From positions 3,600,001 to 3,632,000 of the forward strand of contig NZ_CP042905.2 of assembly GCF_008000775.2 (NCBI RefSeq): 32,000 bases of DNA. The letters are read 5' to 3'. A program made the translations under genes and the position numbers. Under the pieces are notes generated by a model. The model did no database searches. It saw only the letters and a program-made list of their open reading frames with translations, and had not been told where the DNA came from. Positions 1 through 32,000 of this stretch are shown here, one piece after another. Each line of letters begins with the position of its first letter. Position 1 is the first letter of the stretch. Source of the stretch: Promethearchaeum syntrophicum. Lineage in GTDB: Archaea > Asgardarchaeota > Lokiarchaeia > Sigyniarchaeales > Promethearchaeaceae.

Positions 1-27
1 CATCTGCTTCATCTTCAATTTTAAATC

Positions 28-1248
28 TCAATTTTCAATAAAAATGAAATCTTTTGCGGGAGGCACTAAAAATTTGCAGCCTTCTTTGGTCACTACAATA
101 TCTTCTTCTAAAGAAACCGTTCCAAAATTTTTGGTTTTAATACTAGGTTCTAACGTGTATACTTGATTCACTTCAAGCTTTCCTTTTGGAATATCTCCAT
201 ATCGTTCCCAGAGAGGTCCGATCAAAGTCCCTCCATCATGCGCTTCAGTTCCAACTTGATGACCAAGAGCATGTTTAAATTCTTCATACCCACGGGAAAA
301 AATATAAGTTCGAACTTTGGCATCGATTTCATAGGCAATAACTCCAGGTTTAATACTATCTGCAGCAATTTGAATGCCGGTTATGATCGTGTCAATTGCG
401 TGTCTTAATTCTTCAGGAACCTCATCTCTATTTCCAAAAAACCATAATCTCTGTATATCGGAACAATAACCTTGAAAATAAATACCAAAATCATTGTGCA
501 AAAGATGTCCTTTTTTGAGGATGCTAGTAGCTTGAGGTCCGACATGGCCAAATTCCTTATCAGGACCAGCATTAACTGCAGGACATTGTTCAATTTGCCA
601 AGAAGGTTCCAGATGTCTTTCTCTCATTTCTCTGTAGAATAATTCTTGAACTTCCGTTTCGGATAAGCCTACTTTGATATGGGATGTCAATTTTTGATTA
701 ATCTCTTCAGTAATTTCACAAGCTTTTTTGATAAGTTTGATTTCTGTCTCAGTTTTTCTGCCCCTTAATGCCCCAATTAAATGTTCAGCACTAATAAATC
801 GTTCTTTATAGTCACTTAACATTTTTTCAAGGATTAAATACATTCCATGGGATAAACCGTCAGCGGAGTATGAATTTGTGGAATAATCCAAAGCAATATT
901 TTTGGGGTTCATCTGACCAAGGATTTTCAATAGATGTTCTGACATCCCTTGTTCATAACCGATAACCTCATCCCACCATCCATTTTCTTTTTGGGCAAGT
1001 GCATCAAAATTTGCTACAATGGCAATTTTTTGAAAAGTATCTCCAATAGAACCAAAAATAAAAGCGGATTGAAGAACTACATCATTCCCAACAACGAATT
1101 TCATAATCGAATCAGGTGTTGTTGTAGTTTCCCGCGCGAATACTATCCAACAATGAATCCCGAATTCTTTCATCAATTCTGGGATTAGTTGATGTTTCTC
1201 GCGAATTATTTTTTTTTTATTATCAATGGATTGTTTAGAATTTCCCAT
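28..1248 (-). CDS. M24-family metallopeptidase (Xaa-Pro aminopeptidase / creatinase-like)
   Basis: 406-aa ORF with ATG start. The pita-bread metal-ligand pattern is readable: HNDFGIYFQGYCSDIQR (Asp, Asp), GHQVGTEAHDGG (His), YTLEPSI and SLEEDIVV (Glu, Glu). Confidence 0.8.
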   Translation of the reverse strand: MGNSKQSIDNKKKIIREKHQLIPELMKEFGIHCWIVFARETTTTPDSIMKFVVGNDVVLQSAFIFGSIGDTFQKIAIVANFDALAQKENGWWDEVIGYEQGMSEHLLKILGQMNPKNIALDYSTNSYSADGLSHGMYLILEKMLSDYKERFISAEHLIGALRGRKTETEIKLIKKACEITEEINQKLTSHIKVGLSETEVQELFYREMRERHLEPSWQIEQCPAVNAGPDKEFGHVGPQATSILKKGHLLHNDFGIYFQGYCSDIQRLWFFGNRDEVPEELRHAIDTIITGIQIAADSIKPGVIAYEIDAKVRTYIFSRGYEEFKHALGHQVGTEAHDGGTLIGPLWERYGDIPKGKLEVNQVYTLEPSIKTKNFGTVSLEEDIVVTKEGCKFLVPPAKDFIFIEN

Positions 1249-1363
1249 TACTATCTCACTAGTATATTATTTCTTTTTGATTATGAATCATCTGTTTTCT
1301 TAAAATAATGCCCACTTTTTTAGAGTTCTCTTCTATAATTTCTTTACAGATGATATACAATAA

Positions 1364-2014
1364 TCAAAGCAAGATTTTTCTTAAATCGGGTATCGTTTCT
1401 GCAATATAAGTGGGGTTTGCTTCTCTAAATTCCTCAATAGATCCATATCCATAAAGCACTCCTATTGAATCTAGTTGATTGACCTGAGCCCCGATGATGT
1501 CAAAACTTCGATCTCCAATCATAACACAATTATTTGGGTTAATATTAGGGTATTTTGTTAATATATATCCAATAATCTCTTTTTTTGCAGTTCGAGTTAA
1601 ATCAAGATTAGCTCCAACTATTTCTTCAAAATATTTATCGAGTTTATAATGTTTAAGAATATCAATAGCAAACGGGGTCGGTTTACTAGTCGCAATGAAA
1701 AGGAGAATATTTTGCTCTCCCAAATCGTGAATTAGCTCTTTGATCCCTTGATAAGGATGATTTTCTTCAATTCCACTCTTTTTATAATAAACACGGTAAA
1801 ATTCCACTGCTTCTCGTGCTTCAGATTCCGAAAGAGAATAAAAATTCTGAAAGGACTGATCTAGAGGGGGTCCAATGAACTTCTCAAAAGTTTCTGTTTT
1901 ACTATATTCTATCTTCATGCAATCCAATGCATATTTCACAGAATTTACAATCCCTATTAATGGATCAATGATCGTGCCATCAAGATCAAACAATGCTACA
2001 GAATATTGTTTCAA
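1364..2014 (-). CDS. HAD-IA superfamily hydrolase (phosphoglycolate phosphatase / PpaX-like)
   Basis: 216 aa. HAD motif I ALFDLDGTIIDP, motif II IATSK, motif IV MIGDRSFDIIGA. Confidence 0.8.
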   Translation of the reverse strand: MKQYSVALFDLDGTIIDPLIGIVNSVKYALDCMKIEYSKTETFEKFIGPPLDQSFQNFYSLSESEAREAVEFYRVYYKKSGIEENHPYQGIKELIHDLGEQNILLFIATSKPTPFAIDILKHYKLDKYFEEIVGANLDLTRTAKKEIIGYILTKYPNINPNNCVMIGDRSFDIIGAQVNQLDSIGVLYGYGSIEEFREANPTYIAETIPDLRKILL

Positions 2015-2100
2015 TGAAGTTCATTTTGATCCAATCTTTGAAATAAGAAAATCTTTTGGTTTTTAGAATGGAAAAAAATATGGGATTAAAATTAACGGAT

Positions 2101-3369
2101 TTATTCTTCAGCTGACGAGTTCTTTTTGTCGAGGTTCAATTTTTTGTAATTGAACGATAGAAACGGAATGAGAATAGCAAAGGTTGCTAATCCTAACATG
2201 AGCATCGTTGATAATAATGAATTTAATCCAAATATCCCTAAATGATCTAAACTATACCCTATCAACAATGCCATCCCCATATAGACCATATTCAATAAAA
2301 AGTTGATTATGGATAAGACTGTAGCGCGCCGATCCGAAGGGATATGATCATTTGCGTATTTATCGAGAATAGTCCAAGTATAATCTCGCGTGAAGAATAA
2401 GATAAAAAGGAAACCTAAACTAATATATTGAGTGATAATTACCATTAAGAAGAACATTACTCCAAAAATCACTGTGATCCCATAAAACGAGCCTTTTTCA
2501 CCAAATTTCTTCTCAATTTTATAGCGTAAAGGGGCGAAAAATCCAATCACTCCACGTGTAAAAGCAAATATGATCCCGAAATAAATAACCGGAATATTGA
2601 TTTCTACTAAGTATAATTGCTCCATTAAATTAACGAATAACATTGGAATCGTTAAGACTAATACCCAAAATATGGTAATAAATCGTACTATCTTATTTTT
2701 CCATACAAATCCTAAAGATTTGACAATTAGTTTGTATTGAGCGGCAATAGTTTTCGAACTTTCGGAAGGAATTGGTTCTTTCATGGTGAACACAATTGCA
2801 CTCGCAACAATCAAGGCAATTCCATGAGCGTAGAACGGTAATGTAATATGAATAGTATATAAAACGGACCCCAAAATTGCTGAAAGGATTAGCGCTACTG
2901 CAGTTATCACTTCTCTTTTTCCGGTGTATTTCAGATAGTCTTGTTCTTTATTCATTTGTTTTAAGGAATCATAAAATAATGCATTAACAGCCCCTGAAAT
3001 AAAAGAATCTCCAAATCCCATTAATATCATAGTAATTACAAACCCATTGAATGTAGAAAATACACCCATAAGGACCAAACTTAATCCCCATAAAAACATC
3101 CCTAACCCCGTAGAAAGCTTTCTACCAAAGATATCTGCAAATGCGCCACTCGGAATATCACTCAGAAATACGATTCCCGAGACTATGGCTTCTAATACAC
3201 CCATTTCAAAAAAATTTAAACCTCGTTCTTGGAAATAGATGATGCCGACAGGCATGGAGATCCATAAATTCCGGAAAAACATCGCGATGAAATATTTCGT
3301 TATGTTTTTTTCCATGGGATGTTTATTCATTTTTATACTCGTGCTAACAATTTCATCTGTATTGGTCAT
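2101..3369 (-). CDS. MFS-type transporter
   Basis: 422 aa with about 12 hydrophobic segments. A motif-A-like loop GAFADIFGRKLS follows the second TM segment. Confidence 0.75.
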   Translation of the reverse strand: MTNTDEIVSTSIKMNKHPMEKNITKYFIAMFFRNLWISMPVGIIYFQERGLNFFEMGVLEAIVSGIVFLSDIPSGAFADIFGRKLSTGLGMFLWGLSLVLMGVFSTFNGFVITMILMGFGDSFISGAVNALFYDSLKQMNKEQDYLKYTGKREVITAVALILSAILGSVLYTIHITLPFYAHGIALIVASAIVFTMKEPIPSESSKTIAAQYKLIVKSLGFVWKNKIVRFITIFWVLVLTIPMLFVNLMEQLYLVEINIPVIYFGIIFAFTRGVIGFFAPLRYKIEKKFGEKGSFYGITVIFGVMFFLMVIITQYISLGFLFILFFTRDYTWTILDKYANDHIPSDRRATVLSIINFLLNMVYMGMALLIGYSLDHLGIFGLNSLLSTMLMLGLATFAILIPFLSFNYKKLNLDKKNSSAEE

Positions 3370-3422
3370 TTTATGTCAACTGTGGGTATGGTTAAGATAA
3401 ATATCCCAATTTTTCTTTCAAT

Positions 3423-4103
3423 TCAAGTCTTTGCAATTATATATCTTAAATTATGAATATGTTCTCCATATTTTCCATGATTTTCCTTTTCTTCTAGTAG
3501 ACCAAATTCTAAAATTGTAAACTCCTGAAACTGTGTTTTTAAATCTGTCTCGGAATAATAATGGATAGGGTGCCCTGGTTCACTCTCAAAGGTATTGGGT
3601 TCAATCTCCTTCCCTTTCCCAAAAGTGGCTTCTTTATCGGAAAATACCACAAAAAAGAGAATCGCATGTGGGTTAACAATATCTGCACAAATTTTTAATA
3701 CGTTATGACGATTTTTTTCAGTAAATAGATGCAGAACATTTAAACAATAGATTGCATCATATTTTTGGGTTATTAAAGGAAGATCATAAATGGACCCAAG
3801 CCTAATGTCAGATTTTGGATCAAATATTTGCGCTAAATCATACGCAATTTCTGAATTCTCAATTCCCGCTGTTTTAATACCATTTGAAGAGAAAAGTTTC
3901 GTATTCCTCCCATAGCTTGCACCTGGAACGAACACTGACTTAATATTATGCTTTTTGAAATATTCCAGAGCAATTTGAGCAGTCATACTTGGTTTTTCTC
4001 CCCAAACTTGACCCTCTTCAGAAAATCGGTTATTCCAATATTCTTCCATACGCCACCTAATGAATAATTCCAAAAATTCCTTTCTTAATTCTAAATTTTC
4101 CAA
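3423..4103 (-). CDS. Class I SAM-dependent methyltransferase
   Basis: Motif I-like VFVPGASYGRNT and motif IV-like YDAIYCLNVLHLF. The ORF-track start 4103 is a TTG; the first ATG is at 4049 (MEEYWNNRF...) and may be the real start. Confidence 0.7.
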   Translation of the reverse strand: MENLELRKEFLELFIRWRMEEYWNNRFSEEGQVWGEKPSMTAQIALEYFKKHNIKSVFVPGASYGRNTKLFSSNGIKTAGIENSEIAYDLAQIFDPKSDIRLGSIYDLPLITQKYDAIYCLNVLHLFTEKNRHNVLKICADIVNPHAILFFVVFSDKEATFGKGKEIEPNTFESEPGHPIHYYSETDLKTQFQEFTILEFGLLEEKENHGKYGEHIHNLRYIIAKT

Positions 4104-4135
4104 AAAACCAAAAAAAAAATACTATGATTTCAACT

Positions 4136-5326
4136 TCAACACGACTTTAAATCTTCGTTATTAATAAACGCAATCGCAGAATCTTTAGCAACATCCTTTT
4201 GGAGCATTTTAAACGCGTTTTTTGAAGAAGAAAATGTTTTTGCATTATATTTTTGCACTAATTCCAAAATTTCATCATCATAAATGCGAACGAATACCTC
4301 GATATTTGGGAAACGTAAAAAGAATTTCGAGGTTAAATAAAGCGCTTCATCAAACTCAGTATCCCGTACCCAACAAATAAACACCTGAGTCACTTCATTC
4401 AAATTCACATGAGGCCTTATATCACTTAAATAACACGTGAATTCATTGATTATATGCAATTGAGAATTTTCAACAAACTCAATCCCTTCATTTTCATCAT
4501 CAAAAAGGAAAACCTCGCGACCAGCTTGAAGAGAAATATCATGAGCAATTCGATGAGTTAAATAATCTCGACCAATTACAATAGCATTCCCCGTTTTATT
4601 CTCAATCCAGTTTTTAATACCATTCATCGCCCATTCAGATGTAGAAAACGAATAAGCATTAAGGGGATCTCGAGCCAGATATTCCTGTACATGATCACCA
4701 AATGCTCTGACATAAATTCGACATTTTTTATTTAGACATCGTATCTTTTCAGTGCAAATAATCGCCACTCTACAATCGTTAATACAAATAAACACTTCCT
4801 TTGCGTGCTTGATATTTGCTAATTCCAGATTCGATTCATCTGTAGGATCCCCCACAATTACGGGTTCTCCAACATTTATAAGATCCTCGACTAATTCTTC
4901 ATCATCTTCGATAACACAGAATGATTTCTTATTATTATCACAAAATTCTATGATTCTCTCACTAAGATGTCCGAATCCTATAATTACAGCATGGTTCGTT
5001 TTTGTTCCTGCAAGAATTTTACTCGTAATCACGGGATTATACCTTTCTAATAATTCAACCATCACGAACCCAAACACAATCACTTCCAGCAATATAGGCC
5101 ATACTAACGCATAAAAATTCGCAAAATCCCCCGCATTTCCTTGTGTTCTTACTGTCCATGATAATAAGAAAATATGCCAGAGATCTTGTCCAGATTCAGT
5201 AATCAGGAAGAAAATAAAACCGACCAACCAAAATAAGAAAAGAAATAGAAATTGCAGCATATATTTCTTTAACTTAAGATGAAATCCAATTAATACAGTT
5301 CCAATGGTCATAAGATTTGATAACAA
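4136..5326 (-). CDS. 2-TM pore-like domain fused to tandem RCK/TrkA-N domains (MthK-like channel homologue with atypical filter)
   Basis: N-terminal M1 / pore-helix-like / M2 arrangement, then Rossmann-like AVIIGFGHLSERIIEF...VIEDD and a second AIVIGRDYLTHRIA...FDDE. The track start is TTG; the first ATG is at 5311 (MTIGTV...). Confidence 0.65.
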   Translation of the reverse strand: MLSNLMTIGTVLIGFHLKLKKYMLQFLFLFLFWLVGFIFFLITESGQDLWHIFLLSWTVRTQGNAGDFANFYALVWPILLEVIVFGFVMVELLERYNPVITSKILAGTKTNHAVIIGFGHLSERIIEFCDNNKKSFCVIEDDEELVEDLINVGEPVIVGDPTDESNLELANIKHAKEVFICINDCRVAIICTEKIRCLNKKCRIYVRAFGDHVQEYLARDPLNAYSFSTSEWAMNGIKNWIENKTGNAIVIGRDYLTHRIAHDISLQAGREVFLFDDENEGIEFVENSQLHIINEFTCYLSDIRPHVNLNEVTQVFICWVRDTEFDEALYLTSKFFLRFPNIEVFVRIYDDEILELVQKYNAKTFSSSKNAFKMLQKDVAKDSAIAFINNEDLKSC

Positions 5327-6454
5327 AAATCACAATAAAAAGGATATGATCTAACTTTTTGGAATCACCTGAGATCGAAAGTTCCAGTGATACTTCTGAA
5401 AACCATAGAAAACATTTAAGTAGTCAATTTTTATAGGATATTTATGAAAGAATTAAAAAAAACAAAAATCATTGGGTTTTTTGGTTATATTTTCTCTTTC
5501 TTATTTCATTCTCATCCTGTTGTGATTGTTGCTAACGCTGGTTTGCCGAAAAAGAAAGAAAAAAAGGATGCAAGTGAAAAGAAATAAATTTCAATTGTTG
5601 AAAATAACTCTAATTAATTAATTCTTCTATTTCTAAGCGATTTTCACGTTTCTCTTACAAAAATTTTATTATATATAAAAATCGGGAGAATTGAAAGAAC
5701 CCAAAATAAAGAGAATTAGTATCAGCAGTACTGCTAAAGTGAAGAATATTGATGAGATTCTTTGTTTAAATTTATTTTTTTTTACTTCATTTTTAAATAA
5801 ATGAATTCTCATTTTGTACATGTATATTAGAAACAAGAATTAAAAAACTTCTCTAAGCAATGCTATCTTTTCTCCGATTTAGAAGTCATGTATGAGAGTG
5901 AATGAAATTGAAAGAGTGATGATGAATTGAACCTCAATCCCTCCTTCATTTTTTGATCTTCATCTGAATCTATCAATGAAATAAATAAGAGTAAAAATGG
6001 GATCGAGTAGAACCATAATTTTGAGATAAAAATACCCAGCAGAATGAATGTTAGGATGAAAAAAATTAACAAGTAATTGAATACCTTAGCATACGCTTTT
6101 CTATTCCCATAGTATTACCATGGTAATTCACCTTTTAAAATGCATTTAGAGTCAATAATGTCGTCACCGCTTAAAATGGTTATCTATCCCAAGTTAAAAT
6201 TCTTCTCCTTTGTTCTATAGTGAGTTCGGATACTTTTTCGTTGAGAAGCATCAATCAATTAAAAATAAAAAGATAATTAGGAAACAATTATCAATATTAT
6301 ATGAAAAAAAAAACATGAAGTGACAAATTAATCTTCGTTATTCACGCCTCCACGTTTATTAATTCCTCTTCAGTGAGATATATCGGAAAAATGTTTTCAA
6401 GTCTTTTTTAAGAAAATAACCGAGATGATTTTGTCACCTCATGAAAAAAAAAAA

Positions 6455-6542
6455 TTCCTCATCAATATCTATTGGGGTTTTTGCCAATTTTATGAAATTT
6501 ATCTTCAATGCCCAAGCTTTAATCGCACTTTTACTTTTTCTG
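6455..6542 (-). pseudogene. Displaced, frameshifted copy of the 3' end of the Hsp20 gene
   Basis: About 85% identical to 7403..7491. It translates (with one frameshift) as KVRLKLG/ALKINFIKLAKTPIDIDEEF, versus the Hsp20 C-terminus KARLKLGVLKVNFTKLPKTTIDIDEE. Confidence 0.7.
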
Positions 6543-7013
6543 AAACAATAATTTCATTTTTTCCTTAAAATTAGTCTCTAATGGATTAATAATCGGAATA
6601 GATCCCAAATCATATTTAAAATCACTATCCGTAGTTATAAATGCATCTACATTCGATTGAATTGCAGTCGTCCCATGAATAGCATCGGCAGCATATAAAT
6701 TATATGTGAAAATTAACTCCCTTGCAGCTATTATTGATTTAAATACTACCGGTTTTAATTGGATTTTATCATCTTGAACCATTTGACCGATTTCCACTAA
6801 GAAGAAGTCAAGAACTAAATTGGCGTCTTTTTCTTTTATTATTCCTAGATTAACTTGCTTCTTTAATGCTCGAAACATTTCCACTACAGCCCATTCGCAA
6901 GTTACTCCTTGAATTTCTGTAGATAAATTTTCAAACAACCAATCTATTATGGAACCTTTTTCAACGGGGCAGTAAGCATGATAAAAAATGTTTGTATCTA
7001 AATAAAATTGCAT
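6531..7013 (-). CDS. vapC: PIN-domain ribonuclease toxin VapC
   Basis: 160 aa. N-terminal YLDTNIF acidic motif and distal ITTDSDF. It lies immediately downstream of, and overlaps by 1 nt, an RHH antitoxin gene. Confidence 0.85.
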   Translation of the reverse strand: MQFYLDTNIFYHAYCPVEKGSIIDWLFENLSTEIQGVTCEWAVVEMFRALKKQVNLGIIKEKDANLVLDFFLVEIGQMVQDDKIQLKPVVFKSIIAARELIFTYNLYAADAIHGTTAIQSNVDAFITTDSDFKYDLGSIPIINPLETNFKEKMKLLFQKK

Positions 7014-7249
7014 TATTCTTCCTCTCTAACAGATCTAATTGCTTGAGTTCCTGTTTGAAAATCTTTTTTCTGTTGCGTTTTTAGGTAATTTCTTAAATCT
7101 ACTTTTGATTTGAACCCAAGTTTATTTAGAATGAAAGAATATATCCCTCCACGAATCGCCTCGCTGCGATTCTTTATATAGCCCTTTTTAATAAGTTGAT
7201 CAAGCCATTCAACCAGCTCATCATCTACTGAAACGGAAATATTTGTCAT
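7013..7249 (-). CDS. vapB: Ribbon-helix-helix (CopG/MetJ-type) antitoxin VapB
   Basis: 78 aa. ISVSVDDELVEWLDQLIKKGYIKNRSEAIRGGI matches the RHH beta-strand/helix/helix pattern. Operonic with vapC. Confidence 0.8.
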   Translation of the reverse strand: MTNISVSVDDELVEWLDQLIKKGYIKNRSEAIRGGIYSFILNKLGFKSKVDLRNYLKTQQKKDFQTGTQAIRSVREEE

Positions 7250-7399
7250 AAAATCACTTTTAATACTTAATTAATATTAAGAAAATTATATTATTAAAAT
7301 AGTACTATTTTCTATTTCATGAATTATGATGATGATTGGTGCATAGAAATGAATGAAAATGGTTGAAAAAATAACTTGCTTAAATATAAAAGAAAAAAA

Positions 7400-7846
7400 T
7401 TATTCCTCATCAATATCTATTGTCGTTTTTGGCAATTTTGTGAAATTTACCTTCAAGACCCCCAGCTTTAATCGCGCTTTGACTTTCTCTGGATCGATCG
7501 CGGATTGGACTGCAATTTTCACACTTACTGGTCGATTTAAGATCCAACTTGCTTGCTTTTCAAGCTTAATTGGTTGATCTACGCCCCCTTCAATTGGTTG
7601 TTGTTCTTTCTTTGCTTCAATTAAAATTTCACTTCCTCTAACTGAAACTTCAATGTCTTTTACTTCTAAACCTGGTAATGGCATCGTCACTATGTATTCA
7701 GTTTTTGTCTCTTCTAAATCATAAGGCATATAATTCTGCCATTTACCCATCATCATATGCATAAAGTTGGGATCGAATTTTGGACCACACGCCCCCCCAG
7801 CAAAATGCATTCCTCCCCGATGAGGATTATAGTTGCTCTTTGTCAT
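7400..7846 (-). CDS. Small heat-shock protein, Hsp20/alpha-crystallin family
   Basis: 148 aa. Alpha-crystallin domain core PYDLEETKTEYIVTMPLPGLEVKDIEVSVRGSEILIEAK and C-terminal ARLKLGVLKVNF strand. Confidence 0.85.
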   Translation of the reverse strand: MTKSNYNPHRGGMHFAGGACGPKFDPNFMHMMMGKWQNYMPYDLEETKTEYIVTMPLPGLEVKDIEVSVRGSEILIEAKKEQQPIEGGVDQPIKLEKQASWILNRPVSVKIAVQSAIDPEKVKARLKLGVLKVNFTKLPKTTIDIDEE

Positions 7847-7914
7847 TTATTGGTTTCTCCATCTATTTTCATTTATTAATATTTTTTTTTTTTTATTTTT
7901 ATATGGGTATTGTT

Positions 7915-8136
7915 TCAATAAAAAAATGGGTATCTCTTCTTCTTTTGCTCCAGATGTTCTTGTTTGTGGTCAAAATATTTAAAATCTATTTGATCTGCGA
8001 TGCCTGAACGCCCTTCTACTTGTTTTTCCAGTGATGACTCTTTTGGATTTTGAATGTTCATCACCAATAAATCTTCGGTCATCACCAATGGTTGTTTATA
8101 GACAGGTGTCCACGCAGGACTTTGTATTTGCGACAT
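7915..8136 (-). CDS. Hypothetical small protein (73 aa) upstream of hsp20
   Basis: ATG-initiated ORF co-directional with hsp20 and preceded by SD-like GGAG at a 5-nt spacing. No recognisable domain. Confidence 0.35.
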   Translation of the reverse strand: MSQIQSPAWTPVYKQPLVMTEDLLVMNIQNPKESSLEKQVEGRSGIADQIDFKYFDHKQEHLEQKKKRYPFFY

Positions 8137-8141
8137 AATTA

Positions 8142-8175
8142 CTCCTATTTTCTCCTTTTTACTCCTTTTTACTCC
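8142..8175 (-). promoter_or_regulatory. Four SD-like GGAG motifs at exact 10-nt spacing in the 5' leader of the 73-aa ORF
   Basis: Plus-strand CTCC at 8142, 8152, 8162 and 8172. The minus strand reads GGAGtaaaaaGGAGtaaaaaGGAGaaaataGGAGtaattATG. Confidence 0.4.
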
Positions 8176-8258
8176 GTTTTTTATGGTTTGTTTAGGTTAG
8201 TTCTGGTAGGTTGTTTTTATTTCTTGTTTATCTTAGTTATTTCACTTAATCTTCACTT

Positions 8259-8292
8259 AAAAAAAAAAGAAATCTGCAATTTCGTGCAGATT
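8259..8292 (-). terminator. Hairpin plus T10 terminator directly after the PadR-family gene
   Basis: Perfect 8-bp inverted repeat AATCTGCA (8271-8278) / TGCAGATT (8285-8292) with a 6-nt loop. On the minus strand it is followed by a 10-T run (8259-8268). Confidence 0.6.
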
Positions 8293-8905
8293 ATTCTTCC
8301 TCAATTTTAATTTTTGTCCAATTCCTCTTTTCATTTTCACACTCCTTAGTCTTGGTGGCGATTAACTCAATCTGTTTATCAAGATTTTCCATTTGCTTAT
8401 TAAACCGCTCAGTTAAATTGATTTTTTCTTGTTCTAAACGTTTCTTCATTCTTTCAAGATTTTCCATTGATTGGGAAATGTTCGAAAAACTACAGAATTC
8501 ATTGGAAGAAAGAAAATCATCCAGAAACCCATAGTCTGAGAAATTCCAAAATTCAGAAAAATCTAATTGCTGTAAAAAAGGTAGGGGTTTAATGAGCGTT
8601 TTAAAGAGCTTCGGTAGAAATTCGATGCTATCGTGAATAATTTTTGGACTATTTTCGGTCAATCGTTGTTTTCCTTGGTCGGTTATAGTATATATTTTGG
8701 AATTCTCAGAGATATCACCGGATTCATTAAGTTTCTTCAGTTTTGGGTAGAGCGTCCCAGGTGAAATGTTTGATATTGGGAAATACACTTTAAATTTGTT
8801 CACTAATGCATACCCAGTTAATCCTTCTGGATTTTGTTCTAAGATTGAAAGTATAATTAAGTCCAATGCTTTTCGTGGGATCATTATTTTCCTTTCCTTT
8901 TTCAT
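8291..8905 (-). CDS. PadR-family winged-helix transcriptional regulator with C-terminal coiled-coil extension
   Basis: N-terminal LDLIILSILEQNPEGLTGYALVNKF...ISPGTLYPKLKKLNESGDI fits the PadR wHTH pattern. The C-terminal half is coiled-coil-like (MENLERMKKRLEQEKINLTERFNKQMENLDKQIE). Confidence 0.75.
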   Translation of the reverse strand: MKKERKIMIPRKALDLIILSILEQNPEGLTGYALVNKFKVYFPISNISPGTLYPKLKKLNESGDISENSKIYTITDQGKQRLTENSPKIIHDSIEFLPKLFKTLIKPLPFLQQLDFSEFWNFSDYGFLDDFLSSNEFCSFSNISQSMENLERMKKRLEQEKINLTERFNKQMENLDKQIELIATKTKECENEKRNWTKIKIEEE

Positions 8906-8958
8906 GGGTTTTTTTGAGATTTTGGGAATTTGAAAATCGTAAATTAGGAAATTTAGTA

Positions 8959-8970
8959 TTCGAATTCGAA
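8959..8970. promoter_or_regulatory. Perfect 12-bp palindrome TTCGAATTCGAA upstream of the PadR-family gene (candidate operator)
   Basis: Lies 54 nt upstream of the PadR start. A related inverted repeat TTCGAataaTCGAA is at 9031-9044. Confidence 0.4.
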
Positions 8971-9186
8971 TCTCTAATAATTTTTAAAACCTAAAATAAT
9001 TATGACAGCGCCATTATTTAAATGTTCGGTTTCGAATAATCGAATTGAAAATGAATTTATTAAATGAAAGAAGAGAAGCCAAAAATCCAAATTCGTTTAA
9101 AATTTTAGAGATTTTTGATCTTGGGATAAATTTTCTATCTTTATGGATTGGAATTAAAAAAAATTAAATAAAAGTATTAGTATTGA

Positions 9187-9219
9187 CTAATCATCTTCAA
9201 TTATAATCTTAGTCCAATT
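9187..9219 (-). pseudogene. Possible remnant of a PadR-gene 3' end
   Basis: The minus strand reads NWTKIIIEDD-stop, versus the PadR C-terminus NWTKIKIEEE-stop (8291-8323). About 80% nt identity over only 33 nt, so this is weak. Confidence 0.3.
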
Positions 9220-9310
9220 ATAGTCAATTTTTACGGGGAAAATTGCATAGTTGAAATGAGAAATACTTACGATTCTCCGCTAAATTTCATGACGATATTA
9301 GGGCGTGTAA

Positions 9311-10609
9311 TCAATGGGGTTTTTTTTTTAATTTCAATTTTATAACTTCTTTTAATAGAGGAATGGCTAAAATGGGCCGGAAGAAGTGTCGTTTAGGGCG
9401 TTCACCGCACATAATTTGAGCCCACATAGCCATGAACTTATCTCCGCGCTTAATACTAGCTGCAGCAAAGGCATCTATAAATATCGGATGTCGGGCTAAA
9501 AATTTTGCCATTTTCAGGGACCATTTATGGTCATTCCCAAATTTTTCCATGCACATTTGCTGATAACGGGTTAAAAATTCTTCGCTAAGATCGTTTTGTC
9601 GAAATCCTTCTGCGATCACTTCTGCAGCAATAGTGCCTGCATCCATGGCATATGCGATACCTCCACCTGTGAGGGGATCAGCGTGGCCTGCGGCATCCCC
9701 TAGTACGATGAAATGGTCTGCATAGGTTCGTTTTTCCATTCCGTACCGGATCGGGGCTGCTTTCATGCTTTCTATATTGGCATCCGGTCCCAGAGCATCT
9801 TTTATCGGTTGATAGTTATCCAAGATTTCATGGTGCATGCGACTCAAGTCTTTTTTCGTGCAGGAACCTCCAGGGAGGATATAACAACAATAGCTGACTG
9901 AATCGTCGGCTTCTCGGAAAAGTGACACATACCCAGGGACTAATTCGGAAGGATAATAAACTACTCCATCTTGTTGGAACCTGTGGGTGCCGGCTTCGAT
10001 ATAAACTGTAGAGCAAACCGTGTTCTTCTTATTTTCTCCCAAATTTTTAACGATTCCTATCGATTGGGCAAGGGCGGATGTCGAACCATCAGCCGCAATG
10101 AGCATCTTCGCTTTGAAAGGTTCATTCTTTTGCCCCTTTGAGTTGATTATCCAATGATTTTGGAGGGTTGAGAATTTTACTTTACCTACATTATATTCTT
10201 CGACCAAAGTGGCTCCTGTTTTTTGGGCTAATCTGACAAGTTTCTCATCCAATATCGTCCTTTTCACGGACAGAGCCAAGGACCCTTTGGATGATTTGGC
10301 TGATGCTCCAAAATATGTGATCCCTCGTGGACTGACCAACCCCCCTTTATCTGCCCACCTACCATGCCCTTCATCGAGAATTTCTTGCAACAAACCCATT
10401 TTCTCAAGGTGGGTTTGGATGGTTTTAAACATAGCATCACCACAAATCTTGCGTCGGGGGAATTTATCCTTTTCTAAGAGTAGGATTTTCTTCCCTTGCT
10501 TTGCCAAATGGTAAGCGCTGGTGGATCCTCCTGGTCCCGCCCCAACAATGCACACATCATAAACAATTTGATTTTTCTCCGACATAAAATCGCCAATTAA
10601 TGATTTCAA
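9311..10609 (-). CDS. FAD-dependent geranylgeranyl reductase family protein (archaeal lipid / isoprenoid saturation)
   Basis: 432 aa. N-terminal dinucleotide fold YDVCIVGAGPGGSTSAYHLAKQGKKILLLEKDKFPRRKICGDA, then LIAADGSTSALA and VLGDAAGHADPLTGGGI motifs typical of GGR/ChlP-like enzymes. Confidence 0.8.
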   Translation of the reverse strand: MKSLIGDFMSEKNQIVYDVCIVGAGPGGSTSAYHLAKQGKKILLLEKDKFPRRKICGDAMFKTIQTHLEKMGLLQEILDEGHGRWADKGGLVSPRGITYFGASAKSSKGSLALSVKRTILDEKLVRLAQKTGATLVEEYNVGKVKFSTLQNHWIINSKGQKNEPFKAKMLIAADGSTSALAQSIGIVKNLGENKKNTVCSTVYIEAGTHRFQQDGVVYYPSELVPGYVSLFREADDSVSYCCYILPGGSCTKKDLSRMHHEILDNYQPIKDALGPDANIESMKAAPIRYGMEKRTYADHFIVLGDAAGHADPLTGGGIAYAMDAGTIAAEVIAEGFRQNDLSEEFLTRYQQMCMEKFGNDHKWSLKMAKFLARHPIFIDAFAAASIKRGDKFMAMWAQIMCGERPKRHFFRPILAIPLLKEVIKLKLKKKPH

Positions 10610-10929
10610 TTTTCAGAAATAAAAACCATTCGATCTAGATATATTGCCGTATCTTGACTGTTTTTGCCAAAAACGGGAAAATATTGTTGAAATTTGAGTT
10701 TATTATTTCTAGATTTTACCTTAACAAAGCAAATTTAGAAGAGACATTCATGTGGATTGTTTTAAATAGACTGAAATGCCTATAAGTCGGAGGGTAGTAG
10801 GTTTAGTTGATACAAAACAATTATTATTTAGTTTAGAAAACAAAACTTCTAATAGAAATTCTACAATTTTTCATCTTGGTTCAGAGAAAATAAAAGTTAT
10901 TATTTGAATTCTTTTTATCCAAAATATAT

Positions 10930-12243
10930 ATGAAGACGACAAATAAGAATGGGATTTGTTATATGAAAAAGGCGCAAAAATGTAGGATTATGCTCATAAT
11001 CTTTTCGCTTTTATGCGTTACTCTTACTTCACAAGTTAAAGTAAGTTCCGCTCTTTCAGAGAAGAATAAAAGACAATCTTTTGATGATGGGGCGTGGTTA
11101 GTCAAACATAAATCTTCTGAACTTATCCAGATCACCGATTTGGTTGTTGATTCTACCAATATTTATGGCTTTGGTACTATCCATGTTGATGACTCTGTAG
11201 AAAAGTCTGATTTACTGCTTATAAATTGGGGACCCGATGGAAATTTAAAATGGTCCAAAGTGATTGAATTTCGCGATCAACAAGCGAGTGCTGGAAAAAT
11301 ATGGTCAGATGGTGCAGCATTATATATAGTCGCGAGGTTTGGAAATAGTGGAGGTCCTTATTCAAGTTGGATGGCTAAATGGGATTTTAATGGAACACAA
11401 ATTTGGAATCGGGTTGGTCGAGGAATCGGGAGCGAGGGTGTATTGAATATATTCGAATCTAATGAAAAAATAATCAAAATTTCTGTTGGTGCTGATAGTA
11501 ATTATTTAAATATTGAAACTATCACAAAAGAAGGAGAGTTCAATTCTATTATCTATATTGATTTAGGGGATTCCCAAGATTTCCGCGATAGTTGGGTAAA
11601 TGGGACGGATTTTTTTCTCACAGGGGATTTAGGTAGTAATGCAACTATACATCATTATTCTCCATCTGGTTCATTGATTGACTCCTTTATCTTACCATTC
11701 TTTGAGAGCAGTATGCGATTTATCGGATCGGACACCAAACTATTGGTCGCCACTGGATCAGATACACAATTCGATTTTTATACGTTAAACCATTCAGGAG
11801 ACATTCTATCGCATGAAAATATAATCATGAATAATGGTGAAACTCCTGATAAATGTTGGCCAGATGCATTTTGGTCGAATGGGAGTTCTTTTTTCCTCTC
11901 CGGTAGTGGTTATGATCCAGAATATTCCCGATTACCGACCCTCATACAATTCTCGCCAGATATGATCATAGAAAAACAAATCAAGATTGGAAATACCATG
12001 GGATACGGGATCACATCGATGACGGGATACAATAACAGTATTTTCATGACCTGGTTTTCTGCGGATCAGTCACTTAATCTGATGAAAATTCCCCTTAATT
12101 CTGAGGTTCTTATGTATGAAATCAAATTTCCCGATTTAAGGGTTACATTACTGATTTCAGGGATTACCCTGGCCGGAATTACAATTCTAATTATAACCCT
12201 TAAACCAATCCTTCAAAAAAAAGGAAAAAATGTTCCAACTTGA
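10930..12243 (+). CDS. Surface-anchored beta-propeller repeat protein (SBBP-like), signal peptide plus C-terminal TM anchor
   Basis: Hydrophobic N-terminus (RIMLIIFSLLCVTLTSQVKVSSA). Repeated D..L.kw...G...W units (LINWGPDGNLKWSK, MAKWDFNGTQIWNR, HHYSPSGSLIDSF, YTLNHSGDILSHE). C-terminal TM LLISGITLAGITILIITL followed by basic residues. An alternative start is ATG 10963. Confidence 0.55.
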   Translation: MKTTNKNGICYMKKAQKCRIMLIIFSLLCVTLTSQVKVSSALSEKNKRQSFDDGAWLVKHKSSELIQITDLVVDSTNIYGFGTIHVDDSVEKSDLLLINWGPDGNLKWSKVIEFRDQQASAGKIWSDGAALYIVARFGNSGGPYSSWMAKWDFNGTQIWNRVGRGIGSEGVLNIFESNEKIIKISVGADSNYLNIETITKEGEFNSIIYIDLGDSQDFRDSWVNGTDFFLTGDLGSNATIHHYSPSGSLIDSFILPFFESSMRFIGSDTKLLVATGSDTQFDFYTLNHSGDILSHENIIMNNGETPDKCWPDAFWSNGSSFFLSGSGYDPEYSRLPTLIQFSPDMIIEKQIKIGNTMGYGITSMTGYNNSIFMTWFSADQSLNLMKIPLNSEVLMYEIKFPDLRVTLLISGITLAGITILIITLKPILQKKGKNVPT

Positions 12244-12301
12244 TAATAGTATGTAAAAGGAAAACAAAAAATATTTTAATCTGACATGTAAAAATATATT
12301 T

Positions 12302-12739
12302 ATGGATGAATCCTCGTTGGAATTTAACCGGCTTTTTTCAATAGAAGAAATCGAAAGTATGAACGCGATTTTTCACGAATTAATAGGAATTATAAGAAAA
12401 ATTATTAAACAAGATTTTAAGCAAAAGATCAGATCTCGCCGCCATTTTAAACCGATCACGATCATCACGAAAGAGAATGAAATTGTAATTCATCAAAAAA
12501 AAAAAATTATCCAATTTTCGGATTTAATTGCTCCATTATATGATCCAAAAGATTGGGTCTCTTTCAATCAAGTGGCTTCAGTCATGCTTTTGGAGATTGT
12601 TGGGGGGGTCGCCATTTGGCAATTGGGTGTGGAATGGGGAGAAAAATTCCTTGAAGAAAATGTGGTTAAAAACTTAAACAAAAAATATCATGATTTGCTT
12701 GTTTTAGGCCAAAAAAGAGTGTTTAGTATCCGATTTTGA
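12302..12739 (+). CDS. Hypothetical protein (145 aa)
   Basis: ATG-to-TGA ORF with no recognised domain. Its last ~55 codons are duplicated as a decayed copy at 14991..15182. Confidence 0.5.
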   Translation: MDESSLEFNRLFSIEEIESMNAIFHELIGIIRKIIKQDFKQKIRSRRHFKPITIITKENEIVIHQKKKIIQFSDLIAPLYDPKDWVSFNQVASVMLLEIVGGVAIWQLGVEWGEKFLEENVVKNLNKKYHDLLVLGQKRVFSIRF

Positions 12740-13267
12740 AGATTTTCAAGAATAAATATTATCTTTTTCATAGTTCCAATTGTTACCCAAACTCTAATTT
12801 CCCACTTTTATCTTAGACTATATAATACTCCGATATTATTATCTCCCCGAGAATAAAAATCAAATAATTTTTTTTTAAAAAACAGCTTTGGATACCTCCT
12901 CCACACTCGCATCAATTATAATTGAGAATCAAATGAGATATTGAGTTTTTGGAAAGATGAAGGCTTTTAATTCAAAGGATTTTTTGTAAAAAAAAAATCA
13001 GAAAGAAATGGAGATTTGAAAGAATTTTTATAGATTTGGATAACCTATTTTCCATCTGTTATATTAATCAAGGAAATCACCATCATGATTTAATGTTTCA
13101 AAGAATATCCAAAATTTAGCTATGATAATTAATTCCAAGTCAGTAATATCGCCTTGAAGATTTTGAGTTCGAAGAGGTTGACTTGGCGAGTTAAACGGTG
13201 AAAATTATCCACCAGAGTTAAAGATGTCAAGGGGGATGAAATATTTAAATACAGTCGTGTCAAAATA

Positions 13268-14785
13268 ATGACTAACCAATTATTCAATAATTGGTTAAGT
13301 AAAAAGAGTGAAAAAAAAATGTCGCGTAAAATTCGTATTTTAATAAAGGTCAACATAATCTTTATGATCTTGCTAATTCCGAGTATTGGAATTATTAATC
13401 TAGCGTCTGCAGCGCAAATTTCCTCCATAATTGCATATTCTCCTGATGGGAAGGGATATATTGAAGAACTGAGTTCAGGAAAACAATTAATTCATATGGA
13501 AGGGAGCCCTTATGAAATGGGCTATCAACAGGGCTATCTAGATCCTATCAGTGTTGAGCGTTTAGCTTCAGTTGATTGGTTTAAAAACGTAGTTCTAAAT
13601 TTACTAGAAGCTGAGGATTGGATTCTACTGTTTATTATGAAAAAAGTTCTTAATTATAATCGGTTGATGAGTGAAGTTGGGAGTGTTGTAGATGAACCAA
13701 CTATAGCTGCGGTTGCGGCTCAAAGTACTGATAATCTTGATATGTTGTTAGATAAGTTATTTATTTTATGCCATGAATTAGTAGCATATAATAGTATTTA
13801 TGTACCTCAAGAATTTCTGGATGAAATCCAAGGTGTGGCAGATGGAGCAACAGATGCAGGTCATCCTGTATCCTATGAAGAGGTTCTTCTTTTAAATATG
13901 GGAATGGATGCATTGCTTGCTTTGGCATACCCCGTCGTAGAACCTTATCTTTTCTGGATGGATCTCTTTAGTTTTCTCTCGTGTAGCGGATATGTAGCTC
14001 AAGGTGCAGCCACAACAGATGGACACACAATTATGGGTCGTCATTGGCAATTTACATCGTATGTGACCCATGAAGAAATGATTTTAATGGAATATTGCCC
14101 AGATAGCGGAAATCAATTTCTTAGTACTTCTTGCGCGGGTTTTGTTGGGGTCACCTCAGCAATGAACGATCAAGGCTTGGGAATTGGTAATGACATGGTT
14201 CCTGCACAAGATTGTAATCCTGCTAATTTTGGAATGGGAACACTTTTAACTGCCCGATATGTTATGCAATATACAAACCAATTGAGTGAAGCTATTAATT
14301 TTATTACAACCCATACTCGTGGATGTTCCTGGATATATGGAATTGGTGATGGACGAAATGGTGAAACTGGAGGTGTAGCTTTAGAAACCTCCACCAACTA
14401 TTACCGGGTGCGGGATATGACATATACTCGCCCTTGGTGGGCAATTTTCTCCTTTAATACAATTGAAAAGAAAAGTGATTTGGTTACATACACCAATCAT
14501 TATATCTATTATAGAATGAATGATTTAGCCGATTCAACCGCAATTGACGATTCTGTCGATCGTTACACTTGGCTCACAAATCTTGCATTGGATATGTACG
14601 GAACATTAGATTTAGATTCTGGGAGTGTACTGATTGATTATCTTCATCCCCCAAATTATGGTTATTATGGATCGGATCTTACCCAACCTGTTGGATGTGC
14701 AGTCACGTGTTGGGATTTAACAACATTGGAAGCCAAGGCTTTATTCGGATATTATAATGACGATTGGGTATATCGCTCCCTTTAA
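13268..14785 (+). CDS. Secreted Ntn-hydrolase, peptidase C45 / acyl-CoA:6-APA acyltransferase-like
   Basis: GSPYEMGYQQGYL near the N-terminus. Candidate autoprocessing nucleophile context FLSCSGYVAQGAATTDGHTIMGRHWQF. The internal ATG 13319 gives a classic signal peptide MSRKIRILIKVNIIFMILLIPSIGIINLASA-AQ and is the more likely start. Confidence 0.55.
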   Translation: MTNQLFNNWLSKKSEKKMSRKIRILIKVNIIFMILLIPSIGIINLASAAQISSIIAYSPDGKGYIEELSSGKQLIHMEGSPYEMGYQQGYLDPISVERLASVDWFKNVVLNLLEAEDWILLFIMKKVLNYNRLMSEVGSVVDEPTIAAVAAQSTDNLDMLLDKLFILCHELVAYNSIYVPQEFLDEIQGVADGATDAGHPVSYEEVLLLNMGMDALLALAYPVVEPYLFWMDLFSFLSCSGYVAQGAATTDGHTIMGRHWQFTSYVTHEEMILMEYCPDSGNQFLSTSCAGFVGVTSAMNDQGLGIGNDMVPAQDCNPANFGMGTLLTARYVMQYTNQLSEAINFITTHTRGCSWIYGIGDGRNGETGGVALETSTNYYRVRDMTYTRPWWAIFSFNTIEKKSDLVTYTNHYIYYRMNDLADSTAIDDSVDRYTWLTNLALDMYGTLDLDSGSVLIDYLHPPNYGYYGSDLTQPVGCAVTCWDLTTLEAKALFGYYNDDWVYRSL

Positions 14786-14990
14786 GAGTGAAGAAAATAT
14801 GCTGGAGAGATTCCAAGGATTCCATCAGAAACTTCCTCTTTTTTTTTATTTTTGAATTTTTGAATTTTCTCTTTTCTCTCAGTTGGGGAAATTAAATACC
14901 GAAGAATTTCTTTAGAGTTAATATCACCAGTTGGATTAGTCTTGAAGATTTTAATTTGTTAAAAACATTAATAGTGAATTTTTCTACCTA

Positions 14991-15134
14991 ATGAGAAGTG
15001 TATATATGCTTTTTGAGAATGCAAAAACAGTCGTAATTTGGCAATTGGGTGTTTTATGGGGAGTAAAATTTATTGAAGACGAAATCGTTAAAGGGTTAAA
15101 CAAAAAATATCAAGATATGATTGTTTTAGGATAA
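14991..15134 (+). pseudogene. Truncated paralogous copy of the C-terminus of the 12302..12739 gene
   Basis: 47-codon ORF MRSVYMLFENAKTVVIWQLGVLWGVKFIEDEIVKGLNKKYQDMIVLG-stop, versus ...VAIWQLGVEWGEKFLEENVVKNLNKKYHDLLVLGQKRVFSIRF. A TAA replaces the CAA (Gln) codon. After it the frame still reads KRVFCIQF-stop. Confidence 0.6.
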
Positions 15135-15213
15135 AAAAGGGTGTTCTGTATCCAATTTTAAGATTATCAAAATTTTCAAGATTTAAAAAATATCGATGAA
15201 TAATCATTTTTTT

Positions 15214-16131
15214 TCATTTCATTATGTTGGATTCAAGAATAGAAAAATATAAATCAATAATTCCTTTCCATTCATTTTCTGTTAATTCCCGTACTTCTAA
15301 ACCATTCTTCGGTACATAGGTAACGATGATCATCGATGGCTTATATTGTACATAAGGTTTGAATTCTAACTCGATATCCACTTCTTTATTATATTTCTTC
15401 TTGGACAGGTGTCCATTTTTTATCCATGTATCTAATTCCAGTCCAACTCCTCCAAAAGAAGTTGCACAAATGAGTTTTATTTCCATAGCAGGGTATTTTG
15501 CGGGATTAACTAGGATATTGGTAGGTCCCATTTGAATCATGCTTTCCCTTTCGGTTATTGTTATCTCTATTCTAATTTTTTCGGGATCATAGTATTTCTT
15601 TATTAATTCTGCAGTAAGGATCGTTTGTTCGATGTTATGAATAAATATGGTTCCAATTTTTCGTTTTTCTGGCTCTTTTTCATAGAAAGTAATATATCCG
15701 ATCCCTATTTCCCCTAGACAATAAAGGATGGAAATGAGAATGATATGGATTTGAAAAACATTATTAATCACTAATACTAATGGAACTACCAATATCGCAA
15801 TTCCTCCAAGAAAAATTAGCACCAGATTGAAAATTATTTTAAATTTTTTCGGTTTTTCATGATATTCAATAGATGGATATTGATTATACAAATCAATAAA
15901 TTCCTCTAGAGTAATTATCAGTTTGCGCTGATGAGGACTGAAGATTTTTATTGGAATGCCCAAACTCATTCCCATCGCAACTAAAATACCAAAATTCATG
16001 AATCCACCAAAATATTCCCCAAAGAAATACAACAGTATCGGACCAATTGTTATGATAATCAATCCACTTATCACAATTTGAATGGTCTTTTGCTTTCCAT
16101 TCCATGGTTGAAACTTGTTTTCAATTGACAT
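15214..16131 (-). CDS. Hypothetical membrane protein (4 TM segments plus ~150-aa C-terminal soluble domain)
   Basis: 305-aa ATG ORF with clear hydrophobic segments (IQIVISGLIIITIGPILLYFF, FNLVLIFLGGIAILVVPLVLVI and others). No recognised domain. Confidence 0.55.
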   Translation of the reverse strand: MSIENKFQPWNGKQKTIQIVISGLIIITIGPILLYFFGEYFGGFMNFGILVAMGMSLGIPIKIFSPHQRKLIITLEEFIDLYNQYPSIEYHEKPKKFKIIFNLVLIFLGGIAILVVPLVLVINNVFQIHIILISILYCLGEIGIGYITFYEKEPEKRKIGTIFIHNIEQTILTAELIKKYYDPEKIRIEITITERESMIQMGPTNILVNPAKYPAMEIKLICATSFGGVGLELDTWIKNGHLSKKKYNKEVDIELEFKPYVQYKPSMIIVTYVPKNGLEVRELTENEWKGIIDLYFSILESNIMK

Positions 16132-16705
16132 ACTACAATTTCATTTACGATAGATATATAAAATGTGTGATTTCAAAGTAGGAAATTCTTGGATTAAAAA
16201 GAAACCCTAATTTTTCTATACTTAATCAAAACCTTGTAATAAAACATTTTAAATCTAATATTTCAAGGTTTAAGGAGTGAGAATTCCCTCTCCGACATAA
16301 TTCCATTTTATATTAAAGATTAAATGGAAAAATATAATGCACTCATCTACTTTGTTGATTTCACTACAAAGTATTAACAAAACCCTCCTAAAGAAGAGAA
16401 AGCTGTCAATTTTATCCATATCTGAAATGTATGAATTGATTTTCCAATAATTATTAATTAAGTAAAAATGACAAACGTAAAGCATTTGGTGAAGCTATAA
16501 TTTTGAAAAATTCCGATATAGAAAACATCTTTTAATATGGTTTTGAAAGCTGTAATGATTGACCCCATACCTAAGATTTGCTTCAATCTGTTATCTGAAA
16601 CACGAGGAGATGGTCCTAGGGGCAAAATTGCCCAGAGAGCGATGAAAAATGCAGAATTTGTTCGTTCATAATTCTCTTATTTAACTCTATTGGAATAATC
16701 TTTAA

Positions 16706-17254
16706 CTATTTAACATGGTTGAAAGCACTTTTAATGCTGTTCAGGTTAAAAATCGATGTATCAAATATCTTGATGGACTTCTTATGCCCTTGGATGAAGG
16801 ATTCAACCTTGTCAAGGAACATTTGTTTGAGGTTTTTTTTGGTCGGATCAAAATTTGGATCGGTTTTATTAAACAGGATATTGATTTCTGCATCAGGGCT
16901 ATTTCTTACAATTATTGGAAGCACTGTCATGAAGTACATGATGGAATTAAATAACCGATAATAATCTTGAACATCGATAACATAAAATGCAAATGAGATA
17001 GAGCGAAGATAGGTTTCAGGATCAGCTAAGTATTCATTACGATAGACTTCTTGCCCTCCAAAATCCCAAACTACAAGATTTCTCTCGGAGATGACACTTC
17101 TCTCAATATTCTTGGTAGGCGACATATCAGGAGGGGTAAGTTGGTTAAATCTAATTTTATCCGTGAGAACATCAACAATAGTGGTTTTTCCCGCATTTTC
17201 CAAGCCCATAAGAATAACTTTTATTAAATCTTCTCGATTCATTTCGTTGCTCAT
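16706..17254 (-). CDS. Arf-family-like small GTPase
   Basis: G1 GLENAGKTT, G2-region SPTKNIE, G3 WDFGGQ (the Arf/G-alpha type WDxGGQ), G4 NKTD. 182 aa. Confidence 0.85.
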   Translation of the reverse strand: MSNEMNREDLIKVILMGLENAGKTTIVDVLTDKIRFNQLTPPDMSPTKNIERSVISERNLVVWDFGGQEVYRNEYLADPETYLRSISFAFYVIDVQDYYRLFNSIMYFMTVLPIIVRNSPDAEINILFNKTDPNFDPTKKNLKQMFLDKVESFIQGHKKSIKIFDTSIFNLNSIKSAFNHVK

Positions 17255-17378
17255 TAAACATCAAGTTGTATTTATCTTATATAAAAAAGATTGCATTGAT
17301 AAAAACTGGTCTAAAAATTATTAATAATAGAGTCTTTACTTTTTGTATTTAGGACAGACGAAAGTCCGATGAAAAAAA

Positions 17379-17807
17379 ATGAAGAACACACATTGCTCAT
17401 ACGATTCATCACGTGCTGGTGAATCAGAACGCTTAAGTTTAGCTCGAAAAGAAATGAAAGACGCCTGGATTGGATTAATCATTGTTAGTATAGTTATGGC
17501 AGCATTATTCCATTCAGCCTGGTGGTCATTGATCCCGCGGGTCGTATTATTTATTCATGCAATTGATAAAACAGCAAAATACTCCCGAATTAAAGATGCA
17601 GATAGAAGATTGAAGGCACAAGAATCAAGGCAAAGACAATACGGAACTCCTACTGAAACTTCGTATTACGGGAAACCGGAACAACCTACAATTATTACCT
17701 CACCTTCTAAGGCAACCTCCGGCTTTTGCCCATTATGTGGACAAAAACATGAAAGAGACGCAGTCTTTTGTTCGGCTTGCGGAACTGATTTGAGACAAGG
17801 GGCTTAA
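17379..17807 (+). CDS. Membrane protein with C-terminal zinc-ribbon
   Basis: Two hydrophobic segments (AWIGLIIVSIVMAALF, WWSLIPRVVLFIHAI) and C-terminal CPLCG-x11-CSACG. Confidence 0.55.
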   Translation: MKNTHCSYDSSRAGESERLSLARKEMKDAWIGLIIVSIVMAALFHSAWWSLIPRVVLFIHAIDKTAKYSRIKDADRRLKAQESRQRQYGTPTETSYYGKPEQPTIITSPSKATSGFCPLCGQKHERDAVFCSACGTDLRQGA

Positions 17808-18013
17808 TTTCTTTTTTAATTTTTTCTTACTTACCTATCTTATAGCGCATTTTATAAGAACACTATAGATTTCGGTTCAGTTAGTCACGCAAATTAGTAA
17901 ATTTAGATTAATAGCTTCTATTGATTTGATTGTATTAGTTTTCTAAGCATTTTTTTTTTAATGAATTTTAATAAAACCAAAATTTTTTCCCATTTCCGAT
18001 ATAATCATCTTAT

Positions 18014-18511
18014 ATGAAATTCGAGGAATTTACACCCGAACAAAAAAGAATGTATGATCTTAGACATTTCCCCGTTCGCCCACATGTAGGAGTTGGGGGA
18101 GTAATTGTTTGGAATAACCAAATTTTACTTATTAAACGAAAATATAATCCATCTGCAGGAAAATGGGCAATACCTGGAGGTCACTTAAAATTAGGAGAGC
18201 CAACACCAACAGGTGCACTTCGAGAATGTGAAGAAGAAACAGGATTAAATCTTCAAATTGTTAAATTGGCAGGCGTAATTGATCGAATCGATCAAGAAAA
18301 TAGCGGAAAATATGAATATCATTATGTTCTGGTTGATTATTTCATGAAAGTAATCGGAGATTTTACAGTCAAAAATCCTCCAATACCTAAAGCACAATCT
18401 GATGTAGAAGAAGCAATATTTATTACCTTTAAAGACCTTTCTCAATATAACTTAACAAGAACGACAAAAGAACTTTTAATTCAACTTAACATAATGGATT
18501 TAAATGGGTAG
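18014..18511 (+). CDS. NUDIX hydrolase
   Basis: Complete Nudix box GHLKLGEPTPTGALRECEEETGL (Gx5Ex7REUxEExGU). Confidence 0.85.
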   Translation: MKFEEFTPEQKRMYDLRHFPVRPHVGVGGVIVWNNQILLIKRKYNPSAGKWAIPGGHLKLGEPTPTGALRECEEETGLNLQIVKLAGVIDRIDQENSGKYEYHYVLVDYFMKVIGDFTVKNPPIPKAQSDVEEAIFITFKDLSQYNLTRTTKELLIQLNIMDLNG

Positions 18512-18528
18512 TCTTTAAATATTATATA

Positions 18529-18915
18529 ATGGAATTAACACCGTTGCATCACCAAAAATTAGAACGATATATTGATCAACTTCAAGATGATCCGAATATT
18601 TTGGCAATGGTAGTATATGGAAGTGCAACTAAATCTAATAAATATAATGATATTGATATTGCATTAATTGCATTTCCTGAAAAAATTCCATACATTGATG
18701 AACTTAAATATATGTTAGGAACTAATGAAGAATTTGATATTCATTTTCTTCATAAATTGCCGGTTTACATTCAAAAAGATGCTATTAAAGGGAAACTTAA
18801 ATTCTATAAAGATTATCAAATAATTTTTAACGTTTTTATTAATATCATAAGAGAATGGGATGATTTTCATAAAAGGTATGGTTTATTTCTGGAAGTGATA
18901 CGAGATGGCTTATGA
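18529..18915 (+). CDS. mntA: Minimal nucleotidyltransferase antitoxin (MntA-type)
   Basis: VVYGSATKSNKYNDIDIAL (GS-x9-11-DxD polymerase-beta-type NTase motif). Overlaps the downstream HEPN gene by 11 nt. Confidence 0.8.
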   Translation: MELTPLHHQKLERYIDQLQDDPNILAMVVYGSATKSNKYNDIDIALIAFPEKIPYIDELKYMLGTNEEFDIHFLHKLPVYIQKDAIKGKLKFYKDYQIIFNVFINIIREWDDFHKRYGLFLEVIRDGL

Positions 18916-19303
18916 GAGAATAATAAATCGAATTGCATTTATTAAAACAAATTTATCTTTGCTAAAAAAATTGATTCCTTCAAATATTGAGTTGTATATT
19001 AATAATCAGACTATTCAACTGGCAATTGAACGTCTATTACAGATTATAATTGAAGCAATAATGGATATATGTATTCAACTTGTAGGATACTTAAATTTAG
19101 GAATTCCGAAGTCAGAAACTAATATATTAGACCTTCTTGAAAAAAAAATACCTTCCGTTAATAAACTTCGGGAATTAAAAAAATTTAGAAACGTACTCGT
19201 GCACCAATATGTTAGAATTGAACCTCAAAAGATATTTGCCCATGCTTCTAAATTTCCAGATGATTTGAAAATAATTTTGCATGAAATCAATAAACTAATT
19301 TAG
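18905..19303 (+). CDS. hepT: HEPN/DUF86 RNase toxin (HepT-type)
   Basis: 132 aa. Rx4H motif in FRNVLVHQY near the C-terminus. Paired with the upstream MNT gene. Confidence 0.8.
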   Translation: MAYERIINRIAFIKTNLSLLKKLIPSNIELYINNQTIQLAIERLLQIIIEAIMDICIQLVGYLNLGIPKSETNILDLLEKKIPSVNKLRELKKFRNVLVHQYVRIEPQKIFAHASKFPDDLKIILHEINKLI

Positions 19304-19375
19304 AGTTGTCAATCTTCTCTCTCACAGTATTAAATTTCTTAAATTTTTATTAATTTTGAATAAATTTCGCAATTA

Positions 19376-19436
19376 AACTTTACAAGAACTTTAAAAGAAC
19401 TTCTAATTCAATTAAATATAATGCAACTTATTTAAG
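19376..19436 (+). pseudogene. Displaced copy of the NUDIX gene 3' end
   Basis: Reads NFTRTLKELLIQLNIMQLI-stop, versus the NUDIX C-terminus NLTRTTKELLIQLNIMDLNG-stop (18449..18511). Confidence 0.6.
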
Positions 19437-19551
19437 ACAAAAATAAATAAAATCGCCAATAATCGGTCTACATGATAATAATTGGATTCTAGAACGTTTA
19501 GGTATACACTCTGATTATATTAAATTAGAAACTATTATTGGAGAAAAAAAA

Positions 19552-19833
19552 ATGTATAACTTTCAATATTTCGATTTTGTAGAATTGTTCGCACAGGTTC
19601 AAGAACAATTCTTAGGCCTAAATTTATTATTTCAGATTTTAATTCTGATCGGACTGGGATTGATGACATACGGGATTTTTGCCTTAATTTATCAAGTGAT
19701 TAAAGCAGCATTTACGCTAGTTTTTGAAGTGGTAAAACAGTCATTCAACTTAGCTATTACTGTCATTAAAAGTCTTGGTGTAATTTTTAGCAGCGTTTTC
19801 GATCCAAGGCCTAAATATGAAGTAGAAGCATAA
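19552..19833 (+). CDS. Hypothetical small membrane protein (93 aa)
   Basis: ATG preceded by GGAG. One or two hydrophobic helices (LLFQILILIGLGLMTYGIFALIY). Confidence 0.45.
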   Translation: MYNFQYFDFVELFAQVQEQFLGLNLLFQILILIGLGLMTYGIFALIYQVIKAAFTLVFEVVKQSFNLAITVIKSLGVIFSSVFDPRPKYEVEA

Positions 19834-19900
19834 TCGAATGCTTAAACTTTATTTTTTTTTCCTTTCTTATCCACTTTGATTGATTTTCTCGTTGTTGAAT

Positions 19901-21178
19901 TTATTTTGTATGTTCCCGTATTATTTTCTGAGCAACTGCGTAACTACTTGAGATTGCTACACCTAATCCAGTTCCGTCACGAAATTCATCTTCATCAGTG
20001 CATTGACTCATTAAAAACGCAGCAGATCCTATCGCAAATACCTTAGAACAATCTTTTGTCGAATTAATTTCAAAATCATGCCCTAATCCCCCTGGAAATT
20101 CTAAATTGAGCTCGTGAAATTTATTGGCTAGCTCAGCTTCATCAGCTAAAAAACCTTTAACGAAAAGAGATCCTGTAGCAATAACAACATTTTTTGCCAA
20201 GATTTGAACTTTCTCCCCTTTCACTTTTTCAAATATACAATTCCAGTTTAATCCATGCCGTTCAAGCGAAGTTAAAACAAAGCCTTTATTTATCTGGGTT
20301 GACAACAATTCAAGTTTTTGCTCAAACTGATTGAACAATCGTCTAGACATCAAAGAGGTAGATAAAGCGGCTAATTCAAAACTCTTTCCAAGTAAATGAT
20401 TGTTTAATGAGGAGATTACTTTTTTTGGCTCAATTCCTAAAACTGGTGGAAATAAATAATAAGAAATTTTATCGAATTGTTCTTTTGGATATTGATTTCC
20501 TACCTCGTTTTTTATATAGTTTGCAAGTATACCCATAGAGAGCTTTTGTGAATCGAAAAATGCAGCAAGATTATTTAAACTTATTTTATCATCTTGGATT
20601 TTTTCCGCTAAATCAGAATCAATTTGAGCAAATAATTCAGAAAGTGATAAAGTTAAAACGAGAAATTTACCAGGGAATTGAGATTGAAGCCCTTTCGCAA
20701 CTAAATGCATAGCAGAATTATTAAATTCTTCAAATTCTATTAGCACACATAGGGATTCAGGATTAAATTTATCAAAATCTTTAAAAATTGTATCCCATAG
20801 TCCAACGCATAGTTTTAAATTTCCCAACATGGTAAGAATGGGTTGATTTATGTAATTATTCCCATCTTTGAATGCAAGAAAATTGGGAAACGCTTTAAAA
20901 AACTCATCCAGAGAATCATTTATCAAATCCATTCCGATTTTTGCATATGGATGTTGAGGGATTGAAACTTGAAATTTAGCCAATTCTATCGACAGATTTT
21001 CGCATGGAAAGTTCAGTAAATCGATCGTGCCTGCCCATAAGTTGCTAGCACCATATCCTGCAGAATAGATTTTACAATTTACACCATTTGTAGTGAGTAA
21101 ACGAGCTAGGTTCATTCCACTGTAGCCTCCCCCGACAATGCATACTTCGCATATTTCTGTGGGATCCATATCTTTCAT
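19901..21178 (-). CDS. glpB: Anaerobic glycerol-3-phosphate dehydrogenase subunit B-like flavoprotein
   Basis: N-terminal CEVCIVGGGYSGMN dinucleotide fold, ~425 aa. Its ATG overlaps the glpA stop (ATGA at 21175-21178). Confidence 0.7.
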   Translation of the reverse strand: MKDMDPTEICEVCIVGGGYSGMNLARLLTTNGVNCKIYSAGYGASNLWAGTIDLLNFPCENLSIELAKFQVSIPQHPYAKIGMDLINDSLDEFFKAFPNFLAFKDGNNYINQPILTMLGNLKLCVGLWDTIFKDFDKFNPESLCVLIEFEEFNNSAMHLVAKGLQSQFPGKFLVLTLSLSELFAQIDSDLAEKIQDDKISLNNLAAFFDSQKLSMGILANYIKNEVGNQYPKEQFDKISYYLFPPVLGIEPKKVISSLNNHLLGKSFELAALSTSLMSRRLFNQFEQKLELLSTQINKGFVLTSLERHGLNWNCIFEKVKGEKVQILAKNVVIATGSLFVKGFLADEAELANKFHELNLEFPGGLGHDFEINSTKDCSKVFAIGSAAFLMSQCTDEDEFRDGTGLGVAISSSYAVAQKIIREHTK

Positions 21179-22803
21179 AATTCCATCGCACCTCCCATGT
21201 AATACATATATTTTGATAATTTGATCTGTCGTTTTAGCTGTTCATCAGCCATTTCTTGAGTTTTCCATCTTTCTTCCATTGCGTATTTTAATTCCCTCAT
21301 AATTTGAGAATGAGACTTTTTGGACCATTTTGCTTCTAAATTTGCAATTTTATAGGCGCAGAATTGCGCTTGGCATGATCCCATCCCTTGTCGGGTTCTG
21401 CGTCGATAATCATCAAGAACTTCCACTCCTAAATTTTCTCTGACCCATAACAATTCAGGCTCAGAAACTTTTTCACATTCACAAATGATTCTAGGGATCC
21501 CAGATTTGATATTTGAGTCCAAACACGATAAACACAACTCTACGAGCTCGTCAGTGAAAGTTCCCCATTTTAAACTCATATCATGAGCAATTCTATCACT
21601 AACATGAAAAGAATCTTGGATTTCCTTTTTCGATACTATTCGTTCTCCACCGGGTAAAACCATTGTATCTGTTTGACATTTTTCTTCAATACCTAATTTT
21701 TGGCAAACTAAATCGGAAACTCGTTCTGCCATTAAGCGATAAGTTGTCATTTTACCCCCAAAAATAGTAACCAAACCGGATATTCCTTCTTCTTCGTAAT
21801 CGATGATGGAAAACTTTCTGGTAGCTTCTCTCATCGAACCAGAAGAGGATATTAATGGTCGTGCTCCTGAAAAAAAGCGAATAACGCGATATTTTGAAAG
21901 GCTAGGTATTAAAATTTCCCCTAATGAAAGTAACGCTTCGATCTCTTCCGAAGTAGCCATTAAACAATCCAGGTTTTCACTCGAAACCGGAATAGAAGAG
22001 GTTCCCACTAAAACTGATTGGTGACTTGGAACAATGATATCCCCATTTCCCGCTGGTTTCATCCGATTAATGATGCTGTTTACAAGTCTCTGATTAATTA
22101 CGAGTAATGTCCCTTTTGTAGGGGTAATATTTAATTTTCTGTCGATTGGCAGACCTTTTTCAATTTTTTGCGCCCACGGTCCGGTTGCATTGATAATGAT
22201 ATATGCAAATGCCTTAACCGTCTTATTATTGAGTTTATCGTAATATTCTACACCTTTTACTTGATTTTTTTCAATTAATAGTTTGGTCACTTCACAGTAA
22301 GTTTGAATTTTCGCTCCATGTTGAAGGGCATCAAGAGCGTTATAAATTGTTAATAGAAAAGGATCAACGTAAGCATCGTTTACTTTAAAAACGCGCTGAA
22401 TTTTTGGGTTGCAATTTGGTTCTTTTTTGAAAAACTCTTTCGGCGAGATTTCTTTATGATCTATTCCCAGTTTTTGACATACAAGATGGAGTTTATCACC
22501 ATATTTATTGTCTTCATCAGTGATGCCTACAAAATATCCTCCACAAGGATCGATTATATGGGGAGCAATTTTTTTCAAAATCTCATTTTCTTTAGAACAT
22601 TCAATGGCAGCTTCTGGATCTTTGACAGCGTATCTTACTCCAGAATGAAGCATACCATGATTTCGACCAGTAGTTCCCTCACTGAGATCACTTTTCTCTA
22701 ATAAAAGAACAGATAATCCTCGCAAAGTGAGATCTCGACAAATTCCCGCCCCAGTAACTCCACCACCAATAACAATACAATCAAATTTTGCATCTAATTC
22801 CAT
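21175..22803 (-). CDS. glpA: Anaerobic glycerol-3-phosphate dehydrogenase subunit A (FAD, C-terminal BFD-like [2Fe-2S] domain)
   Basis: FDCIVIGGGVTGAGICRDLTLRGLSVLLLEK...TGRNHGMLHSG (the DAO/GlpA-GlpD N-terminus). C-terminal Cys cluster CECEKVSEPE...GMGSCQAQFC. The track start 22812 is TTG; the ATG at 22803 is used here. Confidence 0.85.
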   Translation of the reverse strand: MELDAKFDCIVIGGGVTGAGICRDLTLRGLSVLLLEKSDLSEGTTGRNHGMLHSGVRYAVKDPEAAIECSKENEILKKIAPHIIDPCGGYFVGITDEDNKYGDKLHLVCQKLGIDHKEISPKEFFKKEPNCNPKIQRVFKVNDAYVDPFLLTIYNALDALQHGAKIQTYCEVTKLLIEKNQVKGVEYYDKLNNKTVKAFAYIIINATGPWAQKIEKGLPIDRKLNITPTKGTLLVINQRLVNSIINRMKPAGNGDIIVPSHQSVLVGTSSIPVSSENLDCLMATSEEIEALLSLGEILIPSLSKYRVIRFFSGARPLISSSGSMREATRKFSIIDYEEEGISGLVTIFGGKMTTYRLMAERVSDLVCQKLGIEEKCQTDTMVLPGGERIVSKKEIQDSFHVSDRIAHDMSLKWGTFTDELVELCLSCLDSNIKSGIPRIICECEKVSEPELLWVRENLGVEVLDDYRRRTRQGMGSCQAQFCAYKIANLEAKWSKKSHSQIMRELKYAMEERWKTQEMADEQLKRQIKLSKYMYYMGGAMEL

Positions 22804-23108
22804 AAAATTCAAATCTTAACTTTTTTTTCTACACTTGACTTAATTTTTTAAGATTTTAAGGTTTTAGATTTCTTTTTTTCATTGTATCTCTGTTTTATGC
22901 TAATTTCCAACCTTTTGTAGTCATTGAAAATTGAAATTCTTCTTTTAGATCTGCGATTAATTTTTTATCTCTAGCTGTAAACCAAAAACCTAAACTTAAT
23001 TTAACTTTAAAAAAAAATGACCCTTCCCCGTTAATCCATTGAATGAAAATTGATTCATTTGCATCATAATATAAGTATTTTAAAATGATTTTTTATAATT
23101 CATTATAT

Positions 23109-23612
23109 ATGGAATCATCAGATCGTGGTTTAAAAATAGGAACTATTGCTCCCAATTTCAGTTCCACTAATATTTCAGATGATAAGATTTTTGATCTCCA
23201 TGATGAAGTAAAAAAGTACAGAGGCGTCCTCATAAATTTCATTCGTGGTAATTTTTGAAGCCATTGAAATAAATTTTTTACTCGGCTGAAAAAGAAATTC
23301 GAAAAATTCAATGAATTGGATGTTAAACTCGTCGCGATTGCATCTGACACCACGCGAGAACTAAAAAAAATGAGCGAAAAATATGCTATGGTATATATCG
23401 CCGACTTAAATACAAAAGAAATTATTCGTGCGTATGATGCAGAGAAAATTGATAGCACTAAGAAACCGGAAAAAAACCTTAAAATAAAAGATGTGCTTCC
23501 TCTAAGTTATCTACTGAATAATAGGGCAGAAATTGTATGGAGATTTGTAGGTACGAAAGAAAAACGGCCTCCAAATAGAAAGATCTTCGCAGCTATAAAA
23601 AAATATCTATAA
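23109..23612 (+). CDS. Prx-like2 / AhpC-TSA thioredoxin-fold protein with two in-frame TGA codons at the CxxC positions (candidate UxxU selenoprotein, SelL-like)
   Basis: One frame from ATG 23109 to TAA 23610-23612 reads MESSDRGLKIGTIAPNF...YRGVLINFIRGNF-TGA(23256)-SH-TGA(23265)-NKFFTRLKKKFEKFNELDVKLVAIASD... This is the redoxin pattern G..AP.F ... F.RG.WCPxCn ... vaIS.D. The ORF track reports only the part after the TGAs (23316..23612, TTG start). An alternative start is ATG 23085. Confidence 0.75.
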
Positions 23613-23622
23613 TAATGAACAC

Positions 23623-23679
23623 AAATTTATCCGTAAACAAAAAATGGGATAAATTTGAATTTAGTGCAACCTAAAGTTC
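23623..23679 (+). other. Two adjacent hairpins in the 3' UTR of the TGA-containing gene (SECIS candidates or terminator)
   Basis: HP1: perfect 10-bp stem AAATTTATCC (23623-32) / GGATAAATTT (23647-56) with the A-rich 14-nt loop GTAAACAAAAAATG. HP2: GAATTTAG (23657-64) / CTAAAGTTC (23671-79) with a bulged G and loop TGCAAC. A T-run follows. Confidence 0.3.
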
Positions 23680-23724
23680 ATCCTTTTTTAAAATTCAATA
23701 AAAAATTGACCTGTTCAACGATAT

Positions 23725-24291
23725 TTAGGAAATTTTCTTTTGCATTCGTTTTGTTATCTCCTCAGGATGCCAAGGAATGTTTGCCAATGGTTTTTTTCCT
23801 GATTCGATGTTAAGATGAAGGATAGAAAAGCCCTGTAAGTTGAAAAAATCAGATAAATCTTGATTAATACTTTCCTCAGAAGCATTCTTTGAACGTTTGA
23901 AGCTAGCTTCTACCGATTTTAATAATTTTGTAAAATTAATTGCTGAAGACACCGTTTTTTGTCCTCCTGTTGTATAGTATTCAGCGTTATCTAATATCAA
24001 TATTTTCAGATTAGAGGGTTTATAGTATGAAGATGTGACTATTGAACTCATCCCCATCAGAAAACTCCCATCACCTAAAATCACAATAATTTTTCTTTTT
24101 TTCTCTTCTAATGCAATTCCTAAACCTACAGACATTTGTAAACCCAAAGAACCTCTTAGATAAACTTGCGGTTGATCTAAAATGTGAAAAACTTCTCGAC
24201 TGATATTACCAGTTGATCCTACAATTATATCATTTTCATCAATATAGTCTTTTAGTTTTTCAATTACTTCATACCCTTTCATCAGTTTCAT
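23725..24291 (-). CDS. comE: Sulfopyruvate / phosphonopyruvate decarboxylase, beta subunit (ThDP-binding C-terminal half)
   Basis: ThDP motif region ILGDGSFLMGMSSIVT...ILDNAEY. The start is reassigned to ATG 24291 (MKLMKGYEVIEKL), which overlaps the alpha-subunit stop as ATGA. The track ORF start at 24381 would overlap comD by 94 nt. Confidence 0.75.
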   Translation of the reverse strand: MKLMKGYEVIEKLKDYIDENDIIVGSTGNISREVFHILDQPQVYLRGSLGLQMSVGLGIALEEKKRKIIVILGDGSFLMGMSSIVTSSYYKPSNLKILILDNAEYYTTGGQKTVSSAINFTKLLKSVEASFKRSKNASEESINQDLSDFFNLQGFSILHLNIESGKKPLANIPWHPEEITKRMQKKIS

Positions 24292-24803
24292 TGGCTTAAC
24301 ACTCCTTTTTGAACTAAAAGTGCGACGGGTAACTGAAGTTTTTCCATTGTATCGATCGCTTCTTGCATTGTTTTTTGCCATTCTTCAATTTCTAATACCT
24401 TATAAGGCACTTTTAAGGCATTTAATAAGTCTTCAGTGACTTCTCCCATAATCGAATGTTCAGGAAAATCCCTATCGGGCAATAACCCGCGATAACTAAT
24501 TAAAAGCAGCATAGGTAATTTATATAATTGAGCTAAGGAAGTTAAAGCATCCCCAATATTACCTAAACCACTGTTTTGAAGATACACAATTGCTTTACGA
24601 TTGGTAAATGCCACGCCAGAGGCAATTCCAACTGCTTGATCTTCTCGTGTAGCCAAAATATGCTTGATTTTAGATTGATCAAACTCATTATCAAGATAGA
24701 TTAACAAATCTTTGAAATAGGAGCATGGAACGCCAGTTATTGTCGAGAAATTATTCTCTTCTAAAATTTTCAGAAATAATTTAGGATCAATTATCTCCCA
24801 CAT
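24288..24803 (-). CDS. comD: Sulfopyruvate / phosphonopyruvate decarboxylase, alpha subunit (PYR-domain half)
   Basis: ITGVPCSYFKDL...ATREDQAVGIASGVAF...VYLQNSGLGNIGDALTSL is typical of the split ComD/Ppd N-terminal half. The track start 24866 is TTG; ATG 24803 (MWEIIDPKLF) gives the usual ~170 aa. Confidence 0.75.
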   Translation of the reverse strand: MWEIIDPKLFLKILEENNFSTITGVPCSYFKDLLIYLDNEFDQSKIKHILATREDQAVGIASGVAFTNRKAIVYLQNSGLGNIGDALTSLAQLYKLPMLLLISYRGLLPDRDFPEHSIMGEVTEDLLNALKVPYKVLEIEEWQKTMQEAIDTMEKLQLPVALLVQKGVLSQ

Positions 24804-24881
24804 ATCATAAAAAAAAAAGGGATTATCGTTTAAAAAAACTATGAATCTGCTCCTATCTATGATCAAACATCAGAGTAGTTA

Positions 24882-25394
24882 TTAAAGATTAAAATAATAA
24901 TGAATTTCATTAACATATCCTTCTCCCTTTCGATTTACAAGCCCGTTGGGTAAAATTCCATATTGTTTAAATCCCAATTTTTCATAAAATGCCTTTGCAA
25001 CATAATTATTATCCCAAGTTTCCACCAAAAGCATTCGTCCGCCTTGGTTTTTTGCCCATTCACAAGCAAAATTAAACATCAAGCGACTTAATCCAGTTCC
25101 TCGATAGACTGGTGAGGTGACTACTGAAGATAGGTTAAATTTATCATTAGGTTTTGGACCCAAGCATCCTTCTAATGTACACGTTGCACACAATTCTCCA
25201 TCTATTTCAGCAACCAATCGCACACGAGTAATGTGAGGATCATGAAACCATGCATCTCCTTCTCTTACTTTTAGAATTCCTTCTTCAGAATTCATTTGAT
25301 CAAATAAATATATCACTAATTTAGGGGGATCAAGGTCAAAATTATATTCTCGAAAGGTGACTTTAGTCTCGTTAAAATCAATTATTTGTTGCAT
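24882..25394 (-). CDS. GNAT-family N-acetyltransferase
   Basis: Acetyl-CoA motif A VTSPVYRGTGLSRLMFNFACEWAK and C-terminal AFYEKLGF. The track start 25406 is GTG; ATG 25394 is used. Confidence 0.8.
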   Translation of the reverse strand: MQQIIDFNETKVTFREYNFDLDPPKLVIYLFDQMNSEEGILKVREGDAWFHDPHITRVRLVAEIDGELCATCTLEGCLGPKPNDKFNLSSVVTSPVYRGTGLSRLMFNFACEWAKNQGGRMLLVETWDNNYVAKAFYEKLGFKQYGILPNGLVNRKGEGYVNEIHYYFNL

Positions 25395-25450
25395 TATATT
25401 TAACACGAGGTAACTATCGTTATAAATTCTGATCCATTACTTCTTCCATA

Positions 25451-26518
25451 ATGGATGAAAATAAAACTCTTTCAAATTTAATTTCCAGAATAAAAAATGA
25501 TCCGACAATACTGGAAACCCATGAATCAATCATTTTAGAAAATGAAATGCGTTTAAAAGAGGATATTAGTTCATTAGACCAATTTTATGAGGCGATTGTT
25601 GATGGATATTACCTTATCGGGCGACGTTCTAAATGTGTTGAATTCACTAAACGTTGGTTATCAATTCATAAAGATCTGTCGCAGAATACAAGAGGAATTG
25701 CAATAGCAAATCATACTATGGGAATAATTTGTCAAGTTTATAAGCATAATCTTCAAAAAGCCGAAGAATATTACAAAAAAGCCTATGATATCACCAAAAA
25801 TAACCCAGATTTAGGTCTTCGAGACATGATGATTTATAATATGGCTAATATCTACCAACATTATAAAGGGGATTATCTAATCGCTTACCCCTATTATAAA
25901 GAAGGGGCAGAAAATGCCCATAAACAAAATAATCCCATTAGAGAAGCCTTTTTCGTGGATCATATGGCAATGAGTATGCATTGGCAGGAAAAATATGATG
26001 AAGCTCTAAAATTATTATACCAATCTCGAAAAATTGTTGCTCATGAAGCACGAGGTGATCACACACTTTATAATAGAATGTTGGAATCCTTAATTTTTCT
26101 TGAATTACATCAATTTTCCAAAGCGTTACAAGGAATGTTGAGTGTTATTGACATTAAAATCATGAATAAAGACGGTTTTACTCACAACGATTATTTGTTA
26201 TGTTTATCTGATATTGCACGAGAATTACCGGCAGAATTTGAGAAATATCAAGAGAAATTAAAACCTATATTAGAAGATAGTTTTACAGAAGAAGAAATTA
26301 TTGATAAAGCGGTTGCATTTGCAGAAACTAATGGAAGAGCAGATATCGTAGGAAAATCATGCTTATATAAAGCCAAATGGTTATGGAAAAATGAACAACA
26401 TGAGGATGCTAAGAAATTACTCAAAAAAGGTTGGAAAATTATTCACGAAGATTATCGAGGTGAAATAGTTCAATTATACAATAAATTTATAAACCAAAAT
26501 CAGATAATTTTAGATTAG
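25451..26518 (+). CDS. TPR-like helical repeat protein
   Basis: 355 aa, all-helical with repeated A..Y...A pattern units (AEEYYKKAYDITKNN, MANIYQHYKGDYLIAYPYYKEGAENA, EKYDEALKLLYQS). Confidence 0.6.
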   Translation: MDENKTLSNLISRIKNDPTILETHESIILENEMRLKEDISSLDQFYEAIVDGYYLIGRRSKCVEFTKRWLSIHKDLSQNTRGIAIANHTMGIICQVYKHNLQKAEEYYKKAYDITKNNPDLGLRDMMIYNMANIYQHYKGDYLIAYPYYKEGAENAHKQNNPIREAFFVDHMAMSMHWQEKYDEALKLLYQSRKIVAHEARGDHTLYNRMLESLIFLELHQFSKALQGMLSVIDIKIMNKDGFTHNDYLLCLSDIARELPAEFEKYQEKLKPILEDSFTEEEIIDKAVAFAETNGRADIVGKSCLYKAKWLWKNEQHEDAKKLLKKGWKIIHEDYRGEIVQLYNKFINQNQIILD

Positions 26519-26563
26519 ATTTACAGAATCATACAGCAATTAAAGAAAAAAAGAATTTCCAAC

Positions 26564-26989
26564 TTAAACTCGTGTGTTTTTGATTTCATAACCACAATGA
26601 CTACAAAAATAAACGGACAAATTTTCTATATTTCTATCTATCTCACTTCCACATTGTAGACAGTATTTCTGATTTCTTCGTATTGTGGTTGGTTTTGGTT
26701 CTGAAGGAGATTGTGCCCTTCTTTGTACGTAATGTTGTGTTCTCCCCCTAGATCGAGCCCTAGAAGCCGAAGAAATTGCCCCTATCACACTTATCATAAT
26801 TATTACCAAATATATCATAGGAAAACTAAAAACACTCGACCTACCAATGAAGAAGAATATTCCGAGAAAGAATAATATACTCGTTATAGAAGATATAATC
26901 AAAAAATTTCTTTGCCTTGGTTGAGAATTTCCATCATTTTCATTTTCTTCCTGATTTTGGGAAGCTATAATCGGTGTCATCCATGCCAT
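26564..26989 (-). CDS. Membrane protein with C-terminal zinc-ribbon; its N-terminal peptide is shared with the 509-aa paralogues
   Basis: MAWMTPIIASQNQEENEN..., two TM segments, C-terminal CLQCG-x16-CSHCG. Confidence 0.6.
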   Translation of the reverse strand: MAWMTPIIASQNQEENENDGNSQPRQRNFLIISSITSILFFLGIFFFIGRSSVFSFPMIYLVIIMISVIGAISSASRARSRGRTQHYVQRRAQSPSEPKPTTIRRNQKYCLQCGSEIDRNIENLSVYFCSHCGYEIKNTRV

Positions 26990-27047
26990 TATAATTTAAA
27001 TAAGCGAATTTAGGAATAAAAAAAAAATCCATAATATTCTAGTACTA

Positions 27048-27077
27048 CCATATGCAACCATATGAAAGGTCCATATT
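27048..27077. promoter_or_regulatory. CCATATG repeat array upstream of the 26989 gene
   Basis: CCATATG at 27048 and 27058 (10-bp spacing), and CCATATT at 27071. Lies 59-88 nt upstream of the minus-strand ATG. Confidence 0.45.
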
Positions 27078-27117
27078 AAAAATTAAATAAGAATTCAAAT
27101 GAACTTAAGTGATAACG

Positions 27118-27795
27118 ATGAACTTAGGATTTGTAAGATTTAAAAGGAAAAAATACAGGGTAAAACGTGCTAATGATTTTATTACCGGTAAAAAGAGTAG
27201 ATTTCTAACAATAACTAATAAAAAAATCGAAGATATTTCTGAAATCGAAGGTTTAGATAAATTAACCGAACTCCAAGTGTTAAATTTAAGTAATAATAAC
27301 ATTTCCGAAATTCGTGGGCTGGATTCATTGATAAATTTGCATTCACTGATACTAGATGATAACTCTATTCATCAATTAAAAGGATTAGAACATAATTACA
27401 AGCTAAAATATTTATCCATCAATAAGAATAAATTAAGGGAAATTACTGGTCTTGAAAATCTAACCCAATTGCTTTATTTACAATTAATGGACAATGAAAT
27501 TTCAGCGATCTCAGGGTTAGAGACTTTGATTAATTTACAGGAATTATATTTGCGTAAAAATCATATTTCTAAAATCAGAGGCTTAGAAAAAGTAAGGTCA
27601 CTCAAAAAATTAAATTTAGAGAAAAATCAAATTCAAGATCTTGAGGGATTAGAGAATTTGGAAAATCTATTTTGGATTTTTTTGGGAAAAAATCCGGTTT
27701 TTAAAGAAGTAAAGAAGATTAGTAGAACATTTTTGGGATATGCTAAATATCCCCAACGACTTGTGAAATACTGTAAAGACAATCTTCAAAATTGA
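27118..27795 (+). CDS. Leucine-rich repeat protein, seven 22-aa SDS22-like repeats
   Basis: Regular L..L..L.L..N.I..I.GLe.L units: LTELQVLNLSNNNISEIRGLDS, LINLHSLILDDNSIHQLKGLEH, ... LRSLKKLNLEKNQIQDLEGLEN. The track start 27109 is GTG; ATG 27118 is used. Confidence 0.85.
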   Translation: MNLGFVRFKRKKYRVKRANDFITGKKSRFLTITNKKIEDISEIEGLDKLTELQVLNLSNNNISEIRGLDSLINLHSLILDDNSIHQLKGLEHNYKLKYLSINKNKLREITGLENLTQLLYLQLMDNEISAISGLETLINLQELYLRKNHISKIRGLEKVRSLKKLNLEKNQIQDLEGLENLENLFWIFLGKNPVFKEVKKISRTFLGYAKYPQRLVKYCKDNLQN

Positions 27796-28045
27796 AACTG
27801 AGAATAATTGAAAGATCCCATAATTCTTTGGGATTTTCTTTACTACTTTCTTCCAGAACTCACAATATTTCTTTTTCGAAATTCATGTTCACTAATTTCA
27901 CCTTAGTGGAAATAAAATCTATCAAAATCCGAACGATTTTAAATCCCATAAAATCCACGAGAATACACATATTCTTATTCATAAATGAGAGTATATCCTT
28001 GAATCAACCATATATTATCAAAATATAAGCCAAAAGTGAAAAAAT

Positions 28046-28096
28046 AACCGATATATTCTCGGTTAGTGGTCATCTGAACCTAAATGTTGATGACCA
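28046..28096 (-). terminator. Conserved double hairpin plus T-run downstream of membrane-protein paralogue A
   Basis: AACCGA (28046-51) / TCGGTT (28059-64) and TGGTCATC (28067-74) / GATGACCA (28089-96). On the minus strand these are followed by TTATTTTTTCACTTTT. Confidence 0.45.
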
Positions 28097-28132
28097 TAAC
28101 ATTGGGTTGATTACTTTTATTTGAAAAAAATA

Positions 28133-29662
28133 TTATTCTTCGACTAAATTTTTCTTTTTGTTTCTATATTCTCTAAACCACGGAATTGCTAATGTGATGG
28201 ATGTCAAGATCCCCATAAAAACAAGATAAAATTGTTGAAATAGTATGTATTTATTAAATTCACCAAAATACATATCTGGGATATTTTCATAAGTCCAATT
28301 GCTCAGTACTCTAATTAATATATTTGGAATGAATACAAATACATTTAGAAGCAGTGCTCCCAAATAAATATTTTTCTTGAATTTGTGTTCTATGAAAAGC
28401 AATCCGAAATTAATGATTCCAAGTATTATTATTGAGATCGTATAAAATGACCACCCATACATCCAAGACGGAATAATTCCAATTAACTCAATAAAATATA
28501 TCATTTTGAGATAATTGTCATCGTTACTCAGTTCTTCTTTTAAATTACTTGAATTTATGAACAATTGAATCAAAGCCATAACTTGGAACATAATAAACAC
28601 TATCCCACTAAAACTAAAAAGGATAGTAAGTTCTGCCCACCTGAAAGGAAAATAAAAAACAAAATCAGATATAGCAAATAAGCTTCCCGAAATAAATATT
28701 CCATAGAGAATTAATGGTAAATTAATTTTAATTTTGGATGCATTTCTATATTTTACAACGATGACACCAATCACTGCACTTAATATGGTAATAATTAGAA
28801 ATTGTGTGATAAAACTATAACCAACAAAAACGGACACAAAATTTCCTACAGTAAAATAGAAAGTGAAGAATAAAAGATTCAATTGATCTTTTTTAGATCC
28901 CGAAAGAAGGGAAACTCCAATTCCCAAACAACTGACTATGAATATCACCAAAAATAAAGCTTGAGGACTTTCTACAATTTTTGTCCCGAGATCAGTTTCT
29001 CTCCAATAAGTAAAAGAGAGGATTCCCAGAAAACAAAGATATTGAATACCAAATAAAATTACATTTTTACCTTTCTCTTGATCACGGGGTTTAAGGGACA
29101 GCCAAATAGAAATTATTGCAATAATGATGCTAATTGATAACAGAACATAAAAAATAATTTCGAAGGTATGATTGTATCCCCAAAGAATTCCTACAAGATG
29201 TGAAGTGAAAATTAGAATGATATCCAGAATTATTATTAGGATAGAAAAAATCATTGAAAACTTAATCTCCTTTCCAGCAACCGAGATGCGATATAAACTT
29301 GGTTCGGAGGATTTTTCACTTGTATCTTCCGCATTCATTCCTGATTTAATTTGAATATTTTTTTGTTCCTTTTTATTTATTCCAATGAGAAACACTATAA
29401 GAATTAAAATCAGGGTGACTGCCATTATAAAAGGAATAAAATCAGCTTGGAAAAAATCAGAGAAAAAATTTGAAATTATTCCCGAAATTGAATCAATTCC
29501 CATTGTACTTCCTAAATTATTCAATTTTACTGTAAGGTATGCAAAAAAAACATAGGGAATAAATATCATCAATAAAAATTGTAAATTTTTCTTAAATTGG
29601 ATTCTATTTTTTCCTTTTTCTTCCTGAGTTTGGGAAGCCAGTATGGGTGCTTTCGACGCCAT
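28133..29662 (-). CDS. Polytopic membrane protein of unknown function, paralogue A (~509 aa, at least 12 TM segments)
   Basis: Long hydrophobic ORF. The track start 29686 is TTG. ATG 29662 (MASKAPILASQTQEE...) is conserved in paralogue B and in the 26989 gene. Confidence 0.75.
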   Translation of the reverse strand: MASKAPILASQTQEEKGKNRIQFKKNLQFLLMIFIPYVFFAYLTVKLNNLGSTMGIDSISGIISNFFSDFFQADFIPFIMAVTLILILIVFLIGINKKEQKNIQIKSGMNAEDTSEKSSEPSLYRISVAGKEIKFSMIFSILIIILDIILIFTSHLVGILWGYNHTFEIIFYVLLSISIIIAIISIWLSLKPRDQEKGKNVILFGIQYLCFLGILSFTYWRETDLGTKIVESPQALFLVIFIVSCLGIGVSLLSGSKKDQLNLLFFTFYFTVGNFVSVFVGYSFITQFLIITILSAVIGVIVVKYRNASKIKINLPLILYGIFISGSLFAISDFVFYFPFRWAELTILFSFSGIVFIMFQVMALIQLFINSSNLKEELSNDDNYLKMIYFIELIGIIPSWMYGWSFYTISIIILGIINFGLLFIEHKFKKNIYLGALLLNVFVFIPNILIRVLSNWTYENIPDMYFGEFNKYILFQQFYLVFMGILTSITLAIPWFREYRNKKKNLVEE

Positions 29663-29706
29663 AAATGTATTAAATGAAAACGACAATATAGTTAGATCCC
29701 TTTATA

Positions 29707-29743
29707 TTCATATGACACCATATGATACCATATGATGCCTTAT
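29707..29743. promoter_or_regulatory. Four 10-bp-phased CATATGA-type palindromic repeats upstream of paralogue A
   Basis: CATATGA at 29707, 29717 and 29727, and CTTATGA at 29737. Lies 45-81 nt upstream of ATG 29662, just distal to a TATA-like AATATAAA. Confidence 0.5.
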
Positions 29744-29863
29744 GATTTTTCATTGATTTTTTCAATTTTATTTTTATGAAATTCCTTCTTGGTTTTTTCT
29801 GCTAAATGGGGGGAGAATAAATGGTAAAGCTATCCAATAGAATGGAATAAGACACAGTTCAAC
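29738..29863 (-). pseudogene. Fragment of the MFS gene 3' end (duplication junction, left side)
   Basis: About 85% identical to 31701..31823, with a 1-nt indel in the G-run (gggggg versus ggggg). Confidence 0.7.
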
Positions 29864-29936
29864 AAGCAAAGAAGATTAGCAGAATCTTCATGGGATTTCC
29901 TAAATATCCTTAAAGACTTGTGAAATATTGTAGAAC
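29864..29936 (+). pseudogene. Fragment of the LRR gene 3' end (duplication junction, right side)
   Basis: aagcaaagaagattagcagaatcttcatgggatttcctaaatatccttaaagacttgtgaaatattgtag aligns with 27707..27779 of the LRR gene. It contains an in-frame stop. Confidence 0.65.
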
Positions 29937-30008
29937 CAAAGCACATTATGAATGAATGTGGTTAAATCAACAAGAAATTATCATCCCATAAGCAAAAAGT
30001 GAAAAAAA

Positions 30009-30058
30009 ACCGAGTTATTCTCGGTCAGTGGTCATCTGGACCTCAAAGCAGATGATCA
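30009..30058 (-). terminator. Conserved double hairpin downstream of membrane-protein paralogue B
   Basis: ACCGAG (30009-14) / CTCGGT (30020-25) and TGGTCATCTG (30029-38) / CAGATGATCA (30049-58, one G-U pair). Confidence 0.45.
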
Positions 30059-30096
30059 TAGCATCGGGTTAATTACTTCTATCTGTAAAAAAAATA

Positions 30097-31623
30097 TTAT
30101 TCTTCGACTAGATTTTTCTTTTTGTTTCTATATTCTTTAAACCACGGAATTGCTAATGTGATGGATGTCAAAATCCCCATAATAACAATATAAAATGGTT
30201 GATATTCTACGTATTCGTATCCACTAAGGTCACTTTCATAGATCCAATTGCTCAATAATATAATTAATATATTTGTAATGAATACAATTAAATTAAGAAG
30301 CAACGCTCCCAAATTAATATTTTTCTTGAATTTATGTTCCGTGAAAAGTAATCCGAAATTAAGGATTCCGAGTATTATTATTGAGATCGTATAAATTGAC
30401 CACCCTTCCATCCAAGACGGAAAAATTCCAATTAACTCAATAAAATATAACATTTTAAGATAATTGTCATCGTTACTCAGTTCTTCTTTTAAATTACTTG
30501 AATTTATGAACAATTGAATCAAAGCCATAGCTTGGAACACAATAAACACAATCCCAATAAAAATAAAATGGATGGTAAGTTCTGCACTCCTGAAAGAACT
30601 TCCTAAAATAAATTCATAGATAGCAAAAGAGCTTCCCGAAATAATTAATCCATAGAGAATTAGCGGTAAATTAATTTTAATTTTGGAATTATTTTTATAC
30701 TTAATAACAATGAAACCAATCACTGCACTTAATATGCTAAAAATTAGAAATTGTTTAATATACAGTAAACCGGCATTATATCCAAAAACGGACACAAAAT
30801 TTCCTACTGTAAAATAGAAACTGAAGAATAAAATATTCAATTGATCTTTCTTAGATCCCGAAAGAAGGGAAACTCCAATTCCCAGACAACTGACTACAAA
30901 TATCACCAAAAATAATAATTGAGGACTTTCTACTATTTTTATTCCATTACCGAAACCAGTTTCACTCCAATAAGTTAAAGAGAGAATTACCAGAAAACAA
31001 AGATATTGAATTCCAAATAAAATTAAATTTTTACCTTTCTCTTGCTCACGGGGTTTAAGAGAGAGCCAAATAGAAATTATTGCAATAATGATGCTAATTG
31101 ATAGCAGAATATAAAAAATAATTTCGGAAGTTTGATTATATCCCCAAAGAATTCCTACAAGATGTGCAGTGAACATTAGAATGATATCCAGAATCAATAT
31201 TATTATAGAAAAAATCAGCGAAAACTTAATCTCCTTTCCAGCAACCGAGATGCGATATAAAATTGGTTCGGCGGATTTTTCACTTGTTTCTTCCGCCTTC
31301 ATTCCCGATTTAAATTGATTTTTTTTATGTTCCTTTTTACTTATTACAATGATAAACGCTATAAGAATTAAAATCATGGTGACTGCAATTATATAAGGAA
31401 GGAAATCAGCTTGGAAAATATCAGAGAAAAATCTTGAAATAATTTCCCAAAATGAATCAACTCCCAGTCTATATCCTATATATTTCAATTTTAATGAGAA
31501 GTATGCTAGAAAAACATAGGGAATAAATATCATCAAAAAAATGTGTAAATTGTTCTTAAATTGAATTTTTGTTTCATTTTCTTCCGAAGTGTGGGAAGCC
31601 AGTATGGGTGCTTTCGACGCCAT
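30097..31623 (-). CDS. Polytopic membrane protein of unknown function, paralogue B (~508 aa)
   Basis: Roughly 80% aa identity by eye to paralogue A. ATG 31623 (MASKAPILASHTSEE...) is preferred over the TTG at 31647. Confidence 0.75.
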   Translation of the reverse strand: MASKAPILASHTSEENETKIQFKNNLHIFLMIFIPYVFLAYFSLKLKYIGYRLGVDSFWEIISRFFSDIFQADFLPYIIAVTMILILIAFIIVISKKEHKKNQFKSGMKAEETSEKSAEPILYRISVAGKEIKFSLIFSIIILILDIILMFTAHLVGILWGYNQTSEIIFYILLSISIIIAIISIWLSLKPREQEKGKNLILFGIQYLCFLVILSLTYWSETGFGNGIKIVESPQLLFLVIFVVSCLGIGVSLLSGSKKDQLNILFFSFYFTVGNFVSVFGYNAGLLYIKQFLIFSILSAVIGFIVIKYKNNSKIKINLPLILYGLIISGSSFAIYEFILGSSFRSAELTIHFIFIGIVFIVFQAMALIQLFINSSNLKEELSNDDNYLKMLYFIELIGIFPSWMEGWSIYTISIIILGILNFGLLFTEHKFKKNINLGALLLNLIVFITNILIILLSNWIYESDLSGYEYVEYQPFYIVIMGILTSITLAIPWFKEYRNKKKNLVEE

Positions 31624-31669
31624 AAATGTGATAAACGAAAACGACAATATAGTTAGATCCCTTCATATT

Positions 31670-31706
31670 CATATGATACCATATGTCACCATATGATGCC
31701 TTATGA
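31670..31706. promoter_or_regulatory. Four 10-bp-phased CATATG-type repeats upstream of paralogue B
   Basis: CATATGA at 31670, CATATGT at 31680, CATATGA at 31690, CTTATGA at 31700. The last repeat contains the MFS stop codon (31701-31703). Confidence 0.5.
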
Positions 31707-32000
31707 TTTTTCATTTGTTTTTTCTATTTTATCATTATGAAGTTCTTTCTTGGTTTTTTCTGCTAAATGGGGGAGAATAAAGGTTACAGCAATCCAATAG
31801 AAAGGGATTAGACATAACTCAACATATATAGAAATCAGGAAGGGTGCTGTGGGATCAATTTTATCCCATGCTAAGCCGCCAAAAAGAGGTCCAGCAATAT
31901 TACCAATATTAATGAATAATTTTTGAAGACCAAAGATTTTTCCTCTATTATTTATAGAAATCCTGCTAAGTAGATTTTGCACTGAGAGCCCAGCAACGGA
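31701..32000 (-). CDS. MFS-type transporter, C-terminal part (gene continues beyond the window end)
   Basis: The open frame runs to the window edge. GLQKLFINIGNIAGPLFGGLAW resembles the MFS TM11-12 region. Partial. Confidence 0.6.
   Translation of the reverse strand, partial: SVAGLSVQNLLSRISINNRGKIFGLQKLFINIGNIAGPLFGGLAWDKIDPTAPFLISIYVELCLIPFYWIAVTFILPHLAEKTKKELHNDKIEKTNEKS

Follow-up and report, generated by a model that had tools for sequence, protein, structure and literature searches.

Old accessory-gene insertions at gene 3′ ends in Promethearchaeum, flanked by duplicated host gene ends

Integrative elements that target gene 3′ ends, such as the tRNA-targeting elements of archaea and bacteria and phage 21 and e14 at icd, supply a replacement end for the gene they enter. 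The loci described here share with them the layout in which an intact gene is followed by foreign DNA and a partial 3′ copy as a direct repeat, but those elements have an integrase, an identical crossover core, one fixed boundary and an element-borne end diverged from the outset, none of which is seen here. Integron gene cassettes are similar in being small, promoter-poor, often toxin-antitoxin cassettes that are stacked downstream of a fixed point, each followed by a repeat (compare the L002 hsp20 array below); however, the present loci have no IntI-type integrase, and their repeat is the coding end of the neighboring gene, different at each locus, with no common attC-type site.

Bacterial genomes show the same footprint, termed insertion with long target duplication (Nobusato et al., 2000; Furuta, Abe and Kobayashi, 2010, PMC2853133), in which duplications of 46–423 bp flank restriction-modification genes without mobility genes. 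The screen of PMC2853133 kept no archaeal case, and its authors suspected DNA cutting by the cargo itself. The “undescribed mode” of accessory-gene insertion suggested by a first-pass annotation of our DNA was therefore too strong a claim; what is new is its occurrence in Asgard archaea and with cargo of this kind. In both settings a related genome lacks a small gene block of addictive or selfish type, the direct repeats that flank the block (tens to hundreds of base pairs) occur as a single copy at the empty site, and transposase, integrase and inverted repeats are missing; some bacterial cases also overlap a gene 3′ end. The differences are that the cargo here consists of RNase-type toxin-antitoxin pairs, a peptidase, a methyltransferase and small membrane proteins instead of restriction-modification genes, that the repeats are old (78–92% identical, most bacterial cases being nearly identical), and that the same slots have been struck repeatedly, with stacking.

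Homology-facilitated illegitimate recombination is the explanation given for displaced 3′ ends at the effector loci of Rhs, CDI and type VI secretion systems (Kirchberger et al., 2017, PMC5361080, citing Jackson et al., 2009 and natural-transformation studies of Streptococcus, Acinetobacter and Pseudomonas). There, as we propose for the present sites, incoming DNA is anchored in a conserved upstream gene and its far end is joined illegitimately, the former 3′ part is shifted downstream without being lost, and repetition builds arrays with the newest unit adjoining the conserved gene. The tips displaced there, however, are distinct toxin domains that come with immunity genes and are retained by selection, whereas the end displaced here simply duplicates the new one, has no function and is decaying, behind ordinary housekeeping-type genes.

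We analyzed a 32-kb window (the whole stretch of DNA under study; positions are window coordinates) of the 4.3-Mb genome of Promethearchaeum syntrophicum, together with approximately 150 kb from about eight genomes, comprising loci picked because they hold these sites; L-numbers denote these related Promethearchaeum contigs. Accessory genes were inserted at gene 3′ ends at several loci in several Promethearchaeum genomes, and a variable slot lies behind several conserved genes. In a self-BLAST of the whole window, the strongest short repeats are three pairs, each consisting of a gene 3′ end and an orphan copy 0.93–2.4 kb downstream, at about the places given in the first-pass annotation; the only other strong direct repeats in the 32 kb are one 1.9-kb tandem paralog pair and its attached gene-end fragment. 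The cargos (0.8–2.3 kb, two of them toxin-antitoxin pairs) are flanked on both sides by 60–156 bp spanning the host gene 3′ end, with approximate repeat lengths over the events of 60, 82, 106, 120, and 156 bp. Pfam confirmed the gene identities already proposed (HSP20, RHH and PIN, NUDIX, Polbeta and HepT, C45-family peptidase). On balance, we read these scars as old insertions with long target duplication that arose by illegitimate recombination, with no dedicated mobile element.

The NUDIX site comprises the following features:
18014–18511, plus strand: NUDIX gene, 165 aa, the host gene (Pfam NUDIX)
18415–18496, plus strand: upstream copy (R1), 82 bp, wholly within the ORF (alignment)
18497–19341, plus strand: cargo, 845 bp (Pfam; comparison with relatives)
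18529–18915, plus strand: mntA-type nucleotidyltransferase (Pfam Polbeta)
18905–19303, plus strand: hepT (Pfam HepT-like)
19342–19435, plus strand: orphan NUDIX end (R2, 19342–19423, with in-frame stop) plus native tail and stop (19424–19435), colinear with L019 and L020
19552–19833, plus strand: native downstream neighbor, 93 aa (97 aa in relatives), directly after NUDIX in L019 and L020

The two copies are 78% identical (spacing 927, E = 3e-12, window self-BLAST). The cargo is common to the window and L017/L018 (colinear, 86–90%) and missing from L019 and L020, with which the orphan and its flank are colinear through the next gene, including the native tail (…QNN and stop) that in the window reads CAA CTT ATT TAA, with the stop at 19433–19435. 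The insertion point lies inside the NUDIX ORF, 9 nt ahead of the old stop; the last four codons of the present gene (DLNG) and its stop are supplied by the left end of the cargo, and orthologs at uninterrupted sites end …IMQNN. The earlier statement that the copy includes the stop codon is right only in part: the hsp20 orphan has lost its stop and the NUDIX duplication ends 9 nt short of the native one. The orphans of NUDIX and of the 145-aa ORF each carry an in-frame stop. At the TrkA site L002 carries an insert that the window and L003 lack, and its orphan and flank are colinear with the empty allele. Since empty sites exist (L019 and L020 for NUDIX, the window and L003 for TrkA, L023 for hsp20), the loci are insertions, as had been supposed.

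The features of the hsp20 site are:
7400–7846, minus strand: hsp20, 148 aa, the intact host gene (Pfam HSP20)
7393–7498, minus strand: upstream copy (R1), the last ~98 nt of hsp20, its stop and the start of a T-run (repeat alignment)
6550–7392, minus strand: cargo, 843 bp, vapB and vapC (Pfam RHH_1, PIN)
7013–7249, minus strand: vapB, antitoxin (Pfam RHH_1)
6531–7013, minus strand: vapC, toxin (Pfam PIN)
6445–6549, minus strand: orphan hsp20 end (R2), with a 1-nt deletion, the stop lost and 11 derived changes (R1 has 2)
5863–6072, minus strand: native downstream neighbor of hsp20, homolog of the relatives’ 82/84-aa gene (DNA matches to L023 and L002)

The hsp20 product is 100% identical to a P. 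syntrophicum protein and has a C-terminus that is near-invariant in orthologs of 79–92% identity; R1 is no less identical to orthologs than the rest of the gene, with no break between body and R1. The pair is 83–86% identical (spacing 948, E = 9e-26, window self-BLAST). The flank downstream of the orphan is colinear with the L023 interval from hsp20 to the 84-aa gene, and window 5859–6252 matches L023 3997–4389 and L002 12094–12433 at 79–80%. The vapBC cassette occurs at other positions of the hsp20 slot in L003, L023, and L004/L021 (85–88% identical, vapC end intact); in the window, vapC is cut ~7 nt before its native stop at the junction, losing its last ~2–3 native codons, and the frame closes within the orphan repeat. 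L004/L021 have a donor-like allele, in which vapBC follows hsp20 immediately and no orphan is present, and the left end of the window’s cargo is the sequence natively found after hsp20 in L004/L021 and ahead of vapBC in L023. The order is reversed between the window (hsp20, vapBC, orphan, 84-aa gene) and L023 (hsp20, 84-aa gene, vapBC). L002 has three hsp20-end copies, of which the nearer is 92% and the one farther from hsp20 82% identical, i.e., more decayed; these copies precede paralogous cargo genes, and the contrast between repeats that are 92% alike and paralogs that are ~70% alike fits a stacking of alleles from different strains. Independent hsp20 events end at the same 3′ repeat boundary, the T-run, which could reflect a site preference besides a mere point of allele divergence.

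At the third site the features are:
12302–12739, plus strand: 145-aa ORF (DSAG12_03850), the host gene (open reading frame)
12608–12763, plus strand: upstream copy (R1), the last 129 nt, stop and ~24 nt downstream (self-BLAST, alignment)
12764–15029, strand unassigned: composite cargo, 2266 bp (tblastn, Pfam AAT, DNA matches)
12814–13077 and 14887–14958, minus strand: pseudogene remnants (tblastn of the L023 1–648 product against the window)
13268–14785, plus strand: C45-type peptidase gene, acyl-CoA:6-APA acyltransferase family (Pfam AAT)
15030–15186, plus strand: orphan end of the 145-aa ORF (R2), with in-frame stop (alignment)

This host gene is lineage-restricted and fast evolving (three homologs found, 68–100% identity), and a Pfam search assigned it to no family. 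The copies are 81% identical (spacing 2422, E = 3e-31, window self-BLAST). The 2.4-kb cargo annotated earlier is present but composite, a minus-strand pseudogene split by the C45 gene: DNA matches that lie 400 bp apart in L023 and L003 lie 2015 bp apart in the window. L005 has an unrelated 487-aa gene behind the 145-aa ORF at the same site, with a shorter orphan copy (~60 bp).

A fifth gene-end repeat, missed in the first-pass annotation, involves an LRR gene:
27701–29932, plus strand: tandem duplication of LRR gene end and 517-aa membrane-protein gene (self-BLAST)

The LRR gene end at 27701–27775 recurs at 29858–29932 (81%). The duplicated unit, 27701–29864, consists of this end and the 517-aa membrane-protein gene and repeats from 29858, its body matching at 86% (27999–29864 versus 29962–31824). 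This case is a plain tandem duplication, leaving an LRR-end orphan at 29858–29932.

The orphan, downstream copy is the original gene end, still in its native surroundings. The window and L017 have the entire NUDIX insert in common (86%), yet their orphans have 10 and 9 unique states and not one private state in common; the copies thus had no detectable private differences at the split of the two lineages and were near-identical when made, and their present 78–86% identity reflects age. Polarized differences (orphan:upstream) were 11:2, 17:5, 11:4, 11:3, and 5:1 in five comparisons, a total of 55 versus 15, the 11:4 being NUDIX; a sixth, the 145-aa ORF with its single outgroup, gave 12:12. Most polarized differences are thus orphan decay, except at the 145-aa ORF. 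The 80–85% identity had been taken as the mark of a diverged end brought in by an element; this is not supported, as the downstream copy is the original and the differences mostly arose in it. All events are old, with no junction in a fresh state.

Comparison of the ends revealed no terminal inverted repeats and no common cargo ends or core across sites, and the sites have no tRNA or Rfam match. No recombinase, integrase or transposase was found among Pfam matches in the window or in the relatives’ gene tables, bearing out the earlier remark that none is visible; an enzyme encoded elsewhere in the 4.3-Mb genome may act in trans. Junctions disregard gene boundaries, as seen in the clipped vapC and in the methyltransferase cargo of L002, which ends ~21 nt from its start codon. 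In relatives the same slots carry different cargo with different boundaries, sometimes stacked.

The route was probably an illegitimate, one-sided homologous recombination of strains with differing sequence downstream of a conserved gene, and of the three options offered originally (cassettes mobilized in trans, decayed larger elements, recombination with DNA of a related strain) the last fits best. The donor would be DNA from a related strain with other genes behind the same conserved gene. Homologous recombination would occur in or upstream of that gene, and the far end of the donor would be joined illegitimately, perhaps at a microhomology of a few bases, 60–150 bp upstream of the resident gene end, the net exchange being unequal, one-sided and homology-facilitated. 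Candidate microhomologies, weak ones in DNA of 30% GC, are TTGAT (vapC/hsp20) and AATTTTT (NUDIX orphan). On this reading the upstream copy remains joined to the gene body and maintains its function, with the final NUDIX codons replaced by cargo, while the downstream copy, the orphaned original end on its original downstream DNA, decays neutrally. Between identical partners the same process would yield an ordinary tandem duplication, as at 27701–31824. Survival would be limited to insertions near a stop codon whose repeats are too short to be deleted efficiently, which would explain the 3′-end bias and the repeat size. We favor this route because of the donor-like L004/L021 allele, the reversed order in the window and L023, the stacking in L002, and the LRR tandem duplication in the same window. 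A donor allele (cargo without orphan) was not found at the NUDIX, 145-aa ORF or TrkA sites in the relatives examined. The NUDIX insertion, inside an ORF with a cargo-supplied tail, requires an earlier event under the recombination model.

An unlikely alternative, though the best placed of those considered, is a true target-site duplication of unrelated incoming DNA, in one step, by two nicks 60–150 nt apart or by a replication template switch away and back upstream. This reading was given for the bacterial restriction-modification genes (PMC2853133). It derives both junctions from a single event and agrees with the identity of the copies at origin; it also accommodates the insertion within the NUDIX ORF with the cargo giving a new tail, and the fairly narrow band of repeat lengths (~60–156 bp). 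However, the match of the hsp20 cargo’s left end to the same locus in L004/L021 and L023 is expected of a same-locus donor and would otherwise be coincidence. In addition, we know of no enzyme that makes such staggered cuts, and, in contrast to restriction enzymes, none of the cargo gene products found at these loci has a predicted DNA-cutting activity.

In-place tandem duplication of a gene end and its downstream gene, with one cargo copy then lost or replaced, is improbable as a general account. Exactly such a duplication lies in the window (27701–29864, again from 29858), and the L002 hsp20-end copies precede paralogous genes, but those repeats are 92% alike against ~70% for the paralogs, the opposite of what shared age predicts. 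The NUDIX empty alleles lack any cargo and the orphan’s 3′ edge runs straight into native tail and flank, so that a second cargo copy would have to have been deleted to the base; TrkA speaks against it likewise, and the empty alleles at these two sites contradict decayed full-length paralogs as the source of the remnants.

Site-specific cassettes with their own surrogate 3′ end, mobilized in trans or decayed from integrase-bearing elements (the lead of the first-pass annotation), are very improbable: although toxin-antitoxin pairs make up two of the cargos, independent hsp20 events have one repeat boundary in common and the layout resembles that of tRNA- or icd-targeting elements, no integrase was found in the window or any relative’s locus, no core is shared between the sites (exact identity in any one pair runs to ~21 nt at most), the upstream copy had not diverged when it arose, boundaries vary between independent 145-aa ORF events, the cargo end cuts into vapC, and queries with HepT, VapC and the C45 peptidase found no close relative in 2.9 million viral or mobile-element contigs.

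A weak fourth case had been proposed at a PadR gene:
8289–8323, minus strand: PadR 3′ end, with a copy at 9185–9219 (29/35 nt)

The repeat is not significant within the window alone, and the layout differs in that the orphan lies upstream of the intact gene; it nevertheless recurs in relatives as matches of 51–87 bp, with the same upstream copy in L002, L004, L021, and L022.

All three direct-repeat pairs that the first-pass annotation had placed at gene 3' ends were recovered by a repeat search, by pairwise alignment and by BLAST of the whole window against itself. In each pair one copy (R1) forms the 3' terminus of an intact gene; its partner (R2, the orphan) lies 0.93-2.4 kb downstream on the same strand, the enclosed genes being identified by Pfam as vapBC, a C45-type peptidase gene and mntA-hepT, respectively:

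Direct-repeat pairs at gene 3' ends in the window
hsp20: R1 7393-7498, R2 6445-6549, minus strand, 83-86% identity, E 9e-26
145-aa ORF (locus tag DSAG12_03850): R1 12608-12763, R2 15030-15186, 81% identity, E 3e-31
NUDIX gene: R1 18415-18496, R2 19342-19423, 78% identity, E 3e-12

The orphans are dead, that of hsp20 through a 1-nt deletion and loss of the stop, and those of the NUDIX gene and the 145-aa ORF through an in-frame stop in each. The only other strong direct repeats found by self-BLAST in the window were a 1.9-kb tandem paralogue pair and the attached orphan end of a leucine-rich repeat (LRR) gene. The vapBC and mntA-hepT cargos (6550-7392 and 18497-19341) are almost equal in length (843 vs. 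845 bp) and unrelated in sequence, the near-equal length probably being a coincidence.

Empty alleles, which the first-pass annotation had named as a check on its reading, were found for the NUDIX, TrkA and hsp20 sites, and the filled and empty alleles together bear out its proposal that insertions at gene 3' ends recur across loci and genomes of this lineage. The comparison covered ~150 kb from about eight genomes, chosen because the sites of interest were present; the contigs of related Promethearchaeum (L002-L005 and L017-L023) were obtained via the hsp20, NUDIX and 145-aa proteins. The NUDIX site is empty in L019 and L020, where a NUDIX protein of 164 aa, ending ...IMQNN*, is followed by 118 bp and then a 97-aa gene, and it is filled in the window, L017 and L018, which have the order NUDIX-mntA-hepT-orphan-97-aa gene in common and are colinear at 86-90% identity. 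In a multiple alignment the orphan and all downstream sequence align with the empty alleles, with the native NUDIX tail kept after the orphan (CAA CTT ATT TAA in the window, ...IIQNN* in L017), and the gene-attached copy continues into the cargo, which supplies a new tail, DLNG*. It follows that 845 bp were inserted within the NUDIX ORF, 9 nt before the old stop, and that 82 bp were duplicated.

The TrkA end of L002 exists as two 120-bp copies that enclose a gene for a 371-aa methyltransferase; this site is empty in the window and L003. At the hsp20 site, L023 has an 84-aa gene directly after hsp20, and the interval from the orphan to the 84-aa gene in the window is colinear with it. No empty allele of the 145-aa ORF was present among the relatives examined; in L005 this ORF is followed by an unrelated 487-aa gene and a shorter orphan (~60 bp) whose boundary is not that of the window, and it is an independent event. 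The 487-aa product was considered as an orthologue of the C45 peptidase and rejected, there being no similarity by BLASTP. A 308-aa gene occupies the NUDIX slot of L004, with no detectable orphan. The duplications measure 82, 106, 120 and 156 bp (~60 bp in L005) and exist as one copy only in the empty alleles, and the inserts are 0.84-2.27 kb long. These are insertions that duplicated 60-156 bp of their target, with arbitrary junctions and no machinery that we could find, and they recur.

The junctions pay no heed to gene boundaries. The window vapC, relative to those of L003, L004 and L023, has lost its last ~7 nt and ends within the hsp20 orphan in another frame, and the methyltransferase cargo of L002 has an end ~21 nt from its start codon. 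All copies of the hsp20 end share one 3' edge, located at the T-run that follows the stop codon, and vary in their 5' edges; the window and L005 have different edges at the 145-aa ORF, and no core sequence common to the sites was found. The 2.27-kb C45 cargo is composite, consisting of a minus-strand pseudogene, homologous to L023 1-648, whose middle has been replaced by the peptidase gene. As the pseudogene is split by this gene, the peptidase represents a second, nested insertion without a detectable repeat. The pseudogene remnants lie at 12814-13077 and 14887-14958 of the window (minus strand), and the L003 counterpart is also frameshifted.

The suggestion that an integrating element brings its own diverged version of the gene end did not hold. 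When the R1/R2 differences were polarised with orthologues as outgroups, the changes fell mostly in R2:

Derived differences in the orphan (R2) and gene-attached (R1) copies
hsp20, window: 11 in R2, 2 in R1
hsp20, L002: 5 in R2, 1 in R1
NUDIX, window: 11 in R2, 4 in R1
NUDIX, L017: 11 in R2, 3 in R1
TrkA, L002: 17 in R2, 5 in R1
145-aa ORF, window: 12 in R2, 12 in R1 (one outgroup only)

The 145-aa ORF, the one exception, evolves fast (68-77% between orthologues). The amino-acid changes of the hsp20 orphan fall on sites that do not vary among 19 orthologues. A single NUDIX insertion was inherited by both the window and L017, and over 84 aligned columns their orphans have 0 shared states that are absent from all five functional copies, 10 and 9 states, respectively, that are unique, and one further column that differs in both. 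Since there are no shared private states, the NUDIX orphan was indistinguishable from a functional end when the window and L017 split. An identity break between the hsp20 body and R1, which would be a sign of a diverged donor, was tested for and none was found. To judge from these alignments, the copies are shown to have been identical at origin, and the repeats read as decayed duplications rather than surrogate ends. All the events are old, the cargos included; copies of vapBC from different lineages are 85-88% identical, a value close to that of the repeats.

Nor is this an undescribed mode of insertion, as had been suggested, the footprint being that of the "insertion with long target duplication" of bacteria (PMC2853133). 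Such insertions are known for the restriction-modification genes of bacteria, Helicobacter, Haemophilus and Neisseria among them, with repeats of 46-423 bp, no mobility genes and, in some cases, a position over gene 3' ends; no archaeal case was kept in that survey, whose authors suspected the DNA-cutting activity of the cargo (PMC2853133). As in those cases, the inserts described here are absent from a relative whose flanks align on both sides, are flanked by direct repeats of >30 bp that are single at the empty site, and are <20 kb without transposase, integrase or other mobile element. They differ in that the cargo lacks restriction and modification genes, by which the published screens had selected their cases, and comprises VapBC, MntA-HepT and the C45 peptidase with its pseudogene; the L002 cargo is a solitary methyltransferase and small membrane proteins. 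We conclude that this is the same kind of rearrangement with another class of cargo. Because the cargo has no predicted DNA-cutting activity, the footprint, on predicted functions, cannot depend on restriction enzymes, and we would argue that it is a general product of host recombination. No earlier report of the footprint in an Asgard archaeon, or with toxin-antitoxin or other non-restriction cargo, was found in the literature searched, and within that literature what is new here is its occurrence in an Asgard archaeon with non-restriction cargo, the kind of rearrangement itself being known.

The slots are recombination hot spots, and the region behind hsp20 has a different content in each lineage:

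Genes behind hsp20
Window: vapBC, orphan, 84-aa gene
L023: 84-aa gene, vapBC
L003: methyltransferase, vapBC
L004/L021: decayed vapBC directly behind hsp20, vapC end intact, no orphan; ParE pair next
L022: nothing before the HAD gene
L002: three hsp20-end copies, each ahead of a paralogous small membrane-protein gene

In L002 the hsp20-end copy nearest the gene is 92% identical to the gene end and a farther copy 82%; the cargo paralogues are far less similar, with ~70% identity in patches. The array (L002 10481-13160) encodes small membrane proteins of 171, 175 and 157 aa, each after an hsp20-end copy, and in the second and third units the similarity extends ~50 bp past the repeat (11248-11373 vs. 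12456-12583, 75%). Addiction modules turn over at the hsp20 locus of L004/L021: at L004 2483-3539 (L021 alike) only fragments of vapBC and 130 bp from the 5' end of TrkA are left, and the slot is taken up by a toxin-antitoxin pair of the ParE type. In L022 (9503-9585) the HAD hydrolase gene follows hsp20 within ~80 bp, compared with a distance of 5.4 kb in the window; the whole vapBC-TrkA-methyltransferase-MFS block has thus either been lost from L022 or never existed there. A metagenome scan with the hsp20 alignment returned nine mostly short contigs and no further orphan copies. No significant cryptic orphan was found at four further places, namely downstream of vapC and upstream of the 97-aa gene in L004, upstream of vapB in L003, and downstream of the 84-aa gene in the window; a hsp20-end-like stretch of ~25 nt before vapB in L023 is marginal, its score being reached by 1 of 300 shuffles.

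We infer that the insertions arose by unequal exchange, with homology at one junction and illegitimate joining at the other, and that the partner was DNA of a related strain whose copy of the slot would have held different genes. We favor this route because the left flank of vapBC is the sequence natively found after hsp20 in L004/L021, where a donor-like hsp20-vapBC allele is present; because the window and L023 carry two cargos in opposite order; because the L002 repeats have diverged from one another far less than the cargo paralogues behind them; and because the same window holds the outcome of such an exchange with an identical partner, a plain tandem duplication. The proposed route matches a published one: at type VI secretion, Rhs and CDI loci, displaced 3' ends and arrays of orphans have been explained by homology-facilitated illegitimate recombination (PMC5361080). 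A homologous junction with a closely related donor leaves no trace, and no donor allele was found for NUDIX, TrkA or the 145-aa ORF among the relatives examined. Survival bias would explain both the 3'-end position and the ~100-bp size of the repeats, as insertions elsewhere would destroy the gene and long repeats would delete the insert.

The main rival is a true target duplication, produced in one step by a staggered break or a template switch, which is a simpler fit to the intragenic NUDIX junction; at NUDIX, TrkA and the 145-aa ORF the data fit it and one-sided exchange alike. We consider it improbable that Promethearchaeia have a dedicated or semi-dedicated means of adding genes behind conserved genes, as a recombinase-free analogue of the integron. 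Such a system would insert small cassettes at transcription-terminator-proximal sites either by an activity acting in trans or by a break that is linked to replication and staggered by ~60-150 nt, a length covered by the size range of archaeal Okazaki fragments, and it would yield chronological arrays with the newest unit beside the gene (cf. the three-copy hsp20 array of L002). If true, there would be a recombinase-free integron analogue in the closest prokaryotic relatives of eukaryotes.

A site-specific integrative element carrying a surrogate end was rejected: the observation that no recombinase is visible was confirmed, as there is no integrase or transposase among the Pfam matches of the window or in or beside the inserts of eight related loci, and, unlike in such elements, the gene-end copy was not diverged at integration. 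With no tRNA gene or Rfam family in the window, no RNA-gene target is involved, and scans of viral and mobile-element contigs revealed no close relatives of HepT, VapC or the C45 peptidase. An integron array (that of L002 included) was rejected since each repeat is a locus-specific coding end with nothing shared between loci and there is no integrase. A transposon or MITE was rejected since seven cargos (window, L002, L005) have no terminal inverted repeats or shared left or right ends beyond shuffled controls and the duplications are of variable length (60-156 bp). Plain tandem duplication (R-X-R-X) at the three sites was dismissed, as the cargo is single and the orphan continues straight into native flank, that layout occurring only at the LRR/517-aa unit (27701-31824).

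The filled and empty alleles thus document gain of accessory genes, toxin-antitoxin modules among them, without visible mobile-element machinery in one cultured Asgard archaeon and its relatives. Asgard genomes are unusually large, a growth that has been put down to horizontal transfer and gene duplication (PMC13247210). If such scars prove common across the genome, a single process could give rise to both additive one-sided recombination and tandem duplication, and it could contribute to that growth. Orphan gene ends are also useful markers that date insertions and polarise changes of gene order, and they can mislead gene callers, the present C-termini of vapC and NUDIX being due to junctions.

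Several other features of the window were noted. The copy of the PadR 3' end that had been put forward as a fourth case is present (29/35 nt), and is not significant on its own. All lineages examined have a copy of this end upstream of PadR, at a distance of 0.3-0.4 kb and whichever gene lies upstream, and in L002 and L022 the copy is the upstream gene's own 3' end; compared with the other sites the layout is reversed, and the upstream copy is ancient or functional.

PadR 3'-end copies
Window: 8289-8323 vs. 9185-9219
L002: 8619-8753 vs. 9604-9654
L004: 4357-4418 vs. 5237-5295
L022: 7746-7830 vs. 8641-8723

A geranylgeranyl-reductase-like FAD oxidoreductase gene (9311-10609) has 43-46% GC, compared with ~31% for the window, and is not at this position in L002, L003, L004 or L023, in which PadR is preceded by LRR or other genes. 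The oxidoreductase gene was probably acquired horizontally in a separate event, and a scan of GTDB genomes with its product gave no match. The last ~85 nt of a DUF6506 gene persist as an orphan 3' end (16596-16682) adjoining an Arf-family small GTPase gene (16706-17254), and the DUF6506 gene is intact in L004, L005, L017-type relatives and L019. The tandem duplication at 27701-31824 has a unit of ~2.16 kb, formed by the 3' end of an LRR gene and a gene for a 517-aa multi-pass membrane protein; its paralogues are 86% identical, the LRR end (27701-27775) and its orphan (29858-29932) 81%, and the spacer between LRR-end copy and paralogue block is 194 bp shorter in the second unit. A 141-aa zinc-ribbon protein and the 517-aa membrane protein are similar over their N-terminal ~20 codons (26929-26989 vs. 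29602-29662, 75% over 61 nt), and a second zinc-ribbon paralogue (142 aa, 17379-17807) lies upstream of NUDIX.

Follow-up and report, generated by a model that had tools for sequence, protein, structure and literature searches.

The window analysed here (the whole 32,000-nucleotide stretch, positions 3,600,001 to 3,632,000 of contig NZ_CP042905.2 of Promethearchaeum syntrophicum MK-D1; G+C content about 29-37%) carries a prxL gene on its forward strand, at 23109..23612. The coding sequence consists of 167 codons and a TAA stop at 23610-12, and specifies a thioredoxin-fold Prx-like oxidoreductase whose predicted redox box is U-S-H-U. The initial annotation had proposed a frame intact from ATG 23109 apart from two TGA codons. 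This was confirmed: TGA 23256-58 and TGA 23265-67 are the only interruptions upstream of the TAA, and the frame reads ...FIRGNF-U-SH-U-NKFF.... The first UGA (23256..23258), read here as Sec, occupies the N-terminal, attacking position of a CxxC-type redox box and aligns with the first Cys of ResA. The second (23265..23267), also read as Sec, occupies the resolving position and aligns with the second ResA Cys.

As had been noticed at the outset, ORF calling misses the gene; GenBank mis-calls it as well. The ORF list was described exactly: it holds only a 98-aa TTG-initiated fragment (23316..23612, forward strand) and a 121-aa antisense ORF (23093..23458, reverse strand). The fragment corresponds to the GenBank model DSAG12_03864, "hypothetical protein" (P0002, name taken from nr), and is an annotation artefact lying over the C-terminal 60% of prxL. 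The antisense ORF lies opposite a conserved, selected coding frame, gave no Pfam match at E≤1, and is considered spurious. The surrounding genes lie on the other strand: upstream a DAO-type FAD oxidoreductase, downstream a split TPP enzyme, and in addition a GNAT acetyltransferase. None of them hints at the function of prxL. Further TGA-interrupted genes were sought across the window and none was convincing. A 305-aa ORF on the reverse strand (15214..16131) ends at a TGA beyond which the frame stays open for 41 codons (15088-16206), and this was judged to be due to chance.

A promoter-like block of 27 nt (CATCATAATATAAGTATTTTAAAATGA, 23062..23088, forward strand) precedes the gene. It is almost invariant among relatives, being nearly identical in the window and in loci L001, L002, L004, L006 and L035, with two copies in L002; it is a putative promoter. 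The block contains an A/T box, ATTTTAAAA, at 23077-23085. Its location about 28 nt 5′ of ATG 23109 suggests a leaderless or very-short-leader mRNA, and judging from this spacing the prxL transcript is probably leaderless, with its 5′ end near ATG 23109. An upstream ATG at 23085, used as the start in a 2024 supplement discussed below, is out of frame in most relatives, where it lies 22 nt from the conserved ATG instead of 24 nt. Thus ATG 23109, the start proposed in the initial annotation, is the conserved and better one, and the N-terminus of the published model is probably 8 codons too long.

Assignment of the product to the Prx-like/AhpC-TSA redoxins was borne out by Pfam. With U written as C, the 167-aa protein matched AhpC-TSA (PF00578, 55.2 bits, E 8.8e-15) and Redoxin (PF08534, 41.6 bits, E 1.4e-10), both scores exceeding the curated cut-offs and the matches spanning residues 10-153. 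By sequence, the closest solved structures are ResA thiol-disulfide oxidoreductases (PDB 4nmu, 1st9 and others, E 1e-7). Alignment with these Cys-containing homologues superimposes RGNF-c-sh-c-NKFF on WGTW-C-xx-C-xKE, so both TGAs do fall on the CxxC cysteines, as first claimed. NF-U-SH-U also fits the XxxX column of the published PrxL family file. The window protein contains no Cys at all; the L002, L003 and L006 proteins have one, in a KDC(L/I)P stretch. In typical peroxiredoxins (AhpC/BCP) the peroxidatic Cys is part of a T/S-x-x-C motif. Here a Gly (R-G-N-F-U) takes the place of Thr or Ser three residues ahead of the first U, which points to a thioredoxin-like CxxC type and not to a typical peroxiredoxin.

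Protein searches returned only C-terminal fragments of 98-101 aa and one full-length call with W at both positions. Homologous contigs were consequently read through in frame, and a codon alignment of 8 distinct sequences was built. TGA was found at both codons in all first-round loci (about 10-11), with the N-terminal half conserved, and in the codon alignment both columns are TGA in every row, with no frameshifts. Overall, both TGAs were recovered from at least 12 close loci, which come from independent metagenomes, and from 3 more distant ones. Whether orthologues keep TGA can thus be answered clearly: all close loci do, as do L011, L012 and L040. These three more distant UxxU relatives show 34-37% identity, and comprise two Promethearchaeota MAG loci (L011 and L012, 36%, with UEHU and UQHU motifs) and a metagenomic one (L040, 34%, UPYU); L035, also metagenomic, is 85% identical and has both TGAs. 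The first position is TGA in all homologous loci. At the second, the whole subfamily as well as L011, L012 and L040 have TGA, and other PrxL clades have TGY (Cys). Values of dN/dS against the window were 0.17-0.53 for the part upstream of the first TGA and 0.10-0.22 for the part downstream of the second.

Several features of the homologous loci are worth recording. Synonymous divergence from relatives is about three-fold lower in the 49 codons before the first UGA (23109-23255, dS 0.15-0.37) than in 23268-23609 (0.75-1.10), and codons 41-54 show almost no nucleotide change. Local RNA folding gave no significant structure that would account for this low-dS stretch. A SECIS or recoding hairpin within the coding sequence, at the UGAs, was considered and rejected: folds of 75-90 nt were no better than those of shuffled sequences (z -1.7 to +0.7) and were inconsistent between relatives. 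L002, a 48.6-kb metagenome contig, carries tandem UxxU prxL paralogues (2061-2609 and 2797-3369) of UPYU and UTHU types, each with its own promoter-like block, SECIS-like element and U-run; the tandem paralogue keeps both TGAs, and the window has a single copy. In L056, about 90 nt into the match (FRGIUUDYURNH), TGA also replaces the Trp codon before the redox box, giving UUxxU, which reflects either a third Sec or a TGG-to-TGA error. L009 (1000-1100) has two tandem copies of the first 19 codons of prxL (…YMESSEERGLKIGTIAPNFSYMESSEERGLKIGTIAPNFS…), a duplication that is either genuine or an assembly artefact. The stop context also varies, with TGA then TAA in eleven close relatives (L001-L010, L035) and TAA TAA in the window (23610-23618). 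The terminal TGA of the relatives, which lies 5 nt away from their SECIS-like element, presumably acts as a simple stop, in which case the residue encoded there is dispensable. Finally, the same peptide pattern caught homologues at 23-26% identity with a UxxC motif (AUGFC, WUSWC) in Acidobacteria/Terriglobales (L027, L028, L034) and Longimicrobiales (L033); these are bacterial Prx-like selenoproteins.

The 3′UTR of prxL contains a candidate SECIS folded as a three-way junction (23615..23681, forward strand), which begins 3 nt after the stop. Helix P1 pairs 23615-20 with 23676-81 (AUGRAC/GUYCAU), and its R-Y pair varies among members between A-U, G-U and G-C. A single A (23621, J12) separates P1 from P2, a helix of 10-11 bp pairing 23622-32 with 23647-57 and capped by the 14-nt loop GUAAACAAAAAAUG at 23633-46. 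J23 (AA 23658-59) and the preceding G23657, which also closes P2, together read GAA immediately 3′ of that stem. The P3 hairpin has 5 bp, 23660-64 with 23671-75, and a UGCAAC loop. Right after P1 comes a U-run (TTTTTT, 23684..23689), found at the same place in all relatives. In keeping with what is generally known of archaeal termination, it is a probable oligo-T transcription terminator.

When each relative was folded independently, the MFE structures showed the identical three-way-junction architecture. Identity between loci is 81-95% over the 70 nt 3′ of the stop, whereas third codon positions agree at 62-75%. The close subfamily, taken by itself, gave no statistically significant covariation. 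A covariance model of the window-type element (R2) was used to fit a broader alignment of 13 sequences, which therefore leans towards the model, and in which 91.5% of cells pair, compensatory changes occur in 15 of the 22 pairs, no shuffle out of 500 reaches the observed pairing and slid controls stay at or below 46%. R2 found full-length elements directly after the stop in L040 (36.7 bits, E ~1e-6), L011 (25.4 bits, E ~1e-3) and L012 (16.4 bits, E ~0.15). Its top matches at the 3′ end of PrxL_U, a prxL paralogue in MK-D1, and of the relatives of PrxL_U were marginal (15-16 bits, E ~0.04), and none of the canonical lokiSECIS loci was matched. In all, the window-type element was seen in the window, L001-L012, L035, L040 and L061-L063.

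Two other MK-D1 loci have unusual 3′ ends. PrxL_U (L061, 1555-1696) has lost its stop codon, with TAC where L062 and L063 have TAG, so that its frame stays open across the SECIS-like element of the gene and two T-runs until it meets a TGA some 30 codons further on. Should transcription stop at the T-run, the PrxL_U mRNA would have no stop codon. The 3′UTR of FrhD (L060, 487-590) likewise folds into a three-way junction, in which both inner hairpins are flanked by AUGA...GA (AUGA-A-UUUGAG-CUACAAAC-UUUGAG-C-GA and AUGA-GUCCU-GCA-AGGAU-GA). It was matched neither by R2 nor by R1, the covariance model of the canonical elements.

R1 was built from 33 distinct canonical PrxL lokiSECIS elements. In these, AUGA precedes a 9-bp stem whose A-rich loop has 11 nt and ends in AG; after the 9-bp return strand come GAC, a small G-C hairpin and the lower stem that closes the element. 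The canonical stem covaries strongly, both sides changing in 7 of 9 pairs and none of 500 shuffles reaching the observed score. The canonical element was present at all PrxL loci outside the window clade (18 of 20 Asgard genome loci, 17 of 19 metagenome loci). Its own members, used as positive controls, scored 58-60 bits with R1. No match was obtained at 23613-23690, the best score in the window being 11.1 bits at another position, nor in the close subfamily, L011, L012, L040 or the MK-D1 FrhD and PrxL_U loci. A second canonical lokiSECIS was detected by R1 in L018 (1128-1169, 40.8 bits), about 130 nt upstream of the PrxL open frame, which suggests that another selenoprotein gene ends there.

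The window-type element nevertheless resembles the lokiSECIS in several respects. It lies directly after the stop (3 nt from TAA) and has an A-rich apical loop and a conserved stem. With the lokiSECIS, or eSECIS-like type I element, it has in common a 5′ AUGR, a long stem (10-11 bp here) under the A-rich loop, a GA 3′ of this stem, a small hairpin with a YGCA-type loop, a closing lower helix, a U-run and the three-helix layout. In both types the loop starts with G-N-A-A-A-C, and the window-type element is homologous in layout to the canonical PrxL SECIS. The AUGA_GA quartet, however, is absent from it: the 5′ side of the stem is occupied by ACAC, which parts it from the AUGR, the AUGA lies 4 nt away, and only the GA 3′ of the stem is present. 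The AUGA of the window is AUGG in 9 of 12 close-subfamily loci and in L040, the fourth base pairing with the downstream Y, and AUGR as a whole forms Watson-Crick pairs with a downstream YCAU. The sheared G.A/A.G pairs of the lokiSECIS are replaced by a C-G pair and an A.A opposition. The loops differ too, with 14 nt ending in UG instead of 11 nt ending in AG.

A kink-turn at the base of P2 or around P3, or a k-junction, was rejected since hand placement did not fit all members; L040 lacks any 5′ GA, and the window lacks a GA after P3. Compared to the euryarchaeal SECIS (a GAA_A bulge and three G-C pairs), most relatives have GAA before P3 and (G)A after it, but P3 of the window is A/U-rich and the lower stem is interrupted by P2. 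Rfam scans, at the gathering threshold and permissive, found no SECIS family and only chance snoRNA-like and miRNA-like matches. A loose type I eSECIS pattern (NNGAN, 7-15 bp, 8-20 nt, NGANN/NAANN) had many matches in the 600 nt downstream, which were rejected as chance in A/T-rich DNA; nearly all lie in the convergent downstream gene and none on the P2 hairpin.

Taken together, the position, layout and conservation of 23615-23681 make a functional SECIS the most likely reading of this element, one that we hold with reasonable though not strong confidence. A more specific and clearly tentative proposal is that in this Lokiarchaeial prxL clade a SECIS without the kink-turn AUGA_GA quartet, built instead on a Watson-Crick-closed three-way junction, may direct the insertion of one or two Sec. 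The clade covers two of the three MK-D1 prxL genes, and all that its junction retains is the A-rich G-N-A-A-A-C loop, the small YGCA hairpin and, 3′ of the stem, the GA. If the quartet-less element is functional, the Asgard Sec machinery would not need a eukaryote-like quartet, and MK-D1 would offer a culturable system in which to learn what this machinery recognizes instead. As the clade element departs from the lokiSECIS behind the "archaeal-to-eukaryotic SECIS transition" argument, it would be a useful test case for the features that the Asgard machinery reads.

The reading of prxL as a gene with two Sec codons has to be weighed against simpler ones. Since GenBank and gene callers annotate only a 98-aa fragment, the locus might be a pseudogene, that is, an ordinary CxxC redoxin with two nonsense mutations. 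Against this, at least 15 independent loci, the most distant at 34% protein identity, have both TGAs at matching codons and show no other lesions; purifying selection acts both upstream and downstream of them, and the promoter-like block and the 3′UTR structure are conserved as well. Two chance nonsense mutations are thus very improbable, as originally argued. A variant genetic code, in which every TGA of the genome would mean Trp or Gly, finds some apparent support in the metagenomic relative P0001, which was deposited with W at both positions. However, the DNA of P0001 has TGA at both sites, and the TGA=Trp call also runs W through a homologous TGA stop. Moreover, TGA terminates 11 of the 26 long ORFs in the window, including those at 12737-39, 12241-43 and 27793-95, all three correctly described in the initial annotation as ordinary stops, and the two prxL positions align with catalytic Cys, not with Trp or Gly. 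The original preference for local recoding over a variant code is therefore upheld, and such a code is even less probable than a pseudogene. Both explanations can be regarded as effectively excluded.

One could also imagine two small genes, encoding a 49-aa peptide and a 98-aa protein starting at TTG 23316, and in several metagenomes gene callers do produce just these two. Each on its own falls short of a full thioredoxin fold, the matches to Pfam and ResA continue across the TGAs without a break (residues 10-115), and codons 54-69, between the second TGA and the TTG, are conserved as coding sequence; we rate this arrangement no higher than the pseudogene. Slightly more credible, but still improbable, is that the UGAs are read by near-cognate tRNAs (as Cys or Trp) or mostly cause termination, with little or no diselenide protein made and the 3′UTR element serving only as a terminator or stability structure. 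The lack of a canonical SECIS core in the element is in its favour. On the other side, the selenoproteome of this organism has been published and includes a Sec-containing SelD, and the loop GNAAAC and the GA 3′ of the stem are SECIS-like and conserved far beyond the needs of a terminator. In addition, TGA and not TGY is strictly kept at both sites over a long divergence, which implies selection for Sec.

The best explanation, to which we assign a probability of roughly 0.9, is that prxL of MK-D1 encodes an Asgard Prx-like thiol/selenol oxidoreductase in which both redox-box positions are Sec, recoded with the help of one 3′UTR element. Actual Sec insertion, diselenide chemistry and the role of the element as a SECIS are what we infer. 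In this double-Sec model the mRNA probably starts near ATG 23109 without a leader. The two UGAs, 9 nt apart, would be decoded by EFSec and Sec-tRNA-Sec, as the literature on the family leads one to expect. A single structured element (23615-23681) would direct recoding of both, as in SelL, and transcription would then end at the following U-run. The mature protein is expected to alternate between bis-selenol and intramolecular diselenide forms, a cycle demonstrated for the eukaryotic SelL, and would thereby act as a reductant of very low potential, fitting for a strict anaerobe. Neither tRNA-Sec nor any gene of the Sec machinery was found within the window, and the presence of this machinery in MK-D1 rests on the literature. 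The claim that the Lokiarchaeial lineage uses selenocysteine agrees with the 2024 Asgard selenoproteome (PMC11227280), in which GCA_008000775 is listed with Sec-containing SelD, FrhA, FrhD and HdrA and with two more PrxL. We independently recovered a fragment of the MK-D1 FrhD gene, with two in-frame TGAs.

The double-Sec prxL of MK-D1 is already known, and only its database annotation is wrong. Mariotti et al. 2016 (PMC4989117) described five selenoprotein families in Lokiarchaeota, among them PrxL. In PrxL.1 Sec replaces both redox-box Cys; a diselenide was suggested, SelL was compared, and Loki PrxL was noted to have no additional Cys outside the redox box. Prx-like selenoproteins were subsequently found in 43% of Sec-using Asgard genomes (PMC11227280). 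The supplementary FASTA of that study (file 79) has many X..X entries, and one, Lokiarchaeia_GCA_008000775_U_3 (175 aa), is identical to the window translation from ATG 23085. UxxU is also the majority form among the Asgard PrxL loci that we retrieved (13 of 20 genome loci; 15 of the 17 metagenome loci with a readable motif). The suggestion that an archaeal UxxU redoxin would be rare or novel therefore does not hold: family and gene were published in 2016 and 2024, and the present result is a correct rediscovery. Yet in the reference annotation of MK-D1, the only Asgard archaeon in long-term culture, the gene remains the truncated DSAG12_03864 "hypothetical protein", and metagenomic members of the family are split by gene callers or mistranslated, for example with W at both Sec sites. 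In P0001, from a 794-bp contig (L001, 209-691), both Sec codons and the terminal TGA were called Trp, an artefact of a TGA=Trp table. Such calls can hide selenoproteins or pose as full-length Cys-free homologues.

Comparison with characterized systems helps to place the protein. The CxxC of ResA/TlpA aligns with the UxxU of the window protein, and the G..AP.F and vvAi..D blocks are common to both. ResA, however, is Cys-based and a membrane-anchored, extracytoplasmic cytochrome c maturation factor, whereas the window protein is predicted to use Sec and has no evident signal or anchor segment. Prokaryotic UxxU variants of a distant Prx-like family, Prx-like 2, have also been described from marine bacteria of the GOS metagenome (Zhang and Gladyshev 2008, PMC2398784). 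Being bacterial, they presumably have in-frame SECIS hairpins; by contrast, no significant local hairpin surrounds the UGAs of the window. SelL (Shchedrina et al. 2007, cited by PMC4989117 and PMC2398784) is a selenoprotein of eukaryotes with a UxxU motif and a Prx-like2 fold. It resembles the window protein in its thioredoxin fold, in relying on one SECIS, a candidate one in the window, for two UGAs three codons apart, and in the expected diselenide; protein and SECIS are eukaryotic in the case of SelL, and the best sequence matches of the window protein are to ResA and AhpC-TSA, not to the SelP-N/SelL region. The link to SelL is thus an analogy, based on motif and superfamily. The closest counterparts are Lokiarchaeota PrxL.1 and the Asgard Prx-like selenoprotein family, with which the window protein shares the Prx-like thioredoxin fold, Sec at both redox positions and, as noted for Loki PrxL, the lack of any other Cys; here too the gene stands alone, and a structured element comes right after its stop. 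Unlike published PrxL, its 3′UTR element is not the described lokiSECIS and is not recognized by the 33-element covariance model, and this non-canonical architecture of the putative SECIS in the window PrxL clade may be the only new point.

Follow-up and report, generated by a model that had tools for sequence, protein, structure and literature searches.

Three membrane-protein genes of Promethearchaeum syntrophicum MK-D1, located in the 32,000-nt stretch of DNA analysed here (the window), have in common a promoter with phased boxes and their first ~16 codons. In our reading, to which we give a probability of roughly 0.6, the 5' module of a zinc-ribbon gene family (g141) was fused to a gene for an unrelated multi-pass membrane protein (g509), which was then duplicated, and the boxes bind a dimeric factor. 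The locus is a gene fusion with a candidate regulator site, and alone it reveals no new mechanism or type of system. The features, in window coordinates, are:

26564-26989, minus strand: g141, 141 aa, with a predicted disordered N-terminal tail, two transmembrane (TM) helices, a basic linker and a C-terminal zinc ribbon
26942-26989, minus strand: first 16 codons of g141 (MAWMTPIIASQNQEEN), the conserved family N-terminal peptide
26947-26964, minus strand: inverted repeat CTTCC-N8-GGAAG in codons 9-15; the same at 29620-29637 and 31581-31598
27014-27026, minus strand: probable TATA-like element of g141 (TTTTTTTTTTATT), ~25 nt before the ATG, aligning with CCATATATATTT in relatives
27048-27077, minus strand: g141 boxes, CATATGG at -65 (27048-27054), CATATGG at -75 (27058-27064) and an off-phase AATATGG at -88 (27071-27077)
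27701-29873, no strand: tandem duplication copy 1, with an LRR 3' end, g509a, the module and an MFS 3'-end fragment (29780-29873)
28133-29662, minus strand: g509a (DSAG12_03871), a 509-aa multi-pass membrane protein
29612-29662, minus strand: grafted start of g509a (MASKAPILASQTQEEKG), with the junction in a GAA-rich run at ~29612-29620
29684-29695, minus strand: probable TATA-like element of g509a (CTAACTATATTG), -33 to -22
29709-29745, minus strand: g509a array of four 10-bp units (TCATAAGGCA, TCATATGGTA, TCATATGGTG and TCATATG)
29858-31833, no strand: tandem duplication copy 2, with an LRR 3'-end fragment (29858-29939), g509b, the module and the MFS 3' end
30097-31623, minus strand: g509b (DSAG12_03872), 508 aa
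31573-31623, minus strand: grafted start of g509b (MASKAPILASHTSEENE)
31670-31706, minus strand: g509b array of four 10-bp units, CATATG at 31670, 31680 and 31690 and CTTATG at 31700
31701-32000, minus strand: 3'-terminal part of an MFS transporter gene, which continues beyond the window

The window contains 13 copies of CATATG. Eight of them lie upstream of the three genes, starting at 27049 and 27059 (g141), 29709, 29719 and 29729 (g509a), and 31670, 31680 and 31690 (g509b). The phased pattern CATATG-N4-CATATG, allowing up to two mismatches, was found seven times against 1.86 expected, with every match in the three upstream regions, and none of 100 shuffles reached this count. The unit is palindromic (CATATG, in some members CCATATGG) and the spacing is exactly 10 bp, a combination of dyad symmetry and helical phasing. 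An earlier sequence-only reading had described four CATATGA-type repeats at this spacing before each g509 gene; the arrays are real, but each consists of three perfect CATATG units and a fourth (at 29739 and 31700) that reads CTTATG, and the first of them starts at 29709 rather than at 29707, 2 nt too low. Its coordinates for the g141 boxes (CCATATG at 27048 and 27058, CCATATT at 27071) were correct. On the gene strand, the g509a units start at -52, -62 and -72 (CATATG) and at -82 (CATAAG), and the CTTATG unit of the g509b array encloses the MFS stop codon (31701-31703).

One tandem duplication of ~1.96 kb, of which g509a and g509b are the products, copied the long array, so that the two arrays are not independent of each other. 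The copies lie head to tail with a period of ~1,960 bp and are ~90-92% identical, and fragments of the MFS and LRR genes are found within 29780-29939.

The shared 5' module, comprising ~85 bp of promoter and the first 15-17 codons, is by sequence comparison the ancestral 5' end of the Promethearchaeum-specific g141 family. Ten independent g141-family promoters from related metagenomes and MAGs were compared. They have a box 1 ([A/C]ATA[T/A]GG) at ~-75 and a box 2 (CATATGG) at ~-65 from the ATG, followed by a weaker box 3 at -55; boxes 1 and 2 stand at -75/-65 in 8/9 g141-family promoters, the other two having them at -71/-61 and -73/-63. Further down, the canonical module has a conserved GG at ~-41, an AT-rich TATA-like element at ~-33 to -23, and AATTATA adjoining the ATG. 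Information content peaks at the boxes, the GG and the TATA-like element, and across the ten promoters conservation exceeds that of the flanking non-coding DNA in the manner of an operator. The family norm is one perfect CATATGG between degenerate boxes, and the long array of 3-4 units occurs in g509 copies only. An MFS gene followed by a g141-type module is a gene pair conserved across relatives, and the MFS stop codon lies within box 1 or box 4 in L008, L030, L032, L033 and g509b. The boxes are most likely the upstream site of a dimeric transcription factor, a candidate at which adjacent dimers would sit on one helix face. Such binding had been proposed from the window's letters, and conserved, position-fixed boxes in ten independent promoters fit that part of the proposal. 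Gene lists around the module contain no regulator gene conserved beside it.

TATA-like elements begin ~29-40 nt before the ATG in the largest class of genes in the window and its relatives, most often at 31-40 nt, and 8 of the 10 modules have an AT-rich element at -33 to -23. In a leaderless archaeal promoter the TATA-like element would be centred ~26-27 nt before the start codon, and a Shine-Dalgarno sequence would be absent. The exceptions, L032 and L034, are not TATA-like at ~-33 and have an AT-rich stretch at ~-50 instead. A TATA-like AATATAAA, noted earlier, is present in g509a at 29701-29708 (-46 to -39) but reads AATATGAA in g509b, and the AT-rich element ~22 nt before the ATG is more likely to be the TATA box. 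Since the TATA-like element lies ~22-25 nt before the ATG, the mRNA is probably leaderless or has a very short leader, and we take the g141-type transcript to be probably leaderless. A site upstream of BRE/TATA is in the position typical of archaeal activators. Given the deviation of L032 and L034, some members, or all of them, may have a core promoter located further upstream, in which case the boxes would abut the BRE/TATA region, a repressor-type position.

All three genes begin with MA..PI.AS...EE, and the start peptides MAWMTPIIASQNQEE, MASKAPILASQTQEE and MASKAPILASHTSEE had been read correctly. Identity over the first ~50 nt, estimated at ~75-80%, is 78%/71% between g141 and g509a/g509b over 45 nt and 76%/75% over 51 nt; the remainder of the 141-aa protein is indeed unrelated to the g509 proteins. 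In the g141 family, 20 protein clusters begin with MAWxAPIIASQNQEEN, in which M1, P6, I7, A9, S10, Q11, Q13 and E14 are at least 90% conserved, and distant Promethearchaeota relatives of the same architecture start MAW[MI]xP[IV][IV]A. The codon for Pro6 is CCG, CCA or CCT in the g141 family and CCC in g509a and g509b. On this pattern of conservation, the peptide is under protein-level selection and native to the g141 family. The suggestion of a leader-peptide-like element is not supported, as the zinc-ribbon family has the peptide as its native N-terminus, conserved at the protein level with synonymous codons at Pro6, and the suggestion of shuffling between genes holds, the peptide having moved onto an unrelated protein family.

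In the AlphaFold2 model of g141, residues 1-21 have a pLDDT of ~42 and precede a TM hairpin (22-49 and 56-77), and the peptide is predicted to be a conserved, disordered cytoplasmic tail, that is, a short linear motif. Given the two TM helices and the basic C-terminal linker, the positive-inside rule predicts that the protein has both ends in the cytoplasm. A Sec, Tat or class III signal, which would have a hydrophobic h-region with a cleavage motif and a non-cytoplasmic N-terminus, is not supported, as an acidic stretch and then basic residues separate the peptide from TM1.

The g509 homologues outside the P. syntrophicum genome start MEKEKKIQFKKN, carry neither array nor peptide, and have different upstream DNA. 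In the alignment, three classes of upstream sequence converge at the ATG of g509, and beyond it the coding DNA is near-identical. The absence of the extension from homologues, the discrete junction where the recipient starts and the existence of a donor family that carries the segment natively together describe a 5' fusion, or promoter capture. In g509a and g509b the peptide start is the sole usable start codon before TM1. No relative of g509a was found in Pfam or PDB. The g509 module is 72% identical to that of the MFS-linked L030 and 69% to that of L033, compared with 63% for the window's own g141; an older copy of the same duplication was rejected as the source of the similarity to g141, since the g509 module is closer to L030.

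We propose that, in the P. syntrophicum lineage, an MFS-linked g141 module was joined in frame exactly at the start codon of g509. The join lies within GAA-rich microhomology (CAG GAA GAA AA / ATG GAA AAA GAA AA), and the 1.96-kb duplication then copied the fused gene to give g509a and g509b. With a leaderless transcript, promoter and start codon would move as one unit. The additional 10-bp units in g509a and g509b look as if the site had expanded by a slippage-type process. A distant paralogue, DSAG12_02472 (g509c), carries the peptide too and starts MASKTPIMASRNQEE. A single fusion is insufficient, because the distribution of the module conflicts with the g509 gene tree: P0002, which lacks it, nests with g509a and g509b, and g509c, which has at least its peptide, groups with the module-less P0008. 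Recombination, gene conversion or losses are needed in addition.

The shared 5' ends might instead mark a regulon, in which unrelated genes independently gained a phased CATATG operator and a portable tag because they are controlled together by a single regulator and a single tag-recognising system. In favour of this, the array is conserved and fixed in position, and P, I, A, S, E and E are retained in all three g509 paralogues although g509c and g509a are only 59% identical overall. In addition, g509 has come to stand behind a g141-type promoter twice, by the fusion and in L002 and L006, where a decayed g141 gene with boxes lies directly upstream of a g509 homologue, which suggests a useful pairing. 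Against this, array and peptide always move jointly as one homologous block. A scan of 99.7 kb of Promethearchaeum-type DNA with a position weight matrix gave no strong match outside g141-type modules (the two next-best, L034:432 and L031:831, are inside coding regions). Only two protein families carry the peptide; among species-representative Asgard genomes its coding pattern occurs in one other contig, on two g141 paralogues. We consider such a regulon unlikely, and the small regulon proposed earlier is not borne out, as in ~100 kb the array stands only before g141-type starts and not as an operator before non-homologous 5' regions. The three genes have a common array because they have one module by common descent, not through independent recruitment.

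The first codons could also matter chiefly as nucleic acid, with CTTCC-N8-GGAAG acting as a hairpin in a leaderless mRNA or as a downstream operator and the peptide as a by-product. Synonymous sites in codons 7-16 are nearly invariant, including two rare codons by which the inverted repeat is kept, TCC (used for 16% of Ser) and CAG (used for 12% of Gln), and the zinc-ribbon codons of these genes vary without such restraint; codon 13 encodes Q, S or R and retains its third-position G. These frozen sites hint at a nucleotide-level constraint beyond the fusion model. The hairpin, however, has only 5 bp (-4.8 kcal/mol for the consensus), is disrupted in L033, is weaker in L034, and showed no covariation in the alignment (0 compensatory pairs). 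Moreover, the second paralogue of the L008 operon has TCT and GAT at those codons, and M-A-W-x-x-P-I drifts synonymously with its amino acids conserved, even in very distant relatives. An element of this kind is therefore improbable as the main explanation. A structured cis-regulatory RNA, leader peptide or attenuator was likewise set aside, given a 5-bp hairpin without covariation or an Rfam family (no match at E<=1).

A broader reading, which we think quite unlikely, takes MA(W)xxPIxAS..EE as a portable cytoplasmic motif, for example in sorting, turnover or assembly, that has an Asgard-specific partner and was delivered together with a dedicated promoter, in which the phased CATATGG boxes would be the site of a new archaeal regulator type, the frozen sites being a second control point at the RNA or DNA level. 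If it were true, g141 and g509 would be clients of one membrane-protein control circuit.

That the arrays are neutral, as 10-bp minisatellite-like repeats or a by-product of the upstream gene's 3' end with no regulatory role, is very improbable: unit number does vary (2-3 in most promoters, 4 in g509a and g509b) and the upstream gene's stop codon is often within the distal box, but the sequence of boxes 1 and 2 and their distance to the ATG are preserved where the proteins are only 45-75% identical and the flanking intergenic DNA has diverged, and the boxes remain with g141 in L031 and L034, which have TPK and not MFS as the upstream gene.

On the preferred reading of a fused and duplicated g141 module, the locus illustrates that a leaderless promoter would be captured only together with its start codon, so that the recipient protein keeps a foreign N-terminal tail. 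This is useful for the annotation of starts and for the interpretation of 'shared N-terminal motifs' in archaeal genomes. To our knowledge, almost nothing is known of gene regulation in Asgard archaea, and cultured strains are few, P. syntrophicum among them; the footprinted element AATATGGTAYCATATGG, which lies at -75/-65 from a probably leaderless start, would therefore be a ready bait for the first specific regulator in the lineage.

Among known systems, g141 resembles the DZR and Zn_Ribbon_1 proteins (PF13240 and PF12773) in its C-terminal CxxC...CxxC ribbon, scoring 25.2 bits against Zn_Ribbon_1 (cut-off 25). Unlike them, it has a MAW...PIIA motif, a two-TM core and a basic linker that are specific to Promethearchaeota, and we know of no characterised member. 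Ribbon-helix-helix repressors (MetJ met-boxes, omega/CopG/Arc) bind 2-5 abutting short palindromic or repeated boxes as touching dimers, with a variable number of boxes, a period of 8 bp for MetJ and 7 bp for omega, and arrays that usually overlap the core promoter and repress. The P. syntrophicum boxes are similar in being short and in tandem, with a period of 10 bp, and no ribbon-helix-helix gene was seen near the locus. Archaeal Lrp-family sites (Ptr2, LysM and Ss-LrpB) are ~13-15 bp long with centres two or three helical turns apart, and additional sites upstream of the core site are bound cooperatively by dimers (PMC2995911). Lrp-family activator sites are, as here, imperfect palindromic clusters just upstream of BRE/TATA on one helix face, whereas the P. 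syntrophicum units are 6-8-bp palindromes one turn apart, for which reason an Lrp-type operator cluster was rejected; no gene for an Lrp-type or other regulator is linked to the locus. As in other promoter captures and 5' fusions, a foreign promoter, start and first codons have replaced the gene's own at a microhomology junction, and extension-less homologues exist. Compared with the usual case, the donor here is probably leaderless, making promoter and ATG inseparable, and the grafted, conserved motif has been kept in three paralogues.

The association of a phased CATATG array with a shared N-terminal peptide at three genes, proposed in a sequence-only reading, is real. The window has 13 CATATG sites, 8 of them inside the three upstream regions, and the spaced pair CATATG-N4-CATATG (up to two mismatches) is found seven times, always in these regions, against 1.86 expected, a count reached in 0 of 100 shuffles. 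The genes and the duplication that involves them are:

26564-26989, minus strand: g141, encoding a 141-aa zinc-ribbon membrane protein
28133-29662, minus strand: g509a (DSAG12_03871, 100% identical to the 509-aa protein of the window)
30097-31623, minus strand: g509b (DSAG12_03872, 100% identical to the 508-aa protein of the window)
27701-31833: ~1.96-kb tandem duplication carrying g509 and its promoter module

The three N-terminal peptides are exactly as first read, and the ~75-80% identity claimed for the early codons comes to 76% with g509a and 75% with g509b over the first 51 nt of g141. The first long array was correctly recognized but placed 2 nt too low (CATATG lies at 29709, 29719 and 29729), and only three of the four repeats claimed for each long array are CATATG. 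The fourth is CTTATG, and in copy b the upstream MFS transporter gene terminates within it. The two long arrays represent one evolutionary event, because g509a and g509b lie within a single 1.96-kb tandem duplication.

We compared ten independent g141-type upstream regions, those of g141 itself, of the related metagenomic loci L007, L008 and L029-L034, and of one g509 copy. They define a module of ~85 bp of promoter plus the first 15-17 codons (positions relative to ATG as +1). Box 1, [A/C]ATA[T/A]GG, is at -75 and box 2, CATATGG, at -65, a pair kept in 8/9 g141 promoters, with variants at -71/-61 and -73/-63. Box 3 at -55 is weaker (CTAATG, TCTATG or TATATG), and downstream of it are an invariant GG at ~-41, a CCATATATATTT-like AT-rich element from -33 to -23, and AATTATA abutting the ATG. 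Information content has its maxima on these elements and on the boxes, and is about zero in between. The g509a and g509b promoters carry four units at -82, -72, -62 and -52, one 10-bp unit above the closest g141 promoter, that of L030; ACTATATTGTCGTTTT of g509a aligns colinearly with TATATTTTTGTTTT of L030, which ruled out the idea that it arose from the L001/L004 promoter by inversion. The boxes remain with g141 under either upstream gene, MFS or TPK, whose stop codon often falls within the distal box, and no regulator gene adjoining the module is conserved among the loci compared. Judged by this pattern of conservation, the boxes are most likely the binding site of a transcription factor. 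Relatives conserve an MFS-g141 gene pair, in that order, with the MFS stop codon in the distal box. In the window (27048-27118 for boxes plus the stretch up to the neighboring start), the g141 boxes lie between g141 and a divergent LRR-protein gene with a probable ATG at 27118 and a TATA-like element at 27080-27091, and they could serve both promoters.

In clear promoters of the window (genes 15214-16131, 16706-17254, 25451-26518 and 2101-3369), a TATA-like octamer ends ~22 nt before the ATG, and in 44 genes (window, L007 and L008 combined) the best TATA-like 8-mer most commonly starts at -40 to -31. This position fits frequent leaderless or near-leaderless mRNAs. The element at -33 to -23 of the module matches the pattern better than does the TATA-like AATATAAA noted in the sequence-only reading (-46 to -39 in g509a; AATATGAA in g509b). 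The core-promoter assignment is uncertain, since in L032 and L034 the good element is found near -50 rather than at -33. If transcription begins at the ATG or close to it, the boxes would span about -50 to -80 and lie 5' of the BRE/TATA region, a position bound by archaeal activators (PMC2995911).

A small regulon had been proposed, which the distribution of the boxes in the DNA covered does not support. In 99.7 kb of Promethearchaeum-type DNA, all strong matches to a 20-nt PWM were inside g141-type modules, and the two next-best (L034:432 and L031:831) were inside a coding region. A regular expression for the peptide, applied in six frames, found g141-family genes and g509a/b only. Among 185,579 species-representative genomes, the corresponding DNA pattern matched a tandem pair of g141 paralogues on a single Promethearchaeum contig and 18 bacterial stretches, taken as chance; the P. 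syntrophicum genome, absent or masked there, gave no match, and a metagenome scan yielded only 3 loci. At L008:1538-2415, tandem g141 paralogues 5 bp apart both have the peptide, and only the first is preceded by boxes; the peptide can therefore occur without an array inside an operon.

The g141 family is lineage-specific. A search with the 141-aa protein returned 20 clusters, every one from Promethearchaeum-type assemblies, in which the N-terminus MAWxAPIIASQNQEEN is the most conserved stretch, the zinc ribbon aside. Among 1.84 billion representative proteins, a profile search gave only two strong cluster representatives (50% identity level, E < 1e-30) and weak relatives with g141 architecture, at least one of them annotated as Promethearchaeota; a 40-aa N-terminal alignment as query was uninformative, retrieving only a g509 fragment (E = 9.6). 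The hydrophobic first half of the peptide is much older than the acidic QNQEEN half, because distant Promethearchaeota relatives that combine two TM helices with a zinc ribbon (P0040, P0046, P0047, P0052, P0054 and P0057) also start MAW[MI]xP[IV][IV]A. The peptide is under selection at the protein level: Pro6 is encoded by CCG, CCA or CCT across the g141 family and by CCC in g509a/b, and the eighth residue may be I, M, L or F. In an AlphaFold2 model of g141, of low confidence (pLDDT 59.5) and used for topology and disorder only, residues 1-21 are disordered, 22-49 and 56-77 form a TM hairpin, and a small ribbon follows a basic linker that is likewise disordered. Because basic residues flank both TM helices, the positive-inside rule predicts a cytoplasmic N-terminal tail, so that the peptide would not be a secretion signal and is best described as a conserved cytoplasmic tail.

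A second, nucleotide-level constraint is plausible for codons 7-16 (ATT xxx GCT TCC CAA AxT CAG GAA GAA AAT), whose synonymous sites are nearly invariant across the family. The stretch includes rare codons (TCC, 16% of Ser codons; CAG, 12% of Gln codons), and at codon 13 the residue varies (Q, S, R) with the third-position G kept, whereas the equally conserved zinc-ribbon residues of the same genes use several codons. Codons 9-15 contain an inverted repeat, CTTCC-N8-GGAAG:

26947-26964, minus strand: inverted repeat in g141
29620-29637, minus strand: inverted repeat in g509a
31581-31598, minus strand: inverted repeat in g509b

RNAalifold folds it into a 5-bp hairpin (-4.8 kcal/mol) with zero compensatory changes, broken in L033, and no Rfam family matches the region. 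The constraint could come from an RNA element in the early coding part of a leaderless mRNA, or from a protein-binding site located downstream.

The window, which is from P. syntrophicum MK-D1 (Lokiarchaeia) and has a G+C content of ~31-33%, also holds an unrelated 142-aa small protein gene (17379-17807, plus strand) of apparently g141-like architecture, with hydrophobic stretches and a zinc ribbon at its C-terminus; Zn_Ribbon_1 genes of 142 aa that resemble it were called in L007 (19969-20397) and L008 (11432-11860). Overlapping ORFs of 128 and 132 aa (18529-19303, plus strand) correspond to same-size genes in syntenic L007 annotated as Polbeta nucleotidyltransferase and HepT-like, a toxin-antitoxin-type pair. 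A Gtr1/RagA/Arf-type small GTPase is encoded at 16706-17254 on the minus strand (Pfam E = 3.5e-23). Gtr1/RagA-type small GTPases are eukaryote-like signature proteins typical for Asgard genomes.

How the module came to precede g509 emerges from comparison across the start codon. The g509 proteins gave only a sub-threshold MFS_1 match, on g509b, in Pfam, NCBIfam and PDB profile searches, and their homologues outside P. syntrophicum start MEKEKKIQFKKN. In L001 and L004 the homologue is behind an ordinary promoter without boxes. L002 (1870-2099) and L006 (1-181) have a decayed g141 with boxes directly upstream of it, internally deleted in the peptide-coding part and truncated after TM1, and the two may be co-transcribed. 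The start MISKA of the remnant ORF in L002 was considered as a relative of the g509 MASKA start in an 'SK' subfamily; read as DNA, the match is a frameshifted piece of g141. Three unrelated upstream classes meet exactly at the ATG of g509, after which the coding DNA is near-identical across all paralogues. In g509a/b the join, ...CAG GAA / GAA AAA GG..., lies in a GAA-rich run common to both partners, and an in-frame TTG located upstream is the only alternative start ahead of the first TM helix, which means that the peptide is translated. The donor was probably an MFS-linked g141 paralogue, because the g509 module is nearest those of L030 (72% identity) and L033 (69%), both MFS-linked, versus 63% for the g141 module of the window, and because g509b is directly behind an MFS gene, like the g141 homologues of L008, L030, L032 and L033. 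The module was fused in frame to an unrelated family of membrane proteins, and a tandem duplication then multiplied it, leaving at its junction pieces of the 3' ends of the MFS gene (29780-29873) and the LRR gene (29858-29939). If leaderless, the promoter could be captured only together with its ATG, and the extra 15-17 codons would reflect the location of the microhomology.

A single fusion conflicts with the gene-body tree, in which P0002, without the module, is beside g509b, and the third paralogue g509c (DSAG12_02472), with the peptide, is beside P0008, without the module. Moreover, paralogues with only ~59% protein identity are nearly the same over ~50 nt past the start (ATTCAATTTAAGAAAAATTTACAAATTTTTTTGATGATATTTATTCCC), and L001 and L004, whose proteins are distant, have one upstream class in common. 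The tract is found at:

L001:1392-1470: ATTCAATTTAAGAAAAATTTACAAATTTTTTTGATGATATTTATTCCC tract
L002:2100-2178: ATTCAATTTAAGAAAAATTTACAAATTTTTTTGATGATATTTATTCCC tract
L004:856-935: ATTCAATTTAAGAAAAATTTACAAATTTTTTTGATGATATTTATTCCC tract
L006:182-260: ATTCAATTTAAGAAAAATTTACAAATTTTTTTGATGATATTTATTCCC tract
window 29553-29611: ATTCAATTTAAGAAAAATTTACAAATTTTTTTGATGATATTTATTCCC tract

The 5' ends and gene bodies of g509 thus differ in history, so that exchange at the 5' tract, by recombination or gene conversion, or else several losses have to be assumed as well; the ATTCAATTTAAGAAAAATTTACAAATTTTTTTGATGATATTTATTCCC tract is likely a gene-conversion or recombination tract. To this limited extent, the differing histories support the suggestion that the N-terminal element was shuffled between genes.

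The finding is largely explained as a promoter-plus-start module conserved in a lineage-specific family of zinc-ribbon membrane proteins, and its practical value is as a way into gene regulation of a cultured Asgard archaeon. Neither the locus tags nor an archaeal CATATG operator brought up anything relevant in literature searches. Lrp-type sites are spaced two or three turns apart (PMC2995911). By comparison, the units of the module are too short and too closely set. The tandem boxes of ribbon-helix-helix proteins may be a better likeness for one-turn arrays of short palindromes. Operator arrays, promoter capture through fusion and segmental duplication are all known, and the module adds a new example of each.
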